Assembly (NCBI GenBank): GCA_024279425.1 | Contig: JAJRRO010000133.1 | Location: 20,759-84,758 of the forward strand | DNA from: Bacteroidota bacterium | GTDB lineage: Bacteria; Bacteroidota; Bacteroidia; Flavobacteriales; Flavobacteriaceae | Direction of reading: 5' to 3' | DNA length: 64,000 nt | Part shown: positions 1-64,000 of the stretch, one piece after another | How the letters are laid out: each line of letters starts with the position of its first letter | Numbering within the stretch: position 1 is the stretch's first letter | Made by a program: the position numbers and the translations under genes | The notes under the pieces: model-generated | Told to the model about the DNA's origin: nothing | Databases searched by the model: none | The model's input: the letters and a program-made list of their open reading frames with translations, nothing else

Positions 1-2648
1 GCAAACTCTTCAAAAGACAAAGAATTTGCAAGTCCGGCAGGCATCATTGAATTCTCCAATTCCTCTCGCTTTTCTATGTCTTCTATTTTAAGAGTTGACA
101 CTTGCCCAGCTATATTTCGAATGACAAGTTTCTCGGCGGACTCCTCAGATACAAACCCCGAATAAGACTTGCCATCTTTAGTGCCGATAAGGACTGAAGC
201 AAACCCTTGGGAGATAGAGGCATTGGGCTTGAGAATTGATTCTGCAATCTGTTCACGGTTCATTATGGATCCTATCTGTCCCATAAACGGCCCTTTCATA
301 AGCTCTTCTTTTTTAATACTATGACAGGCAACACAACCTTGTTGTGTGAAAAGTTTTCCCCCAAGTTCAGCGTCCCCTTTGATCTTCGCCATGGCCAGCA
401 TAATATCTTCTATGGAGCTTTTTCTTATTTGTCCTTTTCTGTTCTTGATTTTTTCTAAATCCACCTGTGCTTCCGAATCGGCATCTTCTACATCTGATTC
501 ATCTCCGCCAAATTCGATGATTCCCATGCGATGTCTGGCATTTAAATCGGAGAAAAAGTCCTTCCCTTTGGTATTTGCTTTTTTCCATACATCAACTAAA
601 AATTCCTTGATTATTCCGGAACCTTCCCAGGTAATTCCCTTATAATAAGGACCGTGGGTATCAGGACGCGTGCTCCACCACCAAGACCCATCATAGGGGG
701 CCTCTTTTTTATATAATCGGGATATTGTGGTAAGTATTTCTTTTTTAAAATCGTCATCGTCTGTTTCCCTATAGGCTTTTATAAGGCCATTTACGGCAGT
801 GGTATCATGCATATGCCTAAGGGTCCACAATGCCAATTTAGATTGCCTGGAGCCCAAGGCCTCAACACTTTCTTCAATACCATCCAATTTCAATAATGTA
901 CGAACAGCCAAATGGGGAAGTATCACGTTTGCGTTAGGGGTCGCATGCGGGCCTTCAATACCTTTTTCTGGAGCCTTTAAAGCTACTGGCACAGGTACTT
1001 TCAATAATTCCCGTATTGCACCTTTGTTTTCAAGTCTACCCAACCCAACTATCGCTATCGCTCTAACCCTTTCAGAAGGATCTCTTAATGCCTCAAGGAA
1101 TGGCTCCAAAGGAACATCTGAAATATTTGATTTACGGTCGGCCAAGGCTCTTAATACAAATTCACGAGTACTGGAATTCTTAGTAAGGGACACTAAGTTT
1201 TCAATGCCTTCAATGCCAGCGATTTGAGCATATGTAAATATTCCTGCAATCTGGGCTTCTAATCTCAAACGTATATCCGAAGCAATTTTCCAGACCGCTT
1301 CTGAGGCATTTTTCTTATTTCTGGTCAACAATTCCTGTTGGGCATGTAATCTTATTTTTGCACTTTCAGAGGTTAAGAGTGTGGCCAGTTTATTTTCTGA
1401 TAATTCTTCCAAATCTGCAAAAGGTTTGTATTGCCATCCTTGGGGAACCACTCTTACTACAAACCCCTTATCTGGACTACCAGAATACCCGGCCCCATCC
1501 CAGGCCGACATATATATTCTTCCGGATGCATCTATGTCCAAATCCGTGATTTGGGGCAGTCCAAGAAATTCCTCCTCCTTTTGTATAAAACTGGGACCAT
1601 CTTCCCTTACCCTATGGATATACAAGTGCGACCTTCCCCAATCTGCCATCATGGGAACATTGTTGTATTTGTCCAGCCAATTGGGATCGTTCATAAAGAG
1701 TGATCCTGCGCCAGATCCCCCACCTACGTCTATAAGGGCCGGAAGTATTTCATCCGTAAAATTCTTAAACAATACAGGATACCCATATTCCCCTGATTGT
1801 ATCTGATGGATAAAACGGATATTCCAACCTCCGCCATCATTGGTATTGCCTCTTGTAAAAATATTCATATAGGGATCAATGGCCACATCATAGATATTTC
1901 GAAGGCCATGAGTATACACTTCCATTTCGGTACCATCTGGTCTTACCCTCAAAATACCACCACCCAACATGGTAAGCTCAGTACCTTCGCGATCAATGGC
2001 TCCATGAAAACCAAAATCACCTACTGCAATATAAATCCAGCCGTCTATTCCCATTTGAATACCGTTGGTAGCATGATCAGTACCCCGGCTCTGCAAAAAT
2101 TTTGGGGAACTGATGTGTTCCAGGATTGGTTTAGATGGGCCATCAGCTTTGCCATCCTGATTTTCATCTTCAAATACTACTAAATCCATTCCAGTGGCCT
2201 TACCCGTTTCTTCTGAGAATTGCGTGTGTAAAACGTAAAGTTTATTGCCTATTGGAAGGATTCCCCTCGGATTATCAACGGGTGCATAAATAGAGTGGGA
2301 ATCCATAAATCCATCATTATCGCAATCCACCAATTTAACAATACTCCCTTTACCCGGATCCTTCCCCAAGGAGCCTATCATGTCGACCCCCACAAAAACA
2401 TCTCCATTGGGTGCCACTGCCAAACATGCAGGACTAGGAGTTATATCTTCTCTTGCGAATCCGTTCACTTGGATATCGGATGGCCAATTCAATGATTGAA
2501 CAAGGGAATCGTTCCATTGCCGAAAGGTATCGGAAGGACCTTGGGGAGAGCAAACTTGTTTTTCCTCACCGCAACTTACCGCGGTAAGTCCTATTAAAAA
2601 TGCGACAAGAATATGCGATTTCTTTCTGAGTACTTGGCCTATGGTCAT
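1..2648 (-). CDS. Large lipoprotein with a beta-propeller (glucose/sorbosone-dehydrogenase-like) region, HEAT repeats and a C-terminal c-type cytochrome domain (PVC-type heme-binding CxxCH protein). Its 3' end runs off the window start.
   Basis: Minus-strand ORF from ATG at 2648-2646 that stays open to the window edge, so it is absent from the ORF track. N-terminus MTIGQVLRKKSHILVAFLIGLTAVSCG is a lipoprotein signal. A C-terminal QGCVACHSIKKEEL heme-binding motif is encoded near 307-321. The plus-strand ORFs listed between 346 and 2495 are antisense shadows of this gene. Confidence 0.6.
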   Translation of the reverse strand, partial: MTIGQVLRKKSHILVAFLIGLTAVSCGEEKQVCSPQGPSDTFRQWNDSLVQSLNWPSDIQVNGFAREDITPSPACLAVAPNGDVFVGVDMIGSLGKDPGKGSIVKLVDCDNDGFMDSHSIYAPVDNPRGILPIGNKLYVLHTQFSEETGKATGMDLVVFEDENQDGKADGPSKPILEHISSPKFLQSRGTDHATNGIQMGIDGWIYIAVGDFGFHGAIDREGTELTMLGGGILRVRPDGTEMEVYTHGLRNIYDVAIDPYMNIFTRGNTNDGGGWNIRFIHQIQSGEYGYPVLFKNFTDEILPALIDVGGGSGAGSLFMNDPNWLDKYNNVPMMADWGRSHLYIHRVREDGPSFIQKEEEFLGLPQITDLDIDASGRIYMSAWDGAGYSGSPDKGFVVRVVPQGWQYKPFADLEELSENKLATLLTSESAKIRLHAQQELLTRNKKNASEAVWKIASDIRLRLEAQIAGIFTYAQIAGIEGIENLVSLTKNSSTREFVLRALADRKSNISDVPLEPFLEALRDPSERVRAIAIVGLGRLENKGAIRELLKVPVPVALKAPEKGIEGPHATPNANVILPHLAVRTLLKLDGIEESVEALGSRQSKLALWTLRHMHDTTAVNGLIKAYRETDDDDFKKEILTTISRLYKKEAPYDGSWWWSTRPDTHGPYYKGITWEGSGIIKEFLVDVWKKANTKGKDFFSDLNARHRMGIIEFGGDESDVEDADSEAQVDLEKIKNRKGQIRKSSIEDIMLAMAKIKGDAELGGKLFTQQGCVACHSIKKEELMKGPFMGQIGSIMNREQIAESILKPNASISQGFASVLIGTKDGKSYSGFVSEESAEKLVIRNIAGQVSTLKIEDIEKREELENSMMPAGLANSLSFEEF

Positions 2649-2776
2649 TAAATACGTGCCTTATCAATTAAAAATTGGTTCGGATTTTGATTTTTTAAAA
2701 TCGGCGTGAAAATACAATTTTGAAGCCAATGCAAAAAAAAAGGAACTCAAAAAACACCTCATAGAGCAGTTCTTTA

Positions 2777-4951
2777 CTAAAAATCAATGGTGGCCCCCAA
2801 CAAAAAGTTGGCGCCAGCCTGTGGGTAATACCCGGCACCTTCAATAGTCGTTGTTGTATCTGGAATAGACCATGTATCATCATAGGTATAGAAATACCCG
2901 TTTGAAACATACTTGGCATTAAATATATTATTTAACAATGCAGACAAGGTAATGCTCTTGACCACTGAATTTGCTTTAATGATATATTGCACGTTAAAAT
3001 CGGTTTGAGAATAGGCGTCCAGTATTGAACTTTTAGCATCTATATTGCCCATATACTGTTTGCCCACATATTTACTCAACACTGAAATCTGTAATTCCTC
3101 CCTTGGGTTGTATGAAATTCTGTTTCCTAATACAATATCTGGTGAAAATGTGATATTGGTATTTCCCAAATCCTGCAACACCCCATCCCTCTGAAAAACG
3201 AACTCTTTATTTTTATTTGAGCTCAGAGCCATATTAGGGCTTATGGAGAATTTACTTCCCAAAGCGATGTTAGCATCAATCTCTAATCCAAAACGATAAC
3301 TATCACCTACATTGGCCCTCAATGGAGCACCTACATCATTCAGTTCCCCTGTAAGCACCAACTGATCCTTATAGTTCATGTAATACAAATTGGTGTTCAA
3401 TTGAACATCTGAAGAGATGTAACGCCACCCCAACTCATAATCATTCAATTTTTCGGGTTTAGGATTGCCGTTTTCATAGTCATTTCGATTGGGCTCTCGA
3501 TTTGCCACAGCATATGATAAATAGAACTTATTGTTTGAATCCAAATCATAGGTAATCCCCGCCTTGGGGTTAAAGAAGTTGAACGTGTCATCAACCAATC
3601 CTGTATCATCGCCATTGGCCTCATAACCTACTCCTCTGTATTGTAGGTCCCCAAAAAGACTCCAATTATCATTCAGTTTATAATTGGCCTTTGCGAATAC
3701 ATTAAAATCGGTCTTTTTGGAGGAGTCGTCATAGTATCTATCCCGAATGCTACTATTTGGAGCGAATTCCGCCCAAATCACCTCGCCAAAATGATCGCCC
3801 TCGTACTTGTTCCATCCACCTCCAAGAATCACGTTTAATTTTTCATTGGTATAATTGGCAGAAAAAACGGTACCGTAAAAATCATTATCCAACCATCTTC
3901 GACGAATTAAGTCTGTGGTATTTACCTCAGCTCCATTAACGGTCAATGGTTGAAAGCCGTATGTGGCAAAATCATCATCTTCCTTGAATTGTTCAAAGAA
4001 ACCACGTCCTCTGGTATAATGCAATGCCAGATTTGTGCTCCAACTATCATTCAATTGCTGGTTCCATAGAAGTTGGGCATGGTTTTGCTTATAATTGTCA
4101 ACTTCGTTTTCGTAAAATTGGGTGTTCCCATTTTCATCTATATAGATTCCGGATGGATTGAAAGTCCGATCGGACTCTAAAGTGACAGCATCAATACCAT
4201 ACCAAGCTTGATAAGTAATTTCATGGCCGCCAAAAAGTACGGCTTTCAATAGCGTATTTTCTTTTTTGAAAGCGCCTTGTAAGAAATAGGAATCCAACTT
4301 TGAAGAGGCTCTATCAATATATCCATCAGAACTGATTTTAGATAACCGTCCTGAAATCTCAACATTGTCCTTTAGCAAACCCGTACTAAACCTTATATTG
4401 TTTCTCAAAGTGTTATAACTCCCAACCGATGTCGAAATTTGACCAAAGGCCTCTTCGGATACACCATCGGTCACGATATTCAGGCTCGCCCCAAAGGCTC
4501 CCGCCCCATTGGTCGATGTGCCTACACCACGCTGTAGTTGCAAACTTTGGGTCGACGAAGCAAAGTCTGGCATGTTAACCCAAAACGTGCCGTGCGATTC
4601 AGAATCATTATAGGGAATTCCATTAATGGTCACGTTTACCCGTGTGGCGTCGCTTCCTCGAACACGTATTCCGGTATACCCTATACCTGCCCCTGCATCG
4701 GATGTGGTGACCACTGCAGGCATAAAATTCAATAGAATGGGAATATCCTGCCCCAAATTCCTAGGCTTTAATTGTTCTTTGGTAAGATTTGTAAATGTTA
4801 CCGGTGATTCTTTAGTGACCCGAATGGCAGAAACAAAGACTTCATCCAAGTCTATTTTTTTACCTTTTATCGAATCTATTGGTGTTTCTTGGGCCGATAG
4901 ACCCATGGCCAGGCCAATAAGGCCCATTGTTGTGAAAATAGATGATTTCAT
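2777..4951 (-). CDS. TonB-dependent outer-membrane receptor under TPP riboswitch control (candidate thiamine or thiamine-precursor OM transporter)
   Basis: Signal peptide MKSSIFTTMGLIGLAMGLSAQE from ATG at 4951 (ORF-track start 5047 is upstream of the likely start). Plug-domain motifs (DEVFVSAIR, TGIRVRG). Terminal residue F typical of a beta-barrel. THI-box riboswitch lies immediately upstream on the same strand. Confidence 0.85.
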   Translation of the reverse strand: MKSSIFTTMGLIGLAMGLSAQETPIDSIKGKKIDLDEVFVSAIRVTKESPVTFTNLTKEQLKPRNLGQDIPILLNFMPAVVTTSDAGAGIGYTGIRVRGSDATRVNVTINGIPYNDSESHGTFWVNMPDFASSTQSLQLQRGVGTSTNGAGAFGASLNIVTDGVSEEAFGQISTSVGSYNTLRNNIRFSTGLLKDNVEISGRLSKISSDGYIDRASSKLDSYFLQGAFKKENTLLKAVLFGGHEITYQAWYGIDAVTLESDRTFNPSGIYIDENGNTQFYENEVDNYKQNHAQLLWNQQLNDSWSTNLALHYTRGRGFFEQFKEDDDFATYGFQPLTVNGAEVNTTDLIRRRWLDNDFYGTVFSANYTNEKLNVILGGGWNKYEGDHFGEVIWAEFAPNSSIRDRYYDDSSKKTDFNVFAKANYKLNDNWSLFGDLQYRGVGYEANGDDTGLVDDTFNFFNPKAGITYDLDSNNKFYLSYAVANREPNRNDYENGNPKPEKLNDYELGWRYISSDVQLNTNLYYMNYKDQLVLTGELNDVGAPLRANVGDSYRFGLEIDANIALGSKFSISPNMALSSNKNKEFVFQRDGVLQDLGNTNITFSPDIVLGNRISYNPREELQISVLSKYVGKQYMGNIDAKSSILDAYSQTDFNVQYIIKANSVVKSITLSALLNNIFNAKYVSNGYFYTYDDTWSIPDTTTTIEGAGYYPQAGANFLLGATIDF

Positions 4952-5044
4952 CCGTAAAATATATTTACGAATAAAAGGGGCTATTATTCTTGTTAAAAAT
5001 TGATTTTTGGTTTCTTGTAAACCGATTGAAATTCCAAATAAGCG

Positions 5045-5140
5045 CAACGCACATCCCTTAGCAGCATTACCCGCCCAGGTTCCTTGGGTATAATCTCAGC
5101 CCTCCGATAGCTATCGGCAAGCACCCCTTTGAGATGGCAC
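5045..5140 (-). promoter_or_regulatory. TPP (thiamine pyrophosphate, THI-box) riboswitch in the 5' leader of the TonB-dependent receptor
   Basis: Minus-strand sequence GGGGTGCttgCCGATAGCTATCGGagGGCTGAGAttatACCCaagGAACCTGggcGGGTAATGCtGCtAAGGGA. It matches the THI-element conserved blocks in order: GGGGTGC, CTGAGA, ACCC, GAACCTG and GGTAATGC...AGGGA. A variable P3 hairpin lies between the first two blocks. The core spans about 5054-5127. Confidence 0.8.
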
Positions 5141-5233
5141 AAATGTACTATTGAAAAATAACTCATCATAACAAAAAATGAATTACTTTCAAAAAATTGG
5201 ATATAGCCGTTCTTAAACTGAGGTATTCCTTTG

Positions 5234-6772
5234 TTAAACCTGATGGGTAGGTTTCAACAAATCGTTGACGGTCTTAACCGGATTAAAGGTCGCAAGTGGC
5301 ACTTCAACAAAAATAGAATTCCAAAATGCCATGGCACCATTCCAAAGCCCAGGCAATTCCAATGCTTTCAACTCCCGGCCTTCTTTGGTCTTACTTGATA
5401 TAAAACCCTGTTTGTGGTCCACAAAATTCAAAAGATTGTACTTTTCTCCATTAAAGTTCTTTACTCCACATACCAAATCAACCGGATTGAAATGGGTCGA
5501 ATTTTTGAGAATATCAACTTGCTTTTCATTGGACATGTCTATTTGAGCCGATTCAATAATCTGTAAAACAATATGATTATGTGCATTCTTTATCCAAAAT
5601 GGCCCGCCGCCAGGTTCGCCCTCATTTTTGACCATTCCACAAATTCGGATAGGCCTATTAATTTTATCTTTCAATATCTCAATCTGCTCACCAATGCTAA
5701 AACCGGAATACTTATCAATAAAGCGGACATTAAGTTCATTTTCCAAAAAGGATTTGATTTCTGTCATCAACTGAGCCGACAAATTATTTTCGTCCAATAA
5801 TTTGGCATATTCAAAGGCCTTCTCCTGTACATTTAAAAGTAATCCCGCCAACATTTTTTTACTGTTTGCCAATTCCTCCTGAGCGTCTGGTACTACAACA
5901 TTATCTATGTTCTTTATAAAAATAATATCGGCCTCTTCTTCGTTAAGATTTTCTATCAGTGCCCCATGGCCTCCTGGTCTAAAAAGTAAAGACCCATCAG
6001 AATTACGAAATAAATTATTCTCCAAATCAACGGCGACTGTATCGGTGGAAGATTTTTGATAGGAGTATCCTATGTTAAATGAGGTTTCGGTCTCTTTTGA
6101 CAAGCGCGGGTTCACTTCCTTATATTGGGCGCTGAACATCTTCATATGTTGTTCGGAAATAGTAAAGTGCAGGTTAGCCTCATCACCCATTTTAGCATAA
6201 TTTGCCGCTTCCCTTAGATGTTCTTCAAAGGGAGTCGCACTATGGTCTCCATAATTGTGGAAGGGCAAAAGGCCTTTAGGATAAAATCCGTAATTCAACC
6301 CTCCTTCCAACATCATTTCCTTTACAAAAAGATAGATTTCTTCGTCCTTGTTGGCCGCCTTTCCTTTTATTCTTTCCTGAACTACATCATAAAAGGAAAA
6401 ATTCGTAAGGCCTTGACTAAAAAGGCGTATATCGGAATCATCGGTCCGATCAATGTAGTCTTCCAAACTTTCCTTACTTGGGTCGTAAACATCCAAAAAA
6501 TTGAACAACGTCTTGAACATTCTAGAGGCAGCACCAGAAGCCGGAACAAATTTAAGAATGGACAACTTGTCCATGGATCCCTCAAAGGTATTGATTAAGG
6601 CTTTTTGTTCCTTAGCTGTAAATTTGCTTATTCCATTACCTATCACAGCGGCATTTTCCAAATCGACAAAGGGTATTCCCTCTTTAAAAATTTCTACCTG
6701 ATTCCTTACTTTTTCTTTGGTTATACCCTTTTCGGCTAATAACTCTTGGTCTTTTTCGGTCAGTTGCATCAT
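5234..6772 (-). CDS. DUF4301-like protein with a UDP-sugar pyrophosphorylase (UDPGP)-like nucleotidyltransferase fold
   Basis: 512-aa ORF. Three motifs resemble UDPGP-family pyrophosphorylases: KFVPASGAASRMF (the G-x-G-T/S-R-L/M nucleotide-binding loop), RPGGHGALI (P-x-GHG) and IKNIDNVVV (N-x-DN-L/V). Its start ATGATG overlaps the TGA stop of the upstream kinase gene (ATGA overlap). Confidence 0.55.
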   Translation of the reverse strand: MMQLTEKDQELLAEKGITKEKVRNQVEIFKEGIPFVDLENAAVIGNGISKFTAKEQKALINTFEGSMDKLSILKFVPASGAASRMFKTLFNFLDVYDPSKESLEDYIDRTDDSDIRLFSQGLTNFSFYDVVQERIKGKAANKDEEIYLFVKEMMLEGGLNYGFYPKGLLPFHNYGDHSATPFEEHLREAANYAKMGDEANLHFTISEQHMKMFSAQYKEVNPRLSKETETSFNIGYSYQKSSTDTVAVDLENNLFRNSDGSLLFRPGGHGALIENLNEEEADIIFIKNIDNVVVPDAQEELANSKKMLAGLLLNVQEKAFEYAKLLDENNLSAQLMTEIKSFLENELNVRFIDKYSGFSIGEQIEILKDKINRPIRICGMVKNEGEPGGGPFWIKNAHNHIVLQIIESAQIDMSNEKQVDILKNSTHFNPVDLVCGVKNFNGEKYNLLNFVDHKQGFISSKTKEGRELKALELPGLWNGAMAFWNSIFVEVPLATFNPVKTVNDLLKPTHQV

Positions 6773-7332
6773 TTGTTCAATAAGTTATCAATGTGTTCTA
6801 CAGCAGTTTTAAGGCGTGTTTTTTTATCCCCTTTTAAGATAACAAAATTCCTATTATGTTTCTCCAAGGTTTCCTTGAAATATAAAAACATACGTTCCCG
6901 CTCATTGGGTTTGTCTCGTAAATCATCCGCCTGCCACGGAATATCTATATATGTAAGAAAATAAAGGTCATACGAATTCGCTAAAGCATATTTCTCCAAA
7001 CTTGAATCGCAATATCCTAAATAATAAGCCTCGGAATACACCTTGGTCTCCAACAGATCAGTATCGCATACCAGCAAGTCAGAGGCTTTTTTGGCCAAAT
7101 CATTTTCCAAGCGCATTTGCCCTTCGGCAATGGGCAATAAATCCTGAGGTTCACAGGTCTTTCTTTCATTGTTCCATTTATCCTGTAGATACGCTCTGGC
7201 ATATTCCGGCACCCATACTGTATTATAATGCCTGGCAAGCTGTTCGGACAAGGTGGTTTTCCCAGTAGACTCAGGGCCAAATAACACTACTTTAACGACA
7301 TCTGAGGGTTGTTGTCTAAATTTTTCTTCCAT
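6769..7332 (-). CDS. NadR-type P-loop kinase (ribosylnicotinamide kinase-like ATPase, AAA_28)
   Basis: 187 aa. Walker A motif VLFGPESTGKTT close to the N-terminus, as in the RNK domain of NadR. Overlaps both neighbouring genes, which implies translational coupling. Confidence 0.7.
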   Translation of the reverse strand: MEEKFRQQPSDVVKVVLFGPESTGKTTLSEQLARHYNTVWVPEYARAYLQDKWNNERKTCEPQDLLPIAEGQMRLENDLAKKASDLLVCDTDLLETKVYSEAYYLGYCDSSLEKYALANSYDLYFLTYIDIPWQADDLRDKPNERERMFLYFKETLEKHNRNFVILKGDKKTRLKTAVEHIDNLLNK

Positions 7333-7925
7333 GCAAGGTAACCATATATGGCAATGAACGTAAATATAAGATACTGAATACTTGTAAACGTAAAACCTTT
7401 ATAAAAATATAAAGGGACGGAAATAATATCCCCAATAATCCAATAAATCCAATTTTCAATTTTTCGTTTTGCCATAAGCCACATACCCACAAAAAATATC
7501 GCCGTTGTCACCGTGTCAACATAAGCTGTCCAACTTGTCCATTTATCAAAGATTTGATACACCGCGTACACAAAAACCAAGGTTACAATAAATATAAGAA
7601 CCGATGTTCTTTGTTCCTTTTTTGTAGTTGAGGAAATAGGAGTAAAATGTGTGGCATCTACTTTCCGGGTCCAAATATACCACCCATAGACGCTCATAAT
7701 AAAATAATACCCATTAATGAGCATGTCCCCTATTAAACCCCACTGATAAAGTAAATATACATAAATGGATGTGCTGATCATTCCTGTTGGATACACCAGA
7801 ATGTTGTTCTGCTTTGAAAACCAAACGGATAATAACCCAAAGATTACCGCAACAATCTCAAGTACAATATGATAGGTTTGATACTCGGCGTATTGACTGA
7901 ACAAATCATCAAAAATGTGGCTCAT
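7287..7925 (-). CDS. pnuC: PnuC-family (nicotinamide riboside/Pnu) integral membrane transporter. Substrate uncertain: NR (PnuC) or thiamine (PnuT).
   Basis: 212 aa, about 7 TM helices, aromatic-rich W/Y motifs typical of Pnu transporters. Co-operonic with a NadR-like kinase, as in PnuC-NadR systems. Confidence 0.7.
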   Translation of the reverse strand: MSHIFDDLFSQYAEYQTYHIVLEIVAVIFGLLSVWFSKQNNILVYPTGMISTSIYVYLLYQWGLIGDMLINGYYFIMSVYGWYIWTRKVDATHFTPISSTTKKEQRTSVLIFIVTLVFVYAVYQIFDKWTSWTAYVDTVTTAIFFVGMWLMAKRKIENWIYWIIGDIISVPLYFYKGFTFTSIQYLIFTFIAIYGYLAWKKNLDNNPQMSLK

Positions 7926-8169
7926 ATTCGCTTCGGTCAGATTTCACAACTTTCATGTATAATAGACCCTTATCCATGAGCTCAAAAGCTTCCTTGATTT
8001 GCCTGTTCAAAACCGCCATTACTTCATCATATGTACCAAAGACTTGGGTACTGAGAGGGTTCTCTAAAATTGTAAGTCCCGATGCTCTCAATTTCTTTAT
8101 AAAATCGACGATATGCTGTTCAAAATCATCTTGAAGTGGTGAAAAAGTAAGTTCAACTGAAATTTTCAT
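7909..8169 (-). CDS. MTH1187/YkoF-family (DUF77, thiamine-binding-protein-like) small protein
   Basis: Start taken at MKISVELTFSPLQDD (internal Met of the 101-aa track ORF). The pattern I-x-V-E-L-T-x-x-P-L ... GTYDEVMAVLNRQIKEAF matches the ferredoxin-like MTH1187/YkoF family. Its 3' end overlaps the pnuC start by 17 nt. Confidence 0.55.
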   Translation of the reverse strand: MKISVELTFSPLQDDFEQHIVDFIKKLRASGLTILENPLSTQVFGTYDEVMAVLNRQIKEAFELMDKGLLYMKVVKSDRSEYEPHF

Positions 8170-8210
8170 TATACGGTTGTTGGTTGTGTTGGTAAAACTA
8201 CTAAAAACAA

Positions 8211-8852
8211 TCAACTGTCACCCAAACGAAGAGCATATACGCAGGTAAAACCCTCAAATTCCAAAAATTGGATATCATATCGCGATATATCGCCTTTATA
8301 AATAACCTGCCCTCTAATTTTGCTGTCTGAAAAATCAAAGTCTTCAATGTTGATATGCTGCATAAAGCTAAGCCCTTCGATTGCATAGATTTTATAAAGT
8401 GATTCCTTACAACCCCAAACTATAGTGAATTTACGTACCAGGTCTTTTGTGCTTTTAATATGGCTATAAGCTTCAATCTGTGTGAATTTATGAGCGATTC
8501 GCGTGATTTTTGGACGTTGCATTTCAATATCAATGCCTACCTCAATAGTATCACTCACAATAATTCCGGTAAATTGATGGGAGTGTGTTATGCTAATATG
8601 TCTGCCATCAATCAAATGTGGCTTACCCACCTTGTCATAGAAAAGATCCTTATCTTCATAATCGGCTTTGGCCATTAAATGCCGTATACTCAAAAAACCC
8701 CTACGGTGCATTTCAGATTTCATACCGTCAATTCGGTCTTGACAATGCGGGGTTAAATGAATCCCCTGTGAAAGCTCGTCCTCGGATTCTTCAATCTTCC
8801 AAATATAAACCGTAACTGTCTGGTTTACCTGTATTGTTTTATAAAGAGGCAT
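8211..8852 (-). CDS. 4'-phosphopantetheinyl transferase (Sfp/AcpS superfamily)
   Basis: The [11 protein letters not shown] motif matches the (W/F)-x-x-KE-S-x-x-K PPTase signature. Start taken at MPLYKTIQV (ATG 8852) rather than the longer track ORF. Confidence 0.75.
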
Positions 8853-8872
8853 GGTGTTATTTAGGATATTCG

Positions 8873-8880
8873 TAACTTTG
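8873..8880 (+). promoter_or_regulatory. Bacteroidetes sigma-A -7 box (TAnnTTTG) upstream of ahcY
   Basis: TAACTTTG sits 58 nt upstream of the ahcY ATG. No Shine-Dalgarno sequence, consistent with Bacteroidota. Confidence 0.35.
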
Positions 8881-8937
8881 CGACTCTTTAAAAAGAACTG
8901 CAATAATCAAACAACGAAAGTAAAAATAAAAAAGGAT

Positions 8938-10254
8938 ATGGCTATCAAAACTGTTGCATATACACCGTATAAGGTAAAGGACATTTCTCTGGCAGATTGG
9001 GGAAGAAAGGAGATTGAATTGGCCGAAGCGGAAATGCCGGGACTTATGTCACTCAGGGAAGAGTATAAGAATGAGCAGCCGCTAAAAGGTACCCGTATAG
9101 CCGGTTGTTTGCATATGACCATACAAACGGCTGTACTGATTGAGACCTTGGTCGCATTAGGAGCGGATATTACCTGGAGTTCCTGTAACATTTTCTCAAC
9201 CCAGGACCATGCCGCTGCCGCTATAGCTGCTGCTGGCATTCCCGTTTATGCTTGGAAAGGCATGACTGAGGAGGAGTTTGACTGGTGCATTGAACAAACT
9301 TTGTTCTTTGGGGAAGACCGCCAACCTTTGAATATGATTTTGGATGATGGCGGTGACCTTACCAATATGGTATTGGATCAGTACCCGGAACTTGCAGCAG
9401 GTATCAGGGGCCTTTCAGAGGAGACCACAACCGGTGTTCACCGTTTATACGAAAGGGTAAAGAATGGCACATTGCCCATGCCCGCAATCAATGTGAACGA
9501 TTCCGTCACCAAATCGAAGTTCGATAATAAGTATGGATGTCGTGAAAGTGCCGTTGATGCCATTCGAAGGGCCACCGACACCATGTTAGCCGGTAAACGT
9601 GTAGTTGTCGCAGGATATGGTGATGTTGGCAAAGGTACTGCTGCTTCATTCAAAGGGGCCGGAGCCATAGTTACAGTTACTGAAATTGACCCGATTTGCG
9701 CGCTTCAAGCCTGTATGGATGGGTATGAGGTAAAACGCTTGGAAAACGTTGTGGGTAAGGCCGATGTGGTAATCACAACCACTGGAAACAAGGATATTAT
9801 CCAGGCCAAACATTTCAAGGCGATGCGCGACAAGGTCATTGTCTGCAATATAGGCCATTTTGATAATGAGATAGACATGGCTTGGTTGAATGAAAACTAC
9901 GGCAATACCAAGGACGAAATCAAACCGCAGGTCGATAAATATACCGTTGATGGTAAAGACATTATTTTATTGGCCGAAGGGAGATTGGTGAATTTAGGGT
10001 GCGCCACAGGGCATCCAAGTTTTGTCATGAGTAACTCGTTCACCAACCAAACCTTGGCCCAAATAGAACTTTGGAAAAACACAGATGCCTATGGGAACAA
10101 GGTGTATATGTTGCCAAAGTATTTGGATGAGAAGGTAGCCAAATTGCACTTATCTCGATTGGGAGCAGAGCTTACCGAACTACGTGAAGATCAGGCTGAA
10201 TATATTGGTGTTACTGTCGAAGGACCATTCAAGCCGGAGTATTATAGATATTAG
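8938..10254 (+). CDS. ahcY: Adenosylhomocysteinase (S-adenosyl-L-homocysteine hydrolase)
   Basis: Starts at [40 protein letters not shown]-binding motif GYGDVGKG. The family is highly conserved throughout. Confidence 0.95.
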
Positions 10255-10486
10255 AATTTTGCCTTTTCTGAGAAGGTAGGAATCCAAAACAAGCATAAGA
10301 CCCTTGCAGCGATGTGATGGTTTTTATTTCATTATTACCGGAACATCGACTTTTTTATCGCCCTTCTTAGAGCCTATTTTCAAACATGCCAATTATTTTA
10401 TTATGTCTCATTTTGCGCAACTTCGTTAAAATTTTGAACCGTAGCCCTGCTATGCTTAAATATTTCGCCTCGTTTTGCCTCAAAAA

Positions 10487-10504
10487 TCGCCTGTAATCCC
10501 GATA
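10487..10504. repeat. 18-bp perfect palindrome TCCCGATAGCTATCGGGA (copy 2 of 3 of a CCCGATA-N2-TATCGGG inverted repeat)
   Basis: Exact inverted repeat in the 330-bp ahcY/nucleotidase intergenic region. Related copies are at 5103-5117 and 62301-62324. Confidence 0.6.
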
Positions 10505-10584
10505 GCTATCGGGACTAATCACATATTTCAAAACAGACTCTTAGTTAAATAAATTTTTCGGTTCTTCGTAAAAACTTTTAGACC

Positions 10585-11106
10585 ATGACAATATTTATAG
10601 ATATGGATGAGGTAATTGCAGATACCTACGGAGCCCATATAGAAATCTACAACGCGGAATTTGACCAACAACTTAACATTCAATCCTGTTTGGGAAGTGA
10701 GGTATGGCAAAAAGTGCCGGTTGAGCATCAGGAAAGTATTCGCCAACATGCAAGAAGAAGAGGGTTTTTCCAAGGTCTACAGCCTATAAAAGATAGCCAA
10801 GACATCGTAAAGGAATTGTCCAAAAAATATGAGGTCTATATTGCTTCCGCAGCCATGGAATATCCAAACTCCTTGGAGGAAAAAAGCGAATGGTTAGATG
10901 AGTATTTTCCTTTTTTACCTTGGAAAAAAAGAATCCTATGCGGAGACAAGCGTATTTTATTCGGAGATGTGCTAATTGATGACCGAAGTTACAATCTGGA
11001 AAGCTTTCAAGGTAGGACAATTCTGTTTACTTCGCCCCATAATGTCAATAGCAATGGATATGAACGCGCGAACAACTGGCTTGAAATTGGCGACAGATTA
11101 CTTTGA
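10585..11106 (+). CDS. 5'(3')-deoxyribonucleotidase (NT5C family, HAD superfamily)
   Basis: N-terminal FIDMDEV HAD motif I. 173 aa, typical of the NT5C family. Confidence 0.75.
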   Translation: MTIFIDMDEVIADTYGAHIEIYNAEFDQQLNIQSCLGSEVWQKVPVEHQESIRQHARRRGFFQGLQPIKDSQDIVKELSKKYEVYIASAAMEYPNSLEEKSEWLDEYFPFLPWKKRILCGDKRILFGDVLIDDRSYNLESFQGRTILFTSPHNVNSNGYERANNWLEIGDRLL

Positions 11107-11120
11107 TTCAAGGCCAATAA

Positions 11121-11150
11121 AAAACCCTTTCCAAAAATGAAAAGGGCCTT
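11121..11150 (-). terminator. Hairpin followed by a T-run: terminator for rpmA (probably bidirectional)
   Basis: Minus-strand GCCCTTTTCATTTTTGGAAAGGGTTTTTTATT lies between the convergent nucleotidase and rpmA genes. Confidence 0.5.
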
Positions 11151-11176
11151 ATTATCTTAAGCAGAGTGGTTAGTTC

Positions 11177-11437
11177 TTAAGCCTCAAAAGGCTCAATGGA
11201 AACATAGGATTTACCTCCGGCTTTCTTTTGAAACTTTACCAGTCCGTCTACTCTTGCATGCAAAGTGTGATCTTTACCGGCATACACATTGTCACCTGGA
11301 TTATGTTTAGTACCACGTTGTCTAACAATGATATTTCCTGCAATGGCTGCCTGGCCACCAAAAATCTTAACCCCTAAGCGTTTCGATTCTGATTCCCTAC
11401 CGTTTTTTGAACTACCTACACCTTTTTTATGTGCCAT
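11177..11437 (-). CDS. rpmA: 50S ribosomal protein L27
   Basis: [24 protein letters not shown]... matches the canonical L27 N-terminus. Confidence 0.95.
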
Positions 11438-11477
11438 GATATATTATTTTATCAACCTCGAACAAGGTCTAATTATA

Positions 11478-12041
11478 TTATTTACTTAAAGCGGCAATTA
11501 AATCAGCCTTTTTCATTGAAGAGATACCTTCAATTCCTTTGGCTTTAGCCATTTCTTTTAATTCAGCAACCGTATTCTTGCTATAATCAACAGCTTCTTT
11601 CTTTGGTGCTGCCTTTTTAGGTGCAACCTTTGGTGCTTCAGCTTTTGCCTTTGGTGCTTCAGCCTTTGCTTTGGGTGCAGCTGATTTTGGCTCTGCCTTG
11701 GCTTTGGCCGGTGCAGCTTTCTTGGCACCTTTAGTAACAATACCTTCAACAACAATCTCGGTCAATGATTGGCGATGGCCATTTTTGACTGCATATCCCT
11801 TACGTCTTTTCTTTTTAAAGACGATAACCTTATCACCTTTAAGGTGCTTTATGACTTTTGCCTCAACAGTGGCTCCGTCTATAGCTGGGGCGCCAATAGT
11901 AACATTCTTACCGTCATCTAAAAGAAGAACATTGTCAAAAGTTACCTTTTTACCTTCTTCTACCTGTAAACGGTGAACATATACTTTTTGGTCTTTCGCA
12001 ACCTTAAATTGCTGCCCTGCCATCTCTACAATTGCATACAT
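11478..12041 (-). CDS. rplU: 50S ribosomal protein L21 with a long C-terminal extension (KA-rich repeats plus a Rho_N-like helix-hairpin domain)
   Basis: N-terminal 100 aa MYAIVEMAGQQFKV... is L21. It is followed by a PKAKAEAPKAKAEAPK low-complexity tract and then TVAELKEMAKAKGIEGISSMKKADLIAAL, which resembles the Rho-termination-factor N-terminal domain. Confidence 0.9.
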   Translation of the reverse strand: MYAIVEMAGQQFKVAKDQKVYVHRLQVEEGKKVTFDNVLLLDDGKNVTIGAPAIDGATVEAKVIKHLKGDKVIVFKKKRRKGYAVKNGHRQSLTEIVVEGIVTKGAKKAAPAKAKAEPKSAAPKAKAEAPKAKAEAPKVAPKKAAPKKEAVDYSKNTVAELKEMAKAKGIEGISSMKKADLIAALSK

Positions 12042-12088
12042 AGCGTATATTTAGTTTAATTTACCTACCATTTTCTCAATAGGCGGGT

Positions 12089-12096
12089 GCAAATAT
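12089..12096 (-). promoter_or_regulatory. Putative -7 box (TATATTTG) for the rplU-rpmA operon
   Basis: Minus-strand TATATTTG sits 48 nt upstream of the rplU start codon. Confidence 0.3.
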
Positions 12097-12164
12097 ACTG
12101 CTAAATCATTAATGTACAAGAGATTTTAAAAATAAAAGTTCCCCTAGGAATGGTGTAATGTAGG

Positions 12165-12623
12165 TTAGCTTAATTCCTGCTTTCTGGGATTATTGCTTAA
12201 TTTGAATAATTGCATAAAAGATAGGGTCAACACCAACGATGTGGTGAAACCCATTATGGCAACAGTAAAAAACACAATGGCTTGAAAATTATTATAATCT
12301 TCTGCCCAGGCACTTGAAAGTTCGTTAAGGAATTCCGTATTGAGTTCTGTGGCGTAAAACGCGAAAAAAATCGTGAACAAGAATGTGGCAATCGCACCAG
12401 TTACCACACCCGCAATAAATCCCTTGCCATAATTGAAACTTTCTTTTTCCCTTATCCGAAAAAACTTGATGGCCTCATAGATTCCAAAGCCAGTGATTAC
12501 AACATTAAACAGGCTATAGAATACATTAATATGAAGATTGAATAATGAGAGAACCAAAAAATAGGTGATTAGACAACCGCTGGTTGCTATTCCAAATCGA
12601 ATCGGTATTGCAAACTGTTTCAT
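12165..12623 (-). CDS. Hypothetical integral membrane protein (4 TM helices)
   Basis: Hydrophobic segments only. No recognisable catalytic motif. Confidence 0.5.
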   Translation of the reverse strand: MKQFAIPIRFGIATSGCLITYFLVLSLFNLHINVFYSLFNVVITGFGIYEAIKFFRIREKESFNYGKGFIAGVVTGAIATFLFTIFFAFYATELNTEFLNELSSAWAEDYNNFQAIVFFTVAIMGFTTSLVLTLSFMQLFKLSNNPRKQELS

Positions 12624-12802
12624 CGGACCAAAATTTCAAATTTCCCCTTTAAATTACATAATTTTAATGGATTCTGGCTTAAATTCTTGTTAAAGAGAAC
12701 GGTGTTTCCCTTCTAATTTGATGAAAAAATTATATTCGTGTAACATTTTTATGCATGTTCATACCAATTTGCTACTAATTATCTAATCTAACACCTGTAA
12801 GA

Positions 12803-14125
12803 ATGAACCTAAAACCACTTTATGCAATTCTGACATTTTTAACGATGGCCGCCATGAATGCCCAGGAGGTTCCCTATGAGGAATATGACCTTGACAATGG
12901 CCTTCATGTAATTTTACATCAAGACAACAGAGCCCCTGTGGTGACAACCTCGGTCATGTATCATGTTGGTGCCAAGGACGAGAATCCAGAAAAAACCGGG
13001 TTCGCCCACTTTTTTGAGCATTTATTGTTCGAAGGTACCAAAAATATCGAACGGGGTGAGTGGTTCAAAATAGTTTCCTCAAATGGAGGCCAAAACAATG
13101 CCAATACTACACAGGACAGGACGTACTACTATGAGGTCTTTCCCTCGAACAACTTGGAATTGGGCCTTTGGCTGGAGTCTGAACGCCTAATGCATCCAAT
13201 TATCAATAAAATTGGAGTAGACACACAAAGTGAGGTAGTACAGGAAGAACGAAGAATGCGTTATGATAATGCCCCTTATGGCAGGTGGAGGGAGCAAATG
13301 TTCATCAGCTTATTCAAAAAACATCCATATCGTTGGCAAACCATAGGTTCCCTAGAACATTTGGCCAGTGCCTCCTTGGACGATTTTAAGAATTTCAATA
13401 CAAAGTACTATATCCCAAATAATGCTGTTTTGGTAGTAGCCGGCGATATAGACATTGATAAGACCAAAAAAATGATTGAGGATTATTTTGGGCCCATTCC
13501 CAAAGGAGAGGATATTCAACGCAGCACCTTTATTGAAGACCCCATAACTTCAACGATTAAGACGAAATATCACGATTCCAACATACAGATTCCTGCAATC
13601 TTTATGGGGTATCGCACCCCAGCCCAAACGGAGAGGGATGCTTACGTGCTAGACATGATATCGACTTATTTGAGTGATGGTAAAAGCTCCAAGCTTTATA
13701 AAAAGCTGGTGGACGAAAAGAAAAAAGCGCTTCAGGTCTTTGCTTTCAATGGATCTCAAGAAGATTACGGCGCTTATGTAGTGGGTGCCCTTCCGGTAGG
13801 AGAAACCTCATTGGACGATATTAAAACCGAGATCGATGCAGAAATTGTAAAGCTTCAGTCCGAACCCATAACAGAAAAGGATTATCAAAAATTACAGAAC
13901 AAATTTGAAAATCTTTTTGTCAACTCAAATAGCAGTGTTTCAGGTATCGCAAATTCGCTAGCTAGATATTATATGTTATATGATGATACCAGCCTAATCA
14001 ATAATGAGATAGATATTTACCGAACTATCACCAGGGAAGAAATTACGGTTGTGGCCAATAAATATTTGAAGCCAAGCCAGCGTGTTGAACTAGAATACTT
14101 ACCCCAGGAAGCAACTGAAAACTAA
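12803..14125 (+). CDS. M16-family (pitrilysin/insulinase-like) zinc peptidase, active subunit
   Basis: Signal peptide, then the inverted zinc-binding motif HFFEHLLFEGT (HxxEH). Confidence 0.85.
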   Translation: MNLKPLYAILTFLTMAAMNAQEVPYEEYDLDNGLHVILHQDNRAPVVTTSVMYHVGAKDENPEKTGFAHFFEHLLFEGTKNIERGEWFKIVSSNGGQNNANTTQDRTYYYEVFPSNNLELGLWLESERLMHPIINKIGVDTQSEVVQEERRMRYDNAPYGRWREQMFISLFKKHPYRWQTIGSLEHLASASLDDFKNFNTKYYIPNNAVLVVAGDIDIDKTKKMIEDYFGPIPKGEDIQRSTFIEDPITSTIKTKYHDSNIQIPAIFMGYRTPAQTERDAYVLDMISTYLSDGKSSKLYKKLVDEKKKALQVFAFNGSQEDYGAYVVGALPVGETSLDDIKTEIDAEIVKLQSEPITEKDYQKLQNKFENLFVNSNSSVSGIANSLARYYMLYDDTSLINNEIDIYRTITREEITVVANKYLKPSQRVELEYLPQEATEN

Positions 14126-14130
14126 AAGCT

Positions 14131-16200
14131 ATGAAGAAATATTATATAACCTTGGTCTTTGGCATTATTGCCTTGAATTTACAGGCACAGATTGATAGAA
14201 CCCAGATACCCAAACCAGGGCCTGCCCCACAAATAAACTTACAGGAACCGCAGCATTTTGAATTGAAAAACGGACTAAAAGTCTTGGTAGTGGAAAACCA
14301 CAAGCTCCCTAGGGTTTCTATTCAACTTTTAATAGATAACCCTCCTATCCTTGAAGGTGACAAAGCTGGTGTGTCAAGCCTTGAGGCTAGTCTTTTGGGA
14401 AATGGCTCAAAGACAATCCCTAAGGATGACTTTAATGAAGAGGTCGATTTTCTGGGGGCACGAATACGTTTTGGTTCCCAAAGTGCTTTTGCCAGTTCAT
14501 TGTCCAAATATTTTCCAAGAATATTAGAGTTAATGGCAGATGCGGCGATCAACCCAAATTTCACTGAAGTCGAATTTGATAAAGAGAAGCAAAAACTGCT
14601 TACCGCCTTAAAAGCCCAAGAAAAAGATGTTTCAGCAATTGCAAGTAGGGTTCAAAGGGCATTGGCCTATGGTGCTAGTCACCCTTATGGAGAATTCACT
14701 ACGGAAGAAACCATAAATAATGTTTCCCTTTTGGATGTTGTTCAATTTTATGAGGATTATTTTGTTCCCGCCAATGCCTATTTGGTCATTATTGGTGATG
14801 TTGAATTTGACAGTGTACAAAAATTGGTAGAGGAACACTTTACACCATGGGTAAAGGCAGTCCCACCTTCCTTTCAATTTTCGAGACCCTCGAACGCTCA
14901 ATACACCCAAATAAATTTTGTTGATGTTCCCAATGCGGTGCAATCTGAGGTATCGGTAGAAAGTTTGGTAGACCTTACCATGAAAAATGAAGACTATTTG
15001 CATGTCTTAATGGCCAATCGCATCCTGGGCGGTGGTGCGCAGGGCCGTCTATTCTTAAACCTTCGGGAAGATAAGGCCTATACATACCACTCATATTCGA
15101 GCATAGGCAATGACAAATATGCCCCAGCTACATTTAAGGCCACGGCACAGGTACGCAATATGGTTACGGATAGCACGGTCGTCGAAATTCTAAAAGAACT
15201 TGACAAGATAATCAAAGAACCCGTCACAGATGATGAACTTAAAGATGCAAAAGCCAAATACGTGGGTAATTTTGTTCTTGCGCTTGAAAAACCTGAAACT
15301 ATCGCCAGATACGCTTTGAATATAGAAACGGAGGATTTACCAAAGGATTATTACAAGACCTATTTGGAACGTATAAATGCCATTTCTAAGGAAGATGTCC
15401 AAAAAGCTGCACAAAAATACATGACCATTGATAAGGCTCGGGTCGTTGTCACTGGAAAAGGGAGCGAAGTCATAGAAAACCTAGAAAAAATTACGTTCAA
15501 TAACAAAAGGGTTCCAGTCAAATACTACGACAAATATGCAAAAGGAAGTGAGAAGCCCAATTATGAGGTATCGGTTCCTGAGGGCTTGACAGCCCAAAAT
15601 GTTTTGGAGAAATATATTGAGGCTATTGGCGGCACAGACAAATTAATGGGAGTAGAATCGTATTCCCTTAGGGCTGAAGCTGAAATGCAAGGCATGAAAT
15701 TGAACCTAGAAGTCAAGAAAACTTCCAAAAATCAATTCATGCAAGATTTAAAAGTAATGGGCAATTCAATGAGCAAGCAAGTGGTTGATGGCAATAAAGG
15801 TTATATGGTAATGCAAGGTCAACGAAAGGATTTGGGAGAAGAAGAACTCAAGAAAGCAAAAGAAGAATCGGCCCCCTTCCCAGAGTTGAATTTACTCAAT
15901 ACCGATGTTGTACTTGAGGGCATTGAAGTGATAGATGGCAAAAAGGCCTATAAAATTAAAATCTCCAATGAAAAAACTTCTTTTTATGATATTGAAACAG
16001 GGTTGAAAGTTCAGGATGCTGTTAGTATTGAGACTCAAGGCCAGCAAATGAACACCATCTTCAACTATAGTGATTACCAGGAAGTTTCGGGTATTAAGTT
16101 CCCTTTTCTACTCAAACAGACCATGGGACCACAAAAGTTTGAATTTATTGTAAAGGAAATCAAGGTCAATGAAGGGGTTTCCGATGTAGATTTCGAATAA
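14131..16200 (+). CDS. M16-family peptidase paralog (non-catalytic partner) with an extra C-terminal domain of about 220 aa
   Basis: Signal peptide and M16 fold but no HxxEH motif. Begins 6 nt after the upstream M16 gene. At 689 aa it is about 250 aa longer than typical partners. Confidence 0.75.
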   Translation: MKKYYITLVFGIIALNLQAQIDRTQIPKPGPAPQINLQEPQHFELKNGLKVLVVENHKLPRVSIQLLIDNPPILEGDKAGVSSLEASLLGNGSKTIPKDDFNEEVDFLGARIRFGSQSAFASSLSKYFPRILELMADAAINPNFTEVEFDKEKQKLLTALKAQEKDVSAIASRVQRALAYGASHPYGEFTTEETINNVSLLDVVQFYEDYFVPANAYLVIIGDVEFDSVQKLVEEHFTPWVKAVPPSFQFSRPSNAQYTQINFVDVPNAVQSEVSVESLVDLTMKNEDYLHVLMANRILGGGAQGRLFLNLREDKAYTYHSYSSIGNDKYAPATFKATAQVRNMVTDSTVVEILKELDKIIKEPVTDDELKDAKAKYVGNFVLALEKPETIARYALNIETEDLPKDYYKTYLERINAISKEDVQKAAQKYMTIDKARVVVTGKGSEVIENLEKITFNNKRVPVKYYDKYAKGSEKPNYEVSVPEGLTAQNVLEKYIEAIGGTDKLMGVESYSLRAEAEMQGMKLNLEVKKTSKNQFMQDLKVMGNSMSKQVVDGNKGYMVMQGQRKDLGEEELKKAKEESAPFPELNLLNTDVVLEGIEVIDGKKAYKIKISNEKTSFYDIETGLKVQDAVSIETQGQQMNTIFNYSDYQEVSGIKFPFLLKQTMGPQKFEFIVKEIKVNEGVSDVDFE

Positions 16201-16242
16201 TCAAGTTTTTAAACGTATAAACCATAAGAGGCCTTTATCAAA

Positions 16243-17124
16243 TTATAAGGGTCTCTTTTTTTTATTCACCAAATAAACGCCAAATAGTATAATAGCACCG
16301 CCTAGCAGCTGATACAGATTTATAATCTCACTGTCCCAGATTCCCCACAGGATGGCTACAGTAGGTATCGTATACGTTACTGAAGCAGCAAAAACAGGGC
16401 TCGACAAATGAATCAATTTATTAAAGTAAATATTGGCTACTGCGGTCCCTAGCAATGCCAAGGCCAATAGATACCATATGGCTTCATGCATTTGTATATT
16501 ACCCCTTACTTCAGTAAGAAATCCTGAATAAAGCATCACTACTATTGCAGGAACAAAGGCAACTGCAAAACTTCCGGTTGTTACTGTCAATGGGCTTAAA
16601 TGAGACAAGTGTTTTTTAATAATATTAATGTTCAATGCATATCCCAAAGCGGATGCCAAGATAAAAATGGAATACCAATAATTTTGGTCTAGATCCAATT
16701 CCATGCCAGTTAGGATCAAGGTAAGCGTTCCGAACAATCCAATTAAAACACCTACAATTTGTCTTTTGGTAACAATGGCTCCAAATAACAACACCCCAAC
16801 AATGGTCGTAAGCAGCGGAACGACCGAATTGAATATTGAGGTAACCCCACTATCTAGTTGGGTTTGCGCAACAGCGAACAAAAATGGCGGAAAAAAGGAG
16901 CTAAGCAAACCAGCCATAAAAATCCATTTCCAATCTCGAAGTTTGGCTTGTTTAAGACTCCGATGGCCAAAAACAAATAGAGATATTGCGGCAATTACAA
17001 TACGTAAACTTCCCAATTGCACAGGTGTAAATCCAAGCAAGGATTTTTTTATCAAAATAAATGAAGAACCCCAGACCAAGGAAAGTATTGTCAGGTATAT
17101 CCATTTTTTGCTGTACTCGTTCAC
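16243..17124 (-). CDS. EamA/DMT-family transporter
   Basis: 10 predicted TM helices in two EamA repeats. Starts MNEYSKKWIYLTILSLVWGSSFILIK. Confidence 0.75.
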   Translation of the reverse strand: MNEYSKKWIYLTILSLVWGSSFILIKKSLLGFTPVQLGSLRIVIAAISLFVFGHRSLKQAKLRDWKWIFMAGLLSSFFPPFLFAVAQTQLDSGVTSIFNSVVPLLTTIVGVLLFGAIVTKRQIVGVLIGLFGTLTLILTGMELDLDQNYWYSIFILASALGYALNINIIKKHLSHLSPLTVTTGSFAVAFVPAIVVMLYSGFLTEVRGNIQMHEAIWYLLALALLGTAVANIYFNKLIHLSSPVFAASVTYTIPTVAILWGIWDSEIINLYQLLGGAIILFGVYLVNKKKRPL

Positions 17125-17213
17125 TTTAATTATTTTTTTGTAAAAGTGATGTTTTTTGACAAAACAATTGCGTCGTTATTTTGTAATTTTACCCTAGTCT
17201 TTAATACAAGTCC

Positions 17214-17648
17214 ATGAAAACCGGAAAACAAATTATTTTTTTGATTGCCTCTATTTTTTTGATTTTCTCCTGTAAGGAAGAAAAAAAAGAAGAACATACA
17301 GTTTCGAATAATCAAATGAAAGAGGTCATGGCCATTCATGACGAGGTAATGCCTAAAATGAGCATTTTAGGTAATATGGTAGGGGAAATGGCAACTAAGG
17401 AAGATAGTACAGCATTGGGGCTGCAATACAAAAATGCAAGGATAGACCTCCAGGAGGCCCACAAGTCGATGATGGATTGGATGCAAGGATTCGGTAGCCG
17501 ATTTGATTCTGATGAAATCTTGAACGGAAAGGAATTATCGGATCAAAAACAAATTTGGTTAGATGAGGAAGAAGAAAAGGTAAAATCGCTACGGAATCAA
17601 ATAAACTCTAGTATTGAAGAGGCTAAAAAGTTATTGGATAAAAGCTAA
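17214..17648 (+). CDS. Hypothetical lipoprotein
   Basis: Lipobox IFLIFSC, followed by a charged coiled-coil-like sequence. Confidence 0.55.
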   Translation: MKTGKQIIFLIASIFLIFSCKEEKKEEHTVSNNQMKEVMAIHDEVMPKMSILGNMVGEMATKEDSTALGLQYKNARIDLQEAHKSMMDWMQGFGSRFDSDEILNGKELSDQKQIWLDEEEEKVKSLRNQINSSIEEAKKLLDKS

Positions 17649-17925
17649 GAGACTGTTTTGAAGGATCCCGTTCTTTGCCGGACAACAAATCTGACGGCAC
17701 AGCTGGGCCAGCAACGGAAGGGATTCCGATTATCATAGTCACTCACATTGGTTGCTAGGCAAAGTACCTCTTGGAAAATATGCTTTACTATTAGAATAAT
17801 ATCAAAATAGGTGCTATTCTAAATGCGATGTCCTTGCTATTGCCGAAAAATTGTGTTTTGTGTTCTTAAATAGAGGTTTTTTACTGACAATATCCCTGCA
17901 ACTCTTCCTTTCTTATTAATCTGAT

Positions 17926-19812
17926 ATGCATAATATCCCAAATTTTGGTTACATGAAAAAAATGTGTTTTGATTGCCAACTTTCAAAGACCGCAATAGTT
18001 CTGTTTATTTTCTTTATCACATTTTGTCATCAGGGACAATCTCAAAGTGAACCATTGGAAAGACCCAATATCCTATGGATTGTAAGTGAGGACAATAGTC
18101 CATTTTTGGGTTGCTATGGAGACGATTTGGCCACGACTCCAACATTGGATAAATTGGCTCGAGAGGGTGTTTTATACTTAAATGCCTTTGCCAACGCCCC
18201 TGTGTGTGCTCCGGCAAGGTCAACTATCATTTCCGGAATGTATCCTCCAAGTATGGGCACACAAAATATGCGTAGTGTGTATCCTACTCCAACGTCCATT
18301 AAGTTTTTCCCACAATACCTTAGGAAAGCTGGATATTATACCACCAATACTTCCAAGGAAGACTATAATATGATTAAACCAGAAGGTGTCTGGGATGCTT
18401 CCTCAAAGGAAGCACATTACAAGAACCGGGCAGCAGGACAACCCTTTTTTGCCATATTCAATTTAGGGGTGAGTCATGAAAGTTCTATCCATAAAAGCAC
18501 GCCAAAAGAAGAATTAAGACATGACCCTGCTAAGGTGAATCTGCCGCCCTACCATCCAGATACTGAAGAAATGCGGCACGATTGGGCTCAGTATTACGAT
18601 AAGATCGAGGACATGGATGGGCAGGTAGCCAAAATCCTAAAAGAATTGGAAGACGCTGGATTGGCACAACATACTATTGTTGGTTATTATGGCGACCATG
18701 GGGGTGTTCTAGCCCGAAGCAAAAGATTTGTTTATGAATCTGGTACCCGGGTACCCATGATTTGGAGGTTTCCCGAAAAATACCAACATCTTTCTCCTGC
18801 AAAACCCAATACGAAATTAGATCGATTGGTCAGTTTTGTTGATTTGGCCCCTAGCATACTAAGTCTTGCCGGAATCAGCATACCGGAATACATGCAGGGA
18901 AAGGCATTTTTAGGTGAGCAGCAAACCAAAGCCCGCGAATACGTCCATTTATTTAGGGGTAGAATGGATGAACGGATAGATATGGTGAGGGCAGTCAGGG
19001 ACAACCAATTTAGGTACATAAAAAATTATATGCCCCACCGTATTTATGGTCAATATTTAGAGTATTTATGGAGAGCACCATCTTGTCGATCATGGGAAAA
19101 GGCCTATAAATCGGGAGAATGTAATGAAGCACAAAGCGCTTTCTGGGAACAAAAACCAGCGGAAGAGCTTTATGATGTGACCCTAGATCCCTGGGAAGTA
19201 AATAACCTGGCCGAAGATCCAGAATATGCTGAAGTATTGCAACGGATGTGGGAAGAAACTAGACGATGGATGCTTGATATACACGATACTGGGTTAATGC
19301 CGGAGGGAGAGCTATCCACCAGAAATAAGGAACAAACTTCCTTTGATTATGTCTATTCCAAGGCATATGCTGTAGAAGAAATTATGCATGCCGCCAATGT
19401 AGCCAGTATGCGCAATAAAAATAATCTGGATGAAATCATTGGTTTTATGCATGATGAAAATCCTACGATACGCTATTGGGGATCTACCGGCTGTCTAATT
19501 CTTGGAAAAGAAGCAGCAGCTGCCATAAACGAACTAAAGGAATTGCTAAAAGATGAACATCCCGATGTGCGAATAACTGCCGCAGAGGCGCTGTGCAATT
19601 TGGGGGAATCCTCTCTGGCCACCCCTATTTTAATCGAAGCATTGAAAGAAGAAAATATGATGGTAAGGGTGCATGCCATGAACAGCTTGGAAATCATTGG
19701 TGGTGAGGTGGCTATAGCAGCTATCCCCACTGTAAAGAAAGTACTTGGCGACAGGCCAGGTAGGGCCTACGATATTCGGGCAGGCAAGCGCTTGATCGAA
19801 ATTTATGATTAA
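17926..19812 (+). CDS. Sulfatase (arylsulfatase family) with C-terminal HEAT repeats
   Basis: Formylglycine motif CAPARSTIISGMYP (C-x-P-x-R). The likely true start is MKKMCF at 17953 (signal peptide). The C-terminal 130 aa carry HEAT_2/PBS-lyase-like repeats (DENPTIRYWG..., DEHPDVRITAAEAL...). Confidence 0.85.
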   Translation: MHNIPNFGYMKKMCFDCQLSKTAIVLFIFFITFCHQGQSQSEPLERPNILWIVSEDNSPFLGCYGDDLATTPTLDKLAREGVLYLNAFANAPVCAPARSTIISGMYPPSMGTQNMRSVYPTPTSIKFFPQYLRKAGYYTTNTSKEDYNMIKPEGVWDASSKEAHYKNRAAGQPFFAIFNLGVSHESSIHKSTPKEELRHDPAKVNLPPYHPDTEEMRHDWAQYYDKIEDMDGQVAKILKELEDAGLAQHTIVGYYGDHGGVLARSKRFVYESGTRVPMIWRFPEKYQHLSPAKPNTKLDRLVSFVDLAPSILSLAGISIPEYMQGKAFLGEQQTKAREYVHLFRGRMDERIDMVRAVRDNQFRYIKNYMPHRIYGQYLEYLWRAPSCRSWEKAYKSGECNEAQSAFWEQKPAEELYDVTLDPWEVNNLAEDPEYAEVLQRMWEETRRWMLDIHDTGLMPEGELSTRNKEQTSFDYVYSKAYAVEEIMHAANVASMRNKNNLDEIIGFMHDENPTIRYWGSTGCLILGKEAAAAINELKELLKDEHPDVRITAAEALCNLGESSLATPILIEALKEENMMVRVHAMNSLEIIGGEVAIAAIPTVKKVLGDRPGRAYDIRAGKRLIEIYD

Positions 19813-19887
19813 TAGGGGAAAGCCCATAACGCATTGAACCCCATATGTACTATCCATTCAATGTACTTCAAGGTATATCCCTTTTCT

Positions 19888-22446
19888 TCAATTTAACTCA
19901 ACGGTGATTATTTGGTCATTTAAAGCTGCTTTAAGGTTCTTTATTGCTTTTGGATGCGAAGATGCTCCTATTTTCAAGGTGTAAGTATGATTTAAATCGA
20001 AAATTTTTGGTCTAAACGTATTTCCCTTAATGCGAAGAGTATATACAATCTCCTGATCGGTCTCGTCATATACTTGCACCACGGTATTTTTTGGTCCCTT
20101 AACCTTTATTTCGGGCAAATACCCTTTTGCCTTCTTTCCATAATTATCCTCCATATTAATGGTCCGTGGCCATCCTGGGTACTGTTTTCCTGTTGATACA
20201 TCCGATGGGTCCACATATCTAGGCCAGCATTCCATTGTAATGTCCCTAGTGCTCTTGGCCAAGCGTACAATACCATAACCTGGCATGCGATCGTGAAGTG
20301 CAGCCGGAGCTACGCCTGATTTAGGCCCTGGATTGGTATGCGCATATACATTGACGAAATTTCCAAACCCGTCCAAGTATTCACCGGTATAATCCTGTAA
20401 GCCTTGGATATGATTTTTGCCTTTATTTTCAAAGGGTTGCCATGCACGCGGATAGAAATTAGCAATAGAAGGTACACAGAAAGACCAACCTGCATCATTT
20501 TGACTATCAATGCCATGATGGACTATTGAAGCCAAATGTTGATCGCCTGCCAACATAAAACCAAAACCTTTTCTTATCGCGCTCAGGGCTTTGTTCCGAC
20601 CGGTTTGAGGCCAGCCATTCGAATCAAAATCCATATATAAATGCTTCAGTTCCACACCGTGGTGGGTTGCCATATTTCCAAAAATAGTCTGGGAGAGCAC
20701 TACTTTCATTTCTGAATGCGTCCAGTCCGCAGCCCAATCATTCAGAAAGTCCAATTGTCTTTTTCCCAATAAGGTAGCCCCTTCAACATCGGCCATGGCA
20801 TAGGTGTAATTGGGATCTATTACATGATCTGGTCTTCCTGATTTTGTGGGAGGTATTAGCCCATTTGGCCCAGATTTAAACTTACGGTCCTCAATTATGG
20901 CAAAACTAATTCCCCCCAAATTCATATTGGTATAGTATGTACCTATGCCTGTTTTAATGGGCGTAGGATCATAAGGGTCCGGCAAATGACTTACTTGGGT
21001 ACGCTCTACCATTTTTACGAACTCCGAGCCATGTACATACCCTCCCTTATTATCCACGTCGGTATCACCCCCGCCATTGCCCCAAACGTTGCCTTGAAAT
21101 ACATCGTGGTCATCGGGTATACTAATGGTAGGAATACTTTTGGAAATATCACTATAGGCCCAACACCATAAATACCATTTGTACATATAGTCTTTGTAAA
21201 TATGCTGTTTATCCGGAACAGAAGGACTTGCCCCCTCATAAATTTGATCTCCACTAAAGAACAGTAAATCGGCTTGTTGTTTTTCCAGATTGTCCAACAA
21301 TTGAGTATGCGGATACCATATTTGTTCCTTCCAATTGAATGGAGCTCTTTCAACTCCTTTGGCCAAATTATGATTTCCAGTAAATCCGGCGACGACAATA
21401 GTATCCTTATCCACAGGATCGGCCCTAAAAACACCTTTATAAAAATAGGTTTCCCCTGTATCTTTCAACTGATATGAAAGACGGTAGGGAACATCTGTGG
21501 TATGCTTAAAGTTTTCAATCCTGAAAAGCGCATTATAAGATAAGGGCTGAACAGTTGATGTCCCTACATTCTTCCAGCCTTGATCTGTCTCTATTTCCAA
21601 ATCCACGCTTTGGGAATCCCCTTTGCCAATAGGCATTAGTTGCGCATTTATTTTAACCAACTCATTTGATAATGTATACTGGGCCGCAAGAATTGGCCCA
21701 CTGGTATGCGTAGCGTTATAATTGAATTTTTCTCCAGACAATTCCCAGTTATTAAACCAGAATGTCGCTGTATTTTCGCCGTTTCCTGGATGGGATACCA
21801 GTGCTACATTTCCATTTAATTCGCTTTCATTGATGGTATAGGTCAACGATCCCAGTTCTTTTTTTGAAAGGTCTTGTACTTTAAGAACCATTTGATAATC
21901 TGTTCCTTGCACATCTCCTGACACCATTATGCTGTAGCTCTCAGGAAGATCATCAAGTTGTACCGAGCTCAACATTTCTTTCTCCAAATGATTAAAATCC
22001 TGGATAAATAGCATGCCATTGGCACTTAATCCGACAAAATAGCCTCCTTCATTTCCAGGACTATGGTGTATTAGTGCAGCCGCTCTATAATCTAGCGAGG
22101 CCCCTGCCCCAATTAAAAAACCGGAAGCCGCCGTTTCATTTAAATTGACATTCCCCGTTGTGCTCCCTGTGGTCACGCTCATTTTAAAGTTTCCCTTATT
22201 TGATAATCTGGAACTCACTAAATGAACCGTTCGCATGGGTTTCTTTGCTGAACTTTGAATGCAAACCAATCTTCCATCTTTCACCTCCCAATCCTGCAAG
22301 CGGTTGGCCCAAAAGTGTTCTCCTGCCCAAGTGCGATCGGTTACCTCATCCCAACTATACTCTTTCGTCTCGGTCTGTTCGCTGCAACCCACCAAAAGAA
22401 ACAGTAGGCCTACCCCTAAAATCATTCGTATTTTTATTAAAATCAT
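19888..22446 (-). CDS. PhoD-like metallophosphatase-family lipoprotein (putative alkaline phosphatase/phosphodiesterase)
   Basis: Lipoprotein signal LLVGCSEQ. Metallophosphoesterase motifs GDQIYEG (GDxxY), GNHN and DDHDV. 852 aa. Confidence 0.5.
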   Translation of the reverse strand: MILIKIRMILGVGLLFLLVGCSEQTETKEYSWDEVTDRTWAGEHFWANRLQDWEVKDGRLVCIQSSAKKPMRTVHLVSSRLSNKGNFKMSVTTGSTTGNVNLNETAASGFLIGAGASLDYRAAALIHHSPGNEGGYFVGLSANGMLFIQDFNHLEKEMLSSVQLDDLPESYSIMVSGDVQGTDYQMVLKVQDLSKKELGSLTYTINESELNGNVALVSHPGNGENTATFWFNNWELSGEKFNYNATHTSGPILAAQYTLSNELVKINAQLMPIGKGDSQSVDLEIETDQGWKNVGTSTVQPLSYNALFRIENFKHTTDVPYRLSYQLKDTGETYFYKGVFRADPVDKDTIVVAGFTGNHNLAKGVERAPFNWKEQIWYPHTQLLDNLEKQQADLLFFSGDQIYEGASPSVPDKQHIYKDYMYKWYLWCWAYSDISKSIPTISIPDDHDVFQGNVWGNGGGDTDVDNKGGYVHGSEFVKMVERTQVSHLPDPYDPTPIKTGIGTYYTNMNLGGISFAIIEDRKFKSGPNGLIPPTKSGRPDHVIDPNYTYAMADVEGATLLGKRQLDFLNDWAADWTHSEMKVVLSQTIFGNMATHHGVELKHLYMDFDSNGWPQTGRNKALSAIRKGFGFMLAGDQHLASIVHHGIDSQNDAGWSFCVPSIANFYPRAWQPFENKGKNHIQGLQDYTGEYLDGFGNFVNVYAHTNPGPKSGVAPAALHDRMPGYGIVRLAKSTRDITMECWPRYVDPSDVSTGKQYPGWPRTINMEDNYGKKAKGYLPEIKVKGPKNTVVQVYDETDQEIVYTLRIKGNTFRPKIFDLNHTYTLKIGASSHPKAIKNLKAALNDQIITVELN

Positions 22447-22727
22447 CGCTTGTTGGTTTTATTTCGTTGGTAATCTAATTCAATTGAAGGGAAATTGGGG
22501 TCCATTCCCGAATTTATTTTTATACTATCCCATACCAGTGTACGGATTTTAATCAATCTTTTATCCAAAAAAAAACCTCCGGTTAAAGTCCTATTTTAAT
22601 ATCCCGTTCAAATATTTGCAATCAAATGATATCAAGGAATTAAAAGTTCTGAATATCATAGGATTAACCAAATTCCGTAAAGCCAAAATGGCAGTTAGGC
22701 AGGATGCTGATTCCGTTCTTTCCACTT

Positions 22728-23285
22728 TTACTTCTTCCACCTGAGCGTCTCCATTATCTTCTTAATATCATTTTGCAGATATGACGCTGCCGGATAAATG
22801 GAGTCATAATTTGGTTTGGTATAGAAATAAAGTGAACCGGTTAAAAAGTGTTGGGTACTATCTGTAACGTAAAATTGGGCTTGGGAAGCCGCATCGCCAA
22901 CTACTTCAAAATACATCCCATAGACCTTATCATCTTCATTTACAAAAGGATGTGGAAAAATCCCGTCGGCCTTGGCAGAATGTTCAACGGATAGCCTCTG
23001 GGCATCTGTCAAAAGTTCCTTAATGTTATTTTCTACCTTTTTATACGTTATGAACAAAGATCCTTTTATTGAGGGATAATCTAACGTAAGTGAGCCGTTA
23101 TCCGTTAATTCGGGGTCGCAAATTTTATTTATTTGAAATTCAAAACTTCCCATATCGAGAGACCCATAATCAGCGTTCGGATATTCTAACCTCAACATTG
23201 CTTTGGGCTTTGGAAGTACCTGTTCTTGGCACCCACTGACAAACAACAAAAGGGCCAATACTATAAGTGAACTCCTAATTTTCAT
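22728..23285 (-). CDS. gldD: Gliding motility lipoprotein GldD
   Basis: 185-aa lipoprotein (VSGCQEQ) immediately downstream of gldE, as in Flavobacterium johnsoniae. Confidence 0.7.
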   Translation of the reverse strand: MKIRSSLIVLALLLFVSGCQEQVLPKPKAMLRLEYPNADYGSLDMGSFEFQINKICDPELTDNGSLTLDYPSIKGSLFITYKKVENNIKELLTDAQRLSVEHSAKADGIFPHPFVNEDDKVYGMYFEVVGDAASQAQFYVTDSTQHFLTGSLYFYTKPNYDSIYPAASYLQNDIKKIMETLRWKK

Positions 23286-24603
23286 TGGGTAAGATTACTT
23301 TTATTTGTTTCAATCGCTTTCTATCCAGACTTTCTACAACAAATTGATAGTTCTTAAAAACTATTTTTTCGCCTTTTTTAGGAAAGCTTCCTGCTATCTC
23401 CAGTACAAATCCCGCGATGGTTTCGGATTCGCCCTTGTTATTCTCAAAGGCCTCATCATCTTCAATCTTGACTACCCTATAAAAATCCTTCAAAGCAGTT
23501 TTTCCTTCAAAAACATAAGTATGCTCATCAAGTTTGGAATATACCAAATCCTCGTCGTCGAATTCATCGCTGATATCACCCACTATTTCCTCAATTATAT
23601 CCTCCAAGGTTACAATACCGGAAGTACCTCCATATTCATCAACCACAATGGCCAAATGATTCTTCTTCTCTTTAAATTCCAATAAAAGATTATCCAATTT
23701 TTTGTTTTCAGGTACAAAATAAGGTTCTCGTACCAATGAGATCCAGTTGAACGTCTTACGATCTATATATGGCAATAAATCCTTCACGTAGAGCACGCCA
23801 AGCACATTATCCATATTTTCAGAAAAAACCGGTATTCGAGAATATCCATGCTTTTTTATCTCTTCCAGTACATCCAAATATTTCATGTCCTCGCTCAATG
23901 CAAAGAGATCAATTCGGGGACGCATTACCTGTTTTGTGTCTGTATTTCCGAAAGAAACAATCCCTTCTAAAAGTTTTTGTTCTTCCTTGGTTGTATCCCC
24001 TTCCGAAGTCAACTCCAAGGCTTGTGAAAGGTGGTCCACACTTAAATTAGATTTGTACTTTCCCAATTTATTATTTAAAAAAACGGTTCCCGACCTCATA
24101 GGTATGCTTAATGGTGCAAACAAAAAATCAAGCACTTTTAAAGGATAGGCCATAAAGTGCGAAAAACTTATGCGATTTCGGTTGGCGTATATCTTAGGCA
24201 ATATTTCACCGAACATCAAAATCAAAAACGTGGCAACGACCACTTCCAATAGGAATCGGACAGATACGAAATTGAACAAAATATAGTTGATATTGGCGAA
24301 AATGGTATCTCCGATAACATTAAAAAGGAGCACAGCACCTATGTTTAAGGTGTTATTGGCTATCAAGATTGTGGCTAAAAGTTTTTTAGGCCTTTTCAAT
24401 AATCCAACCACTATATTGCCTTTGGTAGTCTTTCCTTGCTCTATTGTATTAATGTCTGTTGGGGAAAGTCCAAAAAATGCTACCTCAGCGCCGGAAACCA
24501 TGGCTGAACACAGCAATAATAGCAAAAGGATACATATTCTGAGTGCCAAAGCACTCTCAAAGGCTATAAAATTCAGCAATAAACTAAGGGGGTCAGGGTC
24601 CAA
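23275..24603 (-). CDS. gldE: Gliding motility protein GldE (DUF21-CBS-CorC/HlyC transporter-like)
   Basis: N-terminal DUF21 TM domain, tandem CBS domains, C-terminal CorC_HlyC domain. The conserved mutY-ssb-gldE-gldD arrangement is present. Confidence 0.8.
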   Translation of the reverse strand: MDPDPLSLLLNFIAFESALALRICILLLLLLCSAMVSGAEVAFFGLSPTDINTIEQGKTTKGNIVVGLLKRPKKLLATILIANNTLNIGAVLLFNVIGDTIFANINYILFNFVSVRFLLEVVVATFLILMFGEILPKIYANRNRISFSHFMAYPLKVLDFLFAPLSIPMRSGTVFLNNKLGKYKSNLSVDHLSQALELTSEGDTTKEEQKLLEGIVSFGNTDTKQVMRPRIDLFALSEDMKYLDVLEEIKKHGYSRIPVFSENMDNVLGVLYVKDLLPYIDRKTFNWISLVREPYFVPENKKLDNLLLEFKEKKNHLAIVVDEYGGTSGIVTLEDIIEEIVGDISDEFDDEDLVYSKLDEHTYVFEGKTALKDFYRVVKIEDDEAFENNKGESETIAGFVLEIAGSFPKKGEKIVFKNYQFVVESLDRKRLKQIKVILPNEN

Positions 24604-24628
24604 TAGTTAAATTTTGGTTTTGAATTTT

Positions 24629-25093
24629 CTAAAATGGTAAATCATCATCCTGCTCTGGTTCTTTCGCTATGGCGGGCTCAGAGGCTTTTGTAGGTTCCTG
24701 CCTTTGGACAGGATTATGGGATTGCCCTGTTGCCTGGGCGTTCGCCATACTTTCTTTTTTAGTAGATAAAAATGTGAAATCCTGAACATGAACTTCAGTA
24801 GTATATCTAGTGTTGCCATCCTCACCTTGCCATTGTCTATTCTTTAGACGACCCTCAACATATATCTTATCACCTTTGCTCAGATATTTTTCGCAGATTT
24901 CAGCGGCCTTGTTGCGAACCACAATATTATGCCAATCCGTATTGGTAACACGTTCTCCTGTTTGTTTACTAGTATAGGTCTCATTTGTGGCAATGGGAAA
25001 CCTCCCAATACTACCACCTCCCTCGAAATAGTGCATTTTCACCTCATCCCCCAAATGCCCAATCAGCATTACTTTATTCAATGTTCCACTCAT
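24629..25093 (-). CDS. ssb: Single-stranded DNA-binding protein
   Basis: OB-fold N-terminus MSGTLNKVMLIGHLG and an acidic C-terminal tail DDDLPF. Confidence 0.95.
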   Translation of the reverse strand: MSGTLNKVMLIGHLGDEVKMHYFEGGGSIGRFPIATNETYTSKQTGERVTNTDWHNIVVRNKAAEICEKYLSKGDKIYVEGRLKNRQWQGEDGNTRYTTEVHVQDFTFLSTKKESMANAQATGQSHNPVQRQEPTKASEPAIAKEPEQDDDLPF

Positions 25094-25118
25094 AATTTTC
25101 GTCTAATGTTCAAAAGTA

Positions 25119-26156
25119 CTAAATTTTAAATGTTTTTATAAAATCCGCAATCAAAACAGGTGCGGGATATTTATCCAAAGTATTTAACCCAACACCCTTG
25201 TCCAATTGTGATCCAGTCTCCAAGATCCAGAATTTTGTCCATAGATGCTGATGTGAAAGTTTATGTACGATTTCATTTTGATTATACTGAAATATTTTAC
25301 CCACATTCCTTACATCCACTATTTTCATATAATTATCCTCAACCTCTTGCGCATTGATTTTCTCTTCGGTTTCAAGGAGCGGAAATTCCCAGAGGTTTTG
25401 CCAAATACCTTTTCCTTTCCTTTGGCGCATTAAGGTGTTATTGTATGGATCAACTACTACTAAATAATTAAAAAAACGATTTCTAATTTTAGTCTTGTTG
25501 ATTTTTACCGGAAGCGCACTAATTTTATTTGTCTGGAGTGCCACACAACTATCATTAAGCGGGCATACTGAACAATCAGGGCTTTTTGGTGTACACTGAA
25601 TTGCGCCAAATTCCATAATCCCCTGGTTATAATCCCGTATACCTCCAACATCCATCACCTCCTTGGCCAGCTGTTTAAAATAAGTGATTCCCTTAGTACT
25701 ATTGATAGGAGTCGATACACCATAACAACGGGAAAGTACCCTATACACATTACCATCTACTACTGGTTCTGGTCGATCAAAACAGATTGATGCAATTGCA
25801 CTTGCCGTGTAATCGCCAACACCCTTTAGTTTTAAAAGCTCTTTATAGGTATTCGGAAAGTCGCCCCCATAATCGTCAACAACCATTTTGCTGGCAGTGT
25901 GTAAATTTCTCGCCCGTGAATAATACCCCAATCCCTGCCAAAGTTTTAAGACCCTTTCCTCACTTGCGCTAGCCAAATCATGAACGGTGGGAAACTGTTC
26001 AATAAATTTCAAATAATAAGGTGTTCCTTGGGTAACTCTTGTCTGTTGAAGTATTATTTCTGACAGCCATATTTTGTATGGATCTTTGGTCTGTCTCCAA
26101 GGTAAGGTTCGCTTGTTTTTGGAATACCAAAGAAGAATTTTCTGGGAAAAAATCAT
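25119..26156 (-). CDS. mutY: A/G-specific adenine DNA glycosylase
   Basis: HhH-GPD region and a 4Fe-4S C-x6-C-x2-C-x5-C cluster (CTPKSPDCSVCPLNDSC). A NUDIX-like C-terminal domain follows. Confidence 0.9.
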   Translation of the reverse strand: MIFSQKILLWYSKNKRTLPWRQTKDPYKIWLSEIILQQTRVTQGTPYYLKFIEQFPTVHDLASASEERVLKLWQGLGYYSRARNLHTASKMVVDDYGGDFPNTYKELLKLKGVGDYTASAIASICFDRPEPVVDGNVYRVLSRCYGVSTPINSTKGITYFKQLAKEVMDVGGIRDYNQGIMEFGAIQCTPKSPDCSVCPLNDSCVALQTNKISALPVKINKTKIRNRFFNYLVVVDPYNNTLMRQRKGKGIWQNLWEFPLLETEEKINAQEVEDNYMKIVDVRNVGKIFQYNQNEIVHKLSHQHLWTKFWILETGSQLDKGVGLNTLDKYPAPVLIADFIKTFKI

Positions 26157-26237
26157 AGACGGGAATACTATAAGATAAAAGTAGGTGTTTATATACTTAA
26201 AATTAGTTGATTAGAAGAAAAGATTGAATTTAATTTA

Positions 26238-26245
26238 TATATTTG
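26238..26245 (+). promoter_or_regulatory. Putative -7 box (TATATTTG) upstream of the HU gene
   Basis: Matches the Bacteroidota TAnnTTTG consensus, 37 nt upstream of the start codon. Confidence 0.3.
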
Positions 26246-26282
26246 CAAGCCGAAAAAACATACAGAAAATATAATACTTAAG

Positions 26283-26573
26283 ATGACGAAAGCGGAAATT
26301 GTATCGAAAATCTCAGATAAGCTGGGAATCGAAAAAGGAGATGTACAAGCAACGGTAGAATCCTTTATGGAAGAGGTAAAGACCTCATTGGAAGGTGGTG
26401 ACAATGTTTACCTAAGAGGTTTTGGTAGTTTTATTATAAAGACCAGAGCTGAAAAAACAGGTAGAAATATTTCTAAAAACACCACTATAAAAATACCAGC
26501 ACATAACATCCCGGCATTTAAACCGGCAAAGGTTTTTGTAGAGGGAGTAAAAAGCAACGTTCAAGTAAAATAA
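26283..26573 (+). CDS. HU/IHF-family DNA-binding protein
   Basis: MTKAEIVSKISDKLGIEKGDV...RGFGSF matches the HU fold signature. Confidence 0.9.
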   Translation: MTKAEIVSKISDKLGIEKGDVQATVESFMEEVKTSLEGGDNVYLRGFGSFIIKTRAEKTGRNISKNTTIKIPAHNIPAFKPAKVFVEGVKSNVQVK

Positions 26574-26600
26574 AATAGTAATCTTAAAAATAAGAACTTT

Positions 26601-26690
26601 ATGCCGAGTGGTAAGAAAAGAAAAAGACATAAGGTAGCTACCCATAAGCGAAAAAAACGCAGGAGAGCTAACCGACACAAGAAAAAGTAG
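26601..26690 (+). CDS. 29-aa highly basic peptide, candidate ribosomal protein bS22-like (DUF4295-type)
   Basis: ATG at 26601. Sequence MPSGKKRKRHKVATHKRKKRRRANRHKKK, then stop. An intrinsic terminator follows immediately. Too short to appear in the ORF track. Confidence 0.5.
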   Translation: MPSGKKRKRHKVATHKRKKRRRANRHKKK

Positions 26691-26715
26691 TTGTAGTCAA
26701 CTACTTTTTCATTTT
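26682..26715 (+). terminator. Rho-independent terminator after the HU and small-peptide transcription unit
   Basis: GAAAAAGTAGTTG-tagt-CAACTACTTTTTC hairpin followed by ATTTTATT. Confidence 0.7.
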
Positions 26716-26843
26716 ATTACGTTCATTGACATAGAAATTCCAAAAAGAATTTCGACGGGTTATACAACCTGTTATTACTATTGTTTAATCTATTTGTTTA
26801 TTCACAATTCGTATTGGGAAAGAACAGGTATAAATAAAATCAG

Positions 26844-28391
26844 GTGAATAGAGAATTAATCGTAAGATCTAGTTCCGATGCCGTCGATTTTGCCTTACTT
26901 AAAGAAGGAAAACTCACTGAATTACACAAAGAGGAAGACAACAACGATTTTTCTGTTGGCGATATATTATTGGCCAAAGTCAGAAAACCAGTTACTGGTC
27001 TTAATGCAGCTTTTGTAAATGTAGGTTATGAAAAGGATGCTTTTTTGCATTATCATGACTTAGGGCCGCAATTATCCACAACGCTCAAATTCATTAAACA
27101 GGTGAGTACTGGGAAGCTTAGGGATTATTCCTTAAAGAACTTTCCGGTCGAAAAAGACATTGATAAACATGGCAGCATAAATGATGTCATTAAATCAAAT
27201 CAGTCTCTATTAGTGCAAATTGTTAAAGAACCCATTTCCACCAAAGGGCCAAGAATAAGCTCCGAGCTTTCAATCGCAGGACGTTATTTGGTTATGGTGC
27301 CTTTTTCTGAACGCGTTTCAGTCTCACAGAAGATTGATAGCAAAGAAGAAAAGGATAGGCTGAAAAGGCTTGTTAAAAGCATTAAGCCAAAAGGATTTGG
27401 TGTTATCATCCGAACAGTTGCAGAAGGCAAAAAAGTCGCAGAACTAGATAAAGATCTAGAAAACTTGCTGAACAAGTGGTCAGCATTGTGTAAGAAATTG
27501 TATAAAGCCCCAACACCTTCAAAGGTTCTGGTAGAGCTCAATAGGGCATCCAGTATTCTAAGGGATGTTTTCAACGATTCGTTTACTGGCATTCAAGTGG
27601 ACGATAAGACGCTTTATAATCAGATTAAGGATTATGTGCAAGAGATTGCACCAGGAAAAGAATCCATTGTGAAGTTATATAGTTCTTCCGTTCCAATTTT
27701 TGAAAAATTTGGAATAGAAAGACAAATTAAGACTTCTTTTGGCCGTACAGCTTCAATGAGTAAAGGAGCGTACTTAATAATAGAACACACTGAAGCGTTG
27801 CATGTTGTTGACGTTAACAGTGGTAATCGTTCCAATAAAGCCAAAAATCAAGAAGATACCGCTTTGGAAGTAAATATCTTGGCAGCTTCGGAAATTGCAA
27901 GACAATTGCGCTTACGGGATATGGGAGGAATCATAGTTGTTGATTTTATCGACATGGTCAAAGCTCCACACCGAAGGAAGCTTTTTGACCATCTTCGAGA
28001 TGAGATGAAAGATGATCGGGCCAAGCATAAAATTTTGCCTCCGAGCAAATTTGGCCTTATACAGATTACGCGACAGCGGGTACGTCCTGAAATGAATATC
28101 AAAACCACAGAGGAGGACCCTAATCGGACTGGTAAGGAGGTTGAGGCTCCTATTGTTTTGATAGATAAAATCAATGTGGACCTTGAAAAACTTTTGAAAG
28201 GCCCAAAAAAGGATAGCAATATTACATTGAACATACATCCTTTTATTGCGGCATATATTACCAAAGGTTTCCCATCCATTCGTTCCAAATGGTTTATGGA
28301 ACATAAGAAATGGGTCAAAATACAGCCAAGGGATGCATATACGTATCTAGAATATCGTTTTAAAGACAAGAACGGTAAAACCATATATTAG
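26844..28391 (+). CDS. rng: Ribonuclease E/G family (RNase G-like)
   Basis: S1 domain (GDILLAKV), catalytic DNase-I-like region (HVVDVNSGN), 515 aa. Confidence 0.85.
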   Translation: MNRELIVRSSSDAVDFALLKEGKLTELHKEEDNNDFSVGDILLAKVRKPVTGLNAAFVNVGYEKDAFLHYHDLGPQLSTTLKFIKQVSTGKLRDYSLKNFPVEKDIDKHGSINDVIKSNQSLLVQIVKEPISTKGPRISSELSIAGRYLVMVPFSERVSVSQKIDSKEEKDRLKRLVKSIKPKGFGVIIRTVAEGKKVAELDKDLENLLNKWSALCKKLYKAPTPSKVLVELNRASSILRDVFNDSFTGIQVDDKTLYNQIKDYVQEIAPGKESIVKLYSSSVPIFEKFGIERQIKTSFGRTASMSKGAYLIIEHTEALHVVDVNSGNRSNKAKNQEDTALEVNILAASEIARQLRLRDMGGIIVVDFIDMVKAPHRRKLFDHLRDEMKDDRAKHKILPPSKFGLIQITRQRVRPEMNIKTTEEDPNRTGKEVEAPIVLIDKINVDLEKLLKGPKKDSNITLNIHPFIAAYITKGFPSIRSKWFMEHKKWVKIQPRDAYTYLEYRFKDKNGKTIY

Positions 28392-28513
28392 TGAAGCCAT
28401 TTTTTAGTGTGTATGCATAAAAAAATAAGGATAAACTAACCCTGAGTACTTCGATTGCGCTCAGCAAAGGCTTGGACGAAGGGTCTCTTTAAAAAGAGAG
28501 ATATTCAAAATTA

Positions 28514-28547
28514 AAAGCGACTTCAGAAACGGAGTCGCTTTTTTTGT
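28514..28547 (+). terminator. Rho-independent terminator after rng
   Basis: AAAGCGACTTC-agaaac-GGAGTCGCTTTTTTTG. Confidence 0.65.
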
Positions 28548-28560
28548 TAAATGATTATTT

Positions 28561-29043
28561 TTGACCATGCCTAAAAAAGTGAGTTATACCATCAAAGAAG
28601 CCACCAAAAAATTGGAGAGCTATTGTGCCTATCAGGAACGTTGTCATAAAGATGTGGTTAAAAAACTAAGGGAGATGGAGATGATTCCGGAGGCCATTGA
28701 TCAAATTATTGTCCATTTGATTCAGGAAAACTATTTGAACGAGGAACGATTTTCCCAAAGTTTCGCACGTGGCAAGTTCAAGATTAAAAAGTGGGGGAGA
28801 ATTAGAATTGTAAACGAGCTTAAACTTCGAGATATTTCAAAATACAACATAACATCGGCCCTTGGGGAAATTGAAGATGGGATATATCAAGGAACTTTTG
28901 ATCGCCTGGCTCAAAAAAGGTGGGAGAATTTAAAGGAAACCGATATTCGAAAAAGAAAAAGAAAACTGGCCGATTATTTGCTTTACCGGGGATGGGAAAG
29001 TCATATGGTATATGACAAGGTCAATGAATTGGTAAAAAATTGA
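28561..29043 (+). CDS. recX: Regulatory protein RecX
   Basis: Three-helix-repeat architecture; CAYQERC motif near the N-terminus typical of RecX. Confidence 0.75.
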   Translation: MTMPKKVSYTIKEATKKLESYCAYQERCHKDVVKKLREMEMIPEAIDQIIVHLIQENYLNEERFSQSFARGKFKIKKWGRIRIVNELKLRDISKYNITSALGEIEDGIYQGTFDRLAQKRWENLKETDIRKRKRKLADYLLYRGWESHMVYDKVNELVKN

Positions 29044-29093
29044 ACAGTCTATCGCCTTGTCAATGAAATATGTACGAGGCTAATCCTTTTGCC

Positions 29094-29999
29094 CTATTGC
29101 GACACTATATTCTGTTTTTTTATGAAGCCATTTGTTTTTAAAATGGCTTGTTCATTTTTCCAATCTATCCATTTTTGCCCTTTTACCTTACGCATGATTC
29201 CATCATAATTTCTCATAATCAATATATTATAGAAGGCCGAGAACAAATTCTTTGGGTTTCTGGCGATAGCTCGCAAACTCATTGAAAATCCTGGGGTTAC
29301 ATATTTCATATGATGCCAATAGCCCTCAGGAATATATAAAACCTCCCCATGGTTCAAAAGGGTTTTATAGCCAGAAGCATTTTTTAAGGCGGGCCATTTT
29401 TCAAAATCAGGATTTGTGAAATCTATGCTTTCATGGGTAATCAATGAGTGAGGTACTTTATATAAATACTTGCTCTCTGTCTGTGGAAACAATATGCATT
29501 CTTTTTTACCCTCAAAATGAAAATGGAAAATATTGGCGAGGTCTATATCAAAATGCATGAAAGTATGGGAATTCTCTCCTCCAAAAAAGAGCATCGGCAA
29601 TTTTTTCATCAATCTTAAACCAAAGTCCGGGTAATTAAAGTCCCGCTGCAGTTCAGGAATTTCCCTTAAAACGTTCCAAAGAAATATTCTGTACTTGGTT
29701 GGTTCACTTTGAAGTAAGTCTATATAATCAGACATCTTCATTTTTGCATGTGGTTCATTAAAACCATCTTCATGATGAACCGGGCGGTCGTCATACAGTG
29801 GCACTATCTTATCACCCGCAATTTTCCTCATATAGTCCAAATTCCATTTGGAATATGCCGGCCAGTCATCTATATACCGTTCAATTACAACTGGTTTTTG
29901 CGGCTCAAAATATTTAGTGATAAAAGCCTCTTTGGTAATGGTTCTTACTCTTGGTATTTCGTTTAAGTTCAAGCTTAATCTGGTTGAATTACGTATCAA
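29094..29999 (-). CDS. Cupin-like/JmjC-domain protein (Cupin_8)
   Basis: HFD...LYIPEGYWHHM metal-binding pattern of JmjC/cupin hydroxylases. Located 51 nt downstream of bioB on the same strand. Confidence 0.6.
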   Translation of the reverse strand: MIRNSTRLSLNLNEIPRVRTITKEAFITKYFEPQKPVVIERYIDDWPAYSKWNLDYMRKIAGDKIVPLYDDRPVHHEDGFNEPHAKMKMSDYIDLLQSEPTKYRIFLWNVLREIPELQRDFNYPDFGLRLMKKLPMLFFGGENSHTFMHFDIDLANIFHFHFEGKKECILFPQTESKYLYKVPHSLITHESIDFTNPDFEKWPALKNASGYKTLLNHGEVLYIPEGYWHHMKYVTPGFSMSLRAIARNPKNLFSAFYNILIMRNYDGIMRKVKGQKWIDWKNEQAILKTNGFIKKQNIVSQ

Positions 30000-30050
30000 A
30001 TTTAAAAAATCCAGAAAACAAATCTTAGAAAATAGATATAACTTGTACGA

Positions 30051-31145
30051 CTACCCGTTCAATTTAGCTTTTTGTTTAGCAAGTTCATTCCGCTCAATAG
30101 TATGTCCAGGTCTTGTCCATTTGGGCTTTTCACTTAATGACTCAAATTTTGAATCTTCTGCCTCAACAGTCTTTGGTTGAGCCGATTTTGTGAATGGCTT
30201 TTGCGGATTTAATCCCAATACTTCGAACATTGCCATATCCTCATTTACATCGGGATTAGGCGTGGTCAATAATTTATCCCCGGCAAAAATGGAATTGGCA
30301 CCTGCAAAGAAACAAAGCGCTTGACCTTCCCTACTCATTTCCGTTCGGCCTGCTGATAGTCTTACTTGGGTTTCGGGCATAACAATGCGGGTGGCAGCTA
30401 CCATACGAATCATTTCCCAAATCTCAATAGGCTCAATATCCTCCATGGGTGTGCCTTCAACGGCAACCAGCGCGTTTATAGGGGTAGATTCCGGTTGTGG
30501 GTTCAAGGATGAAAGTGCCACCAACATACCTGCTCTATCTTCCAACTTTTCACCCATACCTATAATACCGCCACTACAAACCGTAATGTTGCTCTGACGC
30601 ACATGGTTTATGGTTTCCAGTCGGTCTTCAAATGCCCGTGTTGAAATAACATCTTTATAATAATCTTCTGAAGTATCCAAATTATGATTGTAGGCATAAA
30701 GTCCGGCTTCAGAAAGACGTTTTGCCTGATTTTCAGTTACCATACCCAAAGTACAGCAAACTTCCATATCCAATTTATTTATAGTACGTACCATCTCAAG
30801 TACTTGGTCAAATTCGGGACCATCCTTTACATTACGCCAAGCTGCTCCCATACATACACGAGAACTACCCGATTCTTTGGCACGAAGTGCCTGGGCCTTA
30901 ACATGTGGCACAGACATCAGATCATTACCTTCTATACCTGTACTATATCTTGCCGCTTGGGGACAATACCCACAATCTTCGGAGCAACCGCCGGTTTTAA
31001 TTGATACTAATGTGGACACCTGCACCGTGTTCGGATCATGGTTTTTGCGATGGACTGTTGCGGCCTCATAAAGCAATTCCATCAAAGGTTTGTTATAAAT
31101 ATCAAGAATTTCCTCTTTGGTCCAGTTGTGTCTTGTAGTACTCAT
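30051..31145 (-). CDS. bioB: Biotin synthase with a C-terminal extension of about 45 aa
   Basis: Radical-SAM CSEDCGYCPQ and a conserved BioB core. A charged extension follows about 320 aa in. Confidence 0.95.
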   Translation of the reverse strand: MSTTRHNWTKEEILDIYNKPLMELLYEAATVHRKNHDPNTVQVSTLVSIKTGGCSEDCGYCPQAARYSTGIEGNDLMSVPHVKAQALRAKESGSSRVCMGAAWRNVKDGPEFDQVLEMVRTINKLDMEVCCTLGMVTENQAKRLSEAGLYAYNHNLDTSEDYYKDVISTRAFEDRLETINHVRQSNITVCSGGIIGMGEKLEDRAGMLVALSSLNPQPESTPINALVAVEGTPMEDIEPIEIWEMIRMVAATRIVMPETQVRLSAGRTEMSREGQALCFFAGANSIFAGDKLLTTPNPDVNEDMAMFEVLGLNPQKPFTKSAQPKTVEAEDSKFESLSEKPKWTRPGHTIERNELAKQKAKLNG

Positions 31146-31280
31146 AGGCTTTACTTAAAATAGGTTTCAAAATTAACCTATAATACTTAAAAAATGTAAT
31201 AATCATAACCCTAATTGCTACAAAAAGCCTGCAATCAAAATTAAATCACAGGCCCTTATTGCTAATTTTATACTAGGTTT

Positions 31281-32720
31281 TTATTCCTCTTCCCCTTCAT
31301 TTTTGAGTTTCTGTTTTTTGTCTTCAAATGAGGCTTCGTTTTCATCTTCTATCTTTTTACCTTTGAGATATTCTGGTAATTGCATACCTGCCATATTGAA
31401 CATTTCCTGTAATGGGGGTACCGATTTATACATTCCTGAAATAAAGTTGGCTGTAGAATTCTTTCCATCTGCAGATGTACTGCCAGAATCCCATACAGTA
31501 ACTTTATCTATTTTGATATTCTTAATTGCTTCTGCTTGCGTTTTCACCAATTCAGGTAGTTTGTCTGCTATCAGTAATAAAACGGCATCTTTTGGATCAT
31601 CGCCTGCTGCCTTTACAATTTTGTCCAAACCTTCAGCCTGCTTAGTCAATATTTCATAAATACCTTTTGCCTCGGCCTCTGCCTTGGCAAAGATTGCATC
31701 TGCCTCACCTCTAGCCTTACGCCGAATCATTTCGGCCTCGGCCTCTGCATCAATCTCAACTTTTTTCTTATCAATTTCAGCGGGCACAACAATATCTGCC
31801 ATTTGTGAACTACGTTCTCTTTCAGCCCTTGCAATTTCAGCATTTTTCTCGGCAGCATAGGATTCTTCCAGTGCTCTAGCTGATTGTACTTTTTCAGAGG
31901 CAATAGCTGTACGTTCCGCTTCTGCTTCCCGTTGTCTTCTTAAGGAATCAGAATTTGCCACATCGATTTTTGCCAAGTTTTCACCTTCAACGGCTTTCGC
32001 ATTTGCAGCTGCAACTTGGGTTCGTTGATCCTGAACCGCATTAGCCTCACCGATAGACCCATCTCTATTCTTTTCGGCAACTGATTTACGCGCAGCGTTG
32101 ATTGCGTGAGCCGCTGCTTCTTTACCCAAAGCCTCAATATATCCCGATTCATCAACAATGTCCGTAATGTTTACGTTAATGAGTTTAAGACCCACTTTCT
32201 TAAGCTCTGACTCAACACTTTTGGAAATATTAGTCAAAAATTTATCCCTATCAGAATTAATTTCTTCTATATCCATAGATGCAACAACTAAACGTAATTG
32301 TCCGAAGATAATTTCCTGAGCCAGTTCTTGGATTTCATTTTGACCGAGACCCAAAAGGCGTTCCGCTGCATTTTGCATGATTCCAGGCTCTGTAGAAACT
32401 CCGATTGTAAACCGCGAAGGTACATTTACACGAATATTCTGTTTACTTAGGGCATTGACCAAATTGACTTCGATTGAAATAGGAGTCAAATCTAAAAACT
32501 GATAATCTTGGATTACGGGCCATATAAATGCCGCACCACCATGTATACAATTAGCAGAACTTCCACCTCCAACTTTACCATACACAACCAAAATACGGTC
32601 AGACGGACAACGTTTATACCTTCGGATAAAGGATATGATAACGATGAAAAAGAAAAGAATTGCAAAGCCAATTGCCAGTAATGAGGCACTCCCGCCAAAT
32701 TGTAATGGTAGTAGAAACAT
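31281..32720 (-). CDS. Flotillin-like SPFH/band-7 protein (YqiK/FloT-like)
   Basis: N-terminal TM, SPFH domain, long Ala/Glu-rich coiled coil (EAEAERTA...). Confidence 0.8.
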   Translation of the reverse strand: MFLLPLQFGGSASLLAIGFAILFFFIVIISFIRRYKRCPSDRILVVYGKVGGGSSANCIHGGAAFIWPVIQDYQFLDLTPISIEVNLVNALSKQNIRVNVPSRFTIGVSTEPGIMQNAAERLLGLGQNEIQELAQEIIFGQLRLVVASMDIEEINSDRDKFLTNISKSVESELKKVGLKLINVNITDIVDESGYIEALGKEAAAHAINAARKSVAEKNRDGSIGEANAVQDQRTQVAAANAKAVEGENLAKIDVANSDSLRRQREAEAERTAIASEKVQSARALEESYAAEKNAEIARAERERSSQMADIVVPAEIDKKKVEIDAEAEAEMIRRKARGEADAIFAKAEAEAKGIYEILTKQAEGLDKIVKAAGDDPKDAVLLLIADKLPELVKTQAEAIKNIKIDKVTVWDSGSTSADGKNSTANFISGMYKSVPPLQEMFNMAGMQLPEYLKGKKIEDENEASFEDKKQKLKNEGEEE

Positions 32721-32724
32721 TTAG

Positions 32725-33303
32725 TTAGTTATTTAATAGTTCAACAATCAATATTCCGTTATCGGCAACTTCCTTGACTTTAACCACATCACCTTGACGC
32801 AAGTCCCTTTCTTCCTCAGTCAATGCATCTAATTCACGTAAAGTCCCTTGTACATTTATACTTACTTTCCCAATCTTTGACCTATTGGCACCAATAGTCA
32901 AATACACTTCGCCAATTTGGTTGAGTGCATTTTTTAATTTCAACGTACCATTACTTTGTAACTTACTTAAGTAATAAAACAATGTTGCCATAGCAAGCAT
33001 CATTAGCAAACCACAAATCACTGAGATTGCAATGGTAGGTCCTTTTGACAATCCACTATCTAGGCAAGATATTCCTGTCCATCCGAAAATGGTGAAAAAG
33101 CCCATTAAATTTTTAAAGGATAAAAATTGGAAACCAACACCCGAATCTCCATCAATATCGGTGTCGATATCACCGCTCATGTCTTCAACATCACCACCAA
33201 TAAAAGTCATAATGATCAGAATCAGCAAAATAATCGAAGAAATAATAGCCGTTATCCAATAGATTTTCTCAAACGAATTCAAAGCTTCAAACCATTGTTC
33301 CAT
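32725..33303 (-). CDS. NfeD-like membrane protein, partner of flotillin
   Basis: TM helices and a C-terminal OB-fold-like region. Ends 5 nt before the flotillin gene, the canonical NfeD-flotillin operon. Confidence 0.7.
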   Translation of the reverse strand: MEQWFEALNSFEKIYWITAIISSIILLILIIMTFIGGDVEDMSGDIDTDIDGDSGVGFQFLSFKNLMGFFTIFGWTGISCLDSGLSKGPTIAISVICGLLMMLAMATLFYYLSKLQSNGTLKLKNALNQIGEVYLTIGANRSKIGKVSINVQGTLRELDALTEEERDLRQGDVVKVKEVADNGILIVELLNN

Positions 33304-33364
33304 AGTGTTAGTTTTAGGTTGGAAAAAGAAAGGTAGTACTTTTAAATAGGATATAGACTACTCC

Positions 33365-34519
33365 TTAATTAGAAAGTAGCACTGATACCGCATTACCTCC
33401 AAAACCGACTGCATTTACCAATATTTTTTGGATTTTTGGGGGAACTGATGTGTAATCATCGAAGGGCGTTCCTATAAATTTTTGGTGCTGCAACATCAAT
33501 AGCGCCAATTCAACACTTAACATCCCGGAAGCACCAAAGGTATGTCCGACTTTCCATTTATTTGTTGTACAAAATGGTAGTTTGTTACAAAAAACCTTGT
33601 CCAATGCATTTTTTTCTGATAAATCACCTTTGACCGTTCCTGGGGCATGCATTACGATTACATCCACATCATCTGGATCCGTATTGCCCAAAGCCATATT
33701 CATAGAACGTTGAAAACAAACGGCATCTGTTGAAATGGAAGTATTATGTACCAAGGGTTCGGTGGCATAGCCTATACCTTCAATGACCGCCAATGTATTC
33801 TTCTTGATTCCCAATTCTAAACAGGCCATTGAGGCTCCTTCGCCTAAAATCATGGTATTGCTCACTTTTTTTAAATCCATTGCTCCACATGGGTAACTAG
33901 AATTTCCTTTAGCATAAATACGCATGGCTTTCATTTGGGCAATGGTAAAAGGTGTCAAGGGTGCTTCGCTCCCACCAACCAAAAACTTGTTCGCCATACC
34001 ACTTTTAAGCCATGCCACACCATTTAAAAAGGCATGCAAGGCTGTGGAACAAGTAATGGAGTGTGAAATTTCAGGTCCTTGTGTGCCAAGGTCATGCGCC
34101 ACCCAAGATGAAATATTACCCAAAGTGGTGGTTGGGGATGATAATGTGGATACTTTTCCTCCATTCAAAAATTCTCCGTGATATTTTTCAAAAAGTGAGG
34201 TCGCCCCTCTAGAAGAACCTATATTGATTCCAAAACCATCGGCCGCCTGCCAACCTGCTTTTTCAATGGCCAATCTTGATGCGAATAATGCATATAAAAC
34301 CGAATCATCAAGGTTCCCATAATTTGCATCGGACCTTTTGAGTGCTTCTATCTCTGCTGCGACCTTTTCCGACAATGGAGCAATCCAATCGGTACTACCA
34401 CCAATCTTTTTCTGAATAAAGCAATGGTCAATATCCAAATAGCTGTTCCATGCCTCTTCCAATGTTGTTCCCAACGGAGAAATCGATGCAATGGCGGTTA
34501 TGGAAATTGGTCTATTCAA
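33365..34519 (-). CDS. FabB/FabF-like beta-ketoacyl-ACP synthase (KAS I/II family) embedded in the biotin cluster
   Basis: Active-site Cys in ITCSTALHAF and His motifs HAPGTVKGD and KVGHTFGASG. At 384 aa it is shorter than FabF. It sits 17 nt downstream of bioA. Confidence 0.8.
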   Translation of the reverse strand: MNRPISITAIASISPLGTTLEEAWNSYLDIDHCFIQKKIGGSTDWIAPLSEKVAAEIEALKRSDANYGNLDDSVLYALFASRLAIEKAGWQAADGFGINIGSSRGATSLFEKYHGEFLNGGKVSTLSSPTTTLGNISSWVAHDLGTQGPEISHSITCSTALHAFLNGVAWLKSGMANKFLVGGSEAPLTPFTIAQMKAMRIYAKGNSSYPCGAMDLKKVSNTMILGEGASMACLELGIKKNTLAVIEGIGYATEPLVHNTSISTDAVCFQRSMNMALGNTDPDDVDVIVMHAPGTVKGDLSEKNALDKVFCNKLPFCTTNKWKVGHTFGASGMLSVELALLMLQHQKFIGTPFDDYTSVPPKIQKILVNAVGFGGNAVSVLLSN

Positions 34520-34535
34520 AGGTTCTATTTAAAAG

Positions 34536-35807
34536 TCAGACTATGGAAAGTACATCTTTGATGGCCGCATAAATCGTATTCATTTGCCTGTCTGTAATGA
34601 CATAAGGTGCCAGAATATAAATAGTATTGCCCAAAGGACGCAAAAATACCCCGTTATCCATAAAATGATGGAATAGTTTATCACGGAGATTCCCATATCT
34701 TTCCATTTTCAGGTTCAAATCCACGGCAAAGATAACTCCACATTGACGAATACCTACAACCTTGGGATGTTGTTCTATCTCCTTTCCAAACTTTTTATGC
34801 GATGCTATTATCCGCCTAATATTATTTTGGATCTCATTGGACTTTAACAGCTCAATCCCAGCCAAAGCAGCTGTACATGCCAGCGGATTTGCGGTATATG
34901 TATGTCCATGAAACAAACCTTTGGTTAAATCTTTACTATAAAAAGCATCATAGACCTTTTGGGTACAACTTGTAATCGCCATTGGCATCAAACCAGCTGT
35001 AAGGGCCTTGGACAAGCAGATTACATCCGGTTTGGCTTCAATCTGATCAGAGGCAAAATAAGTTCCGGTTTTACCAAAACCAGTCATTACCTCATCTGCT
35101 ATCGTTAGTATCTCATGCCGTTGCAGCAAATTCAGTATTCTGTTTAGCCCTTCAGCCCCATACATTTTCATAGCTGCCGCACCTTGAACCAGTGGTTCGT
35201 AAATGAAACCAGCAATGGTATTTTCCTTTAATCTATTTTCCAATAGGGAAAGGGTGTTTTCCACATTTTCCTTGGTCGGCACAGGAATTCGCTCAACTTC
35301 AATAAAGAAATCCTCGAAAGGACCATTATAAACCGAAAGACCTGATACTGACATTGCACCAAAAGTATCACCGTGAAATCCATCTTCAAAAGCCAACAGG
35401 ACCTTACGTTTATTTCCTTGGTTAAAATGGTACTGTAATGCCATTTTGATTCCTATCTCTGTCGAAGTAGACCCATTGTCCGAAAAAAATAGTTTTTCTT
35501 GATTCTTTGGGAGTATTTTAATAAGTTCTTCAGACAATTTAACCACTGGTTCATGGGTAAATCCACTGAAAACAACTTGATCCAATCGCTGCATCTGTGC
35601 ATAGACCCTTTCAAGAATAAAATCATTGCAGTGGCCATACATACAGGTATACCAAGAAGAAATACCATCTATGTATTGTTTGCCTTCCTCATCAAAAAGT
35701 AAAGATCCCTTCGCTGAGGAAATCCCTAACATATCAGGATGCAGTTTGTGCTGTGTCAAAGGATGCCACAGATGTTTTTTATCCCGTTCGGAAAGATTTT
35801 TTGCCAT
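34536..35807 (-). CDS. bioA: Adenosylmethionine-8-amino-7-oxononanoate aminotransferase
   Basis: Class-III aminotransferase with a conserved BioA N-terminus (LWHPLTQHK) and a PLP lysine region. Confidence 0.9.
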   Translation of the reverse strand: MAKNLSERDKKHLWHPLTQHKLHPDMLGISSAKGSLLFDEEGKQYIDGISSWYTCMYGHCNDFILERVYAQMQRLDQVVFSGFTHEPVVKLSEELIKILPKNQEKLFFSDNGSTSTEIGIKMALQYHFNQGNKRKVLLAFEDGFHGDTFGAMSVSGLSVYNGPFEDFFIEVERIPVPTKENVENTLSLLENRLKENTIAGFIYEPLVQGAAAMKMYGAEGLNRILNLLQRHEILTIADEVMTGFGKTGTYFASDQIEAKPDVICLSKALTAGLMPMAITSCTQKVYDAFYSKDLTKGLFHGHTYTANPLACTAALAGIELLKSNEIQNNIRRIIASHKKFGKEIEQHPKVVGIRQCGVIFAVDLNLKMERYGNLRDKLFHHFMDNGVFLRPLGNTIYILAPYVITDRQMNTIYAAIKDVLSIV

Positions 35808-35840
35808 CGATGAATTTGATAGATAAGCTTTTTATCTATC

Positions 35841-37361
35841 TTGCAAAGATGGGAATTAATCCTAAGAAAACCGATGCTGAAAAGTCTTATAAATTTGGTT
35901 GCACAGAACTATTCGAATCTTAAAAATAAGACCGTTTTTCTTTTTATTTTTTGTGTTTCCTTCTTTTTGCGCTTACCCTTTTTCTTTCGTGATTATATTG
36001 ATCGAGACGAAAGCACATTTATACTCATGGGGCAATCGTGGGTCGATGGAAATCTGCCCTATACCGAACTTTGGGATTTAAAACCCCCTATCACCTTTTT
36101 ATTTTTTGCAGGGATTATTTATGTATTTGGAAAGAGTTTTATTGCTATTCGCCTGTTTGGCACTTTATTGGTCGCCCTAACAGCTTTTTTTACATATAAA
36201 ATCGGTGAGGAGACCAACTCTAAAAAAACGGGCTTTTGGTCAGCGATCATTTGTGTTGTTTTATTGACTCTTTTCGGAAGTTTACAAGGAGTAATGTCAG
36301 AGCATATTTGCATGGCCTTTTTCATGCCGGGATTATATCTACTTATTAGGTCTAATAAACCGCATTGGCATTTAGTTTCGGGATTACTCATGGGGACCGC
36401 CGTGATGGCCAAAATGAACATTGCCTATGCTATTTTATTCCTTGGGATTTTCATTATATATCGCAATGTGCCAAATAAAAAATGGTTTTTAGGCATAATT
36501 AATTTTGTGTTTTTTGGGCTTGGGGTTTTGTTGGTCATTCTATGTACCTTTTTGCCTTATTATTTAAATGGCAATCCTGAAGTATGGTGGAAATCAGTGG
36601 TTCTGGCCCCTCTGGAATATGTTGGGGCAAGAAGGGAGTCTCTTTTGAATTTGGCTCCTGTTTTTGCATTCTTGGCAGTGTTTTTCTTCTTTGTTTGGAA
36701 AAAGAATTTAGTGGATTTTAAGAAAACCTCAGCCCAGTTCTTGCTCGTAGCAATTTTGGGAGTTTTGTACGCCTTTTATAAAGGCGGAAGAATCAATGGG
36801 CATTATCTTATTCAGTTACATCCAATAATGGTAATATTGGTTGTCATAGTTTTGGGTAAGATTCATTTTTTCAGGCAGCTTACATGGAAGCCGTATTACC
36901 TGGTTTTTCTTTTTCTAATTCCAATGGAATCGTATTTAGAATATGCCAATGTTATTAAAAATAGGATTGAACGGGGTACCTTTTTTAATGGAGAAGGCAT
37001 TTCAGCACCAAAGTATATTCAGGAAAATAATCTAGACACACATAACATCCTCTTCCTTGGATATCATATTGGCTATTGGGCTTTGGATGCCACCCCTCCC
37101 ACCAAAGCGGCAACTCATCCGAGTAATATTTGTCGCGAAGAATTGTTCCCTTTCTACGAAAATCCAAGGAAAAGTTCTATTGAAGAACTACGGTATATTA
37201 TGGAAACCATACAGCCAAAAACCATAATAACGAGAAAGAACAGGTTGGTTTTTGACAAGAAACAGACGAAAGAAAACGAGTATATCGACGCCTATTTGAT
37301 TAAACATTATAAAGTTCATGCCATAATCGAAAAAGCCAATATCCTACAACGTTTAAAGTGA
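35841..37361 (+). CDS. GT39/ArnT-like glycosyltransferase (PMT_2 family, 4-amino-arabinose or mannosyltransferase-like)
   Basis: About 11 TM helices. N-terminal loop DRDESTFILMGQSW matches the GT-C DE motif. Antisense to the bio genes; its 3' end overlaps the bioD stop by 9 nt. Confidence 0.65.
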   Translation: MQRWELILRKPMLKSLINLVAQNYSNLKNKTVFLFIFCVSFFLRLPFFFRDYIDRDESTFILMGQSWVDGNLPYTELWDLKPPITFLFFAGIIYVFGKSFIAIRLFGTLLVALTAFFTYKIGEETNSKKTGFWSAIICVVLLTLFGSLQGVMSEHICMAFFMPGLYLLIRSNKPHWHLVSGLLMGTAVMAKMNIAYAILFLGIFIIYRNVPNKKWFLGIINFVFFGLGVLLVILCTFLPYYLNGNPEVWWKSVVLAPLEYVGARRESLLNLAPVFAFLAVFFFFVWKKNLVDFKKTSAQFLLVAILGVLYAFYKGGRINGHYLIQLHPIMVILVVIVLGKIHFFRQLTWKPYYLVFLFLIPMESYLEYANVIKNRIERGTFFNGEGISAPKYIQENNLDTHNILFLGYHIGYWALDATPPTKAATHPSNICREELFPFYENPRKSSIEELRYIMETIQPKTIITRKNRLVFDKKQTKENEYIDAYLIKHYKVHAIIEKANILQRLK

Positions 37362-37970
37362 TTCCAAGGCCGGTCTAAATAAATCGGCATATTTTCTGAT
37401 CATCTCCTGGTCAAATGTTTTTTCCTCATTTATCCTTCCAATACATTTTACCCTTGTCTTTTTAAGTATGATGCTTTCGGTCGTTGGGTGCACATTTCCA
37501 CTAAATAAAATAGAGACATCATATCCTTTAAGTTGCAACCAATTTATGGTCAATAGCGAATGGTTTATACTCCCTAAATAATGTCGGGAAACAACAATTA
37601 CCTTATAATTAGGCAAGATCAAATCCAAAATCGTATCGGTATCGTTCAGAGGCACTAGAAGTCCGCCTGCTCCTTCAATAATCAAATGATTGCTGGTTTC
37701 TGGTTCAAAAATCGTATTCACATCAATGGTAAGATCGTCGATTTCGGCAGCGGCATGAGGACTCATTGGGGAATTGAGCTCATAAGTGCATGGGTGGATT
37801 TTTGACTTATTATTAGAAATCAAACGCGCAACTTTGTGGCTATCTGTATTGTTCAATTCACCCGCTTGTACAGGTTTCCAATAATCGGCTGCGAGCGCTT
37901 CCATAATTATTGCCGATGCGATGGTCTTACCCACTTCGGTGGATATTCCTGTAACAAAGATTCGTTTCAT
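37353..37970 (-). CDS. bioD: ATP-dependent dethiobiotin synthetase
   Basis: P-loop GISTEVGKT plus a conserved BioD core. Confidence 0.9.
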   Translation of the reverse strand: MKRIFVTGISTEVGKTIASAIIMEALAADYWKPVQAGELNNTDSHKVARLISNNKSKIHPCTYELNSPMSPHAAAEIDDLTIDVNTIFEPETSNHLIIEGAGGLLVPLNDTDTILDLILPNYKVIVVSRHYLGSINHSLLTINWLQLKGYDVSILFSGNVHPTTESIILKKTRVKCIGRINEEKTFDQEMIRKYADLFRPALESL

Positions 37971-38004
37971 CTGCTTAATACGTTGGTTATGGTGTTATTT
38001 GGTC

Positions 38005-38397
38005 TTAATTGGGTCTAGAAATCATTCCACAATTAAGGCATTTGTACTTTCGCTTTTCAAAAAAAGGAAATAGTTTGAGAAATATGCCTTTGCGCGCATA
38101 ATAGCCTTCAGATTTTTTGGATTTGCAATTTGGGCAAACAATCGGGTTTCCGTTATCATCAACAGCATAGGTCCGTATCTCGTTGTAAATTTCCAAAGCC
38201 CTTTCCTTATGCTTGCTATATACCCTTAACTTGACCCCTCCGATGGCATAACTTATCAATGGGTCTGAATTCAGGGTATTTTCATCTTTAAGAAACACCG
38301 GGATTCCTTCCGATTCCAATTTTCCTCTGATTATTTGCACATCAGTAGGAAATTCGAATGAACCAATTGTATAAAATACATCTTCCATAGGCTTCAA
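38005..38397 (-). CDS. DUF2007 (putative signal-transducing, PII-like fold) domain fused to a C-terminal C4 zinc ribbon
   Basis: The DUF2007 pattern is present (GIPVFLKDEN...GGVKLRVYSKHKERALEIY). CPNC-x22-CLNC forms the zinc ribbon. Overlaps the bioF stop by 4 nt and lies 34 nt upstream of bioD. Confidence 0.6.
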   Translation of the reverse strand: MKPMEDVFYTIGSFEFPTDVQIIRGKLESEGIPVFLKDENTLNSDPLISYAIGGVKLRVYSKHKERALEIYNEIRTYAVDDNGNPIVCPNCKSKKSEGYYARKGIFLKLFPFFEKRKYKCLNCGMISRPN

Positions 38398-39545
38398 ACA
38401 TTTGAATGTAAAATTCCCAGCACTTCCTTGATTTCATCTGGGGTGTTGTACTCATGAAGACAAAATCGCAATCGTTCTTCATTTCTTGATACGGTTGGTG
38501 ATAAAATGGCCTTTACATGAAACCCTTTTTCATGAAACACTTGGGCAACTTTCTTTACATTCCCATTCCCAGGGATCTTGCAGCACTGTATTGCCGAATT
38601 ACTCGGAATAAATCTGGTGTCTAAATTCAATATACTTATTTGCTCCTTAAAAAACTTTATGTTTCCCGAAAGTCTTTGCTGGCTATCGGGTACCGACCCC
38701 AAATGCCTATAAACTTGTATTATGGTCGCAATTGAATGTGGAGGTAAGGCTGTTGTATAAATAAAGCTCCTAGCAAAATTGATTAAATAATTTCTCAAGC
38801 TTTCACTTCCCAGGATGGCCGCTCCATGACAGCCCATAGCCTTACCAAAGGTTACGATTCTCGCAAATATATGATCTTGCAACCCTAGTTTCTGAACAAG
38901 ACCTTTGCCCTTTTCTCCAACAACGCCAACGGCATGGGCTTCATCAATTACTAAATGAAAATCATTCACCCTGCAGTATTTGACCAATGTATTTAAATCC
39001 GGGGAATCACCATCCATTGAAAAAATAGATTCCGTGACCACATAGATTTCCCCATGAGTGGGATTCCTAGTTCCAAGAGCATTACATTTTTGGGCCAAAT
39101 CCTCCAAATCATTGTGCCTGAACTTATAGCTTTTGGCATTTCCCATGATGATGCCATCCCGAATACTTGCGTGTATGTATTCATCATAAAAAACCACATC
39201 GCCCCGTTGGGGAACTGAACCAAAAAAACCGATATTGGCATCGTAGCCAGAATTAAATACCAATGCCGAAGTAACTTCATGAAATTCTTTTAGCACATTC
39301 TCGAGCTGGCCATAAAGTGAATGATTCCCCGACAACAATCTGGATCCTGTCGCACCATTCTGATCAAAGCCTCCATTTTTAAGCAACTCCGAAGTGCTAT
39401 CGAATATTTTTTGGTTTTTTGACAGCCCCAAATAATCGTTAGATGAAAAGTCTACCAAAGTATTGGGAATCGGCAAATCTCTTAACGCATTTTCCTTGTC
39501 CCTATCGATAAGTTTCAATCGTAATTTCTTTGGGAAGCGCGCCAT
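38394..39545 (-). CDS. bioF: 8-amino-7-oxononanoate synthase
   Basis: Alpha-oxoamine synthase family. PLP-lysine motif TFGKAMG. Confidence 0.85.
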   Translation of the reverse strand: MARFPKKLRLKLIDRDKENALRDLPIPNTLVDFSSNDYLGLSKNQKIFDSTSELLKNGGFDQNGATGSRLLSGNHSLYGQLENVLKEFHEVTSALVFNSGYDANIGFFGSVPQRGDVVFYDEYIHASIRDGIIMGNAKSYKFRHNDLEDLAQKCNALGTRNPTHGEIYVVTESIFSMDGDSPDLNTLVKYCRVNDFHLVIDEAHAVGVVGEKGKGLVQKLGLQDHIFARIVTFGKAMGCHGAAILGSESLRNYLINFARSFIYTTALPPHSIATIIQVYRHLGSVPDSQQRLSGNIKFFKEQISILNLDTRFIPSNSAIQCCKIPGNGNVKKVAQVFHEKGFHVKAILSPTVSRNEERLRFCLHEYNTPDEIKEVLGILHSNV

Positions 39546-39708
39546 AAAACAAAAGTACTATTTACTCATTTAAATGCTATATTCGTGACAATAAACCTTT
39601 TTAAAATGAGAACCTTATTCATTCTTATTGCTTTACTATTATTCACCTTTATACCTGGACAACCATAAAGAAAGCAATAGAGAATGGAACCTAATTGTCC
39701 TGAAATAG

Positions 39709-39735
39709 AAAACGCCTCCCAATGGAAGGCGTTTT
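39709..39735 (-). terminator. Hairpin terminator downstream of atpC (possibly bidirectional)
   Basis: AAAACGCCTCC-caat-GGAAGGCGTTTT. Confidence 0.55.
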
Positions 39736-39763
39736 ACAACATATGTTTTTACTATCTATTAAT

Positions 39764-40045
39764 TTAGTCCGCCAAAACAATGACCTTGTTGTCTTTCATT
39801 TCAATCGTGCCACTATTTATCGCCAAGATTGTTCTACCCTTGCCATCTTTTAAAAATTTACTTTCAAACTCTTCTTCAATCATAACATCATCACCATCAA
39901 CAATGACATTGCCATTTTGAAGCAATGATACTACAGGTGCGTGATCTTTAAGCATTTGAAACTCTCCATTGATACCGGGAACCGTAACTGATTTTACTTC
40001 TCCTGAAAATAAGGTTGCTTCTGGCGATACGATTTCTAAATACAT
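39764..40045 (-). CDS. atpC: F0F1 ATP synthase epsilon subunit
   Basis: MYLEIVSPEATLFSGEVKSVTVPGINGEF fits the epsilon N-terminal beta-sandwich consensus. Downstream of atpD. Confidence 0.85.
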   Translation of the reverse strand: MYLEIVSPEATLFSGEVKSVTVPGINGEFQMLKDHAPVVSLLQNGNVIVDGDDVMIEEEFESKFLKDGKGRTILAINSGTIEMKDNKVIVLAD

Positions 40046-40119
40046 TCTATTTTTAGTTTGCTGTTGGCAGTTGGTGTTAGCAGTAATTGAATACTGAAAA
40101 CTGATTACTGCCTACTGAA

Positions 40120-41646
<1,527 letters not shown>

Positions 41647-41744
41647 TTAGTATTTTGATATCTAAAAATCAGGACCTAACGCCCTTTGTTTTTCAGGCTG
41701 CAAAGATATGTTTTTCAATTTTAAATTGAAATGGATTTCCCTCC

Positions 41745-41784
41745 TTTTTTAAAAAAGAAAAAAGACGCATATAAATGCGCCTTT
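41745..41784 (-). terminator. Terminator for the TonB-dependent receptor gene
   Basis: Minus-strand AAAGGCGCATTTATATGCGTCTTT hairpin followed by TTTTTTCTTTTTTAAAAAA. Confidence 0.55.
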
Positions 41785-41808
41785 CTTGTATCCTATAGCC
41801 TGTTTAAT

Positions 41809-44586
41809 CTAGTTGTTGATTGTCCAAGAAAGATAGTATTGTGCCCCTATAAATCCTGTCCCGACAGCGGTGGTGTATTCGTCACCCAACAAGTTTGCCG
41901 CACCAACTTTAAATATAGACTTAATACCGGGAACGGTAAGATTAACTTGTGCATCCAATACGCTGAAAGAAGGTATTTGCCCTGTTGCAAATGAATTTTG
42001 CCACAAAAATCCATCCGTCCATCTATAGTTTATGTTAAAGCCGAAATTCTTGAAAAGTTCCGCATTGCCAAAAGAAGCCTTAACCTTATGCTTTGGTGTA
42101 TTGAACTGCGGTTGAAAATCTGGATCAGAAGCCTGATCAAAGTCAAAATCGGAAAAAGTATAATTAACCCCAAAATCAAAATTGCCAAATACCCTAGCCT
42201 CAATTCCTGCGGTCACCCCGTATGAAGTAATATCCGCTAATGAATTGGTATACGCATTAAATGGTTGAAAATCCCCGTTTTGGAGTGCCAGCAAAGACAG
42301 AGCTCCATCACCTGCTTGCCCATATTTAGGTGCCAGTACAATTTTTTGAGAAATAAAATCTTCATAGTCGTTATAATAACCACTAATATCAATTACTACT
42401 TTCCCAATCTGTCCTCTATACCCCAATTCAAGTGCTGTGACTTTCTCAGGTTTGACCAAAGCTGTATTAACTGCCTCTGGAGCACCTGCTTCTACCGAAC
42501 TTTGGGAAAAAGCATTTTCATATGCAGCTCTACCTGTCATAGTTACCATATCTGAGCCCACAATGGCCGCACCATTGGTAGACACCGGAACATCAACTAC
42601 ATACCTATCAAGATTATCCTCCGCTGACCCAACTAACAGTGCTCTACCGGCATTTAATCCTATGTATAGATCTTGGGTCGTTGGATTTCTAAATCCGGTT
42701 TGGAATGATCCTCTAAAATTATGGTTTCTATTTTCACCTGCGGTATAGGTCAATGATGCCCTAGGGGAAACAAAACCTTCGAATAATTCATTTTTATCAT
42801 AACGAACGGACCCAGTAAATTTGAAACGTTCATCCATGAATTTTTTCTGGATTTGGGTATACAATCCGTACTCTTCGTAAGGTATAGACCCATCAGTATC
42901 CGTAAATATGGTTCCACTGGAATTCAACTCGTACTCCCGATACGAACCTCCTATTTGTATATCCGCAAAATCTTTGGTCAAATGACTGAAATTATAATTG
43001 GCCTCTACATGACGTAATTTGGTATTGTCAATGAATCTTGCACCTGTGGTCAAATCACCATTCGCAATTACAGAATTGAATGCGCTTTGGAACTCTGGTG
43101 TTCCCGGTATCAATCTACCTTGATCAGCAGCTGCCCTTGCCGCAGCATGCGCGGTGGCATCATCTAATTGCACCCCAGTTCCCACACCTAATTTGGCACC
43201 TATGTATGTGCGGGCGTAATCCCCAAACCAAGAAGCCTCACTTGGGTCGTTCGGGTTAGGGGCATCTCTTTTCCAACTTCTATTTACATTTATTGCAGCG
43301 AATCTGGTGTCATATGAATCCCCTGCATCTTCAGTAGTTTTATAGGCCCTTACAAAGAAGTTGTCATTTTTAATCTCCAATTTTTGCTGTTGTAATGAAA
43401 AATTATCAATATAATATCTGTTGGCACCTTGATAAATAGTTGATCCCATTCCAATTCTATAGTTATATATAATCTCAACATCATTGGCAAAAGGTCTGTA
43501 ATGAACTGCTCCATCAAACTTAACACTCTCCGCGTCGTAACTGTTCAAATCTCGCTCAGCATAACCTGTCCGTGAAACCAATGCCGAGCCTACAGTTCCT
43601 GAAGGCAATCCCCCCAAGGCATCAAAATTCAATACCGTGGAAACCTCGTCACCGTAAACGTTGAGTCCATCATATGCAGGGTTAACCCTAGTTGCCCCAG
43701 GATTATTCAAATCTTCTTCATTCACCGCATACCAATCGGTACCTTGCATAAATGATAAACTAGCCTTAACTGCAAATTTATCGCTAAAAGCATGCGCAGC
43801 CCTAATTCCAACATCATGGTAGTCATTATCCCCAGCAGCCTCCTGAGAGGTGATTCCCGTTTTAAAATAACTGCTTATGCCTTGAAAATCAAAAGGACTT
43901 TTACTTCTCATAAATAGAATACCATTGAAGGCATTTGCACCATAAAGAGCCGAGGAGGCACCAGGAAGAATCTCAACGCTCAGAACGTCCAAATCGTTCA
44001 TTCCCACCAAATTTCCCAATACAAAGTTCAATGCGGGCGAGGAGTTGTCCATACCATCTACCAGTTGCATGAAACGCGTATTGGCAAAACTTGCAAAACC
44101 TCTTGTATTAATGGATTGGAATGTTAGACTATTCGTATTTACATCTACCCCTTTCAAATTTTCAAGGCCTCCATAGAAGGAAGCCGAAGCCGTGTTCTGT
44201 ATTTCTTTAAGACCAAAACGTTCCACAGAAACCGGGGATTCAAACAGACGTTCCGGCGTCCTTGAAGCGGAAAGTATTATTTCATCCAAGATGGTCTGTA
44301 CCTCTGCAATCACAATGGTAATATTTTGATTATTGGAGGTGATTTCTGCTTGTGCATCAGAATAGCCAATGCTGGATATTCTTAATTGAAATGGGGGAGT
44401 TTCTGAAGTTTGCAATGTGAAATTACCATCAAAATCAGATACTGCACCTATTGCTTTTCCAACAATAACCACATTTGCCCCAGGCACGGGTTCATTATTT
44501 TGATCAACGACATTTCCAGTAATCGTTGTTTGGGCAAAAGCACACGTACCCAATATCATCAAGGATAAAAATTGTAGTTTTCTCAT
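41809..44586 (-). CDS. TonB-dependent receptor with an N-terminal carboxypeptidase-D-like regulatory domain
   Basis: Signal peptide, CarbopepD_reg (TITGNVVDQNNEPVPGANVVIVG), plug and 22-strand barrel. 925 aa. No SusD-like gene adjacent. Confidence 0.85.
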   Translation of the reverse strand: MRKLQFLSLMILGTCAFAQTTITGNVVDQNNEPVPGANVVIVGKAIGAVSDFDGNFTLQTSETPPFQLRISSIGYSDAQAEITSNNQNITIVIAEVQTILDEIILSASRTPERLFESPVSVERFGLKEIQNTASASFYGGLENLKGVDVNTNSLTFQSINTRGFASFANTRFMQLVDGMDNSSPALNFVLGNLVGMNDLDVLSVEILPGASSALYGANAFNGILFMRSKSPFDFQGISSYFKTGITSQEAAGDNDYHDVGIRAAHAFSDKFAVKASLSFMQGTDWYAVNEEDLNNPGATRVNPAYDGLNVYGDEVSTVLNFDALGGLPSGTVGSALVSRTGYAERDLNSYDAESVKFDGAVHYRPFANDVEIIYNYRIGMGSTIYQGANRYYIDNFSLQQQKLEIKNDNFFVRAYKTTEDAGDSYDTRFAAINVNRSWKRDAPNPNDPSEASWFGDYARTYIGAKLGVGTGVQLDDATAHAAARAAADQGRLIPGTPEFQSAFNSVIANGDLTTGARFIDNTKLRHVEANYNFSHLTKDFADIQIGGSYREYELNSSGTIFTDTDGSIPYEEYGLYTQIQKKFMDERFKFTGSVRYDKNELFEGFVSPRASLTYTAGENRNHNFRGSFQTGFRNPTTQDLYIGLNAGRALLVGSAEDNLDRYVVDVPVSTNGAAIVGSDMVTMTGRAAYENAFSQSSVEAGAPEAVNTALVKPEKVTALELGYRGQIGKVVIDISGYYNDYEDFISQKIVLAPKYGQAGDGALSLLALQNGDFQPFNAYTNSLADITSYGVTAGIEARVFGNFDFGVNYTFSDFDFDQASDPDFQPQFNTPKHKVKASFGNAELFKNFGFNINYRWTDGFLWQNSFATGQIPSFSVLDAQVNLTVPGIKSIFKVGAANLLGDEYTTAVGTGFIGAQYYLSWTINN

Positions 44587-44727
44587 TACAGCTGTGAGTT
44601 AAATTAGTTCATTAGACAAGATACAGATTTTTTTAAATCGGTAATGGAAAAATAGCAAAAACTATGCATGCATAGCATTATTTGGTCATTAATTGCAATA
44701 AAAAATACACAATCTCTAATAATCAAA

Positions 44728-44766
44728 TAAAAAGGGCCATGATATTAATCATGGCCCTTTTTATTT
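44728..44766 (-). terminator. Bidirectional hairpin terminator downstream of glmS
   Basis: AAAGGGCCATGAT-attaa-TCATGGCCCTTT flanked by A-runs and T-runs. Confidence 0.7.
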
Positions 44767-44781
44767 GATTTAGTATACTAA

Positions 44782-46629
44782 CTACTCCACGGTCACTGAT
44801 TTCGCCAAGTTTCTTGGCTGATCCACATTACAATTTCTCATAACGGCTATGTGATATGATAATAATTGCAACGGTATTGTGGTCACTAGTGGCGATAAAC
44901 TTTCCGAGGTTTCCGGAATCTCAACAACATGGTCGGCCAATTGGGTCACTTGCTCGTCCCCTTCTGTGACAATGGCGATGATCTTGCCCTTTCTGGATTT
45001 TATCTCTTGTATATTACTAACAATTTTTTCATAATGCCCTTTTTTTGTAGCGATTACAACAACTGGCATTTGTTCATCAATCAGGGCAATTGGTCCATGT
45101 TTCATTTCCGCTGCAGGATAACCTTCTGCATGGATATAACTAATTTCCTTTAATTTTAATGCTCCCTCAAGAGCAACTGGGAAATTATAACCTCTCCCCA
45201 AATAAAGACAGTTTGGAGAATCTTTATACACATCAGCGATGATTTCGATCAATGCATTAGACTCCAAAGCCTTTTTCACTTTAGAAGGGATGGTCTCGAG
45301 TTCAGTCAAAACCTCATGGAACTGAGATTCTGAAAACTCCCCTTTTTCCTTGGCCAATTTAAGTGCCAACAATGTTAGAACGGTAATTTGAGTTGTAAAT
45401 GCCTTTGTTGAGGCAACACCTATTTCCGGTCCGGCATGGGTATATGCACCTGCGTCTGTCTCTCTGGCGATAGAGGATCCCACAACGTTACAGACCCCAA
45501 AAACAAAAGCACCTTTTTCCTTGGCCAATTTGATAGCGGCCAAAGTATCCGCTGTTTCACCTGATTGGGAAATCGCAATTATCACGTCTTTATCTGTAAT
45601 AACAGGATTTCTATATCGGAATTCTGATGCATACTCCACCTCAACCGGGATTCGTGCCAAGTCCTCAAAAATGTACTCGGCCACCAATCCCGCATGCCAT
45701 GACGTACCACAGGCAACTATAATTATTCTATTTGCATTGAGGAATTTTTCCAGATTCTGATCAACTCCTGCCATTTTAATAAGTCCTTGATCGGCTAAAA
45801 GTCTACCTCTATACGTATCCAAAATTGCTCTGGGCTGTTCATAGATCTCCTTCAGCATAAAATGATCATACCCCCCTTTCTCAATCTCCTCAAGATTCAT
45901 TTGAAGTTCCAGGATATTGGGATAGGCTACTGCATCATTTTGAATTTTTCTTAACTTTATTTCTTTCCCCAATCTAATAATAGCCATCTCTTCGTCCTTT
46001 AAATAAACGGCATTGTTCGTAAACTCTATAAAAGGAGAGGCATCAGAGGCAATAAAAAATTCATTTTCCCCTATCCCAATTGCTAAAGGACTTCCCAATT
46101 TTGCAACTACAATTTCGTCAGGCTTCTTTATGTCAAAAACAGCAATGGCATACGCTCCTACCACTTGATTAAGTGCAATCTGAACTGCTTGTCCCAGCAT
46201 TACATCTTCTGTCTTTTGCACCTCTTCAATAAGGTTGACCAAAACCTCTGTATCGGTGTCAGAAGTAAAAGTGTAACCGCGTTCAGTCAAAGCTTTTTTA
46301 ATGGACTCATAATTTTCGATGATTCCATTATGGATAATGACCAAATCTCCGGAGTTCGAATAATGGGGATGAGAATTCACATCATTGGGAACACCATGTG
46401 TTGCCCATCTTGTATGACCTATACCCAAATTCCCTTCTAAAGAAATGGTAGATTTACTTTTGTTTCTTAAATCCTCAACCTTTCCTTTAGTTTTAGATAA
46501 GTTGATATCCGTACCATCATACAAAGCGATACCTGCACTGTCATAACCTCTGTACTCCAATCGCTGTAACCCTTTAACGATAATGGGATAAGCATCACGA
46601 TATCCTATATATCCTACAATTCCACACAT
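44782..46629 (-). CDS. glmS: Glutamine--fructose-6-phosphate aminotransferase
   Basis: MCGIVGYIG N-terminal nucleophile, tandem SIS domains, C-terminal VE. Confidence 0.97.
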   Translation of the reverse strand: MCGIVGYIGYRDAYPIIVKGLQRLEYRGYDSAGIALYDGTDINLSKTKGKVEDLRNKSKSTISLEGNLGIGHTRWATHGVPNDVNSHPHYSNSGDLVIIHNGIIENYESIKKALTERGYTFTSDTDTEVLVNLIEEVQKTEDVMLGQAVQIALNQVVGAYAIAVFDIKKPDEIVVAKLGSPLAIGIGENEFFIASDASPFIEFTNNAVYLKDEEMAIIRLGKEIKLRKIQNDAVAYPNILELQMNLEEIEKGGYDHFMLKEIYEQPRAILDTYRGRLLADQGLIKMAGVDQNLEKFLNANRIIIVACGTSWHAGLVAEYIFEDLARIPVEVEYASEFRYRNPVITDKDVIIAISQSGETADTLAAIKLAKEKGAFVFGVCNVVGSSIARETDAGAYTHAGPEIGVASTKAFTTQITVLTLLALKLAKEKGEFSESQFHEVLTELETIPSKVKKALESNALIEIIADVYKDSPNCLYLGRGYNFPVALEGALKLKEISYIHAEGYPAAEMKHGPIALIDEQMPVVVIATKKGHYEKIVSNIQEIKSRKGKIIAIVTEGDEQVTQLADHVVEIPETSESLSPLVTTIPLQLLSYHIAVMRNCNVDQPRNLAKSVTVE

Positions 46630-46815
46630 AATACTTTGATTGTTAGATTACTCCTAATTCTTGTCGGTAACAAATTTATCAGGAATAAATTCAAAAAGAC
46701 TCAATTCTCGGCTGTAAAACCTCAAAATTCCGTAAGTGGTATGTCATGCAGGGTTAAATACCATAGAAAAACCAATTTGAGGATGACAAAGACTAAATCA
46801 TCCTTAGGGAAACTA

Positions 46816-48678
46816 CTAATTTGTTTCGGTGTAGAAAATTTCTAATTTTAGCTTAAAATCCTCTTCTTCAGCCGAAACGGAACTACCATAAAGAACGGTT
46901 CCTAAAGGGCTTAAGGTTGGTGTAACCGGGATATCCATTTCACCGTCACTGAACATGGCATTCGAAGCTCCAATAAATTCAATATCCGGGGTAATTGACA
47001 AACCTAATTTTGCATTTGTAGAATCTCTAATAATGATGTCATTGATATGGTCCGTAATTCTGACCTTATATTTTTCTCCTTTACCATCCGATGATTTTTG
47101 AACTATTCCGTCGTAATTAAGAAAAAGGCCAAATAGTGGTACTGAATTTTGATCGGAATTTTCTGTACTTACATTTATCAACGGGGCTTTGGTTTCCGCA
47201 TTATGCAAATATAATCTTGGAGGTTCAATCACAGTCCCAGCATTGTCAAGCGCACTACGGTCTACATAAAAAATTAGATTGGCCTCATTTATGATCCAAT
47301 TTTCAGCTTTGATTTGATTTACAAATTCAACACCATCTTCTTCATCTTCTGCAAAAAGCCTTATCTCAGTATACGTACCTGCCCCACCTTTTACATAAAT
47401 CCTGGAGGCGTTATCCTGAACATTCATGGCATTACTGATCACTGCAGGAAACGCATCATTGATAAAAGTATTTACCGCATTGCCTCTGAGCAATCCATCT
47501 AACCCCTGCTGCAACATCGAAAGTTCGAATTCAGCTTCAACTTGCTCTACCCCATCATCAGAAGCATCATCGGTCGTGTCATTATTATCAAAAATATCAT
47601 AGTCGTAGACCACTGTGATTTTAGCCTCCTTAATATCCAATAATATCATTACATCATCAGAAATCGAAGATATGGAAAGGTGGACCCCCCGCATAAACTC
47701 ATTGAAATTAGCTTGACTTACAAATTCAGACCCTCCTTCTTTGTCGATTATATTTTCCTGAAAGAAGTCTGTGTCTAGAGACACTCTAATACCGGGTTGG
47801 ATTCTTTTGAAAGTCTTCGATTCATCAACATCTTCAGTTGAAAGATCATCGTCTTGCTCAATTAAAAACTGTTCATCGTCAATAACCACTTCACCTTCGA
47901 ACAAAACATCGGACACAAAGCTTGGGGAAAATTGTTGTGAGGAAAAATATTCCTGGGCTTCTTGAAAATTCGTATTCGGGTCCAAATCCCTTAAAAAATA
48001 AGTGGACCGCTCTACTTTCAAGTTAAATGAGGCCACCATATCTTTCTTAAAAACAGTGCTATTAACGTAAATACTGTCTAAATCTATTCTCTGGGCAAAA
48101 TTATTCACCACGAAATCTTCATCATCAACAGAGTCATCGACCAACGGATTCGTACCGTTTATACGCTCCTGATTATCAGTAAAACCATCTCCATCTGTAT
48201 CACTATTGGAATCCTCAGGGTCTGCATCGAATTCGTTAATCAAACCATCCCCGTCTTTATCTCCTCTTGGGTTGGTCAAATATGGAATATAAAGAAACAC
48301 TTCCGTGACTATTTCATTCTCTTGAATGGTACTTTCGTTCCCATCATCTTCCGAGCTGTCTTCAACAGCTTGGGAAAACCTTCCGAAAACAGGTCTTGCC
48401 GAAGGCAGTAGTAACTGAGATGTTATACGAGCTTCAGTCTTTCCATATACGGGGTCATTGAAAATGCCCAATTGGTAATGGGGCAATTTATTCGTCCTTA
48501 CCGCTTCAATTTTCTTATTATAAGCAAATACATCATAGACCGCTTTATCTGTATTGAAAGCTTCTCCTCCAATTACCTCCGCTCCAATCGTTGAAATCTC
48601 ATCTTCACACGAAACGAAAACAACAAAAAGTAAAATTCCTGTAAGAACAGGAAAATTAAATCTCTTAAAAAAACTCAT
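46816..48678 (-). CDS. DUF4270-family lipoprotein with Asp-rich calcium-binding-like repeats
   Basis: Lipobox FVSCEDE. DxDGDG repeats. The family is commonly encoded beside the short glycogen synthase in Bacteroidota. Confidence 0.6.
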
Positions 48679-48683
48679 TTAGA

Positions 48684-49493
48684 TTATTTTAAAACTTCTG
48701 TGTTATAAAAATTAGCATATGCTTCTTCAAAACCTTGTAAAGGAACATATGGCAACACGGGTTTTTGGAGGTTGGATATATGGTTTTGTAAATCTTCTGA
48801 AATTTCTTCCGCCGCTAAAATAATAGCATCAGAGAAATTTACCGCTATTTTTAACAAATTATTATAGTTAGGTTCATTTAGAACACTGACACTCTCTTCA
48901 GAAACGCCATCGAAAACTATTTTCTTAATCATTCCCTTATCTAATTCACCTTCAAATCCTTGACCATAAACAGAGGTAACTATCTTGCTGTCGGCAAATA
49001 AGGGCTCATCTGCATAGTATTTCTTCAGGTAAAGGGGCAAAAGTGAAGCCATCCATCCATGAACATGGATAATATCAGGAGACCAGTTTAATTTCTTGAC
49101 CGTTTCAACAACTCCCTTCGCAAAGAAAATTGCGCGCTGGTCATTATCATCAAAAAGATTGCCATCTACATCCGTAAATGTGGCTTTTCTTTTAAAGTAC
49201 TCTTCATTGTCAATAAAATATACCTGTATGCGCTCTTTAGGAATTGAGGCCACCTTAATTATCAAAGGCATGTCCATATCATTAATGACAAGGTTCATCC
49301 CGGAAAGACGAATAACTTCATGCAACTGATGCCTGCGCTCATTGATGTTTCCATATCTCGGCATAAAAATCCTTATCTGGCCACCATTGCTGTTGACCAT
49401 TCTTGGGGCTTCGTATGACATTAATGAAACTTCGTTCTCTGGGAGGTAAGGGACTAATTCTGAAGATACGAACAATATCTTTTTACCATTCAT
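48684..49493 (-). CDS. Short glycogen/starch synthase-like protein (GT5 N-terminal catalytic domain only)
   Basis: MNGKKILFVSSELVPY and HVHGWMASLLP match the Glyco_transf_5 domain. At 269 aa the C-terminal GT1 domain is absent. Confidence 0.7.
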   Translation of the reverse strand: MNGKKILFVSSELVPYLPENEVSLMSYEAPRMVNSNGGQIRIFMPRYGNINERRHQLHEVIRLSGMNLVINDMDMPLIIKVASIPKERIQVYFIDNEEYFKRKATFTDVDGNLFDDNDQRAIFFAKGVVETVKKLNWSPDIIHVHGWMASLLPLYLKKYYADEPLFADSKIVTSVYGQGFEGELDKGMIKKIVFDGVSEESVSVLNEPNYNNLLKIAVNFSDAIILAAEEISEDLQNHISNLQKPVLPYVPLQGFEEAYANFYNTEVLK

Positions 49494-49596
49494 AAAAGCA
49501 ATATTTTATTTATCGTGCAAAGGTAACTGCAAAATTACAATAATTATGCAGATTAGCAGTATTTATAGTAAGTTTGCTCGCCCTTAAATAAAACTT

Positions 49597-50442
49597 ATGG
49601 TGCTGATCAAATACAAAAAGGAACTAACCGAACATCTTTCCTTTACCGAAAAAAAGAAAAGTATTGGCTTGGTGCCTACTATGGGAGCTTTACATAGTGG
49701 TCATACAGCTCTAGTGCAAAGGGCCGCTCATGAGAATGAAGTTGTTGTGGTCAGTATTTTTGTCAACCCTACACAGTTCAATAACAAGAAGGACTTGGAG
49801 AAATATCCTCAGACACTAAAAAACGATATGGACCTTCTTGAAAAGATATCGAAAGACATATTGGTTTTTGCCCCAACCGTCAAAGAAATGTATTCCAATA
49901 AGGTGAAATCCGAAAATTATAATTTTGACGGACTTGAAAATGTAATGGAAGGGGCCTTCAGGGAGGGCCATTTTGATGGTGTCGGAACAATCGTTGAAAT
50001 ACTTTTGAATTCAGTAAAACCTGATAAAGCATATTTCGGTGAAAAAGACTTTCAACAATTGCAGATTATCAGAAAATTGGTTGAAATGCGAAACATTCCC
50101 GTGAAAATTATTGGTTGCCCTATTGTAAGGGAATCCAATGGATTGGCACTAAGCTCCAGAAATGAAAGGTTGTCTCATACTGTTAGAAATGAAGCCGCAT
50201 TTATCTTTAAGACACTAACGTCTGCCCAAAGAATATTTGGCACGGAAAGTGCAAAGAATGTTAAGGACTGGGTAACAAAACAATTTAAAAAACACCCAGA
50301 TTTTGAACTGGAGTATATTGAAATCACCGAAGCAGCTACATTAAAACCCATTATTAGAAAACAAAAAAACAGAAAGTACAGGGCATTTATCTCTGCTTAT
50401 GCTGATGGTGTGCGATTAATAGATAACATCGCCCTTAATTAA
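49597..50442 (+). CDS. panC: Pantoate--beta-alanine ligase
   Basis: PTMGALHSGH (the HxGH motif). Confidence 0.9.
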   Translation: MVLIKYKKELTEHLSFTEKKKSIGLVPTMGALHSGHTALVQRAAHENEVVVVSIFVNPTQFNNKKDLEKYPQTLKNDMDLLEKISKDILVFAPTVKEMYSNKVKSENYNFDGLENVMEGAFREGHFDGVGTIVEILLNSVKPDKAYFGEKDFQQLQIIRKLVEMRNIPVKIIGCPIVRESNGLALSSRNERLSHTVRNEAAFIFKTLTSAQRIFGTESAKNVKDWVTKQFKKHPDFELEYIEITEAATLKPIIRKQKNRKYRAFISAYADGVRLIDNIALN

Positions 50443-50455
50443 TTAACTTTGTCAC

Positions 50456-50806
50456 ATGCAAATAGAAGTCGTAAAATCTAAAATTCACCGTGTAAAAGTC
50501 ACTGGTGCGGATCTTAATTATATTGGTAGCATTACCATAGACGAGGATTTAATGGATGCCGCCAACATAATTCAAGGTGAAAAGGTCCAGATTGTGAACA
50601 ATAACAACGGTGAGCGATTAGAAACCTATGCTATTCCCGGTCCAAGAGGTAGTGGGGAAATTACACTAAACGGAGCCGCTTCTCGAAGAGTGGCAGTCGG
50701 CGATGTTTTGATTTTAATTACCTATGCCAGAATGGATATTGAAGAAGCGAAAAAGTTCAATCCTTCATTGGTGTTTCCTAATGAAGAGACCAATCTCATG
50801 AATTGA
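50456..50806 (+). CDS. panD: Aspartate 1-decarboxylase
   Basis: [29 protein letters not shown] carries the pyruvoyl-forming G-S site. Confidence 0.95.
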
Positions 50807-51774
50807 TTTTGAACAATCAACTAAAAAAAACATTAAAAACAGTACTCCCTATCGCGTTGGGGATTTTTTTGGTTTGGTACCTCTATAATTCGACAACTTC
50901 GGATCAACGATCTGAAATTCTCGGTTATATCAAAGAAGCGGACCCTCTATGGATCAGCATATCAATTGGCATTGGAATCTTAAGTCATATATCGAGAGCG
51001 ATTCGCTGGAACCACTTGTTGGAACCCCTAGGATACAAACCCAAAACAAGTAATAATGTACTTATAATTCTTACCGCTTATTTAACCAATTTGGGCATTC
51101 CAAGGTCAGGGGAATTTCTAAGGGCAACGGCCCTAGCTACCTATGAAGATGTTCCTTTTGAAAAAGGATTTGGCACTATTGTAACAGAAAGAGTCATAGA
51201 TGTCATAATGTTACTGCTCATTATATTGGCGGCCCTAATTTTACAGACCGAACTAATAATCGAATTTATCAAAGAAAGTGGAATTGGCCTTTTTGGCAGT
51301 ATGATTGTCTTAATCCTTGGTATTTTAGGCCTATTCATTACTATAAGACTAGTCAAAAAATCAACTTTGCCATTTGCTGTAAAATTAAAAGGTTTTCTGA
51401 AAAATTTATTGGAAGGTGTTCTCAGTATCTTTAGCATGAAGCGTAAATGGTCCTTTATCCTTCATACACTCTTTATTTGGGGTAGTTATGTAGCTATGTT
51501 TTGGGTCATTAAATTTACAGTTTTAGAAACTGTTGATCTTTCTTTAGGTGCTCTTCTTGTCGCCTTTGTTGGTGGTGCCATTGCAATGACCACCACGAAT
51601 GGAGGGTTCATTGCATACCCGGCATTCGTTAGCAAGTCCTTGGAAATTTTTGGTGTCAGTATTGTATCAGGAAATGCATTTGGTTGGATCATGTGGATTT
51701 CCCAAACCTTAATGGTTGTTGTTTTTGGTGCAATATCTTTTCTCTTATTACCGTTATTGAACAGAAATAGGTAG
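50803..51774 (+). CDS. Flippase-like (lysylphosphatidylglycerol-synthase TM region, UPF0104) membrane protein
   Basis: 8 TM helices of the LPG_synthase_TM family. Overlaps the panD stop by 4 nt. Confidence 0.6.
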
Positions 51775-51799
51775 TTTTCGACTGCTCAAAATATGTTTC

Positions 51800-52942
51800 A
51801 TGCAACGTTTTTTAATCGTGTTGGCATTGTTCGTTTGTTTTGGACTTAATGCCCAAGTCACCAAAGAAATCTTCGAATCTTTTAAACTTCAAGAAAGAAG
51901 GGACGTAAGCTATTATTTTCCCGAAAACTATAGTAAAGAAAAAAAGCATCCGCTAATTGTGGTTTTAGATGGTGACTATCTGTTCGAACAAGTAGTTGCG
52001 ACCGCCAAATTCTATAGTAAATTTCATGGTATGCCAGAGTCTATCATCGTTGGCATTCATCAAAGTGAAGGCAGTATTCGATTAGATGATTGTGCATTTG
52101 ACAAGGAAACTGGATTACCATTGGAAAAAGGAAGCAAGTTCTTTGAATTTTTGGGAATGGAAATCATTCCTTATCTAGACCTTAACTACAATACAGCACC
52201 ATTTAAAATGGTTGTTGGATATGATATAACAGCTAATTTTCAAAACTACTGGTTGTTCAAGGAACGCTCACTCTTCAATGCATACATAAACATATCGCCG
52301 ACCTTGGCTCCTGAAATGGAAACAAGAATACCGACTAGGTTAAAAGCAATGAACAAGCAGATTTTCTACCAATTGATTCAAGAGGGTGAGAAAAGTAGGT
52401 ACACCCCAAGAATCATGGCACTAAACAATGCCATAAAGGCCATTGACAAAGAATCCTTGCATTATTATTTCGACGAGTACCCCAGTGCTGATCATATATC
52501 AATTGTCTCTTATGGTATTGGGAAGGCTTTTGATAATATCTTTGGCATGTTCAAGCCTATTAGTCCCAAGGAGTACAAAACCCAAATATTAACATCGGTT
52601 GACCCTGTCTTTAATTATCTTGAAAATAAATACAAAAATATAGAAGACCTCTTCGGGATTAAAAAACCCGTCGACCTTAATGATGTCATGGCGATTTATG
52701 CGGGGACCCGAAAAAAAGAGGACTTTGAATCTTTAAAGCCCCTTTCAGATCTATGCAAGGTTGAATTTCCGAATACCATGTTGGGCTTCTATTTTGAAGG
52801 TGAATACTATGAACAAATGGGCGAACCCAAAAAAGCACTCCGTACTTTCGAAAAAGCTTTTGGCATGGAAGAAATCGACTTCTTGACCAAAGAAATGGCG
52901 CTAGAAAAAATGGATGCTTTAAAAGCCGATTTCGGATTCTAG
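51800..52942 (+). CDS. Secreted esterase-family alpha/beta hydrolase with a C-terminal TPR-like region
   Basis: Signal peptide. Putative-esterase (enterochelin-esterase-like) pattern HPLIVVLDGDYLF. Confidence 0.55.
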   Translation: MQRFLIVLALFVCFGLNAQVTKEIFESFKLQERRDVSYYFPENYSKEKKHPLIVVLDGDYLFEQVVATAKFYSKFHGMPESIIVGIHQSEGSIRLDDCAFDKETGLPLEKGSKFFEFLGMEIIPYLDLNYNTAPFKMVVGYDITANFQNYWLFKERSLFNAYINISPTLAPEMETRIPTRLKAMNKQIFYQLIQEGEKSRYTPRIMALNNAIKAIDKESLHYYFDEYPSADHISIVSYGIGKAFDNIFGMFKPISPKEYKTQILTSVDPVFNYLENKYKNIEDLFGIKKPVDLNDVMAIYAGTRKKEDFESLKPLSDLCKVEFPNTMLGFYFEGEYYEQMGEPKKALRTFEKAFGMEEIDFLTKEMALEKMDALKADFGF

Positions 52943-53021
52943 ATTTCCCGTTAGAAAACCACCAAACCACAAACTTTTTTAAAAGTTTGCTTTATCTTTG
53001 GCCAAAACCTTAAACTAAGGA

Positions 53022-54383
53022 ATGGCCAAGACCAAGACTGCTTTTTTTTGTCAAAATTGTGGAACCCAGTATGCCAAATGGGTAGGACAATGTTCTGCAT
53101 GTAAAGCGTGGAATACTGTTGTTGAAGAGGTAATTCAAAAGGAAGAGAAAAAGGGCTGGAAAACACCTTCAAGCACTTCAAAGAAAATTGCAAAACCCCT
53201 GCGTGTCAATGAAATAAATACTGACAAGGAACTGCGTTTAAGTACATACGACTTGGAATTCAATCGGGTATTGGGCGGTGGTTTGGTTCCCGGATCATTG
53301 GTGCTTTTGGGTGGGGAACCCGGTGTAGGCAAGAGTACTTTATTACTTCAAATAGCCTTGAAAATCCCTTATAAAACACTTTATGTTTCTGGTGAAGAAA
53401 GTCAGAAACAAATTAAAATGCGTGCTGATCGCATTCTTCCTAATAGTGAAAACTGCTATATTCTAACAGAGACAAAAACCCAGAATATATTTCAACAAAT
53501 TGAAGCCACAGAACCTGATATTGTGGTCATTGACTCCATTCAAACCTTACATTCGGATTATATCGAGTCTGCAGCAGGTAGTATTTCGCAAATTAGAGAG
53601 TGTACTGCAGAACTTATAAAATTCGCCAAAGAGACGAATACTCCAGTCGTTTTAATTGGCCATATTACGAAGGATGGTACTATTGCCGGACCCAAGATAT
53701 TGGAGCATATGGTGGATACGGTGCTACAATTTGAAGGTGATCGGAACTATGTATACCGCATTCTCCGGGCCTTAAAAAATAGGTTTGGATCAACATCGGA
53801 ACTTGGTATATACGAAATGCAAGGAAGTGGACTTCGGGAAGTGAACAACCCTTCCGAAATATTGATTTCAAAAAATGATGAAGGCCTCAGCGGAACTGCC
53901 ATAGCATCAACGGTAGAAGGCATGAGACCTTTAATGATAGAGATACAAGCTCTAGTTAGCACTGCCGTTTACGGTACTCCCCAACGCTCTACTACAGGTT
54001 ACAATGCCAAAAGATTGAATATGCTCTTGGCAGTACTTGAAAAACGTGCAGGTTTTAAACTAGGTGCTAAAGATGTCTTTTTGAATATAACAGGAGGCAT
54101 TTCCATTGATGACCCTGCCATTGATTTGGCAGTTATAGCAGCCATTCTTTCAAGCAATGAAGATATCTCCATTGAAAAAGGGGTTTGTTTTGCTGCTGAA
54201 GTAGGCCTAGCTGGCGAAATTAGGCCTGTACAACGGGTCGAACAACGAATTTTAGAAGCCGAGAAATTGGGATTCAACACCATTTATGTTTCCAAGAACA
54301 ATAAAATAAGTCTTAAGAACCCAAAAATCAATATTGAACTTGTAGCCAGAATCGAAGATGTAGTAAGAGGGCTATTCGGTTAA
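53022..54383 (+). CDS. radA: DNA repair protein RadA/Sms
   Basis: N-terminal C4 zinc finger CQNCG...CSAC. RecA-like Walker A GEPGVGKST. Lon-like C-terminal domain. Confidence 0.95.
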   Translation: MAKTKTAFFCQNCGTQYAKWVGQCSACKAWNTVVEEVIQKEEKKGWKTPSSTSKKIAKPLRVNEINTDKELRLSTYDLEFNRVLGGGLVPGSLVLLGGEPGVGKSTLLLQIALKIPYKTLYVSGEESQKQIKMRADRILPNSENCYILTETKTQNIFQQIEATEPDIVVIDSIQTLHSDYIESAAGSISQIRECTAELIKFAKETNTPVVLIGHITKDGTIAGPKILEHMVDTVLQFEGDRNYVYRILRALKNRFGSTSELGIYEMQGSGLREVNNPSEILISKNDEGLSGTAIASTVEGMRPLMIEIQALVSTAVYGTPQRSTTGYNAKRLNMLLAVLEKRAGFKLGAKDVFLNITGGISIDDPAIDLAVIAAILSSNEDISIEKGVCFAAEVGLAGEIRPVQRVEQRILEAEKLGFNTIYVSKNNKISLKNPKINIELVARIEDVVRGLFG

Positions 54384-54478
54384 CGCTTGTCTCTCATGAT
54401 TCGTGCAAAAACCAAAATGACCAGTACTACCACTATAATCAAAACAAGCTGCCCAAATCCTACATTTAGAAAATACAT
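54380..54478 (-). CDS. Candidate 32-aa hydrophobic single-TM peptide
   Basis: ATG at 54478. Sequence MYFLNVGFGQLVLIIVVVLVILVFARIMRDKR, then stop. Lies 9 nt downstream of the aldo/keto reductase gene on the same strand. Not in the ORF track; no homology evidence. Confidence 0.2.
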   Translation of the reverse strand: MYFLNVGFGQLVLIIVVVLVILVFARIMRDKR

Positions 54479-54487
54479 AGTTTTTAT

Positions 54488-55528
54488 TTAAGGTGCTGGA
54501 TTTGGAATTTCGTTATGAATGGCTTCTATGCCTTCTAGCACTTCATCATTAAGGTCAACATTTATACTTGCAATATTCTCCTTCAATTGGTCCATTGTTG
54601 TGGCCCCGATAATATTACTACTCACAAAAGGTCTCGAATTCACGAAGGCAAGCGACATTTGGGTCAATGAAAGATTATGTGTTCGAGCTAGGTCAAAATA
54701 CTTCTGAGTAGCATTGGTTGCTGTCTCGCTACTATATCTAACATAAGCGGGAAACAAGGCAAGTCTTGATTTTTCGGGCATTTCTCCTCCCAAATACTTC
54801 CCACTTAATACTCCAAATCCCATAGGTGAGTAGGCCAAAAGACCAATATGCTCCCGCATTGAAATTTCACTGAGACCGGTTTCAAATATGCGGTTTAGAA
54901 GACTATATGGATTTTGAATGCTTATGACTCGGGGAAGACTAGTATGCACCTTGCTCTCTTCCAAAAATCGCATTGTGCCCCATGGTGTTTCATTCGAAAT
55001 TCCCACATGCCTTATTTTACCTTCTTGGACCAAGTCACGTAAAGTCTCCAACACTTGATGTATGTTATCTTCCCAGTGATCGGTTATATCGTGTTTATAG
55101 TCTCTTTTTCCAAAAAAATTGGTTGTACGTTCCGGCCAATGCAATTGGTACAAATCAATATAATCGGTCTGTAACCTTTTAAGGCTCGCATGCACTGCAT
55201 CAATAATGGATTCCCTACTATACCCCGTCGTACGGATGAACTTGGAAAATTCTCCTTTCCCTGCAATTTTAGAAGCAAGAACCACCTTGTCCCTATTCCT
55301 GGTCTTCTTAAACCAGTTCCCTATAATTTTCTCAGTATTTGAATGACGGTCTGGATCGGGCGGAATGGAATACAGTTCAGCCGTATCAAAAAAATTGACT
55401 CCTTGGTCAAGGGCGTAATCCATTTGCTCATGGCCTTCAGCTTCGGTATTCTGATTGCCCCAGGTCATGGTACCTAAACATATTTTACTTACTTCAATAT
55501 CGGTATGTGGTAATTTGGTATATCTCAT
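54488..55528 (-). CDS. NADP-dependent aldo/keto reductase (Tas/YajO-like)
   Basis: MRYTKLPHTDIEVSKICLGTMTWG and the AKR catalytic tetrad context. Confidence 0.85.
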   Translation of the reverse strand: MRYTKLPHTDIEVSKICLGTMTWGNQNTEAEGHEQMDYALDQGVNFFDTAELYSIPPDPDRHSNTEKIIGNWFKKTRNRDKVVLASKIAGKGEFSKFIRTTGYSRESIIDAVHASLKRLQTDYIDLYQLHWPERTTNFFGKRDYKHDITDHWEDNIHQVLETLRDLVQEGKIRHVGISNETPWGTMRFLEESKVHTSLPRVISIQNPYSLLNRIFETGLSEISMREHIGLLAYSPMGFGVLSGKYLGGEMPEKSRLALFPAYVRYSSETATNATQKYFDLARTHNLSLTQMSLAFVNSRPFVSSNIIGATTMDQLKENIASINVDLNDEVLEGIEAIHNEIPNPAP

Positions 55529-55604
55529 TCAGTTATTTGTACTATATGGTTTTTCAAATTTCAAAACTACGAATATTAATTGCTAACAAAAGAGAGAAGC
55601 ACTC

Positions 55605-56366
55605 TTATCCTAATTCAACCAGAATAGGGCAATGATCACTATGCTTTGCATCGGATAGTATTACGGAGCGCTTTAATCTACCCTCAAGAGGTTCGCTCAC
55701 CATACCATAATCCAAGCGCCAACCTTTATTATTGTTTCTGGCATTTGCCCGGTAGCTCCACCATGTATAGTTATGAGGTTCTTTATTCAAATGTCTGAAA
55801 CTATCTATGAACCCATTTTTCATGAAATTCCCGATCCATTCGCGTTCCACAGGTAAAAACCCTGAAACATTCTTATTGCGGACCGGATCATGGATGTCAA
55901 TAGCTTCATGACAAATATTATAATCCCCTAAGATTATCAGGTTAGGATACTCCTTTTTTAGCGTATTGATATACTTCTGAAACTCGGCCATATATTTCAA
56001 TTTAAAATCCAGTCGTTGCAAATTGGTTCCAGAGGGTAAATATAGGCTCATAACGGAAACTCCATTGAAGTCAGCGCGAAGGTTTCTTCCCTCAAAATCC
56101 ATATAATCTATTCCCGTTCCGTACTCGACATGGTCAGGCTTGCTCTTTGAAAGAATAGCCACACCACTATACCCTTTCTTTTGTGCGCTATACCAATAAT
56201 TGTTTGAATATCCTGCTTCTTCAAACAAAGAAAGATCTAATTGTTCTTTCATCGCCTTAATCTCTTGCAAGCATATAACATCTGGGCCAACGGTCTTCAA
56301 CCATTCTAAAAAGCCCTTATTAATAGCAGCGCGAATACCATTTACGTTGTATGATACTATTTTCAC
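55605..56366 (-). CDS. xth: Exodeoxyribonuclease III
   Basis: MKIVSYNVNGIRA, the EEP nuclease fold, and a C-terminal SDHCP. Confidence 0.9.
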   Translation of the reverse strand: MKIVSYNVNGIRAAINKGFLEWLKTVGPDVICLQEIKAMKEQLDLSLFEEAGYSNNYWYSAQKKGYSGVAILSKSKPDHVEYGTGIDYMDFEGRNLRADFNGVSVMSLYLPSGTNLQRLDFKLKYMAEFQKYINTLKKEYPNLIILGDYNICHEAIDIHDPVRNKNVSGFLPVEREWIGNFMKNGFIDSFRHLNKEPHNYTWWSYRANARNNNKGWRLDYGMVSEPLEGRLKRSVILSDAKHSDHCPILVELG

Positions 56367-56528
56367 TTTTCAAATTTTGACCAAAAATAGGGAATGTTTT
56401 TTGTTCCTTTGAATAAATGGAGGCTTATCTAAAGTTCATCGATATTGATTCTAAATCAACAATTCATTTTTACATTTACCACTTTGGAACAAGATTTGAT
56501 TTCCATCTAGAATATCAAAAAAAATCGA

Positions 56529-57050
56529 GTGATGAAAAATCTATGTATTGCTGTTGCCTTGTTAGGAACCTACCTCATACATGCACAGGCCTATCCGCGG
56601 TTCAACAATGACAATGAATTAAAGTTCAACATCGGTCAGTTTTTGGCCAATGGCACTGTGGAAGGTTCTTATGAGTATTTTTTTAGCGAAGACACCAGTA
56701 TTGGTGGAACTTTATATTTTGATGATGATGCAACTGATTATAATGGCAACTTTGGCATTGGCCCCAATGTAAGGGCCTATTTTGGGTACATCCCTAGAAG
56801 TGGCTTTTTTGCCGAGGCTTTTGGCCTCTATTACACTGGGGAAGACGAAGTTTCTGATAATGATCTAGGGGTGCGAAACAATGATTATAACACTACTGCT
56901 TTAGGATTGGGTTTCGGAAATAAATGGGTGACCCAGAGTCAAAAATTCAGCTTGGAAATAAGTGCAGGAATAGGCAGGAACGTAAACCCCGAAGTTTTTC
57001 AGGATACCTTTATGTTCCGAGCAGGGTTTTCCTTAGGTTTTAGGTTTTGA
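56529..57050 (+). CDS. Small outer-membrane beta-barrel protein
   Basis: Signal peptide, alternating amphipathic strands, C-terminal F. Confidence 0.55.
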   Translation: MMKNLCIAVALLGTYLIHAQAYPRFNNDNELKFNIGQFLANGTVEGSYEYFFSEDTSIGGTLYFDDDATDYNGNFGIGPNVRAYFGYIPRSGFFAEAFGLYYTGEDEVSDNDLGVRNNDYNTTALGLGFGNKWVTQSQKFSLEISAGIGRNVNPEVFQDTFMFRAGFSLGFRF

Positions 57051-57065
57051 AAAATTGTAGCCTTT

Positions 57066-57977
57066 CTAATCCAAATCCTCAAATTTGGTATCTGCGGTTT
57101 TTATCTCGGCGTTCAAGTCAAAATCCCTATAATTTCTTTTTTTGAATCGCAGATTCTTATTTCCAAAATCCAGAAAAGCCAAATTCAAATTATCCGGAAT
57201 ATTTTGTTTCATCATGGCCTTATCAAATTCATTATTTTGAACCTGTAGCAATTTTAACCTTGGGAGTAAAAAGATACTTTTCGGAAATTCTCCTTTTAAC
57301 CTATTTTCGGCAAGAATCAAGCTATGAAGATTGTTCAGTTTACCAAGGGCATTTGGTACATATCCTTCTATTTTATTATTAGCCAATTCCAGATTTTCCA
57401 AAGCCTCAATGTTTCCAACTTCTTGAGGAATTTGACCCCTAAAATTGTTATTCGAAAGCACAAGTGACCTCAACCGAATCAACTTTCCAAGACCAGCGGG
57501 TAACTGACCGGCTAATTTATTATTATATAGATCCAACACCTCCAATTTATTAAGGTTCCCTATATTTTCTGGGATAGTCCCAGTAAATTGGTTTTTTCCC
57601 ATTCTTAGGATTCTTAGTTCCTTTAATGATATAATATCCTTGGGAATCGTTCCTTTAATAGAGTTAAAAGCAATGTTCAATACCCGAAGGTTCGTTAGCT
57701 TTCCTATTGCTTGCGGAAGCTCTCCTACAAGATTATTGTTGAACAGGTTAAGGGACACTATACTACATTTCTCAACGCCCACTCCGCGCCATGCGGAAAT
57801 CGGTTTTGACACATCCCACGGAATCGTCCAATTTGGCCCATTTGTTTGTTCATAAATTTCCAGAAGTACAGATTTACCACTTTGTGAAATCCTAGCGAAA
57901 ACTGCCGTTTCAACACATAGAACAAGTATGAGGATGCCCATGAATTTTTTTATGGCAAATGAACTAGTGTATTCCAT
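57066..57977 (-). CDS. Secreted leucine-rich-repeat protein with plant-type LRRs
   Basis: Signal peptide, an LRRNT-like cap (LLEIYEQTNGPNWTIPW), then about 8 repeats of LxxLxxLxLxxNxLxGxIPxxIGxLxxL. Confidence 0.7.
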   Translation of the reverse strand: MEYTSSFAIKKFMGILILVLCVETAVFARISQSGKSVLLEIYEQTNGPNWTIPWDVSKPISAWRGVGVEKCSIVSLNLFNNNLVGELPQAIGKLTNLRVLNIAFNSIKGTIPKDIISLKELRILRMGKNQFTGTIPENIGNLNKLEVLDLYNNKLAGQLPAGLGKLIRLRSLVLSNNNFRGQIPQEVGNIEALENLELANNKIEGYVPNALGKLNNLHSLILAENRLKGEFPKSIFLLPRLKLLQVQNNEFDKAMMKQNIPDNLNLAFLDFGNKNLRFKKRNYRDFDLNAEIKTADTKFEDLD

Positions 57978-58221
57978 ATTCTTTTTTCAAATGAGACCTT
58001 ATTCAAATCTGGTAAGGTGTATACTACAAATTAAGTATAACATCGTTAAACAGACAAAATTGATCGTTGAAATGAAGGTCATTGACCCATTTTTGTTGTG
58101 AAGGCTTTAAAACCTGTGGTCTCATTTGTGATAAATGAGAATACTACGTAACATTTTAATCCCGATGCGATAGTTTGTATTCCTGTTTGATTTCCTATTT
58201 TTGCGGCTTTAATCAACCTAA

Positions 58222-60303
58222 ATGAAGACCTTTTTTTACATTTCAGTTTTCCTTTTTTTCTTTTCTTTCGCATTGGCCCAAGAAGCTGTTCAAAAAGACA
58301 CCATTACCAGATTAGATGAGGTAGTGCTTTTAGACTCCCTTAAACCAAAACAAGCTACGGGAATTGTTCCCTCGAAAATCATTGGGACCAAGATCTTTCA
58401 GAATTATAGTCCGGCCGATATGGTTTCCTCCATGAACCAAATTCCCGGGGTATTTGTATTGTCCGGGGCACTGAATACCAATCGGATCACGATTCGCGGC
58501 GTGGGAGCCAGAACCCCATTTGGCACGGACAAACTCCGTTTGTATTACAACGAAATACCCGTGACCAATGGCACGGGTTCTTCAACCATCGAGGCCTATG
58601 ATTTAGAAAATCTGAATTCCATTGAAGTCATAAAAGGCCCAAAGGGCACTGCCTTTGGTGCTAATTTAGGAGGAGCCATCATTTTAAACCCTAAAGAAGC
58701 CTTGCAAGAATCGACTACTTTTAAAAATAGTCTGACGGTAGGTTCCTATGGGCTCTTAAAAAACAGTTTTGGGTTTACGCATGCCGATGCAAGGCTTTCT
58801 TTGGAGCTTCGCTATGGGCATATGAATATTGATGGGTATCGCGAGAACAATCGTTTTGAGCGTGAAGGCATTTTATTAAATACCTCTTATAAGATCAACG
58901 CAAAAAACAAGATTGGATTCTTTTTGAATTATATCGACTATACGGCTCAAATTGCCAGTTCACTAAGTCAATCTGCCTTTGATGAAGATCCAACACAAGC
59001 TGCTTTTACCTGGAATGCCGCTAAAGGTCATGAGGCAAACAAATATACCTTGGCGGGAGTTTCCTATTCGTATACCTTTCATCAAAGACTTAAGAATACC
59101 ACCAGCATTTTCTACACTTATCTAGATCATTATGAACCGAGACCCTTTAATATTCTGGATGAATTCACAAATGGTTATGGATTTAGAACCCGGTTTTTAG
59201 GAAATTTCGACCTTGCCGGGCAAGACGGCCAATATAGTTTTGGTGCAGAATTATATAAAGACAAGTATCATTGGGGTACTTTTCAGAATCTGTACGAAGA
59301 CAATAATGGAAATGGAAGTCTTTTAGGAGATCGAATCAGTGATAATGAGGAATTACGAAGCCAATTCAGTGCGTTTGGAACCTTGACCCTACCCTTTGCC
59401 AGTTATTTTAAGGCCCAATTGGGATTGAACATCAACAAGACCAATTATGACTTTCAAGACCTGTTCAACACTGGTGCGGCCAACAAAAGTGGAGAACGCG
59501 ATTTTGATGTCATCTTTTTACCGAGTTTAAACCTGACCTATACCTTTTTCCCGGGACAAAGCATCTATACCAATATAAGCCGAGGATACTCAAACCCCAG
59601 TTTGGAAGAATCCCTGACTCCAGATGGAGTCATAAATCCTGATATTGCACAAGAAACAGGAACCAATTATGAATTGGGCAGCCAACTATCTTTGTTAAAC
59701 AACAACCTAAAGGTCGATGTCTCTTTGTACCGCATGGATATCAAAAATCTTTTAGTGGCACAACGGGTCGGTGATGATGAATATATTGGCAAAAATGCCG
59801 GGCGTACCAAACACCAAGGGATTGAGCTGGATCTTAATTATAGAATCAAGTTGGCTCCTAAATTTCACATCACACCTTTTGTGGCCTATTCTTTTAGTAA
59901 CCATACGTTCGTTGAATTCATTGATGGCGATGATGATTTCTCGGATAATCCACTAACCGGGGTTCCCGAACATCGTTTAAACAGTGGCTTGCAAATGCAA
60001 ATGCGTAATGGTCTTTATTGGAATACCACCCACCAACATGTGGGAAGAATATCGTTGACCGATGCCAATACCCTTTCTAGTGAAGGTTACAATCTTTTGC
60101 ATACGCGACTGGGTTACAAAAAACAACTGTCGCATGCCTTTTCCATAGGTGTAGACTTTGGTGTTAACAACCTAACGAATACCAAATATGCCCAATCGGT
60201 GTTGATCAATGCCAGTAGCTTTGGCGGTAGGGCACCCCGCTATTTTTACCCTGGGAATGATCGAAATTTTTACGGTGGCTTACTCTTGAATTATAGGCTA
60301 TAG
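58222..60303 (+). CDS. TonB-dependent receptor
   Basis: Signal peptide, plug (IEVIKGPKGTAFGANLGG), 22-strand barrel. 693 aa. Confidence 0.85.
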   Translation: MKTFFYISVFLFFFSFALAQEAVQKDTITRLDEVVLLDSLKPKQATGIVPSKIIGTKIFQNYSPADMVSSMNQIPGVFVLSGALNTNRITIRGVGARTPFGTDKLRLYYNEIPVTNGTGSSTIEAYDLENLNSIEVIKGPKGTAFGANLGGAIILNPKEALQESTTFKNSLTVGSYGLLKNSFGFTHADARLSLELRYGHMNIDGYRENNRFEREGILLNTSYKINAKNKIGFFLNYIDYTAQIASSLSQSAFDEDPTQAAFTWNAAKGHEANKYTLAGVSYSYTFHQRLKNTTSIFYTYLDHYEPRPFNILDEFTNGYGFRTRFLGNFDLAGQDGQYSFGAELYKDKYHWGTFQNLYEDNNGNGSLLGDRISDNEELRSQFSAFGTLTLPFASYFKAQLGLNINKTNYDFQDLFNTGAANKSGERDFDVIFLPSLNLTYTFFPGQSIYTNISRGYSNPSLEESLTPDGVINPDIAQETGTNYELGSQLSLLNNNLKVDVSLYRMDIKNLLVAQRVGDDEYIGKNAGRTKHQGIELDLNYRIKLAPKFHITPFVAYSFSNHTFVEFIDGDDDFSDNPLTGVPEHRLNSGLQMQMRNGLYWNTTHQHVGRISLTDANTLSSEGYNLLHTRLGYKKQLSHAFSIGVDFGVNNLTNTKYAQSVLINASSFGGRAPRYFYPGNDRNFYGGLLLNYRL

Positions 60304-60509
60304 CACTTCTTTTCTTACACTAATAATTGGTTATCTTGGCACTAAAATAAGAGCGATCAAAACAGCAATAAACTGCACATAGCCACCCGATTTGGGGAAA
60401 TAAGCGTATAAAACATGCACATATAAACAAGTTGTACTTCATTAAAACCAGCATTAACCAATGAAAAAAATAATGCTTTTATTGAAACAAGTTCATAAGG
60501 TATTAGCCT

Positions 60510-62063
60510 TTACTCTTCTCTAGGCAAACGTGAATCCTTCTCTGCAATTTGATAAACAAGTGCTGCAATTACAGTTGCATTAATCATCATATCACGTTCT
60601 GGAACATATTCTAAAGTATCTAAATTAGTGTGATGCGTTACTGTTGAATAGTTTAACTTATCTTGAATTATCTGAAATCCAGGTATCTTGTAATAATCGA
60701 AAACATCATGATCTGTAAAATTTGTGTTCTGTATGGTTAGATTATCAACATCCAAATGGGCATAGGGTTCTAACATTTCTTCAAAAATAGGTTTTACCGC
60801 TTCGTTTCCTTGCAAATATATACCCCGCATTTGACCAGCACCATTATCCATATTTATATATGCCGAAATTTTTTCAACCTCTTTTTTTCTAGTAGTTTCT
60901 TTTACTTTTCCATAGTGATTTTCTGCATATGCCATAGAACCTAAATACCCTTGCTCCTCGCCTCCCCAAAGTGCAATTCTAATAGTTCGCTTTGGTTTTA
61001 ATCCAGAAGCTTTAATAATTCGCATAACTTCCATCATAACGGCAGAACCTGCTCCATTATCTGTTGCTCCAGATGCAGGATGCCAAGAGTCAAAATGTGC
61101 GCCAATCATAACAACTTCGTCTTTTAATTTTTGATCTGAACCAGTAATTTCTGCTATAATATTCACATTATTTTCAGGTTTTAAATAAAGTTCTGAATCT
61201 AAATGGAATTTAATTTTTGGATTAATTTCTCTATCTATCAAGCGTTTTAATTTTCCGAAACTTTCTGGAGAAATCGCAAAAAATGGAACTGGTTTTACAT
61301 GACTTTCTCTAAAATTATAAGTACCACTTGGATGAACAATACCTGGAAAAAAAGGTGTAGTTCCTAAAATACTTAAAGCTCCTTCTGCTTTTAAGAATGC
61401 AAAAAAGGCATCGTCCTTTCTCATAAGACTTTCGAAAATAACCTCTAAATCTTCAACTAAATCAATATCTCCAGCAGATGGTCCTAAAGGTTTACTCGGT
61501 ACAGGTACAATTGATTTTTCAGCTTCCTCAATTTGGTCTTCCGTAAATCGTGTTGAAAGTGCATCAAATAACATATTTTGTTTTGGAGCCGATCCAATTA
61601 ATATGGTCTTCCCTTGTAATTTTCCGCTCCATTGTTTTTTTACTTTTTCTAAATCAGAATGACTTTCAATCCAAATCAAATCACCTATTTGCACACCATT
61701 AGAGCTTTCTGTCCAAGCATAAGGATAGGCTTGTATTTTCATATAAGCAGGTTCTGTCATTTCTACATTAAATGATTTTACTTCCCAACCCATACAATCA
61801 TCACAATAGTTTTCGAAATACACCTTATCTACTCCCCAATTTTTCAAGGTTTTCTTTGCCCATTCGGCCGCAGTATAATACTGATTTGTTCCTGTTAACC
61901 GAGGACCATAAACATCAGATAAGTCAGAAATTAGACTCATGACTTGCGATTTCTGAAAGCCTTCTGTATTAATTTTAGAAAGTGCTTGAAATTTTGTTTG
62001 GCCGATTGCAGAGAATGCTACAAAAAGGAATGCTGTAATAAAAATTTTAGAAAAGATTTTCAT
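60510..62063 (-). CDS. Secreted M28-family aminopeptidase with a PA domain (low-GC gene)
   Basis: Metal ligands in HFDSW, DNGAGSA, GGEEQG and a C-terminal H. Codon usage is visibly AT-richer than the rest of the window. Confidence 0.8.
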   Translation of the reverse strand: MKIFSKIFITAFLFVAFSAIGQTKFQALSKINTEGFQKSQVMSLISDLSDVYGPRLTGTNQYYTAAEWAKKTLKNWGVDKVYFENYCDDCMGWEVKSFNVEMTEPAYMKIQAYPYAWTESSNGVQIGDLIWIESHSDLEKVKKQWSGKLQGKTILIGSAPKQNMLFDALSTRFTEDQIEEAEKSIVPVPSKPLGPSAGDIDLVEDLEVIFESLMRKDDAFFAFLKAEGALSILGTTPFFPGIVHPSGTYNFRESHVKPVPFFAISPESFGKLKRLIDREINPKIKFHLDSELYLKPENNVNIIAEITGSDQKLKDEVVMIGAHFDSWHPASGATDNGAGSAVMMEVMRIIKASGLKPKRTIRIALWGGEEQGYLGSMAYAENHYGKVKETTRKKEVEKISAYINMDNGAGQMRGIYLQGNEAVKPIFEEMLEPYAHLDVDNLTIQNTNFTDHDVFDYYKIPGFQIIQDKLNYSTVTHHTNLDTLEYVPERDMMINATVIAALVYQIAEKDSRLPREE

Positions 62064-62300
62064 AATGTGAATAATGAATTATTTGGTTACAAAGTAATAA
62101 ATTAATAAAAAATAACGAAAGCACAATAACACCTATAATTCATTACGGGCGGGATTTCTAATTGAAATTCCCGCAACGAAATCATAGCCTAGACCGATGC
62201 GGAACATTCGGTGAAAAGGCCGACCCAATTTGCTACGTTGTCCGCTATCACTCCCAACTCCCACACATCGAGTGAAAACGTCCACCATCATCGGCTACAA

Positions 62301-62324
62301 GCATCCCGATATCTATCGGGATGC
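62301..62324. repeat. Inverted repeat GCATCCCGATA-tc-TATCGGGATGC (copy 3 of the CCCGATA-N2-TATCGGG family)
   Basis: 11-bp arms inside the 372-bp divergent intergenic region. Confidence 0.6.
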
Positions 62325-62435
62325 CAAGCTCTACTGTATTTTTTGGTTTTTGTGTACCTTCGATACACAACACCAAAAAAATCCTAAGCTTAACTACGTG
62401 TAGCCCTGCGTTAGCCTTCATTAAAACAAGAAAAC

Positions 62436-63281
62436 ATGGGGAAATTAAGAACAAAAGTTTCGTTTCATTTAATAATGATATTGGGATTTATATTTATTTG
62501 TAATTCTGTTAAGTCACAGATATTTACTCCAAATAAGGGGAAATTTATTACTGTAAATGAAGCGAAAATATATTATGAAGAATATGGAGAGGGAAAACCT
62601 GTTATTCTTTTGCATCATTTTATGTCGACTGGAACAGATGGATGGTCGTCTTATATTCCATCACTTGCAAAAAATTACAAAGTTATTGTCCCAGACTTAA
62701 GAGGTCATGGAAAATCGACAGACCCAAAATCCAACAATCCTTGGAAAATAGATAATAGTGCATCTGATTTACTTGTTTTTTTAGATTCTTTGAATATCAC
62801 TAAAGTATCTGCAATCGGTGGAAGTGCTGGTGCTTCTACACTACTTAATGCAGCTACTGTTCAACCAGAACGTTTTGAGGCATTAGTGATAGTTGGAGGT
62901 TCTCCTTTTCGTAGCAAAGAATTCCGTGACTGGATTCTTAGAAGTTGGTCTGACGAGATTTCTACTGGTTTCATTGAACTTCATGGAAATGAAAAAGCTA
63001 ATATTCTTAATCGGCAATTTAGAGAAATTGCAAATCAATATCGAGATCATGAACTCACTCCTAATAGACTTAATAGGATAACAGCACGCACCTTAATTGT
63101 TCATGGAGATAACGACCCTATTATTCCTGTTGACTATGCTTGGGAGGTTTACAAAGCAATTTCTGACTCACATTTGTGGATTGTTCCTAATGGAGGTCAC
63201 TTACCGTATTTATACCCATCAAACAAATCTGATTTCACAAAACGAATTCAGGAGTTTCTTTTAACTCCAAAGAATGATTAA
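62436..63281 (+). CDS. Secreted alpha/beta-fold hydrolase (low-GC gene)
   Basis: Signal peptide, HGxG-like oxyanion region (LLHHF), nucleophile elbow GGSAGAS, C-terminal His. Confidence 0.75.
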   Translation: MGKLRTKVSFHLIMILGFIFICNSVKSQIFTPNKGKFITVNEAKIYYEEYGEGKPVILLHHFMSTGTDGWSSYIPSLAKNYKVIVPDLRGHGKSTDPKSNNPWKIDNSASDLLVFLDSLNITKVSAIGGSAGASTLLNAATVQPERFEALVIVGGSPFRSKEFRDWILRSWSDEISTGFIELHGNEKANILNRQFREIANQYRDHELTPNRLNRITARTLIVHGDNDPIIPVDYAWEVYKAISDSHLWIVPNGGHLPYLYPSNKSDFTKRIQEFLLTPKND

Positions 63282-63442
63282 AATGTAACTCAAATTATCA
63301 AAAGAATTAAAAAATTATAATAACGAAAGGCTAGTCGAGTAAGCCAGGGGGATTTCACCCCTAACTTCTCACAGAACCGTACGTGAACCTCTCGATTCAT
63401 ACGGCTCTTATTATGTAGTCAATAGTTAGGTCAACTGATAAC

Positions 63443-63490
63443 CGTCTTTGTTTAAAACAAAGACGACTTGATTAAACTCAAGTCGTCTTT
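63443..63490. terminator. Two overlapping hairpins between the convergent hydrolase and glycyl-tRNA synthetase genes (bidirectional terminator)
   Basis: CGTCTTTGTTT-aaa-ACAAAGACG overlaps AAGACGACTTGA-ttaaa-CTCAAGTCGTCTTT. A T-rich tract follows on the plus strand. Confidence 0.6.
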
Positions 63491-63516
63491 CTATTTTATA
63501 AAAACCCATCTGATAA

Positions 63517-64000
63517 TTACGCCATCCTCTGCAACCAGGACTTCATATCAACCTCTTTGGCAATAATCGCTCTTAAATCGGTAATGGCAACCCGGTTTTG
63601 TTCCATGGTATCTCGGTGTCGAATAGTCACGGTCTCGTCTTCCAGCGTTTGATGATCAACAGTGATACAGAATGGCGTTCCTGCCGCATCCTGCCTTCTA
63701 TAACGACGGCCTATCGCATCTTTTTCATCATAGATTACATTGAAATCCCATTTTAGATCATCAATGATTTTATGGGCTACTTCTGGGAGTCCATCTTTTT
63801 TAACCAATGGCAGTACGGCTGCTTTGGTGGGTGCCAATACTGCAGGGAGTCTTAATACGGTTCTTGTCGTATTGTTTTCCAATTCCTCTTCTTGTAATGA
63901 ATGGGAGAAAATAGCCAAGAACATACGATCCAGACCAATGGAAGTCTCCACAACATAAGGCACATAGTTTTCCTTGAGTTCTGGGTCAAAATATTGCAAT
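63517..64000 (-). CDS. glyQS: Glycine--tRNA ligase (class II, dimeric type): C-terminal anticodon-binding part. The 5' portion lies beyond the window end.
   Basis: The C-terminal domain ...VLRLPAVLAPTKAAVLPL...TVTIRHRDTMEQ matches the GlyRS anticodon-binding domain. The ORF stays open to position 64000. Confidence 0.85.
   Translation of the reverse strand, partial: LQYFDPELKENYVPYVVETSIGLDRMFLAIFSHSLQEEELENNTTRTVLRLPAVLAPTKAAVLPLVKKDGLPEVAHKIIDDLKWDFNVIYDEKDAIGRRYRRQDAAGTPFCITVDHQTLEDETVTIRHRDTMEQNRVAITDLRAIIAKEVDMKSWLQRMA

Follow-up and report, generated by a model that had tools for sequence, protein, structure and literature searches.

The receptor gene, its leader and its neighbours

The window analysed here is a 64,000-nt stretch of Bacteroidota DNA, which carries on its minus strand a gene for a TonB-dependent receptor of 724 amino acids with a signal peptide, a Plug domain and a β-barrel (Table 1). 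Receptor proteins 76-94% identical to it are encoded in Maribacter and other Flavobacteriaceae, and the host is a Maribacter-like flavobacterium. The 5' leader of the gene contains a THI-box element. Six THI-box blocks were read in the expected order on the minus strand, all of them inside 5045-5140, just as the first-pass annotation had described. [quoted passage not shown] It had also stated that no Shine-Dalgarno sequence is present ahead of the receptor AUG, which is borne out. A search of the window leader revealed no intrinsic terminator.

The sequence TAnnTTTG, which we take to be a promoter box from the Bacteroides promoter consensus, occurs in 75 of 78 orthologous leaders, in 73 of them at 12-13 nt ahead of GGGG. 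From this box, a transcript start is predicted around 5134-5136, just ahead of the aptamer. A sigma-70-type promoter, TTGAAA-16-TATGAT at 5192-5165 of the minus strand, was set aside because Bacteroidota promoters deviate from this consensus. Between the aptamer and the start codon, a hairpin with a GGUUU/AAACC stem appears in the minimum free energy (MFE) fold of both states considered below, and relatives carry different stems at the same site (GUUUC/GAAAC and GUCC/GGGC, by inspection).

The next gene in the window, about 130 nt downstream of the receptor, is an unrelated dehydrogenase/HEAT/cytochrome c open reading frame, and the OMthi-pnuT-tnr3 operon arrangement was not found in the window. 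A PnuC-family gene follows the receptor in just three loci of 80, all from Kriegella. In three genomes, an NMT1/THI5-like gene begins 2-3 nt past the receptor stop codon, and a GFO/IDH/MocA oxidoreductase gene lies directly downstream in about 30 genomes. It had been proposed that the element ties the neighbouring loci to thiamine metabolism, a link that the data do not support: the PnuC-like/AAA_28/DUF4301 cluster is located ahead of the promoter that serves the element, adjoins the receptor gene in only about one genome in two, and showed no element of its own in searches with our covariance model R1 (see below). These genes are not under the control of the element, and the PnuC-like gene with its kinase looks like a nicotinamide-riboside PnuC with a NadR-type kinase.

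Table 1. Features of the receptor gene and its leader (positions in the window; MFE, minimum free energy).
Feature	Position	Strand	Basis
TonB-dependent receptor, 724 aa (signal peptide, Plug, β-barrel)	2777..4951	-	PF07715 + PF00593
Start-codon hairpin UUUUAUUCGUA[loop]UACGGAUGAAA, 11 bp	4946..4976	-	RNAalifold, MFE
GCCCCUUU, 3' strand of proposed long-range helix	4974..4981	-	unconstrained MFE, invariance
Invariant AGAAUAAU	4983..4990	-	invariance; pairing computed with aptamer blocked
Hairpin GGUUU-ACAAG-AAACC	5009..5023	-	MFE in both states
UUUGGA, candidate P1 3' strand	5033..5038	-	conserved; pairing inferred
Small hairpin after AGGGA, at place of canonical P1 3' strand	5042..5052	-	MFE
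Aptamer core, GGGG to AGGGA	5054..5127	-	RF00059 and R1 matches, covariation
Variant arm CCU-G-GGCGG-GUAAUG-CUGCU-A-AGG-GA	5054..5079	-	Rfam-consensus alignment, comparative counts
AGGGA	5058-5054	-	block, read directly
GGUAAUGC	5071-5064	-	block, read directly
GAACCUG	5082-5076	-	block, read directly
ACCC	5089-5086	-	block, read directly
CUGAGA	5099-5094	-	J3-2 block, read directly
GGGGUGC	5127-5121	-	THI-box block, read directly
P2	G5127-5125:C5086-5088 + U5123:A5091	-	aptamer core
P3 hairpin	5122-5099	-	aptamer core
J2-4	5085-5080	-	aptamer core
P4/P5 arm	5079-5054	-	aptamer core
5' tail CAUCUCAAA	5128..5136	-	near-invariant among species (RUCUCAAA)
-7 promoter box TACATTTG (TAnnTTTG), Bacteroidota-type	5140..5147	-	sequence reading

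A conserved THI-box element with a variant P4-P5 arm

In a permissive search of 401 nt, the Rfam TPP riboswitch model RF00059 matched 5036-5138 of the minus strand with 34.6 bits (E = 3.1e-5, better than chance would give), below the gathering score of 54.3 bits, and a whole-window Rfam scan at the gathering threshold gave no TPP match. Five orthologues scanned at a permissive threshold scored 34.1-47.3 bits, all below the gathering score. Our own model, R1, matched the window at 5053-5136 (minus strand) with 84.7 bits and found, ahead of the receptor gene, a single copy in the window and a single copy at each of 80 related loci (81/81 sources). Beyond these receptor-upstream copies there was no other R1 match in 1.117 Mb, and no canonical TPP aptamer was found in the 1.1 Mb flanks of the related loci.

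The comparative data support the fold. When the sequences were aligned with MAFFT independently of structure, 89.8% of cells paired, as compared with 32-55% when the partners were slid, and double changes were seen in 44 cells against 16 expected, a number reached in none of 500 shuffles. In a set of 78 distinct sequences, 8 pairs carry double changes (0/500 shuffles), and compensatory changes in P3 and P5 are well above controls. In the comparative alignments, P2 is paired in 100% and three P3 pairs show compensatory changes. CUGAGA and the UG are the same in all 79 copies and ACCC is exact in 78, with the variant AACCC in one, so that P2, P3, the J3-2 T-loop CUGAGA and the ACCC strand, the features by which a TPP riboswitch senses the pyrimidine, are all present. 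The P4, P5 and L5 parts of RF00059 are likewise found: the CCU:AGG pairs of P4 are near-invariant, with a single compensatory change from C-G to U-A, and the L5 loop reads GUAAUG in 77 of 79 copies. The MFE fold of the aptamer alone is not TPP-shaped (z = +0.63), but an unremarkable MFE is usual where the fold depends on ligand.

Taken together, the permissive scan and these sequence comparisons indicate that, despite its sub-threshold Rfam score, the element is a real and conserved THI-box/TPP-family riboswitch in the leader of the receptor gene. The first-pass annotation would have abandoned its claim upon a sub-threshold score or upon failure to form the P1-P5 helices. Taken formally, this is the outcome, as the score is too low and P2-P5 are supported without a convincing P1, and yet the comparative data show a real element; these grounds for rejection were therefore too strict.

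The 5' tail CAUCUCAAA is the sole sequence available as a P1 5' strand. With P2-P5 enforced, the window tail pairs over 3 bp only and its partners are heterogeneous in relatives; in the RF00059 alignment of the window element, three of five P1 pairs are non-canonical. Where a canonical aptamer would have its P1 3' strand, the window forms a weak hairpin of 3-4 bp; in relatives it is longer and of other sequence (GGC/GCC, GCGA/UCGC, AUGCG/CGCAU and GUGCGC/GCGCAU, by inspection). Downstream of this inserted hairpin, UUUGGA, CUUGGA or CAUGGA is conserved in window-type leaders and might pair with the tail residues U3C4(U5)C6A7A8A9 as a candidate P1 of 6 bp with one bulge. This UC(U)CAAA:UUUGGA pairing is absent from the constrained MFE of the window, and since both strands are invariant, covariation is not possible. 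A 3-bp UCA:UGA pairing with J2-4 was rejected as P1, as the J2-4 base varies between U, A, C and G and is G in the window.

The element departs from the canonical aptamer in its P4-P5 arm, in which three P4 pairs are followed by a G5076.A5059 mismatch, an unbroken P5 of 5 bp and the GUAAUG loop. G5076, the equivalent of G60, is retained, and the equivalents of U59 and A80 as well as the L5 loop are canonical in the variant copies. The canonical J4-5 "AU" and J5-4 "CG" (C77/G78) are missing, where the Rfam consensus reads CCUgAU..CGuAGGGA; J5-4 CG occurs in 0 of 79 copies. The pair that replaces the loop is standard in 39/39 and 78/78 sequences and is of three to four types (GC, GU, AU, CG); at the mismatch position, G.A is found in 36 of 39 sequences and a non-standard combination in 71 of 78. 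Thus, of the pyrophosphate pocket of RF00059 (G60, C77 and G78), the variant retains the G60 equivalent alone. Both C77 and G78 show high conservation in TPP riboswitches, and G78 makes the only direct pyrophosphate contact (PMC3764141). Because both are absent from all 79 copies, TPP is not assured as the specific ligand. The original designation as a TPP riboswitch thus stands with respect to the family (81/81 sources, covariation) and has to be amended with respect to type: judged from its sequence, the element is not a canonical TPP aptamer and belongs to a variant subclass of the TPP family.

This arm is not confined to flavobacterial receptor leaders. At least 120 metagenomic matches to it were obtained, and among the matches listed, 93 of 100 loci with a readable downstream gene precede a receptor homologue; the contigs include Bacteroidota-like ones and ones that bear Shine-Dalgarno sequences and terminators (Firmicutes-like). 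The variant arm also lies ahead of thiS-thiC operons (L093, L108 and L133), a ThiT/YuaJ gene (L143) and an ABC ATPase gene (L164), and at one locus (L088) the variant and a canonical TPP aptamer occur in tandem, the one place where the two types could be compared within a genome. The association of RF00059 with leaders of thiamine genes is thus found here at the level of the class, and these associations with thiS-thiC, ThiT and receptor genes indicate that the variant subclass is thiamine-related. The gathering score of RF00059 missed six of the seven variant-arm metagenomic aptamers scanned. Receptor homologues of 34-37% identity carry the variant arm with a Bacteroides-like geometry, the AUG lying 2 nt past AGGGA. 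A link between four loci (L084, L104, L119 and L171) and the Bacteroides OMthi-pnuT-tnr3 operon was dropped, since neither pnuT nor tnr3 lies downstream.

The start-codon hairpin and the proposed switch

The block AGAAUAAUnRCCCCUUUUAUUCGUA..UACGRAUGAA is invariant among the leaders and includes a hairpin that holds the start codon, the sole consensus structure found by RNAalifold in 45 window-type leaders. The AUG is paired with U4971, A4972 and U4973, with pairing probabilities of 0.97-1.0. The 11 pairs of the hairpin show pair-compatible changes only (UA to UG in 18, AU to GU in 1) and no double compensatory changes in the 45 leaders; the platform varies too little to show covariation. The aptamer strand AAAGGGGU (5130-5123; J1-2/P2) pairs with GCCCCUUU in the unconstrained MFE, with the AAA of the tail and the following GGGGU on the 5' side of the proposed long-range helix, and practically all leaders carry the GCCCCUUU block unchanged. 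The invariant AGAAUAAU can pair either with UUAUUC, the 5' strand of the hairpin, or with the coding-region sequence CUAUUUUC (4934-4941), and the latter pairing extends the start-codon hairpin downwards. Because of the invariance of the platform, it is complementarity, conservation and nearest-neighbour energies that argue for the long-range helix.

We initially considered an either/or model in which AAAGGGG:CCCCUUU pairing wholly frees the AUG; since the start-codon hairpin remains formed in either computed state, this model was dropped and a graded one based on opening energies was adopted in its place. Opening positions -18 to +12 costs on average 2.3 kcal/mol more when the aptamer is folded away (77 leaders). 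The difference exceeds 1 kcal/mol in 60 of 77 leaders and is zero or below in 3, and a G4-to-C4 control in the aptamer strand gave -0.09, abolishing the computed effect on start-site accessibility. Opening of the start site is costly in either state (10.2 versus 12.5 kcal/mol), and the computed switch is modest.

These calculations are consistent with the following scheme, whose direction and long-range helix we infer. Transcription would begin at the aptamer, and the AUG would sit in the conserved 11-bp hairpin. With ligand bound in the folded aptamer, AGAAUAAU would pair with the early coding region and extend the hairpin, leaving CCCC in an internal loop. Without ligand, AAAGGGGU of the aptamer would pair with GCCCCUUU beside the hairpin, and this would remove the lower stem so that the ribosome landing site becomes cheaper to open. 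The ligand-bound element would thereby shut off synthesis of a receptor importing thiamin or a thiamin-related compound. A translational OFF switch is the likely mechanism according to this model. The first-pass annotation had left a choice between sequestration of the start region and attenuation: the AUG is indeed held in a conserved hairpin and no terminator was found, and modelling makes sequestration the best-supported mechanism. In Bacteroides, OMthi TPP riboswitches repress translation with mRNA levels unchanged, and thiamin represses translation through BtTPP2 (bioRxiv 10.1101/867226). The invariant block with the start-codon hairpin provides a model, open to testing, of riboswitch control over translation in bacteria without Shine-Dalgarno sequences.

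Known systems, ligand range and significance

Compared with the TPP riboswitch RF00059 (E. coli thiM/thiC, A. thaliana THIC), the window element has the same three-way-junction layout, P2/P3 with the CUGAGA T-loop for the pyrimidine, P4/P5 with a UAAUG loop, and the ACCC and AGGGA strands; it is also associated with thiamine genes, and its start region is occluded, a feature shared with thiM. It differs in that the C77/G78 loop is replaced by a base pair and a G.A mismatch, no convincing P1 was found, the optional P3a is absent, and no Shine-Dalgarno sequence is involved. The Bacteroides OMthi/pnuT system (Costliow and Degnan 2017, PMC5613172; bioRxiv 10.1101/867226) likewise has a Bacteroidota TonB-dependent receptor behind a THI-box and lacks a Shine-Dalgarno sequence. 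However, the Bacteroides aptamers are detected by RF00059 and lie <5 to ~21 nt from the start codon, whereas the window aptamer fails RF00059 and lies 102 nt away; and the window has an invariant 45-nt platform and a lone receptor gene in place of the OMthi-pnuT-tnr3 operon. The window receptor has Plug and β-barrel domains, and the THI-box element lies ahead of the receptor gene in 81/81 sources; the first-pass label "OMthi-type" is plausible by analogy. Genetic evidence of thiamin transport exists only for BT2390 (PMC5613172); the receptor in the window probably imports thiamin or a thiamin-related compound. The HMP-PP riboswitch (thiS motif; Atilho et al. 2019, PMC6478431) also belongs to the thiamine pathway and is also found in tandem with TPP riboswitches, but it has a specificity other than TPP and is a tiny terminator-embedded aptamer of unrelated sequence and structure, and it was ruled out as the family of the window element.

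A further published counterpart is a mention, as unpublished work (Roth et al. in preparation), of "P4-P5 variant" TPP riboswitches that "cannot substantially discriminate" thiamin, TMP and TPP (McCown et al. 2017, RNA 23:995, PMC5473149). Searches of the available literature found no full publication or supplement on these variants. Set beside this mention, the window element most likely belongs to them. Both have an altered P4-P5 arm and occur in many bacteria, here on contigs of Flavobacteriaceae and on other Bacteroidota-like and Firmicutes-like contigs, and both can co-occur with canonical aptamers (here at L088). The passage that mentions the variants gives no sequence definition, genes or taxa, and the variant with the G.A mismatch and 5-bp P5 is matched to it by description only.

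We therefore consider it probable that the element is a functional TPP-family variant riboswitch that senses the thiamin moiety, discriminates little or not at all between thiamin, TMP and TPP, and shuts off receptor synthesis; by analogy, an indiscriminate variant is more likely than a TPP-specific sensor. An ordinary TPP-selective riboswitch, in which the altered arm reads the pyrophosphate in another way (e.g., by means of G5076 together with metal ions at the G.A mismatch) and the low Rfam score merely reflects the missing P1, a long P3 and clade-specific drift, appears unlikely. It would fit the other conserved positions, which are canonical and include the G60, U59 and A80 equivalents and L5, the presence of the variant arm ahead of thiS-thiC operons, where TPP is the usual signal, and the normal dominance of TPP among intracellular thiamin species (PMC5473149). 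However, C77/G78 are absent from 79/79 copies and a covarying Watson-Crick pair stands in their place, with the loss of the only direct pyrophosphate contact of the canonical structure (PMC3764141), P4-P5 variants are mentioned by McCown et al. as non-discriminating (PMC5473149), and the tandem at L088 would be redundant if its two aptamers had equal specificities. The intact pyrimidine pocket and the loss of the phosphate pocket could also point to a sensor of a non-phosphorylated pyrimidine precursor or breakdown product (HMP, AmMP or FAMP) imported by the receptor. The NMT1/THI5-like gene of the pyrimidine-moiety family, translationally coupled to the receptor in three genomes, and the GFO/IDH/MocA oxidoreductase downstream in about 30 genomes, which suggests processing of the cargo, would agree with this. 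We regard it as improbable all the same, as strong conservation of the P4-P5 arm and L5 would be needless if the pyrimidine alone were bound, the one published statement on such variants, as mentioned by McCown et al., gives thiamin binding (PMC5473149), and the associations with ThiT, a thiamin transporter, and with the PnuC family suit thiamin.

With respect to mechanism, the window copy might act mainly on transcription, by Rho-dependent or non-canonical termination (for example, at a helix whose terminal GCCCC runs into UUUUAUU), or on the decay of the mRNA, rather than on translation initiation. In Bacteroides, a spacing of more than 40 nt is correlated with transcript-level control (bioRxiv 10.1101/867226), and here the AUG is 102 nt away; moreover, GCCCCUUUUAUU looks like the 3' half of a terminator, and some orthologous leaders carry terminator-like hairpins in their variable middle region. 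We nevertheless doubt this, because the window leader lacks an intrinsic terminator, the sole partner for GCCCC lies about 145 nt upstream, and what is conserved throughout the leaders is the hairpin holding the AUG. As for the idea that the resemblance is fortuitous, or that the element is a TPP riboswitch which has decayed and lost its function, the sub-threshold Rfam score, the failure to find P1 and the unremarkable MFE would be in keeping with it, but the element's occurrence at the same position in 80/80 species-level genomes, its compensatory changes, the promoter box at a fixed distance and the invariant expression platform leave it almost no credibility.

A more far-reaching reading, which we offer tentatively and think less likely than not, combines these aspects: the flavobacterial leaders would join a distinct sensor, blind to phosphate and specific to the thiamin moiety (of thiamin or of a pyrimidine-bearing precursor) instead of TPP, to an undescribed Shine-Dalgarno-independent platform, in which the P2 strand of the aptamer invades an invariant bipartite start-codon hairpin over about 145 nt. 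If it is true: the variant and canonical aptamers in tandem at L088 would read two signals of the thiamin pool; the receptor with its frequent GFO/IDH/MocA or THI5-like partners would constitute a route by which marine Flavobacteriaceae salvage thiamin-related compounds; and annotation based on Rfam would systematically overlook this route.

The basic picture, in which the receptor is a thiamine-related importer controlled by a riboswitch, is unchanged. A concrete definition of the variant is now available, CCU-G-[5 bp]-GUAAUG-[5 bp]-A-AGGGA, together with its receptor, thiS-thiC and ThiT associations. Because the gathering score of RF00059 misses such variants, B1 regulons are under-annotated in marine Flavobacteriaceae and probably elsewhere, which bears on the prediction of B1 auxotrophy and exchange in the ocean.

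A THI-box element scoring below the Rfam threshold

The first-pass annotation had placed a TPP riboswitch ahead of the TonB-dependent receptor gene, and its observation is confirmed, every THI-box block being found in the order described within 5045-5140 (minus strand). The element reads CAUCUCAAA-GGGGUGC-[P3 hairpin]-GCUGAGA-UUAU-ACCC-AAGGA-ACCUG-GGCGG-GUAAUG-CUGCU-A-AGGGA, and the receptor AUG lies 102 nt from AGGGA. The Rfam covariance check proposed there had a divided outcome: RF00059 was matched over its full length in a permissive scan of 4900-5300, but its score (see table) is below the gathering score of 54.3 bits, and no TPP element was reported in the window by the scan at gathering thresholds. 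The isolated aptamer did not adopt the TPP shape in its MFE fold.

Relatives of the receptor (Plug plus TonB barrel) with 76-94% identity occur in Maribacter and further Flavobacteriaceae, and 80 loci from species-representative genomes were compared. Ahead of the receptor gene, the element was recognized by a strict THI-box regex at 70 of the 80 loci and by a relaxed one at 78, giving 79 copies with the window's own. Our own covariance model, built from 39 short-P3 copies aligned with MAFFT, recognized a single copy in the window and one copy per locus in 80/80 loci, in every case immediately 5' of the receptor; no further copies were found with it in the 1.117 Mb searched, where the next-best match scored 13.9 bits. 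In the MAFFT alignment, which is independent of structure, 89.8% of cells fit the canonical P2/P3/P4/P5 pairing as compared with 32-55% for slid partners, and changes on both sides occur in 44 cells where about 16 were expected, a number reached in 0/500 shuffles. Among 78 distinct sequences in a model-fitted alignment, which leans towards structure, double changes were seen in 8 pairs (0/500 shuffles). As pairing and double changes exceed the slid and shuffled controls and each locus has kept one copy, both a chance resemblance and a dead relic are ruled out. Five orthologues scored 34.1-47.3 bits against RF00059 (permissive), all below the gathering score, so the shortfall is shared across the clade. 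Some of it is trivial and comes from a long P3 and the lack of the optional P3a; behind the rest are two structural deficits, in P1 and in the pyrophosphate pocket.

Three of the five P1 pairs in the Rfam alignment are non-canonical. A TAnnTTTG box, presumably the Bacteroidota-type -7 promoter box, ends 12-13 nt before GGGG in 73/78 leaders, and its position predicts a transcript start at the nearly invariant RUCUCAAA, leaving at most 9 nt for the P1 strand. A small hairpin lies directly 3' of AGGGA; with P2-P5 enforced, the tail can form just 3 bp in the window, and its partners in other leaders are heterogeneous.

The second arm reads CCUg-AU-ccGG-uUAAUa-CCgg-CG-uAGG-GA in the Rfam consensus and CCUG-[5 bp]-GUAAUG-[5 bp]-A-AGG-GA in this clade. 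The J5-4 CG is present in 0/79 copies; 78/78 sequences carry a standard pair in place of the loop (GC 57, GU 13, AU 7, CG 1), and the neighbouring G stands opposite A, a non-standard combination, in 71/78. Highly conserved residues of the canonical arm are U59, A80, G60, C77 and G78, of which G60, C77 and G78 coordinate the metal holding the pyrophosphate, with G78 making the sole direct contact (PMC3764141). Equivalents of U59, A80 and G60 are retained in the clade; those of C77 and G78 are missing. Judged by sequence, the pyrophosphate pocket is absent from these aptamers.

A predicted switch at the start codon

No intrinsic terminator was found in the window's leader. The aptamer-to-AUG distance varies from about 96 to 212 nt among leaders, and essentially all of them, whatever separates the block from the aptamer, end in an invariant AGAAUAAU-n-RCCCCUUUUAUUCGUA[loop]UACGRAUGAA (regex match in 71/79, the rest carrying CCCCC in place of RCCCC). 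In 45 window-type leaders, RNAalifold returned a single common structure, an 11-bp hairpin with the AUG in its 3' strand. Changes within it are all pair-compatible (UA to UG in 18 leaders, AU to GU in 1), and no double changes occur among these 45.

In the unconstrained MFE fold of the window leader, aptamer AAGGGGU pairs with GCCCCUU beside the start-codon hairpin. When the aptamer nucleotides were blocked to mimic the fold with bound ligand, AGAAUAAUAG paired instead with CUAUUUUC at +12..+19, so that the hairpin grew into a long two-part stem whose internal loop holds CCCC. Blocking raised the ensemble opening cost of -18..+12 by a mean of 2.3 kcal/mol across 77 leaders (>1 kcal/mol in 60, <=0 in 3), a difference that vanished (mean -0.09) once GGGG of the aptamer strand was replaced by CCCC. 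Opening the start site is expensive in either state (10.2 and 12.5 kcal/mol). On these nearest-neighbour energies, a ligand-bound aptamer would make the start region harder to open and turn translation OFF; the computed direction is that of an OFF switch of modest effect, in agreement with findings in Bacteroides, where OMthi leaders were shown to repress translation (bioRxiv 10.1101/867226). The model accounts only partly for the invariance of AGAAUAAU and the upstream AAAAUCAAUUUUUAAC.

Neighbouring genes and other features of the window

Features of the window, of relatives' loci (L numbers up to L080) and of metagenome loci (L084 onward)
Feature	Location	Strand	Details
THI-box element	window 5136-5054	-	
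RF00059 match	window 5036-5138	-	34.6 bits, E = 3.1e-5
Own-model match	window 5053-5136		84.7 bits
Receptor gene	window 2777-4951	-	AUG 4951-4949
Start-codon hairpin	window 4976-4946		
ORF past receptor	window 1-2645	-	>880 aa; begins ~130 nt past receptor stop, runs off window edge
Upstream gene string	window 5234-8903	-	PPTase, Thiamine_BP-like (PF01910, 86-101 aa), PnuC-like transporter, AAA_28, DUF4301 (512 aa, 721 bits to PF14134)
Alpha/beta-hydrolase-like ORF	window 62436-63281	+	
Intron_gpII (group II intron domain V/VI)	window 63334-63409	-	full-length; 61.5 bits, gathering 40; E = 1.2e-9
ORF, presumably glycyl-tRNA-synthetase-like C-terminal part (putative, from translation)	window 63517-63999	-	
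GFO/IDH/MocA oxidoreductase	directly 3' of receptor, ~30/80 loci	same as receptor	324-342 aa, NAD-dependent; e.g. L012 +43 nt from receptor stop, L023 +7, L033 +14
NMT1/THI5-like protein (PF09084)	2-3 nt past receptor stop, L016, L024, L070		302-304 aa; signal peptide not obvious
Distinct PnuC-family protein	~83 nt past receptor stop, Kriegella L025, L030, L032		198 aa
Whalefall-1 RNA match	L051 (Cellulophaga MAG) 2473-2529	+	32 bits, gathering 37; E = 1.9e-4
thiS-thiC operon	downstream, L093, L108, L133		Bacteroidota-like promoter
ThiT/YuaJ thiamin transporter	downstream, L143		Shine-Dalgarno sequence and terminator
Double ABC ATPase	downstream, L164		
Other TonB receptors	downstream, L174, L088		
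First L088 aptamer	L088 2541-2636	+	variant arm, 55.1 bits
Second L088 aptamer	L088 2711-2807	+	canonical, 67.1 bits; CCUGAUCCGGAUAAUGCCGGUGCAGGGA

Within the window, the receptor gene alone clearly follows the element. The ORF past it encodes an unrelated protein that looks, by sequence, like a glucose/sorbosone-dehydrogenase-like beta-propeller with HEAT-like repeats after it and a cytochrome c motif (CxxCH) at the C terminus. The co-oriented gene 3' of the receptor differs between loci. The GFO/IDH/MocA oxidoreductase may process the imported compound; we know of no thiamine-related role for this family. The NMT1/THI5-like gene is apparently translationally coupled to the receptor, which suggests a tentative connection with thiamin's pyrimidine moiety, and the Kriegella PnuC-family gene is a candidate PnuT-type thiamin transporter. 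The whalefall-1 match of L051 lies just 3' of the receptor. At about 25 loci across genera (e.g. L021, L060-L068, L076-L080), a lipoprotein-like ORF of 137-149 aa, for which no Pfam match was found, is convergent with the receptor's 3' end.

The upstream gene string, divergent from AdoHcyase, adjoins the receptor in the same order in 39/80 loci; the flanks retrieved for the others lack it. The proposal that the element ties its neighbours to thiamine metabolism is unsupported: the cluster lies 5' of the element's promoter, no THI-box belonging to it was found with our covariance model, its PnuC is accepted by the NCBIfam model of nicotinamide-riboside PnuC and is only ~25% identical to the Kriegella protein, and the AAA_28 protein matches the NadR kinase domain. 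For DUF4301 we know of no assigned function, and its constant association with the PnuC and kinase pair may offer a lead.

The only Rfam match in the window at gathering thresholds is Intron_gpII, which is intergenic between the two ORFs at its sides. No reverse-transcriptase/maturase ORF of >=120 aa was found near it. The match may represent an intron without an ORF, a fragment or a domain that has been co-opted.

The variant arm beyond the clade

P4-P5 variant TPP riboswitches are mentioned by McCown et al. (PMC5473149), who cite work in preparation and report that such variants discriminate poorly between thiamin, TMP and TPP; our literature search found no later publication or supplement on them and no sequence definition. 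Metagenome contigs were scanned with a pattern spaced so as not to match the canonical form, and at least 120 loci matched. Among the matches listed, homologues of the window's receptor (34-85% identity) lie downstream in 93 of 100 loci with a readable gene, and the seven exceptions (L088 and L093 to L174 in the table) are the most informative. As the variant arm precedes thiS-thiC, ThiT and other genes there, it marks a subclass that spans phyla and is associated with bona fide thiamine genes, which supports a thiamin moiety as its predicted ligand. Seven variant-arm metagenome aptamers scored 40-55 bits against RF00059, six of them below gathering. Tandem THI-box aptamers precede a TonB-receptor-like ORF in L088, where the second, about 75 nt after the first, has J4-5 AU together with a G78 equivalent. 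The pair suggests a two-input logic that responds to different thiamin species.

The first-pass interpretation thus holds in part: the element is a TPP-family riboswitch by function and ancestry and has a TonB-dependent receptor under its control, a combination already described in Bacteroidota (PMC5613172), but it fails the RF00059 threshold and lacks the pyrophosphate-pocket feature, and its P1 is unproven. It fits the P4-P5 variant subclass, itself loosely described, which its arm matches. The analysis contributes an explicit definition for the variant arm and evidence of its under-detection by Rfam, together with a testable model of an expression platform independent of a Shine-Dalgarno sequence.

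What the first reader, a model, noticed from the sequence alone, without database searches (positions are those of the whole stretch)
5234..8169. Overlapping operon encoding a YkoF-like protein, a Pnu transporter, a NadR-type kinase and a DUF4301 UDPGP-fold enzyme: candidate uncharacterised vitamin/riboside salvage pathway
Four genes on the minus strand are translationally coupled. The YkoF-like gene overlaps pnuC by 17 nt, pnuC overlaps the kinase gene by 46 nt, and the kinase gene overlaps the DUF4301 gene as ATGA. The logic of import, 5'-phosphorylation and nucleotidylylation mirrors PnuC plus bifunctional NadR (RNK plus NMNAT), in which NR becomes NMN and then NAD. Here the NMNAT half is missing. 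In its place is a 512-aa DUF4301 protein whose motifs indicate a UDP-sugar-pyrophosphorylase-type nucleotidyltransferase fold. The flanking context points toward thiamine: an MTH1187/YkoF-family binding protein upstream and a TPP-riboswitch-controlled TonB receptor immediately downstream. In Bacteroidota the thiamine route is OMthi plus PnuT plus TPK. The module could therefore make a nucleotidylated vitamin derivative, or it could act as a non-homologous NMN adenylyltransferase. As far as I know, neither activity has been described for DUF4301.
Basis: partly seen in the sequence, partly recalled or inferred. Interest (0 to 1): 0.8.

Follow-up and report, generated by a model that had tools for sequence, protein, structure and literature searches.

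The report
Vitamin-uptake operon plus uncharacterised nucleotidyltransferase
Four overlapping genes in a marine Flavobacteriaceae genome encode a small binding protein, a vitamin-type transporter, a kinase like the one that traps nicotinamide riboside, and a widespread enzyme of unknown function that folds like the enzymes that make UDP-sugars; what this last enzyme makes is still open but can now be tested directly.

Summary

The link to pnuC and the kinase is real but narrow. It is conserved in marine Flavobacteriaceae and Flavobacterium. There the kinase and DUF4301 are also fused into about 704-aa proteins, in at least 120 sequence clusters. None of 94 DUF4301 loci fetched outside that set of genome loci shows the link.

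In an Acidobacteria-like clade DUF4301 sits in an rmlB-rmlC-DUF4301 operon. In Capnocytophaga it follows a GH65 phosphorylase-family gene.

The thiamine context is weak. The TPP riboswitch is real and conserved, though below the Rfam threshold. It controls only the separate TonB-dependent receptor downstream.

My best reading, at about 0.45: PnuC plus kinase import and trap a riboside, probably nicotinamide riboside, and DUF4301 makes an NDP-hexose. The kinase fusion then stays unexplained. The result is interesting and testable, but the function is not resolved.

The parts
7909..8169 (-). 86-aa YkoF/MTH1187-family (ACT-like) small protein. It is the first gene of the unit and its stop overlaps the pnuC start by 17 nt.
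   Evidence: ORF. PF01910 at 26.9 bits against a cutoff of 24.9. Weak PDB match to SP2199, 2ibo. Present in 58 of 80 related loci, with the 17-nt overlap in 57 of 59.
7287..7925 (-). Pnu-family (PnuC-like) facilitator, 212 aa, with the WxxW(x)3D motif (WIYWIIGD).
   Evidence: PF04973 at 8e-55 and TIGR01528 at 111 bits. E 3.6e-11 to the Neisseria mucosa PnuC structure 4QTN. The motif definition is from PMC5749112. Present in 72 of 80 loci.
6769..7332 (-). Stand-alone NadR-type P-loop kinase (AAA_28, ribosylnicotinamide-kinase family), 187 aa, with no NMNAT domain. It overlaps pnuC by 46 nt.
   Evidence: PF13521 at 3e-44, and only positions 162-320 of TIGR01526 are matched. The best PDB hits are the kinase domains of NadR proteins: 9x6f at 1.6e-14, then 8x7f and 1lw7. 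Adjacent in 63 of 80 loci.
5234..6772 (-). DUF4301 protein, 512 aa: a divergent UDP-sugar-pyrophosphorylase-class nucleotidyltransferase. Its start overlaps the kinase stop as ATGA.
5036..5138 (-). TPP riboswitch aptamer, a variant that scores below the Rfam threshold. It belongs to the next transcription unit, not to the four-gene operon.
   Evidence: RF00059 at 34.6 bits against a gathering score of 54.3, E 3e-4. Core conserved upstream of the receptor in 45 of 64 loci. P4/P5 covariation.
2777..4951 (-). TonB-dependent outer-membrane receptor downstream of the TPP element, probably thiamine-related. It is a neighbouring unit.
   Evidence: Plug and TonB_dep_Rec_b-barrel domains. A signal-peptide-like start at 4951. 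Orthologue present in 62 of 80 loci, either 0.2-1.4 kb or 5-6.6 kb after DUF4301.
8211..8852 (-). 4'-phosphopantetheinyl transferase gene, ending 41 nt upstream of the YkoF-like start. It is part of the same-strand housekeeping gene array, and its function is unrelated.
   Evidence: PF01648 ACPS. Sequence of the junction. Syntenic in 69 of 80 loci.

Best explanation
The four genes are one translationally coupled unit.

Shown: the transporter is a Pnu-family facilitator, and the kinase is a stand-alone homologue of the ribosylnicotinamide-kinase domain of NadR.

Inferred: together they import a riboside-type vitamin, most likely nicotinamide riboside, and trap it as the 5'-phosphate (NMN). This is what PnuC and NadR do. 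The small YkoF-like protein is probably a cytoplasmic ligand-binding partner of the transporter.

Shown: DUF4301 is a divergent member of the UGPase/UAP/USP class of NTP:sugar-1-phosphate nucleotidyltransferases. Its conserved motifs, which I matched to the family's catalytic motifs by eye, are invariant across all clades sampled.

Inferred from family-wide context: its reaction is NTP + hexose-1-phosphate -> NDP-hexose + PPi, most likely UDP- or dTDP-glucose. This would be a housekeeping job in Bacteroidota and some Acidobacteriota.

On this reading DUF4301 sits at the end of the pnuC-kinase cassette because the cassette lies in a compact array of same-strand housekeeping genes. That array is inherited within Flavobacteriaceae. 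This reading does not explain the repeated, stably inherited fusion of the kinase to DUF4301, and that is its main weakness.
For: - Motifs such as PASGAASRMF, PKG, SxQ, RPGGHG, KNIDN, EPGGGPFW and FNPVKTxxDLL are largely invariant across 147 sequences, and also in the Acidobacteria-like clade.
- Nucleotide-sugar context: rmlB and rmlC lie directly upstream on the same strand in L090, L095, L096, L097 and L100 (RmlB and RmlC overlap in L090). They pass the equivalog cutoffs, TIGR01181 at 483 against 365 bits and TIGR01221 at 237 against 156 bits. RmlC also lies next to DUF4301 in L103 and L106.
- A GH65 gene lies directly upstream in Capnocytophaga.
- DUF4301 is usually stand-alone. It forms 1505 clusters at 50% identity, and nearly all of the top 150 are 455-545 aa. 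It persists where the kinase or the whole cassette is absent.
- Literature: Bacteroidetes carry GT3 glycogen synthases (PMC11046441), and Prevotella bryantii uses a UDP-glucose-dependent glycogen synthase and lacks glgC (PMC7935935). UGPase activity rises with maltose phosphorylase activity in Prevotella bryantii (PMC4432691). A DUF4301 protein is detected in the Prevotella ruminicola proteome.
- Kinase and transporter identity.
Against: - The kinase and DUF4301 are fused into one ORF in at least two, probably three, lineages: Flagellimonas/Allomuricauda, Croceivirga and Flavobacterium. At least 120 clusters of about 704-aa proteins carry the fusion. Such fusions usually mean one pathway.
- ATGA-type coupling is conserved in most Flavobacteriaceae loci.
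- No hexose-1-phosphate activity was or could be tested.
- The rmlB-rmlC context comes from one clade, and GH65 from one genome.
- Whether these genomes lack GalU or RmlA was not testable with these tools.
- The PF01704 gathering score is not reached (17.1 against 22 bits).
Confidence: 0.45

Rival explanations
1. NadR analogue. PnuC imports nicotinamide riboside and the kinase makes NMN. DUF4301 then transfers a nucleotidyl group from ATP or UTP onto NMN. The product is NAD or a non-canonical pyridine dinucleotide. A UDPGP-fold enzyme would thus replace the Rossmann-type NMNAT half of NadR.
For: - The operon has 4-nt or similar coupling in most Flavobacteriaceae loci.
- Kinase-DUF4301 fusions are verified in five genome loci. 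One has no internal ATG at the junction. The fusion is fixed in many Flavobacterium lineages.
- The kinase matches the RNK domains of solved NadR proteins over its full length, with conserved EYxRxY, DTD and W..D.LR stretches.
- The NMNAT half is absent.
Against: - No pnuC or kinase lies next to DUF4301 in 94 loci fetched outside the first genome set.
- The conserved motifs are the same in the clade where the gene sits with rmlB-rmlC. That context makes no sense for an NMNAT.
- To my knowledge, the closest structural relatives (UAP, UGPase, USP) all use sugar-1-phosphates.
- DUF4301 persists in Flavobacteriaceae that lack the kinase or the cassette at this locus.
Confidence: 0.25
2. Neofunctionalised salvage of another compound. 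The Pnu-family transporter, a SWEET-like fold, imports a sugar or a non-NR riboside. The NadR-like kinase phosphorylates it, and DUF4301 converts the phosphate ester to an NDP-linked form. The logic is that of kinase-plus-pyrophosphorylase salvage enzymes such as Bacteroides FKP.
For: - This reading reconciles the fusion and operon with the sugar-nucleotide fold and contexts.
- The TIGR01528 PnuC model does not discriminate substrate. The TPP-receptor-linked Pnu paralogue of L006 also passes it.
- Pnu transporters carry several different vitamins (PMC5749112).
Against: - The kinase is about as similar to NadR RNK domains as those are to one another.
- I know of no RNK-family sugar kinase.
- No candidate substrate emerges from the neighbourhood.
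Confidence: 0.12
3. Nucleoside salvage feeding an NDP-sugar. The transporter imports uridine, thymidine or another nucleoside, and the kinase makes the NMP. After conversion to NTP, DUF4301 uses it with glucose-1-P.
For: - It would link the dTDP-sugar context (rmlB-rmlC) to a kinase. The NadR RNK domain, its closest solved relative, is described as structurally similar to thymidylate kinase (PMC7221760).
- The operon and fusion data are as above.
Against: - The steps are not consecutive, and fused enzymes rarely catalyse non-consecutive steps.
- The kinase's PDB matches are NadR RNK domains, not nucleoside or nucleotide kinases, beyond the P-loop itself.
Confidence: 0.08
4. Thiamine module. 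The operon imports thiamine or a precursor, phosphorylates it, and makes a nucleotidylated thiamine derivative.
For: - The YkoF/MTH1187-family first gene.
- A conserved TPP riboswitch and TonB-dependent receptor nearby.
- The D variant of the WxxW(x)3D/N motif, as in PnuT of Shewanella woodyi.
Against: - No TPP element lies upstream of the operon.
- The riboswitch sits after DUF4301 and directly before the receptor. In about 23 of 62 loci the receptor is 5-6.6 kb away.
- In L006 the receptor carries its own Pnu paralogue, only 26-28% identical to the operon's transporter.
- I know of no thiamine kinase in the P-loop RNK family.
- The PF01910 hit is marginal.
- No thiamine pyrophosphokinase is present in the unit.
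Confidence: 0.03

Closest known systems
PnuC plus NadR (NMNAT-RNK) nicotinamide riboside salvage of Haemophilus, Salmonella and Lactococcus
   Same: A Pnu-family transporter is encoded next to an RNK-family P-loop kinase. In this family the kinase is often fused to a nucleotidyltransferase, as RNK is in NadR.
   Different: There is no Rossmann-type NMNAT domain and no HTH domain. The nucleotidyltransferase partner has a UDPGP/GT-A-like fold and lies C-terminal to the kinase, whereas in NadR it is N-terminal. The partner is mostly a stand-alone gene outside Flavobacteriaceae. The NR substrate is not shown.
UDPGP family (PF01704): UDP-glucose, UDP-GlcNAc and UDP-sugar pyrophosphorylases
   Different: Identity is only 14-19%. 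The Pfam gathering score is not reached. The model contains a helical stretch of about 80 residues (295-372). By my motif comparison from memory, the protein ends where UGPases begin their C-terminal beta-helix domain. Activity is unknown.
RmlA (glucose-1-phosphate thymidylyltransferase) in rmlABCD operons
   Same: In an Acidobacteria-like clade DUF4301 sits in an operon with rmlB and rmlC. No rmlA was noted in the flanks I inspected, so this is the place a nucleotidyltransferase would occupy.
   Different: It belongs to a different family: RmlA is PF00483 and about 290 aa. This context is not present in the window. Nucleotide specificity is unknown.
Bifunctional kinase/pyrophosphorylase salvage enzymes (Bacteroides FKP, HldE, RibF)
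   Same: The architecture is a kinase domain plus a nucleotidyltransferase domain in one polypeptide, here in the fused Flavobacterium form.
   Different: The kinase fold differs (P-loop RNK rather than GHMP, ribokinase or RibF types). No evidence yet shows that the two domains act consecutively.
Bacteroides OMthi-PnuT-TPK thiamine uptake under TPP riboswitches (PMC5613172)
   Same: A TPP-riboswitch-preceded TonB-dependent receptor lies nearby, and a Pnu-family transporter is in the region.
   Different: The riboswitch does not precede the transporter operon. There is no TPK. The transporter is a different paralogue from the one receptor-linked Pnu gene seen, in L006.

Membership tests
Pfam DUF4301 (PF14134) | Full-length match above the gathering score | tested here: met
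   721 bits against a cutoff of 27, covering residues 5-511 of 512.
UDPGP family (PF01704) / UDP-sugar pyrophosphorylase class | Sequence match above the Pfam gathering score | tested here: not met
   17.1 bits against 22, covering residues 465-509 only. 14 of 27 diverse members give weak hits, the best at 5e-5. No PDB sequence hit even with a profile.
UDPGP family (PF01704) / UDP-sugar pyrophosphorylase class | Shared three-dimensional fold with solved members | tested here: met
UDPGP family (PF01704) / UDP-sugar pyrophosphorylase class | Catalytic motifs (nucleotide loop with Arg, PKG Lys, GxG, (I/V)DN, C-terminal Lys) | tested here: inconclusive
   Invariant stretches such as PASGAASRMF, PKG, RPGGHG, KNIDN and FNPVK line up by eye with the family motifs. 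No residue-level structural alignment was available.
UDPGP family (PF01704) / UDP-sugar pyrophosphorylase class | NTP:sugar-1-phosphate nucleotidyltransferase activity | not testable with these tools
   This needs enzymology.
NadR ribosylnicotinamide kinase (RNK) domain / AAA_28 | AAA_28 match above cutoff and full-length similarity to RNK domains of solved NadR proteins, with a Walker A motif | tested here: met
   PF13521 at 151 bits. 9x6f at 1.6e-14, 8x7f at 9e-11 and 1lw7 at 5e-9 over residues about 9-185. GPESTGKTT is present.
NadR (bifunctional NMNAT-RNK) | N-terminal NMN adenylyltransferase domain | tested here: not met
   Only positions 162-320 of TIGR01526 are matched, at 98 bits against a cutoff of 341. 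The protein is 187 aa.
NadR ribosylnicotinamide kinase (RNK) domain / AAA_28 | Phosphorylation of nicotinamide riboside | not testable with these tools
   Inferred from homology only.
Pnu transporters (PnuC/PnuT/PnuX) | Family HMM above cutoff and the WxxW(x)3D/N motif in TM6 | tested here: met
   PF04973 at 186 bits and TIGR01528 at 111 bits against 42.45. WIYWIIGD is read, with the motif definition from PMC5749112. 4QTN at E 3.6e-11.
PnuC sensu stricto (nicotinamide riboside specific) | Substrate specificity for NR | tested here: inconclusive
   TIGR01528 also accepts the TPP-receptor-linked paralogue of L006, at 99.6 bits. The window protein is only slightly closer to 4QTN, at 46.5 against 36.6 bits.
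Thiamine_BP / YkoF-MTH1187 family (PF01910) | Pfam match above the gathering score | tested here: met
   26.9 bits against 24.9, which is marginal. The only PDB hit is 2ibo at E 0.09.
Thiamine_BP / YkoF-MTH1187 family (PF01910) | Binding of thiamine or HMP | not testable with these tools
   No ligand information.
TPP riboswitch (RF00059) | Score at or above the Rfam gathering threshold | tested here: not met
   34.6 bits against 54.3. There is no hit at gathering threshold in the window or in 8 related loci.
TPP riboswitch (RF00059) | Conserved aptamer core (GGGGUGC..CUGAGA..ACCC..ACCUG..GGGA) with covarying stems, upstream of a thiamine-related gene | tested here: met
   The core lies upstream of the receptor in 45 of 64 loci, out of 51 matches in 3.0 Mb of searched sequence (both strands counted). 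The P4/P5 pairs show GC/AU/CG exchanges.
Bacteroidota OMthi-PnuT-TPK thiamine uptake system | TPP riboswitch in front of the Pnu transporter operon, and a thiamine pyrophosphokinase gene | tested here: not met
   No TPP element lies between 5139 and 8600 even at E up to 10. None of the four products is a TPK.

The most novel reading that the evidence does not exclude
DUF4301 is a non-homologous replacement for the NMN adenylyltransferase half of NadR. It would be a UDP-sugar-pyrophosphorylase-fold enzyme that nucleotidylates the product of the fused or co-translated NadR-type kinase. The product would be NAD, or a non-canonical dinucleotide such as a uridine-containing analogue, made from imported nicotinamide riboside in Flavobacteriaceae.
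Probability: 0.22. Interest if true: 0.8.

Novelty: new variant of a known kind. Interest (0 to 1): 0.55.

Why it matters
DUF4301 is a large family with no published function. It has about 1,500 clusters at 50% identity, is common in Bacteroidota (including rumen and gut Prevotella-type organisms), and is also present in Acidobacteriota.

This work establishes two things. It is a nucleotidyltransferase of the UDP-sugar pyrophosphorylase class. It also has two independent and apparently contradictory conserved partnerships. One partner is a NadR-type kinase in Flavobacteriaceae, up to stable gene fusion. The other is rmlB-rmlC in Acidobacteria-like genomes.

If it is an NDP-glucose pyrophosphorylase, it may be the enzyme that supplies UDP-glucose for the eukaryote-like glycogen synthase of Bacteroidota.

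If instead it acts on the kinase's product, it would be a new, non-homologous route to a pyridine (or other vitamin) dinucleotide.

A small substrate panel on one purified protein would decide between these outcomes.

Tried and rejected
- The first AlphaFold run used 26 close homologues and failed (pLDDT 58). A 147-sequence alignment spanning two clades fixed it.
- PDB sequence searches with the protein and with a profile found nothing.
- The afdb50 fold library was unavailable.
I use it as a lead only.
- The sigma-70 promoter and terminator scan was uninformative, with counts at or below shuffles. Bacteroidota promoters are not covered by it.
- An isochorismatase-family gene lies divergent from DUF4301 in L094. 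I considered it as a possible nicotinamidase link to NAD. NCBIfam gives only generic hydrolase hits, so I dropped it.
- PNPOx (3 loci), SDR-DapB (4 loci) and RelA/SpoT (9 loci) neighbours are clade-specific synteny with no common theme.
- The D/N residue of the WxxW(x)3D/N motif does not separate the two Pnu paralogues in a useful way. The window protein has D, and the receptor-linked paralogue of L006 has N.
- The rest of the window that I scanned (to about 28 kb) holds no NAD, thiamine or nucleotide-sugar genes.
- The Kurnasov 2002 RNK paper is not held.
- I considered whether the fusions could be assembly frameshifts. I rejected this because at least 120 independent clusters from many sources share the about 704-aa architecture.

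Full report
**1. The observation**

The ORF listing shows four minus-strand ORFs:
- 7909-8214. The ATG at 8169 gives the 86-aa product that is conserved in relatives.
- 7287-7925
- 6769-7332
- 5234-6772

They overlap by 17, 46 and 4 nt (ATGA), exactly as reported.

Pfam and NCBIfam identify them as follows:
- A marginal Thiamine_BP/YkoF-family protein (26.9 bits against a cutoff of 24.9).
- A Pnu-family transporter (PF04973 at 8e-55; TIGR01528 at 111 bits).
- An AAA_28 kinase that matches only the kinase half of NadR models.
- A full-length DUF4301 protein (1e-216) with a sub-threshold hit to UDPGP.

Upstream, 41 nt away on the same strand, a phosphopantetheinyl transferase gene ends. Downstream lie a TPP-riboswitch-like element (5036-5138) and a TonB-dependent receptor (start about 4951).

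The window comes from a Maribacter-like member of the Flavobacteriaceae. The best protein hit is 97% identical, and the named relatives are Maribacter and Zobellia.

**2. Is the arrangement more than chance?**

A scan of one genome per species returned 80 loci with DUF4301 at 47-78% identity. Nearly all are Flavobacteriaceae.

tblastn and de novo clustering of neighbours show a conserved same-strand array:

SAH hydrolase (opposite strand) / PPTase / [PcrB-like] / YkoF-like / PnuC / kinase / DUF4301 / [ArfB-like] / [two-component genes] / TPP element / TonB receptor / GreA / HIT

Counts among the 80 loci:

| Gene | Loci |
|---|---|
| PnuC | 72 |
| Kinase | 63 |
| YkoF-like | 58 |

The overlaps themselves are conserved:
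- 17 nt in 57 of 59 loci for YkoF/PnuC.
- 46 nt in 38 loci and 40 nt in 17 for PnuC/kinase.
- 4 nt in 20 loci and 7 nt in 22 for kinase/DUF4301.

So the four genes are a real, translationally coupled unit. They are also embedded in a compact array of functionally unrelated housekeeping genes. That lowers the weight of adjacency alone.

**3. What DUF4301 is**

No paper in the library says anything about its function. The only mention is its detection in the Prevotella ruminicola proteome.

Sequence searches against the PDB find nothing. However, 14 of 27 diverse members hit Pfam UDPGP weakly, and no other family is hit by more than two members.

A first AlphaFold run with a shallow alignment failed. 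A 147-sequence alignment gave pLDDT 91.9 and pTM 0.90.

- Foldseek against the PDB returns only UDP-GlcNAc, UDP-glucose and UDP-sugar pyrophosphorylases at the top, with E about 1e-11.

Motifs that are invariant or nearly invariant across all clades include PASGAASRMF, PKG, SxQ, RPGGHG, KNIDN, EPGGGPFW, HFNPVD, ELPGLWNG and FNPVKT..DLL. By eye they line up with the nucleotide loop, the PKG lysine, the GHG, the NIDN and the C-terminal PVK motifs of UGPases. This rests on my own knowledge of those sequences. hhalign supported it only weakly.

Membership in PF01704 by Pfam's own threshold is not.

**4. The kinase and the transporter**

The kinase aligns over its whole length with the ribosylnicotinamide-kinase domains of solved NadR proteins: 9x6f at 1.6e-14, 8x7f and 1lw7. 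It shares the Walker A motif and the EYxRxY, DTD and W..D.LR stretches. It lacks the NMNAT half.

The transporter matches the Neisseria PnuC structure and has the WxxW(x)3D motif described for Pnu transporters.

Homology therefore favours nicotinamide riboside uptake and trapping. Substrate specificity is not shown. The PnuC equivalog model also accepts a second, clearly different Pnu paralogue.

**5. The case for coupling of kinase and DUF4301**

In five genome loci the kinase ORF runs in frame into DUF4301:
- L012 and L014 (Allomuricauda/Flagellimonas)
- L024 and L025 (Croceivirga)
- L072 (Flavobacterium orientale)

In L072 the junction has no ATG.

A database search with the L072 fusion returned at least 120 clusters (at 90% identity) of 702-709-aa proteins carrying both PF13521 and PF14134. 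Those that carry a species name are all Flavobacterium. Some sources call them 'nicotinamide riboside kinase' or 'NAD metabolism ATPase/kinase'. This probably also explains why that name is attached to some stand-alone DUF4301 proteins.

The junction sequences differ between lineages. The fusion therefore arose at least twice, probably three times, and it is stably inherited.

**6. The case against a general link**

The linkage is absent in several places within the first genome set:
- Capnocytophaga (L065)
- Saprospiraceae (L069, L070)
- A Prolixibacteraceae contig (L074)
- A Bacteroidales contig (L080)

Two Aquimarina loci have DUF4301 directly after the PPTase gene. Three loci (L068, L075, L079) have PnuC-DUF4301 without the kinase.

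Look-ups of divergent family members and a metagenome scan seeded with non-Flavobacteriaceae sequences gave 94 further loci. None has a Pnu transporter, an AAA_28 kinase or a YkoF-like gene next to DUF4301.

The family is large, with 1505 clusters at 50% identity at E <= 1e-30. Only 2 of the best 150 representatives have the fused length. The family also occurs in Acidobacteriota (Thermoanaerobaculia).

**7. Independent contexts**

In the Acidobacteria-like clade, DUF4301 immediately follows rmlB and rmlC on the same strand in five loci: L090, L095, L096, L097 and L100. In L090 the RmlB stop overlaps the RmlC start, and the RmlC end coordinate coincides with the DUF4301 start. RmlC is also adjacent in two further loci.

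The two genes pass the NCBIfam equivalog cutoffs for dTDP-glucose 4,6-dehydratase and dTDP-4-dehydrorhamnose 3,5-epimerase. I noted no rmlA in the flanks I inspected. A nucleotidyltransferase-fold protein in that position most simply supplies the NDP-glucose.

In Capnocytophaga a GH65 family gene (the maltose/kojibiose phosphorylase family) lies directly upstream.

The literature adds three points:
- Bacteroidetes carry GT3 glycogen synthases, and Prevotella bryantii uses a eukaryote-type UDP-glucose-dependent glycogen synthase and lacks glgC.
- In that organism UGPase activity rises together with maltose phosphorylase activity.
- In one comparative study of the columnaris flavobacteria, galU is listed as an LOS gene unique to one of the four species.

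Because the conserved motifs are the same in all clades, whatever DUF4301 does must fit both contexts. An NDP-hexose (glucose) pyrophosphorylase fits the fold, the rml operon, GH65 and the broad housekeeping distribution. It does not explain the kinase fusion.

**8. The thiamine argument**

The TPP element is genuine. Its core is found upstream of the orthologous receptor in 45 of 64 loci, out of only 51 matches in 3.0 Mb of searched sequence (both strands counted). P4/P5 pairs covary. This variant never reaches Rfam's gathering score.

It lies downstream of DUF4301 and directly in front of the receptor. In about 23 of 62 loci a 5-6.6-kb insert with a sensor kinase and a sigma-54 regulator separates the receptor from DUF4301.

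No TPP element precedes the four-gene unit. In Kriegella (L006) the receptor is followed by its own Pnu paralogue, 26-28% identical to the operon's transporter, which is the likelier thiamine carrier.

Thiamine is therefore a property of the neighbouring unit, not of the operon. The only thiamine hint inside the operon is the marginal PF01910 hit.

**9. Weighing**

I put 0.9 on DUF4301 being an active nucleotidyltransferase of the UDP-sugar pyrophosphorylase class.

For its acceptor substrate:

| Acceptor | Probability |
|---|---|
| A hexose-1-phosphate (best explanation) | about 0.45-0.5 |
| The kinase's product, i.e. NMN (NadR analogue) | about 0.25 |
| Another imported compound phosphorylated by a neofunctionalised kinase | about 0.12 |
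| A nucleoside-salvage link | about 0.08 |
| A thiamine derivative | about 0.03 |

For the PnuC-kinase pair, I put about 0.6 on uptake and trapping of nicotinamide riboside.

The unresolved tension between the fusion and the rml context is the real finding.

**10. Novelty and verdict**

All the parts belong to known kinds: a Pnu transporter, an RNK kinase and a UDPGP-class fold. I found no description of the combination, in particular of the RNK-DUF4301 fusion. DUF4301 has no assigned function. I rate it a new variant of a known kind, of moderate to good interest. A small enzymological experiment would settle what a very widespread protein family does.

**Limits**
- The related-locus tools return only the best 80 matches.
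- The taxonomy of the metagenome loci is inferred.
- No whole-genome co-occurrence test was possible.
- No residue-level structural alignment was possible.

Noticed in passing
L090:6350-9629, also L095, L096, L097, L100 (and L103, L106): In an Acidobacteria-like clade, DUF4301 forms an adjacent same-strand rmlB-rmlC-DUF4301 operon, and I noted no rmlA in the flanks inspected. DUF4301 may stand in for RmlA there.
   Followed up: partly
L012, L014, L024, L025, L072 (about 9431-11539 in each); proteins P0241-P0360: The NadR-type kinase and DUF4301 are fused into about 700-aa proteins in several Flavobacteriaceae lineages. Some databases name the fusion 'nicotinamide riboside kinase' or 'NAD metabolism ATPase/kinase'. 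That name has apparently spread to some stand-alone DUF4301 proteins.
   Followed up: yes
L006:20141-20737: In Kriegella aquimaris the TPP-riboswitch-preceded TonB receptor is followed by a second Pnu-family gene, with 26-28% identity to the operon's transporter and motif WVYWIILN. It is a likely PnuT. It was seen in only this one of the 80 loci.
   Followed up: partly
window 5036-5138 (-) and the equivalent position in 45 related loci: This flavobacterial TPP riboswitch variant consistently scores below Rfam's gathering threshold (34.6 bits here, and no gathering-level hit in 8 related loci). Its core is nevertheless conserved and its stems covary. Default annotation would miss it.
   Followed up: partly
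L065:7735-9882: In Capnocytophaga leadbetteri a GH65 (maltose/kojibiose phosphorylase family) gene lies directly upstream of DUF4301 on the same strand.
   Followed up: no
window 63334-63409 (-): Match to the group II intron catalytic domain model (RF00029, 61.5 bits). It is the only Rfam hit in the window at gathering threshold.
   Followed up: no
window 3-2648 (-): A large lipoprotein-like ORF of more than 880 aa runs off the window start, with a DUF7133 domain and HEAT repeats. It directly follows the TonB-dependent receptor on the same strand and may be co-transcribed under the TPP riboswitch.
   Followed up: no
L075:7868-7949 (-) and L075:17262-17340 (+): Two copies of the Flavo-1 RNA motif (RF01705, 79.9 and 51.2 bits) lie in a Flavobacterium locus. 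One lies within the span matched by the PPTase gene, upstream of the operon.
   Followed up: no
related loci, e.g. L046:7955-8689 and L043:5086-5490: Many relatives carry a PcrB-like (geranylgeranylglyceryl-phosphate-synthase-like, judged from the sequence by eye) gene between the PPTase and the YkoF-like gene. Many also carry an ArfB-like peptidyl-tRNA hydrolase gene between DUF4301 and the receptor. Both are absent from the window, which shows that the array gains and loses unrelated genes.
   Followed up: partly
L083, L084, L129, L130 (around 7246-10350): A conserved SDR-DUF4301-DapB arrangement occurs in one set of loci. In L083 a GH31 alpha-glucosidase gene lies just upstream.
   Followed up: no

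Follow-up and report, generated by a model that had tools for sequence, protein, structure and literature searches.

A FabF-type ketosynthase in flavobacterial biotin operons as a candidate source of the pimeloyl precursor

In biotin synthesis it is the source of the pimelate moiety that varies, and this part of the pathway is still incompletely mapped. There are four recognised routes, BioC-BioH, BioI-BioW, BioZ and, since 2025, BioE, and the clusters of Flavobacteriaceae show the genes of none of them. What, then, provides the pimeloyl thioester that the bioF product of these bacteria consumes? In Flavobacteriia the four late bio genes are mostly all present, and these bacteria have been called major producers of biotin in the sea (PMC9561691); their biotin pathway is therefore expected to be functional. 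The sister family Weeksellaceae is without the classical pimelate routes and has BioE, encoded in a bioEFD operon that holds no ketosynthase (PMC12704756). In the locus analysed here (the window, a stretch of 64 kb in all) a ketosynthase gene lies within the biotin operon, as it does in more than 160 other Flavobacteriaceae-type genomes. We found no description of a bio-operon ketosynthase in the accessible literature, and this protein is our best candidate for the missing pimeloyl-precursor enzyme of these bacteria. If that is its role, it would be a second, independently evolved condensing-enzyme answer to pimelate supply, and the widespread generic annotation of such proteins as '3-oxoacyl-ACP synthase II' or 'beta-ketoacyl synthase N-terminal-like domain-containing protein' could be corrected. 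Biotin prototrophy would be better predicted from genomes and metagenomes, and a natural example of a KAS I/II pocket adapted to a short, charged dicarboxylic substrate would be of interest for the engineering of dicarboxylic-acid production.

Layout of the biotin locus

ORFs of the window were profiled against NCBIfam and Pfam. A preliminary description, made from the sequence alone, had placed bioF, bioD, bioA and bioB on one strand, and the profile matches agree: all four are on the minus strand. The bioF gene (38394..39545; 8-amino-7-oxononanoate synthase family, PF00155) scores 319 bits with TIGR00858, which is under the cutoff of 426 yet is its best NCBIfam match. It is followed by bioD (dethiobiotin synthase, 37353..37970; TIGR00347, 107 bits against a cutoff of 83; PF13500), bioA (adenosylmethionine-8-amino-7-oxononanoate transaminase, 34536..35807; TIGR00508, 531 bits against 405), the ketosynthase gene (33365..34519, minus strand, TTG start) and bioB (biotin synthase, 30051..31145; TIGR00433, 396 bits against 225). 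Between the end of bioA and the start of the ketosynthase gene, a distance put at 17 nt in the preliminary description, we read 16 nt directly from the sequence (34520-34535).

Several other ORFs interrupt or adjoin this series. One of 130 aa between bioF and bioD (38005..38397, minus strand) has a weak DUF2007 match and a C-terminal CxxC...CxxC zinc ribbon. A gene for a PMT_2-like membrane glycosyltransferase (35841..37361, plus strand) is inserted antisense between bioD and bioA, and an NfeD-like gene with a flotillin (SPFH) gene (31281..33303, minus strand) is inserted between the ketosynthase gene and bioB. On our reading of the sequence, the flotillin gene is followed by a terminator-like hairpin and bioB has a Bacteroidetes-type TAnnTTTG box of its own upstream. 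Across 80 genomes, bioF, bioD and bioA were syntenic in 71; the DUF2007-like ORF was kept at its position in 59 and is missing from the compact operons of distant relatives. The PMT_2-like gene was present in 15 of the 80 and the NfeD-flotillin pair in 23, and both insertions are probably unrelated to the cluster. The ORFs inserted in bio clusters are unrelated to biotin synthesis.

Ketosynthase family and its linkage to bio genes

The ketosynthase is of the KAS I/II (FabF) type and passes the Pfam cutoffs for both PF00109 (74.5 bits) and PF02801 (57.2 bits). Its best NCBIfam match is fabF (TIGR03150), with 126 bits against a cutoff of 494, so that it fails as a FabF equivalog; indeed all 17 NCBIfam ketosynthase models remain under cutoff, both for the window protein and for the distant family members P0225 and P0263. 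An AF2 model (pLDDT 97) finds its best PDB matches in FabF (TM 0.88-0.92), from which the sequence differs at 22-24% identity. The preliminary description had called the protein shortened, with its catalytic triad intact, and both points held. It has 384 aa against 412 for E. coli FabF, 28 residues fewer, with the main deletion at EcFabF 365-378. In alignment to FabF structures and to E. coli FabF, C157, H291 and H326 fall on C163, H303 and H340, K321 on K335, and F373 on F400, the gating-loop Phe of the GFGG motif. None of the five varies among 140 family members. The Cys-His-His triad is thus intact by alignment and the predicted catalytic apparatus retained, and we infer that the protein is an active condensing enzyme.

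The family is large. At E <= 1e-30 it holds at least 393 clusters at 50% identity, the best 150 of which score 235-558 bits, as compared to 101 bits or less for FabF structures. Judged by these sequence scores, the ketosynthase is a member of a distinct, unnamed family and not a stray FabF paralogue. It also differs from FabF in that its gene is operonic with bioA and not with fab or acpP genes.

We examined 166 loci with an orthologue, 146 of which were informative in having enough upstream sequence to judge bioA. In 133 of the 146, bioA was on the same strand and no more than 1.2 kb upstream of the ketosynthase gene, with a median gap of about 48 nt. Where at least 5 kb was available on both sides of the ketosynthase gene, one or more bio genes were found in 99 of 101 loci. 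Six orthologues (L057, L078, L079, L100, L135 and L163) have no adjoining bio genes within the available sequence. Among eight relatives at 36-45% identity, seven are in or beside bio operons, with unrelated flanks. These operons are compact, with overlapping genes, and their gene order is bioB-F-D-A-KAS in L164/L165 and L169, bioF-D-A-KAS-bioB in L167 and L168, bioD-A-KAS in L162 and bioA-KAS in L166. The linkage to bioA outlasts rearrangements and divergence to 36% identity, and the co-occurrence of this clade with bio operons, which had been put forward as a check, is borne out in orthologues and distant relatives alike. In the compact distant operons the ketosynthase gene is the sole addition to the four late-step genes, and these operons resemble the bioBFDAZ cluster of Agrobacterium (PMC8024396). 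That the ketosynthase has a functional tie of some kind to biotin synthesis is, in our judgement, very probable.

Known pimelate routes and the proposed condensation

The preliminary description had noted that bioC, bioG, bioH, bioW, bioI and bioZ are not visible in the window. The window has 57 ORFs that reach 70 aa. Pfam scans of 50 of them, all but seven large ones (615-925 aa), found none of the corresponding products, and no methyltransferase, DUF452, P450, BioW, FabH-like or ferritin-like protein. The only scanned ORFs of this general kind encode a generic alpha/beta hydrolase (62436-63281), which scores 39 bits with the bioH model against a cutoff of 207, and an esterase (51800-52942). 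Across 2.54 Mb surrounding the 166 orthologues, E. coli BioC had no match, E. coli BioH had one marginal match, which was the same generic hydrolase of the window, and FabH-like matches occurred in only two loci. No ferritin-like domain of the BioE type was seen in the scanned window ORFs or in the annotated conserved neighbour families, a search made without a direct BioE-sequence query. We infer that genomes carrying the ketosynthase may have no further pimelate route.

The acyl pocket of the ketosynthase departs from that of FabF. In FabF a hydrophobic back gate is formed by Ile108 and Phe202; this gate and the long-chain pocket behind it are absent here. Arg104, found in 140 of 140 family members, aligns to Ile108, and Gln195 (139 of 140) with Met196 aligns to Gly201-Phe202. 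Further, Ser103, Thr107, Ser128, Thr132, Ser154 and Thr156 replace Gly, Leu, Val, Ile, Ala and Ala at FabF positions 107, 111, 134, 138, 160 and 162. In E. coli FabF, Ile108 and Phe202 gate the pocket near C7-C8 of the acyl chain that it binds, and the I108F substitution limits loading to short chains (PMC9006962). An arginine at this gate would fit a short, carboxyl-terminated primer. The I108F enzyme and human mitochondrial KAS, which has Met at the Ile108 position, are comparable in that a bulkier gate residue restricts or biases the acyl chain (PMC9006962), but in those enzymes the residues are hydrophobic and the chains monocarboxylic, whereas here a conserved cation stands in a polar pocket and in a biotin context. 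From the alignment and the AF2 model Arg104 is predicted to stand in the pocket, and the signature argues on independent grounds for a short primer with a carboxylate.

We consider it fairly probable that the ketosynthase is a biotin-dedicated condensing enzyme of the FabF class that supplies pimeloyl thioester to BioF. In the mechanism that we propose, Cys157 would be loaded with a short acyl primer bearing a free omega-carboxylate, most likely glutaryl-CoA or glutaryl-ACP. The carboxylate would be held by the invariant Arg104, aided by Gln195 and by the Ser/Thr-rich pocket that replaces the back gate. Malonyl-ACP would be decarboxylated by His291 and His326, and condensation would yield 3-oxopimeloyl-ACP, which the housekeeping FabG, FabZ and FabI would convert to pimeloyl-ACP for BioF. 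What the primer is we deduce from the pocket and the context, and a glutaryl primer specifically is a tentative choice that we hold to be somewhat doubtful. KAS I/II enzymes are normally primed by acyl-ACP and not by acyl-CoA, a habit that counts against priming by an acyl-CoA. The dedicated condensation step toward pimeloyl-ACP suggested in the preliminary description is thus supported in part, by the co-occurrence with bio operons, by the failure to find a known pimelate gene in the scanned window ORFs and the 2.54 Mb, and by the arginine at the gate.

The proposed role is that of alpha-proteobacterial BioZ, with ancestry in a different ketosynthase class. [quoted passage not shown] In both cases a bioBFDA-type operon has the gene of the condensing enzyme as its one addition, with other pimelate genes absent from the cluster, and the chemistry, an omega-carboxyl C5 primer with malonyl-ACP, would be the same, here as predicted from sequence. 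The two differ in class: BioZ is a KAS III (FabH) enzyme that has a Cys-His-Asn triad and takes a CoA primer, and the flavobacterial protein is a KAS I/II, with Cys-His-His, the Lys335 equivalent and the GFGG gate. The taxa also differ (alpha-proteobacteria as opposed to Flavobacteriaceae and allies). Membership of the BioZ/KAS III sequence family is ruled out by the triad and by the lack of a phmmer match from E. coli FabH. KAS III and KAS I/II are distantly related within a single thiolase-fold superfamily, different classes but not unrelated folds. The earlier wording that the protein is 'not homologous' to BioZ is therefore loose. For BioZ, the residues that hold the glutaryl carboxylate are two serines, Ser84 and Ser287, and not an arginine (PMC12625853), so that the argument from the invariant Arg is without direct precedent.

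Alternative explanations

A variant of the proposed condensation would need neither the BioC/BioH disguise nor lysine-derived glutaryl-CoA. In this methylation-free fifth route the ketosynthase alone would load malonyl-ACP and then glutaryl-ACP, the primer would escape decarboxylation while the polar gate of Arg104 and Gln195 held its carboxylate, and two rounds of FAS II would give pimeloyl-ACP de novo. We regard this as unlikely.

Another enzyme might make pimelate, with the ketosynthase auxiliary or unrelated and retained beside the bio genes for reasons of regulation or history. Candidates would be an unlinked BioE homologue, BioE being reported from some Flavobacteriaceae (PMC12915131), or the Cupin_8/JmjC-like oxygenase encoded 51 nt downstream of bioB (29094..29999, minus strand), a neighbour conserved in 58 of the 62 loci that have bioB. 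Oxidative cleavage is indeed used by two known routes, those of BioI (a P450) and BioE (a ferritin-like diiron oxygenase of Weeksellaceae, its gene often accompanied by bioL), in which, as proposed here, a single dedicated early-step gene lies beside bioF/D/B/A in genomes without BioC-BioH (PMC12704756). Their chemistry, cleavage of long acyl chains at C7-C8, is unrelated to condensation, and no homologue was seen in the ketosynthase clusters, nor any ferritin-like ORF in the scanned window ORFs and annotated cluster-adjacent families. The compact operons of distant relatives have the ketosynthase gene as their one addition and no cupin gene, and the 75-94% identity of the cupin across genera suggests a housekeeping role with inherited synteny. 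Together with the persistence of the ketosynthase-bioA linkage, these observations leave the explanation quite improbable.

Alternatively, the ketosynthase could act in a pathway of the BioC-BioH type, elongating the methyl esters of malonyl-ACP and glutaryl-ACP, with methyltransferase and esterase encoded elsewhere in the genome, beyond the window and the 2.54 Mb searched. The housekeeping ketosynthases of E. coli elongate such methyl-ester intermediates and a specialised paralogue is conceivable (PMC9006962, PMC12704756). In about seven loci an alpha/beta hydrolase is encoded just upstream of bioB, but it matches proline iminopeptidases best, and the hydrolases reach only 39-40 bits against the bioH cutoff of 207. 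A BioC-like methyltransferase or DUF452 protein was absent from the scanned window ORFs and from the 2.54 Mb around the orthologues, the compact five-gene operons contain no methyltransferase or esterase gene, and a neutral methyl ester would not call for an invariant Arg in a polar pocket. We judge this pathway rather unlikely as well.

Finally, an ordinary fatty-acid or secondary-metabolite KAS paralogue (for example one limited in chain length, for octanoyl-ACP or an unknown lipid), beside bioA by phylogenetic inertia, would accord with FabF as the closest structures and profiles, with the chain-length limit set by a bulky Ile108-position residue in FabF I108F and mitochondrial KAS (PMC9006962) and with the six loci without bio neighbours, but it is very improbable given an adjacency kept across three gene orders, unrelated flanks and overlapping reading frames, no partner ACP, reductase or dehydratase genes beside the ketosynthase gene, and a family-specific invariant Arg and Gln that point to a charged ligand and not just a short one.

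Organization of the biotin cluster

The preliminary description held that bioF, bioD, bioA and bioB occur in this window with an intact-triad FabF-like ketosynthase (KAS), and that this enzyme perhaps fills the gap left by a missing pimeloyl-thioester pathway gene. The gene content was confirmed. Of the 57 ORFs in the window, 50 were searched against Pfam; no methyltransferase, DUF452, P450, BioW, FabH-like or ferritin-like protein was detected among them. The bioD (37353-37970), bioA (34536-35807) and bioB (30051-31145) genes, all on the minus strand, scored above their NCBIfam equivalog cutoffs. For bioF (38394-39545, minus strand) the best NCBIfam model, TIGR00858, gave 319 bits against a cutoff of 426, which could reflect lineage divergence or a preference for another thioester carrier. 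The 384-aa ketosynthase (33365-34519, minus strand) carries both ketoacyl-synthase Pfam domains, and its TTG start codon is located 16 nt beyond the bioA stop codon. An alpha/beta hydrolase encoded in the window was rejected as BioH (39 bits with the bioH model, cutoff 207). A gene for an acyl carrier protein was not detected close to the bio cluster. Elsewhere in the window, an Sfp/AcpT-type 4'-phosphopantetheinyl transferase gene adjoins the S-adenosylhomocysteine hydrolase gene (8211-8903, minus strand), and the pantothenate genes panC-panD are found at 49597-50806 (plus strand).

Other genes are interspersed with the cluster. A 130-aa ORF between bioF and bioD (38005-38397, minus strand) has a 4-nt overlap with the bioF stop codon, matches DUF2007 weakly (21.7 bits) and ends in a CxxC...CxxC zinc ribbon. 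Its orthologue was found at the bioF/bioD junction in 59 of 80 genomes with a ketosynthase orthologue and is missing from the compact operons of distant relatives; an accessory role in the cluster, regulatory or metal-binding, is possible. A PMT_2-like membrane glycosyltransferase gene (506 aa, 35841-37361, plus strand) is inserted antisense in the bioD/bioA interval, sharing 9 nt with the 3' end of bioD and leaving only 33 nt to the bioA start. This insertion is shared by 15 of the 80 genomes and is Maribacter-type. The ketosynthase is separated from bioB by an NfeD-like and flotillin (SPFH) gene pair (31281-33303, minus strand), an arrangement present in 23/80 genomes. In the window, a terminator-like hairpin stands between the flotillin gene and the bioB promoter.

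A TAnnTTTG box similar to the Bacteroidetes -7 consensus was found 5' of bioB (approximately 31150-31200) and bioF (approximately 39550-39570). From its sequence, this conserved element upstream of bio genes looks like a promoter and not an operator. No conserved palindrome that could act as a shared operator was found upstream of bioF, bioB, bioA and the ketosynthase gene, and the palindrome TAGGTT-N8-AACCTA 5' of the window bioB was discarded as an operator because it is not conserved. Scanning for sigma-70 promoters revealed no enrichment (30 found, 34.6 expected). Arenibacter loci carry REP-like palindromic repeats, CCTGCAAGGTCTTGAAGACCTTGTAGGTC, 5' of bioB.

Linkage of the ketosynthase family to biotin genes

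A species-level genome scan recovered 80 ketosynthase orthologues (59-87% identity), almost all labelled Flavobacteriaceae, with hosts including Maribacter, Arenibacter, Cellulophaga, Psychroserpens and Flavobacterium. Scanning metagenomes with the family alignment added 80 further loci, all close relatives (at least 61% identity), with no gain in diversity. Distant relatives were brought in by exact-protein look-ups, and linkage was counted on 166 loci. The suspected association of this KAS clade with bio operons was borne out. A bioA gene is found on the same strand, no more than 1.2 kb upstream of the KAS gene, in 133 of the 146 loci whose upstream sequence sufficed to judge, at a median gap of about 48 nt. 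Of the 101 loci with 5 kb or more to either side, 99 have at least one bio gene.

Within the Flavobacteriaceae this adjacency could be inherited synteny, since the recX, RNase G and ATP synthase genes are syntenic as well. The decisive linkage evidence comes from relatives at 36-45% identity, because their flanking genes are entirely different. The order is bioB-bioF-bioD-bioA-KAS in L164/L165 and L169, bioF-bioD-bioA-KAS-bioB in L167 and L168, bioD-bioA-KAS in L162 and bioA-KAS in L166. In L081 the KAS gene is 2 kb away from a divergent bioF-bioD pair, and L163 is the sole case with no bio gene inside 10 kb. Adjacent reading frames overlap or abut in these loci, L081 excepted, and in the compact operons the KAS gene is the only gene beyond the four late-step genes. 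A functional link between the ketosynthase gene and biotin synthesis is very probable.

Catalytic residues, fold and acyl pocket

When 1.84 billion representatives were searched exhaustively, the ketosynthase proved to belong to a family of at least 393 clusters at 50% identity (E ≤ 1e-30). Scores for the top 150 ran from 235 to 558 bits, and almost all of these are about 380-400 aa long, while solved FabF structures reach at most 101 bits. All curated ketosynthase models were missed widely; the NCBIfam fabF model gave 126 bits (cutoff 494). Judged by these scores, the ketosynthase is a member of a distinct family. Public annotation labels such proteins '3-oxoacyl-ACP synthase II' or 'beta-ketoacyl synthase N-terminal-like domain-containing protein'.

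In alignments to FabF crystal structures and E. coli FabF, residues C157, H291 and H326 correspond to the Cys163-His303-His340 triad, K321 to Lys335 and F373 to the gating Phe400 of the E. coli enzyme. The E. coli FabF, FabH, BioC and BioH query sequences are approximate and may contain small errors; the triad alignment does not depend on this FabF query, as it was also made against PDB sequences. The catalytic residues do not vary across 140 full-length family members, and the catalytic apparatus is intact. AlphaFold2 modelling from 64 aligned family sequences gave a very confident structure (pLDDT 97, pTM 0.95), whose best PDB neighbours are all FabF enzymes (TM 0.88-0.92, 22-24% identity). 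Compared with EcFabF the protein lacks 28 residues, the chief gap corresponding to EcFabF segment 365-378.

The acyl pocket was compared by aligning the same 140 members to FabF residues. FabF Ile108 corresponds to Arg104 in all 140. Serine replaces Gly107 (Ser103, 127/140), Val134 (Ser128, 139/140) and Ala160 (Ser154, 139/140), and threonine replaces Leu111 (Thr107, 132/140), Ile138 (Thr132, 136/140) and Ala162 (Thr156, 137/140). Gly201 is exchanged for Gln195 (139/140) and Phe202 for Met196 (113/140). The 'back gate' of EcFabF, situated near C7-C8 of the bound chain, consists of Ile108 and Phe202; an isoleucine at position 108 is typical of FabF, and only short chains load on an I108F mutant (reviewed in PMC9006962). 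Arg104 is retained also in orthologues away from bio genes. An invariant arginine at the gate of a hydroxyl-rich pocket would fit a short primer ending in a carboxylate.

Proposed reaction and other possible sources of the pimeloyl moiety

The best-supported reading is a BioZ-like reaction on a KAS I/II scaffold, and we regard the supply of a pimeloyl thioester by condensation as rather likely. Glutaryl-CoA or glutaryl-ACP would load onto Cys157, with Arg104 and Gln195 holding the C5 carboxylate. The His pair would decarboxylate malonyl-ACP, condensation would yield 3-oxopimeloyl-ACP, and FabG, FabZ and FabI would turn this into pimeloyl-ACP for BioF. Glutaryl is a tentative choice of primer. 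It is favoured over malonyl on grounds of general KAS chemistry: a malonyl group on Cys157 would adjoin the His pair that performs decarboxylation, and several carbons separate the gate residue from the thioester. If malonyl-ACP did serve as a free-carboxyl primer, the enzyme would be categorically new. Work on BioZ has shown that FAS II enzymes handle free-carboxyl C7 intermediates (PMC7645780, PMC8024396).

BioZ occupies the same slot in the Agrobacterium bioBFDAZ cluster (PMC8024396) as the KAS in the compact operons, and the two are alike in genomic context and proposed chemistry. The ketosynthase differs from BioZ, however, in its Cys-His-His triad (Cys-His-Asn in BioZ) and in having no detectable FabH similarity with an approximate E. 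coli FabH query. It differs from FabF in scoring below the equivalog cutoff and in its gate residues. We propose that it represents a second condensing-enzyme route to the pimelate moiety, independently recruited. Papers to December 2025 recognise four pimelate routes, with a FabF-type enzyme named in none of these papers (PMC12704756, PMC12915131), and we found no description of a FabF-type ketosynthase in bio clusters in the literature within our scope, which took in few subscription journals.

It is possible that an unlinked BioE makes the pimeloyl moiety instead, as homologues have been reported from some Flavobacteriaceae (PMC12915131). A ferritin-like ORF is nevertheless absent from the scanned window ORFs (50/57) and from the annotated neighbour families. 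The Weeksellaceae bio cluster has bioE inside it and is described without a ketosynthase (PMC12704756), a hint that bioE and the bio-operon ketosynthase are distributed in a complementary way.

A BioC-BioH-type route may also operate from unlinked methyltransferase and esterase genes. Against this, an approximate E. coli BioC query had no match in 2.54 Mb surrounding ketosynthase orthologues, and a methyl ester has no need of a cationic pocket. Seven Psychroserpens-type loci (L007, L052, L055, L061, L063, L076 and L080) do encode a 322-aa alpha/beta hydrolase just 5' of bioB on the same strand (13355-14323 in L052), but it was rejected as BioH (40 bits, cutoff 207) and matches the proline iminopeptidase family best.

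The Cupin_8/JmjC-like gene (29094-29999, minus strand), 51 nt 3' of bioB, was a tempting candidate for an oxygenase acting in the pimelate step. It follows bioB in 58/62 loci, and no NCBIfam model matches its product. We set it aside because it is missing from the distant operons and because its 75-94% identity between Flavobacteriaceae genera, a conservation exceeding that of the bio genes, fits a housekeeping gene. The embedding of the ketosynthase gene in bio operons makes it unlikely that the enzyme is just another fatty-acid paralogue.

One Bacteroidota metagenome-assembled genome (L075), with neither bioF nor bioD within the sequence examined around bioA-KAS, carries a divergent FabH-like gene (6001-7059; 200 bits with the fabH model, cutoff 292) about 1.5 kb upstream of that pair.
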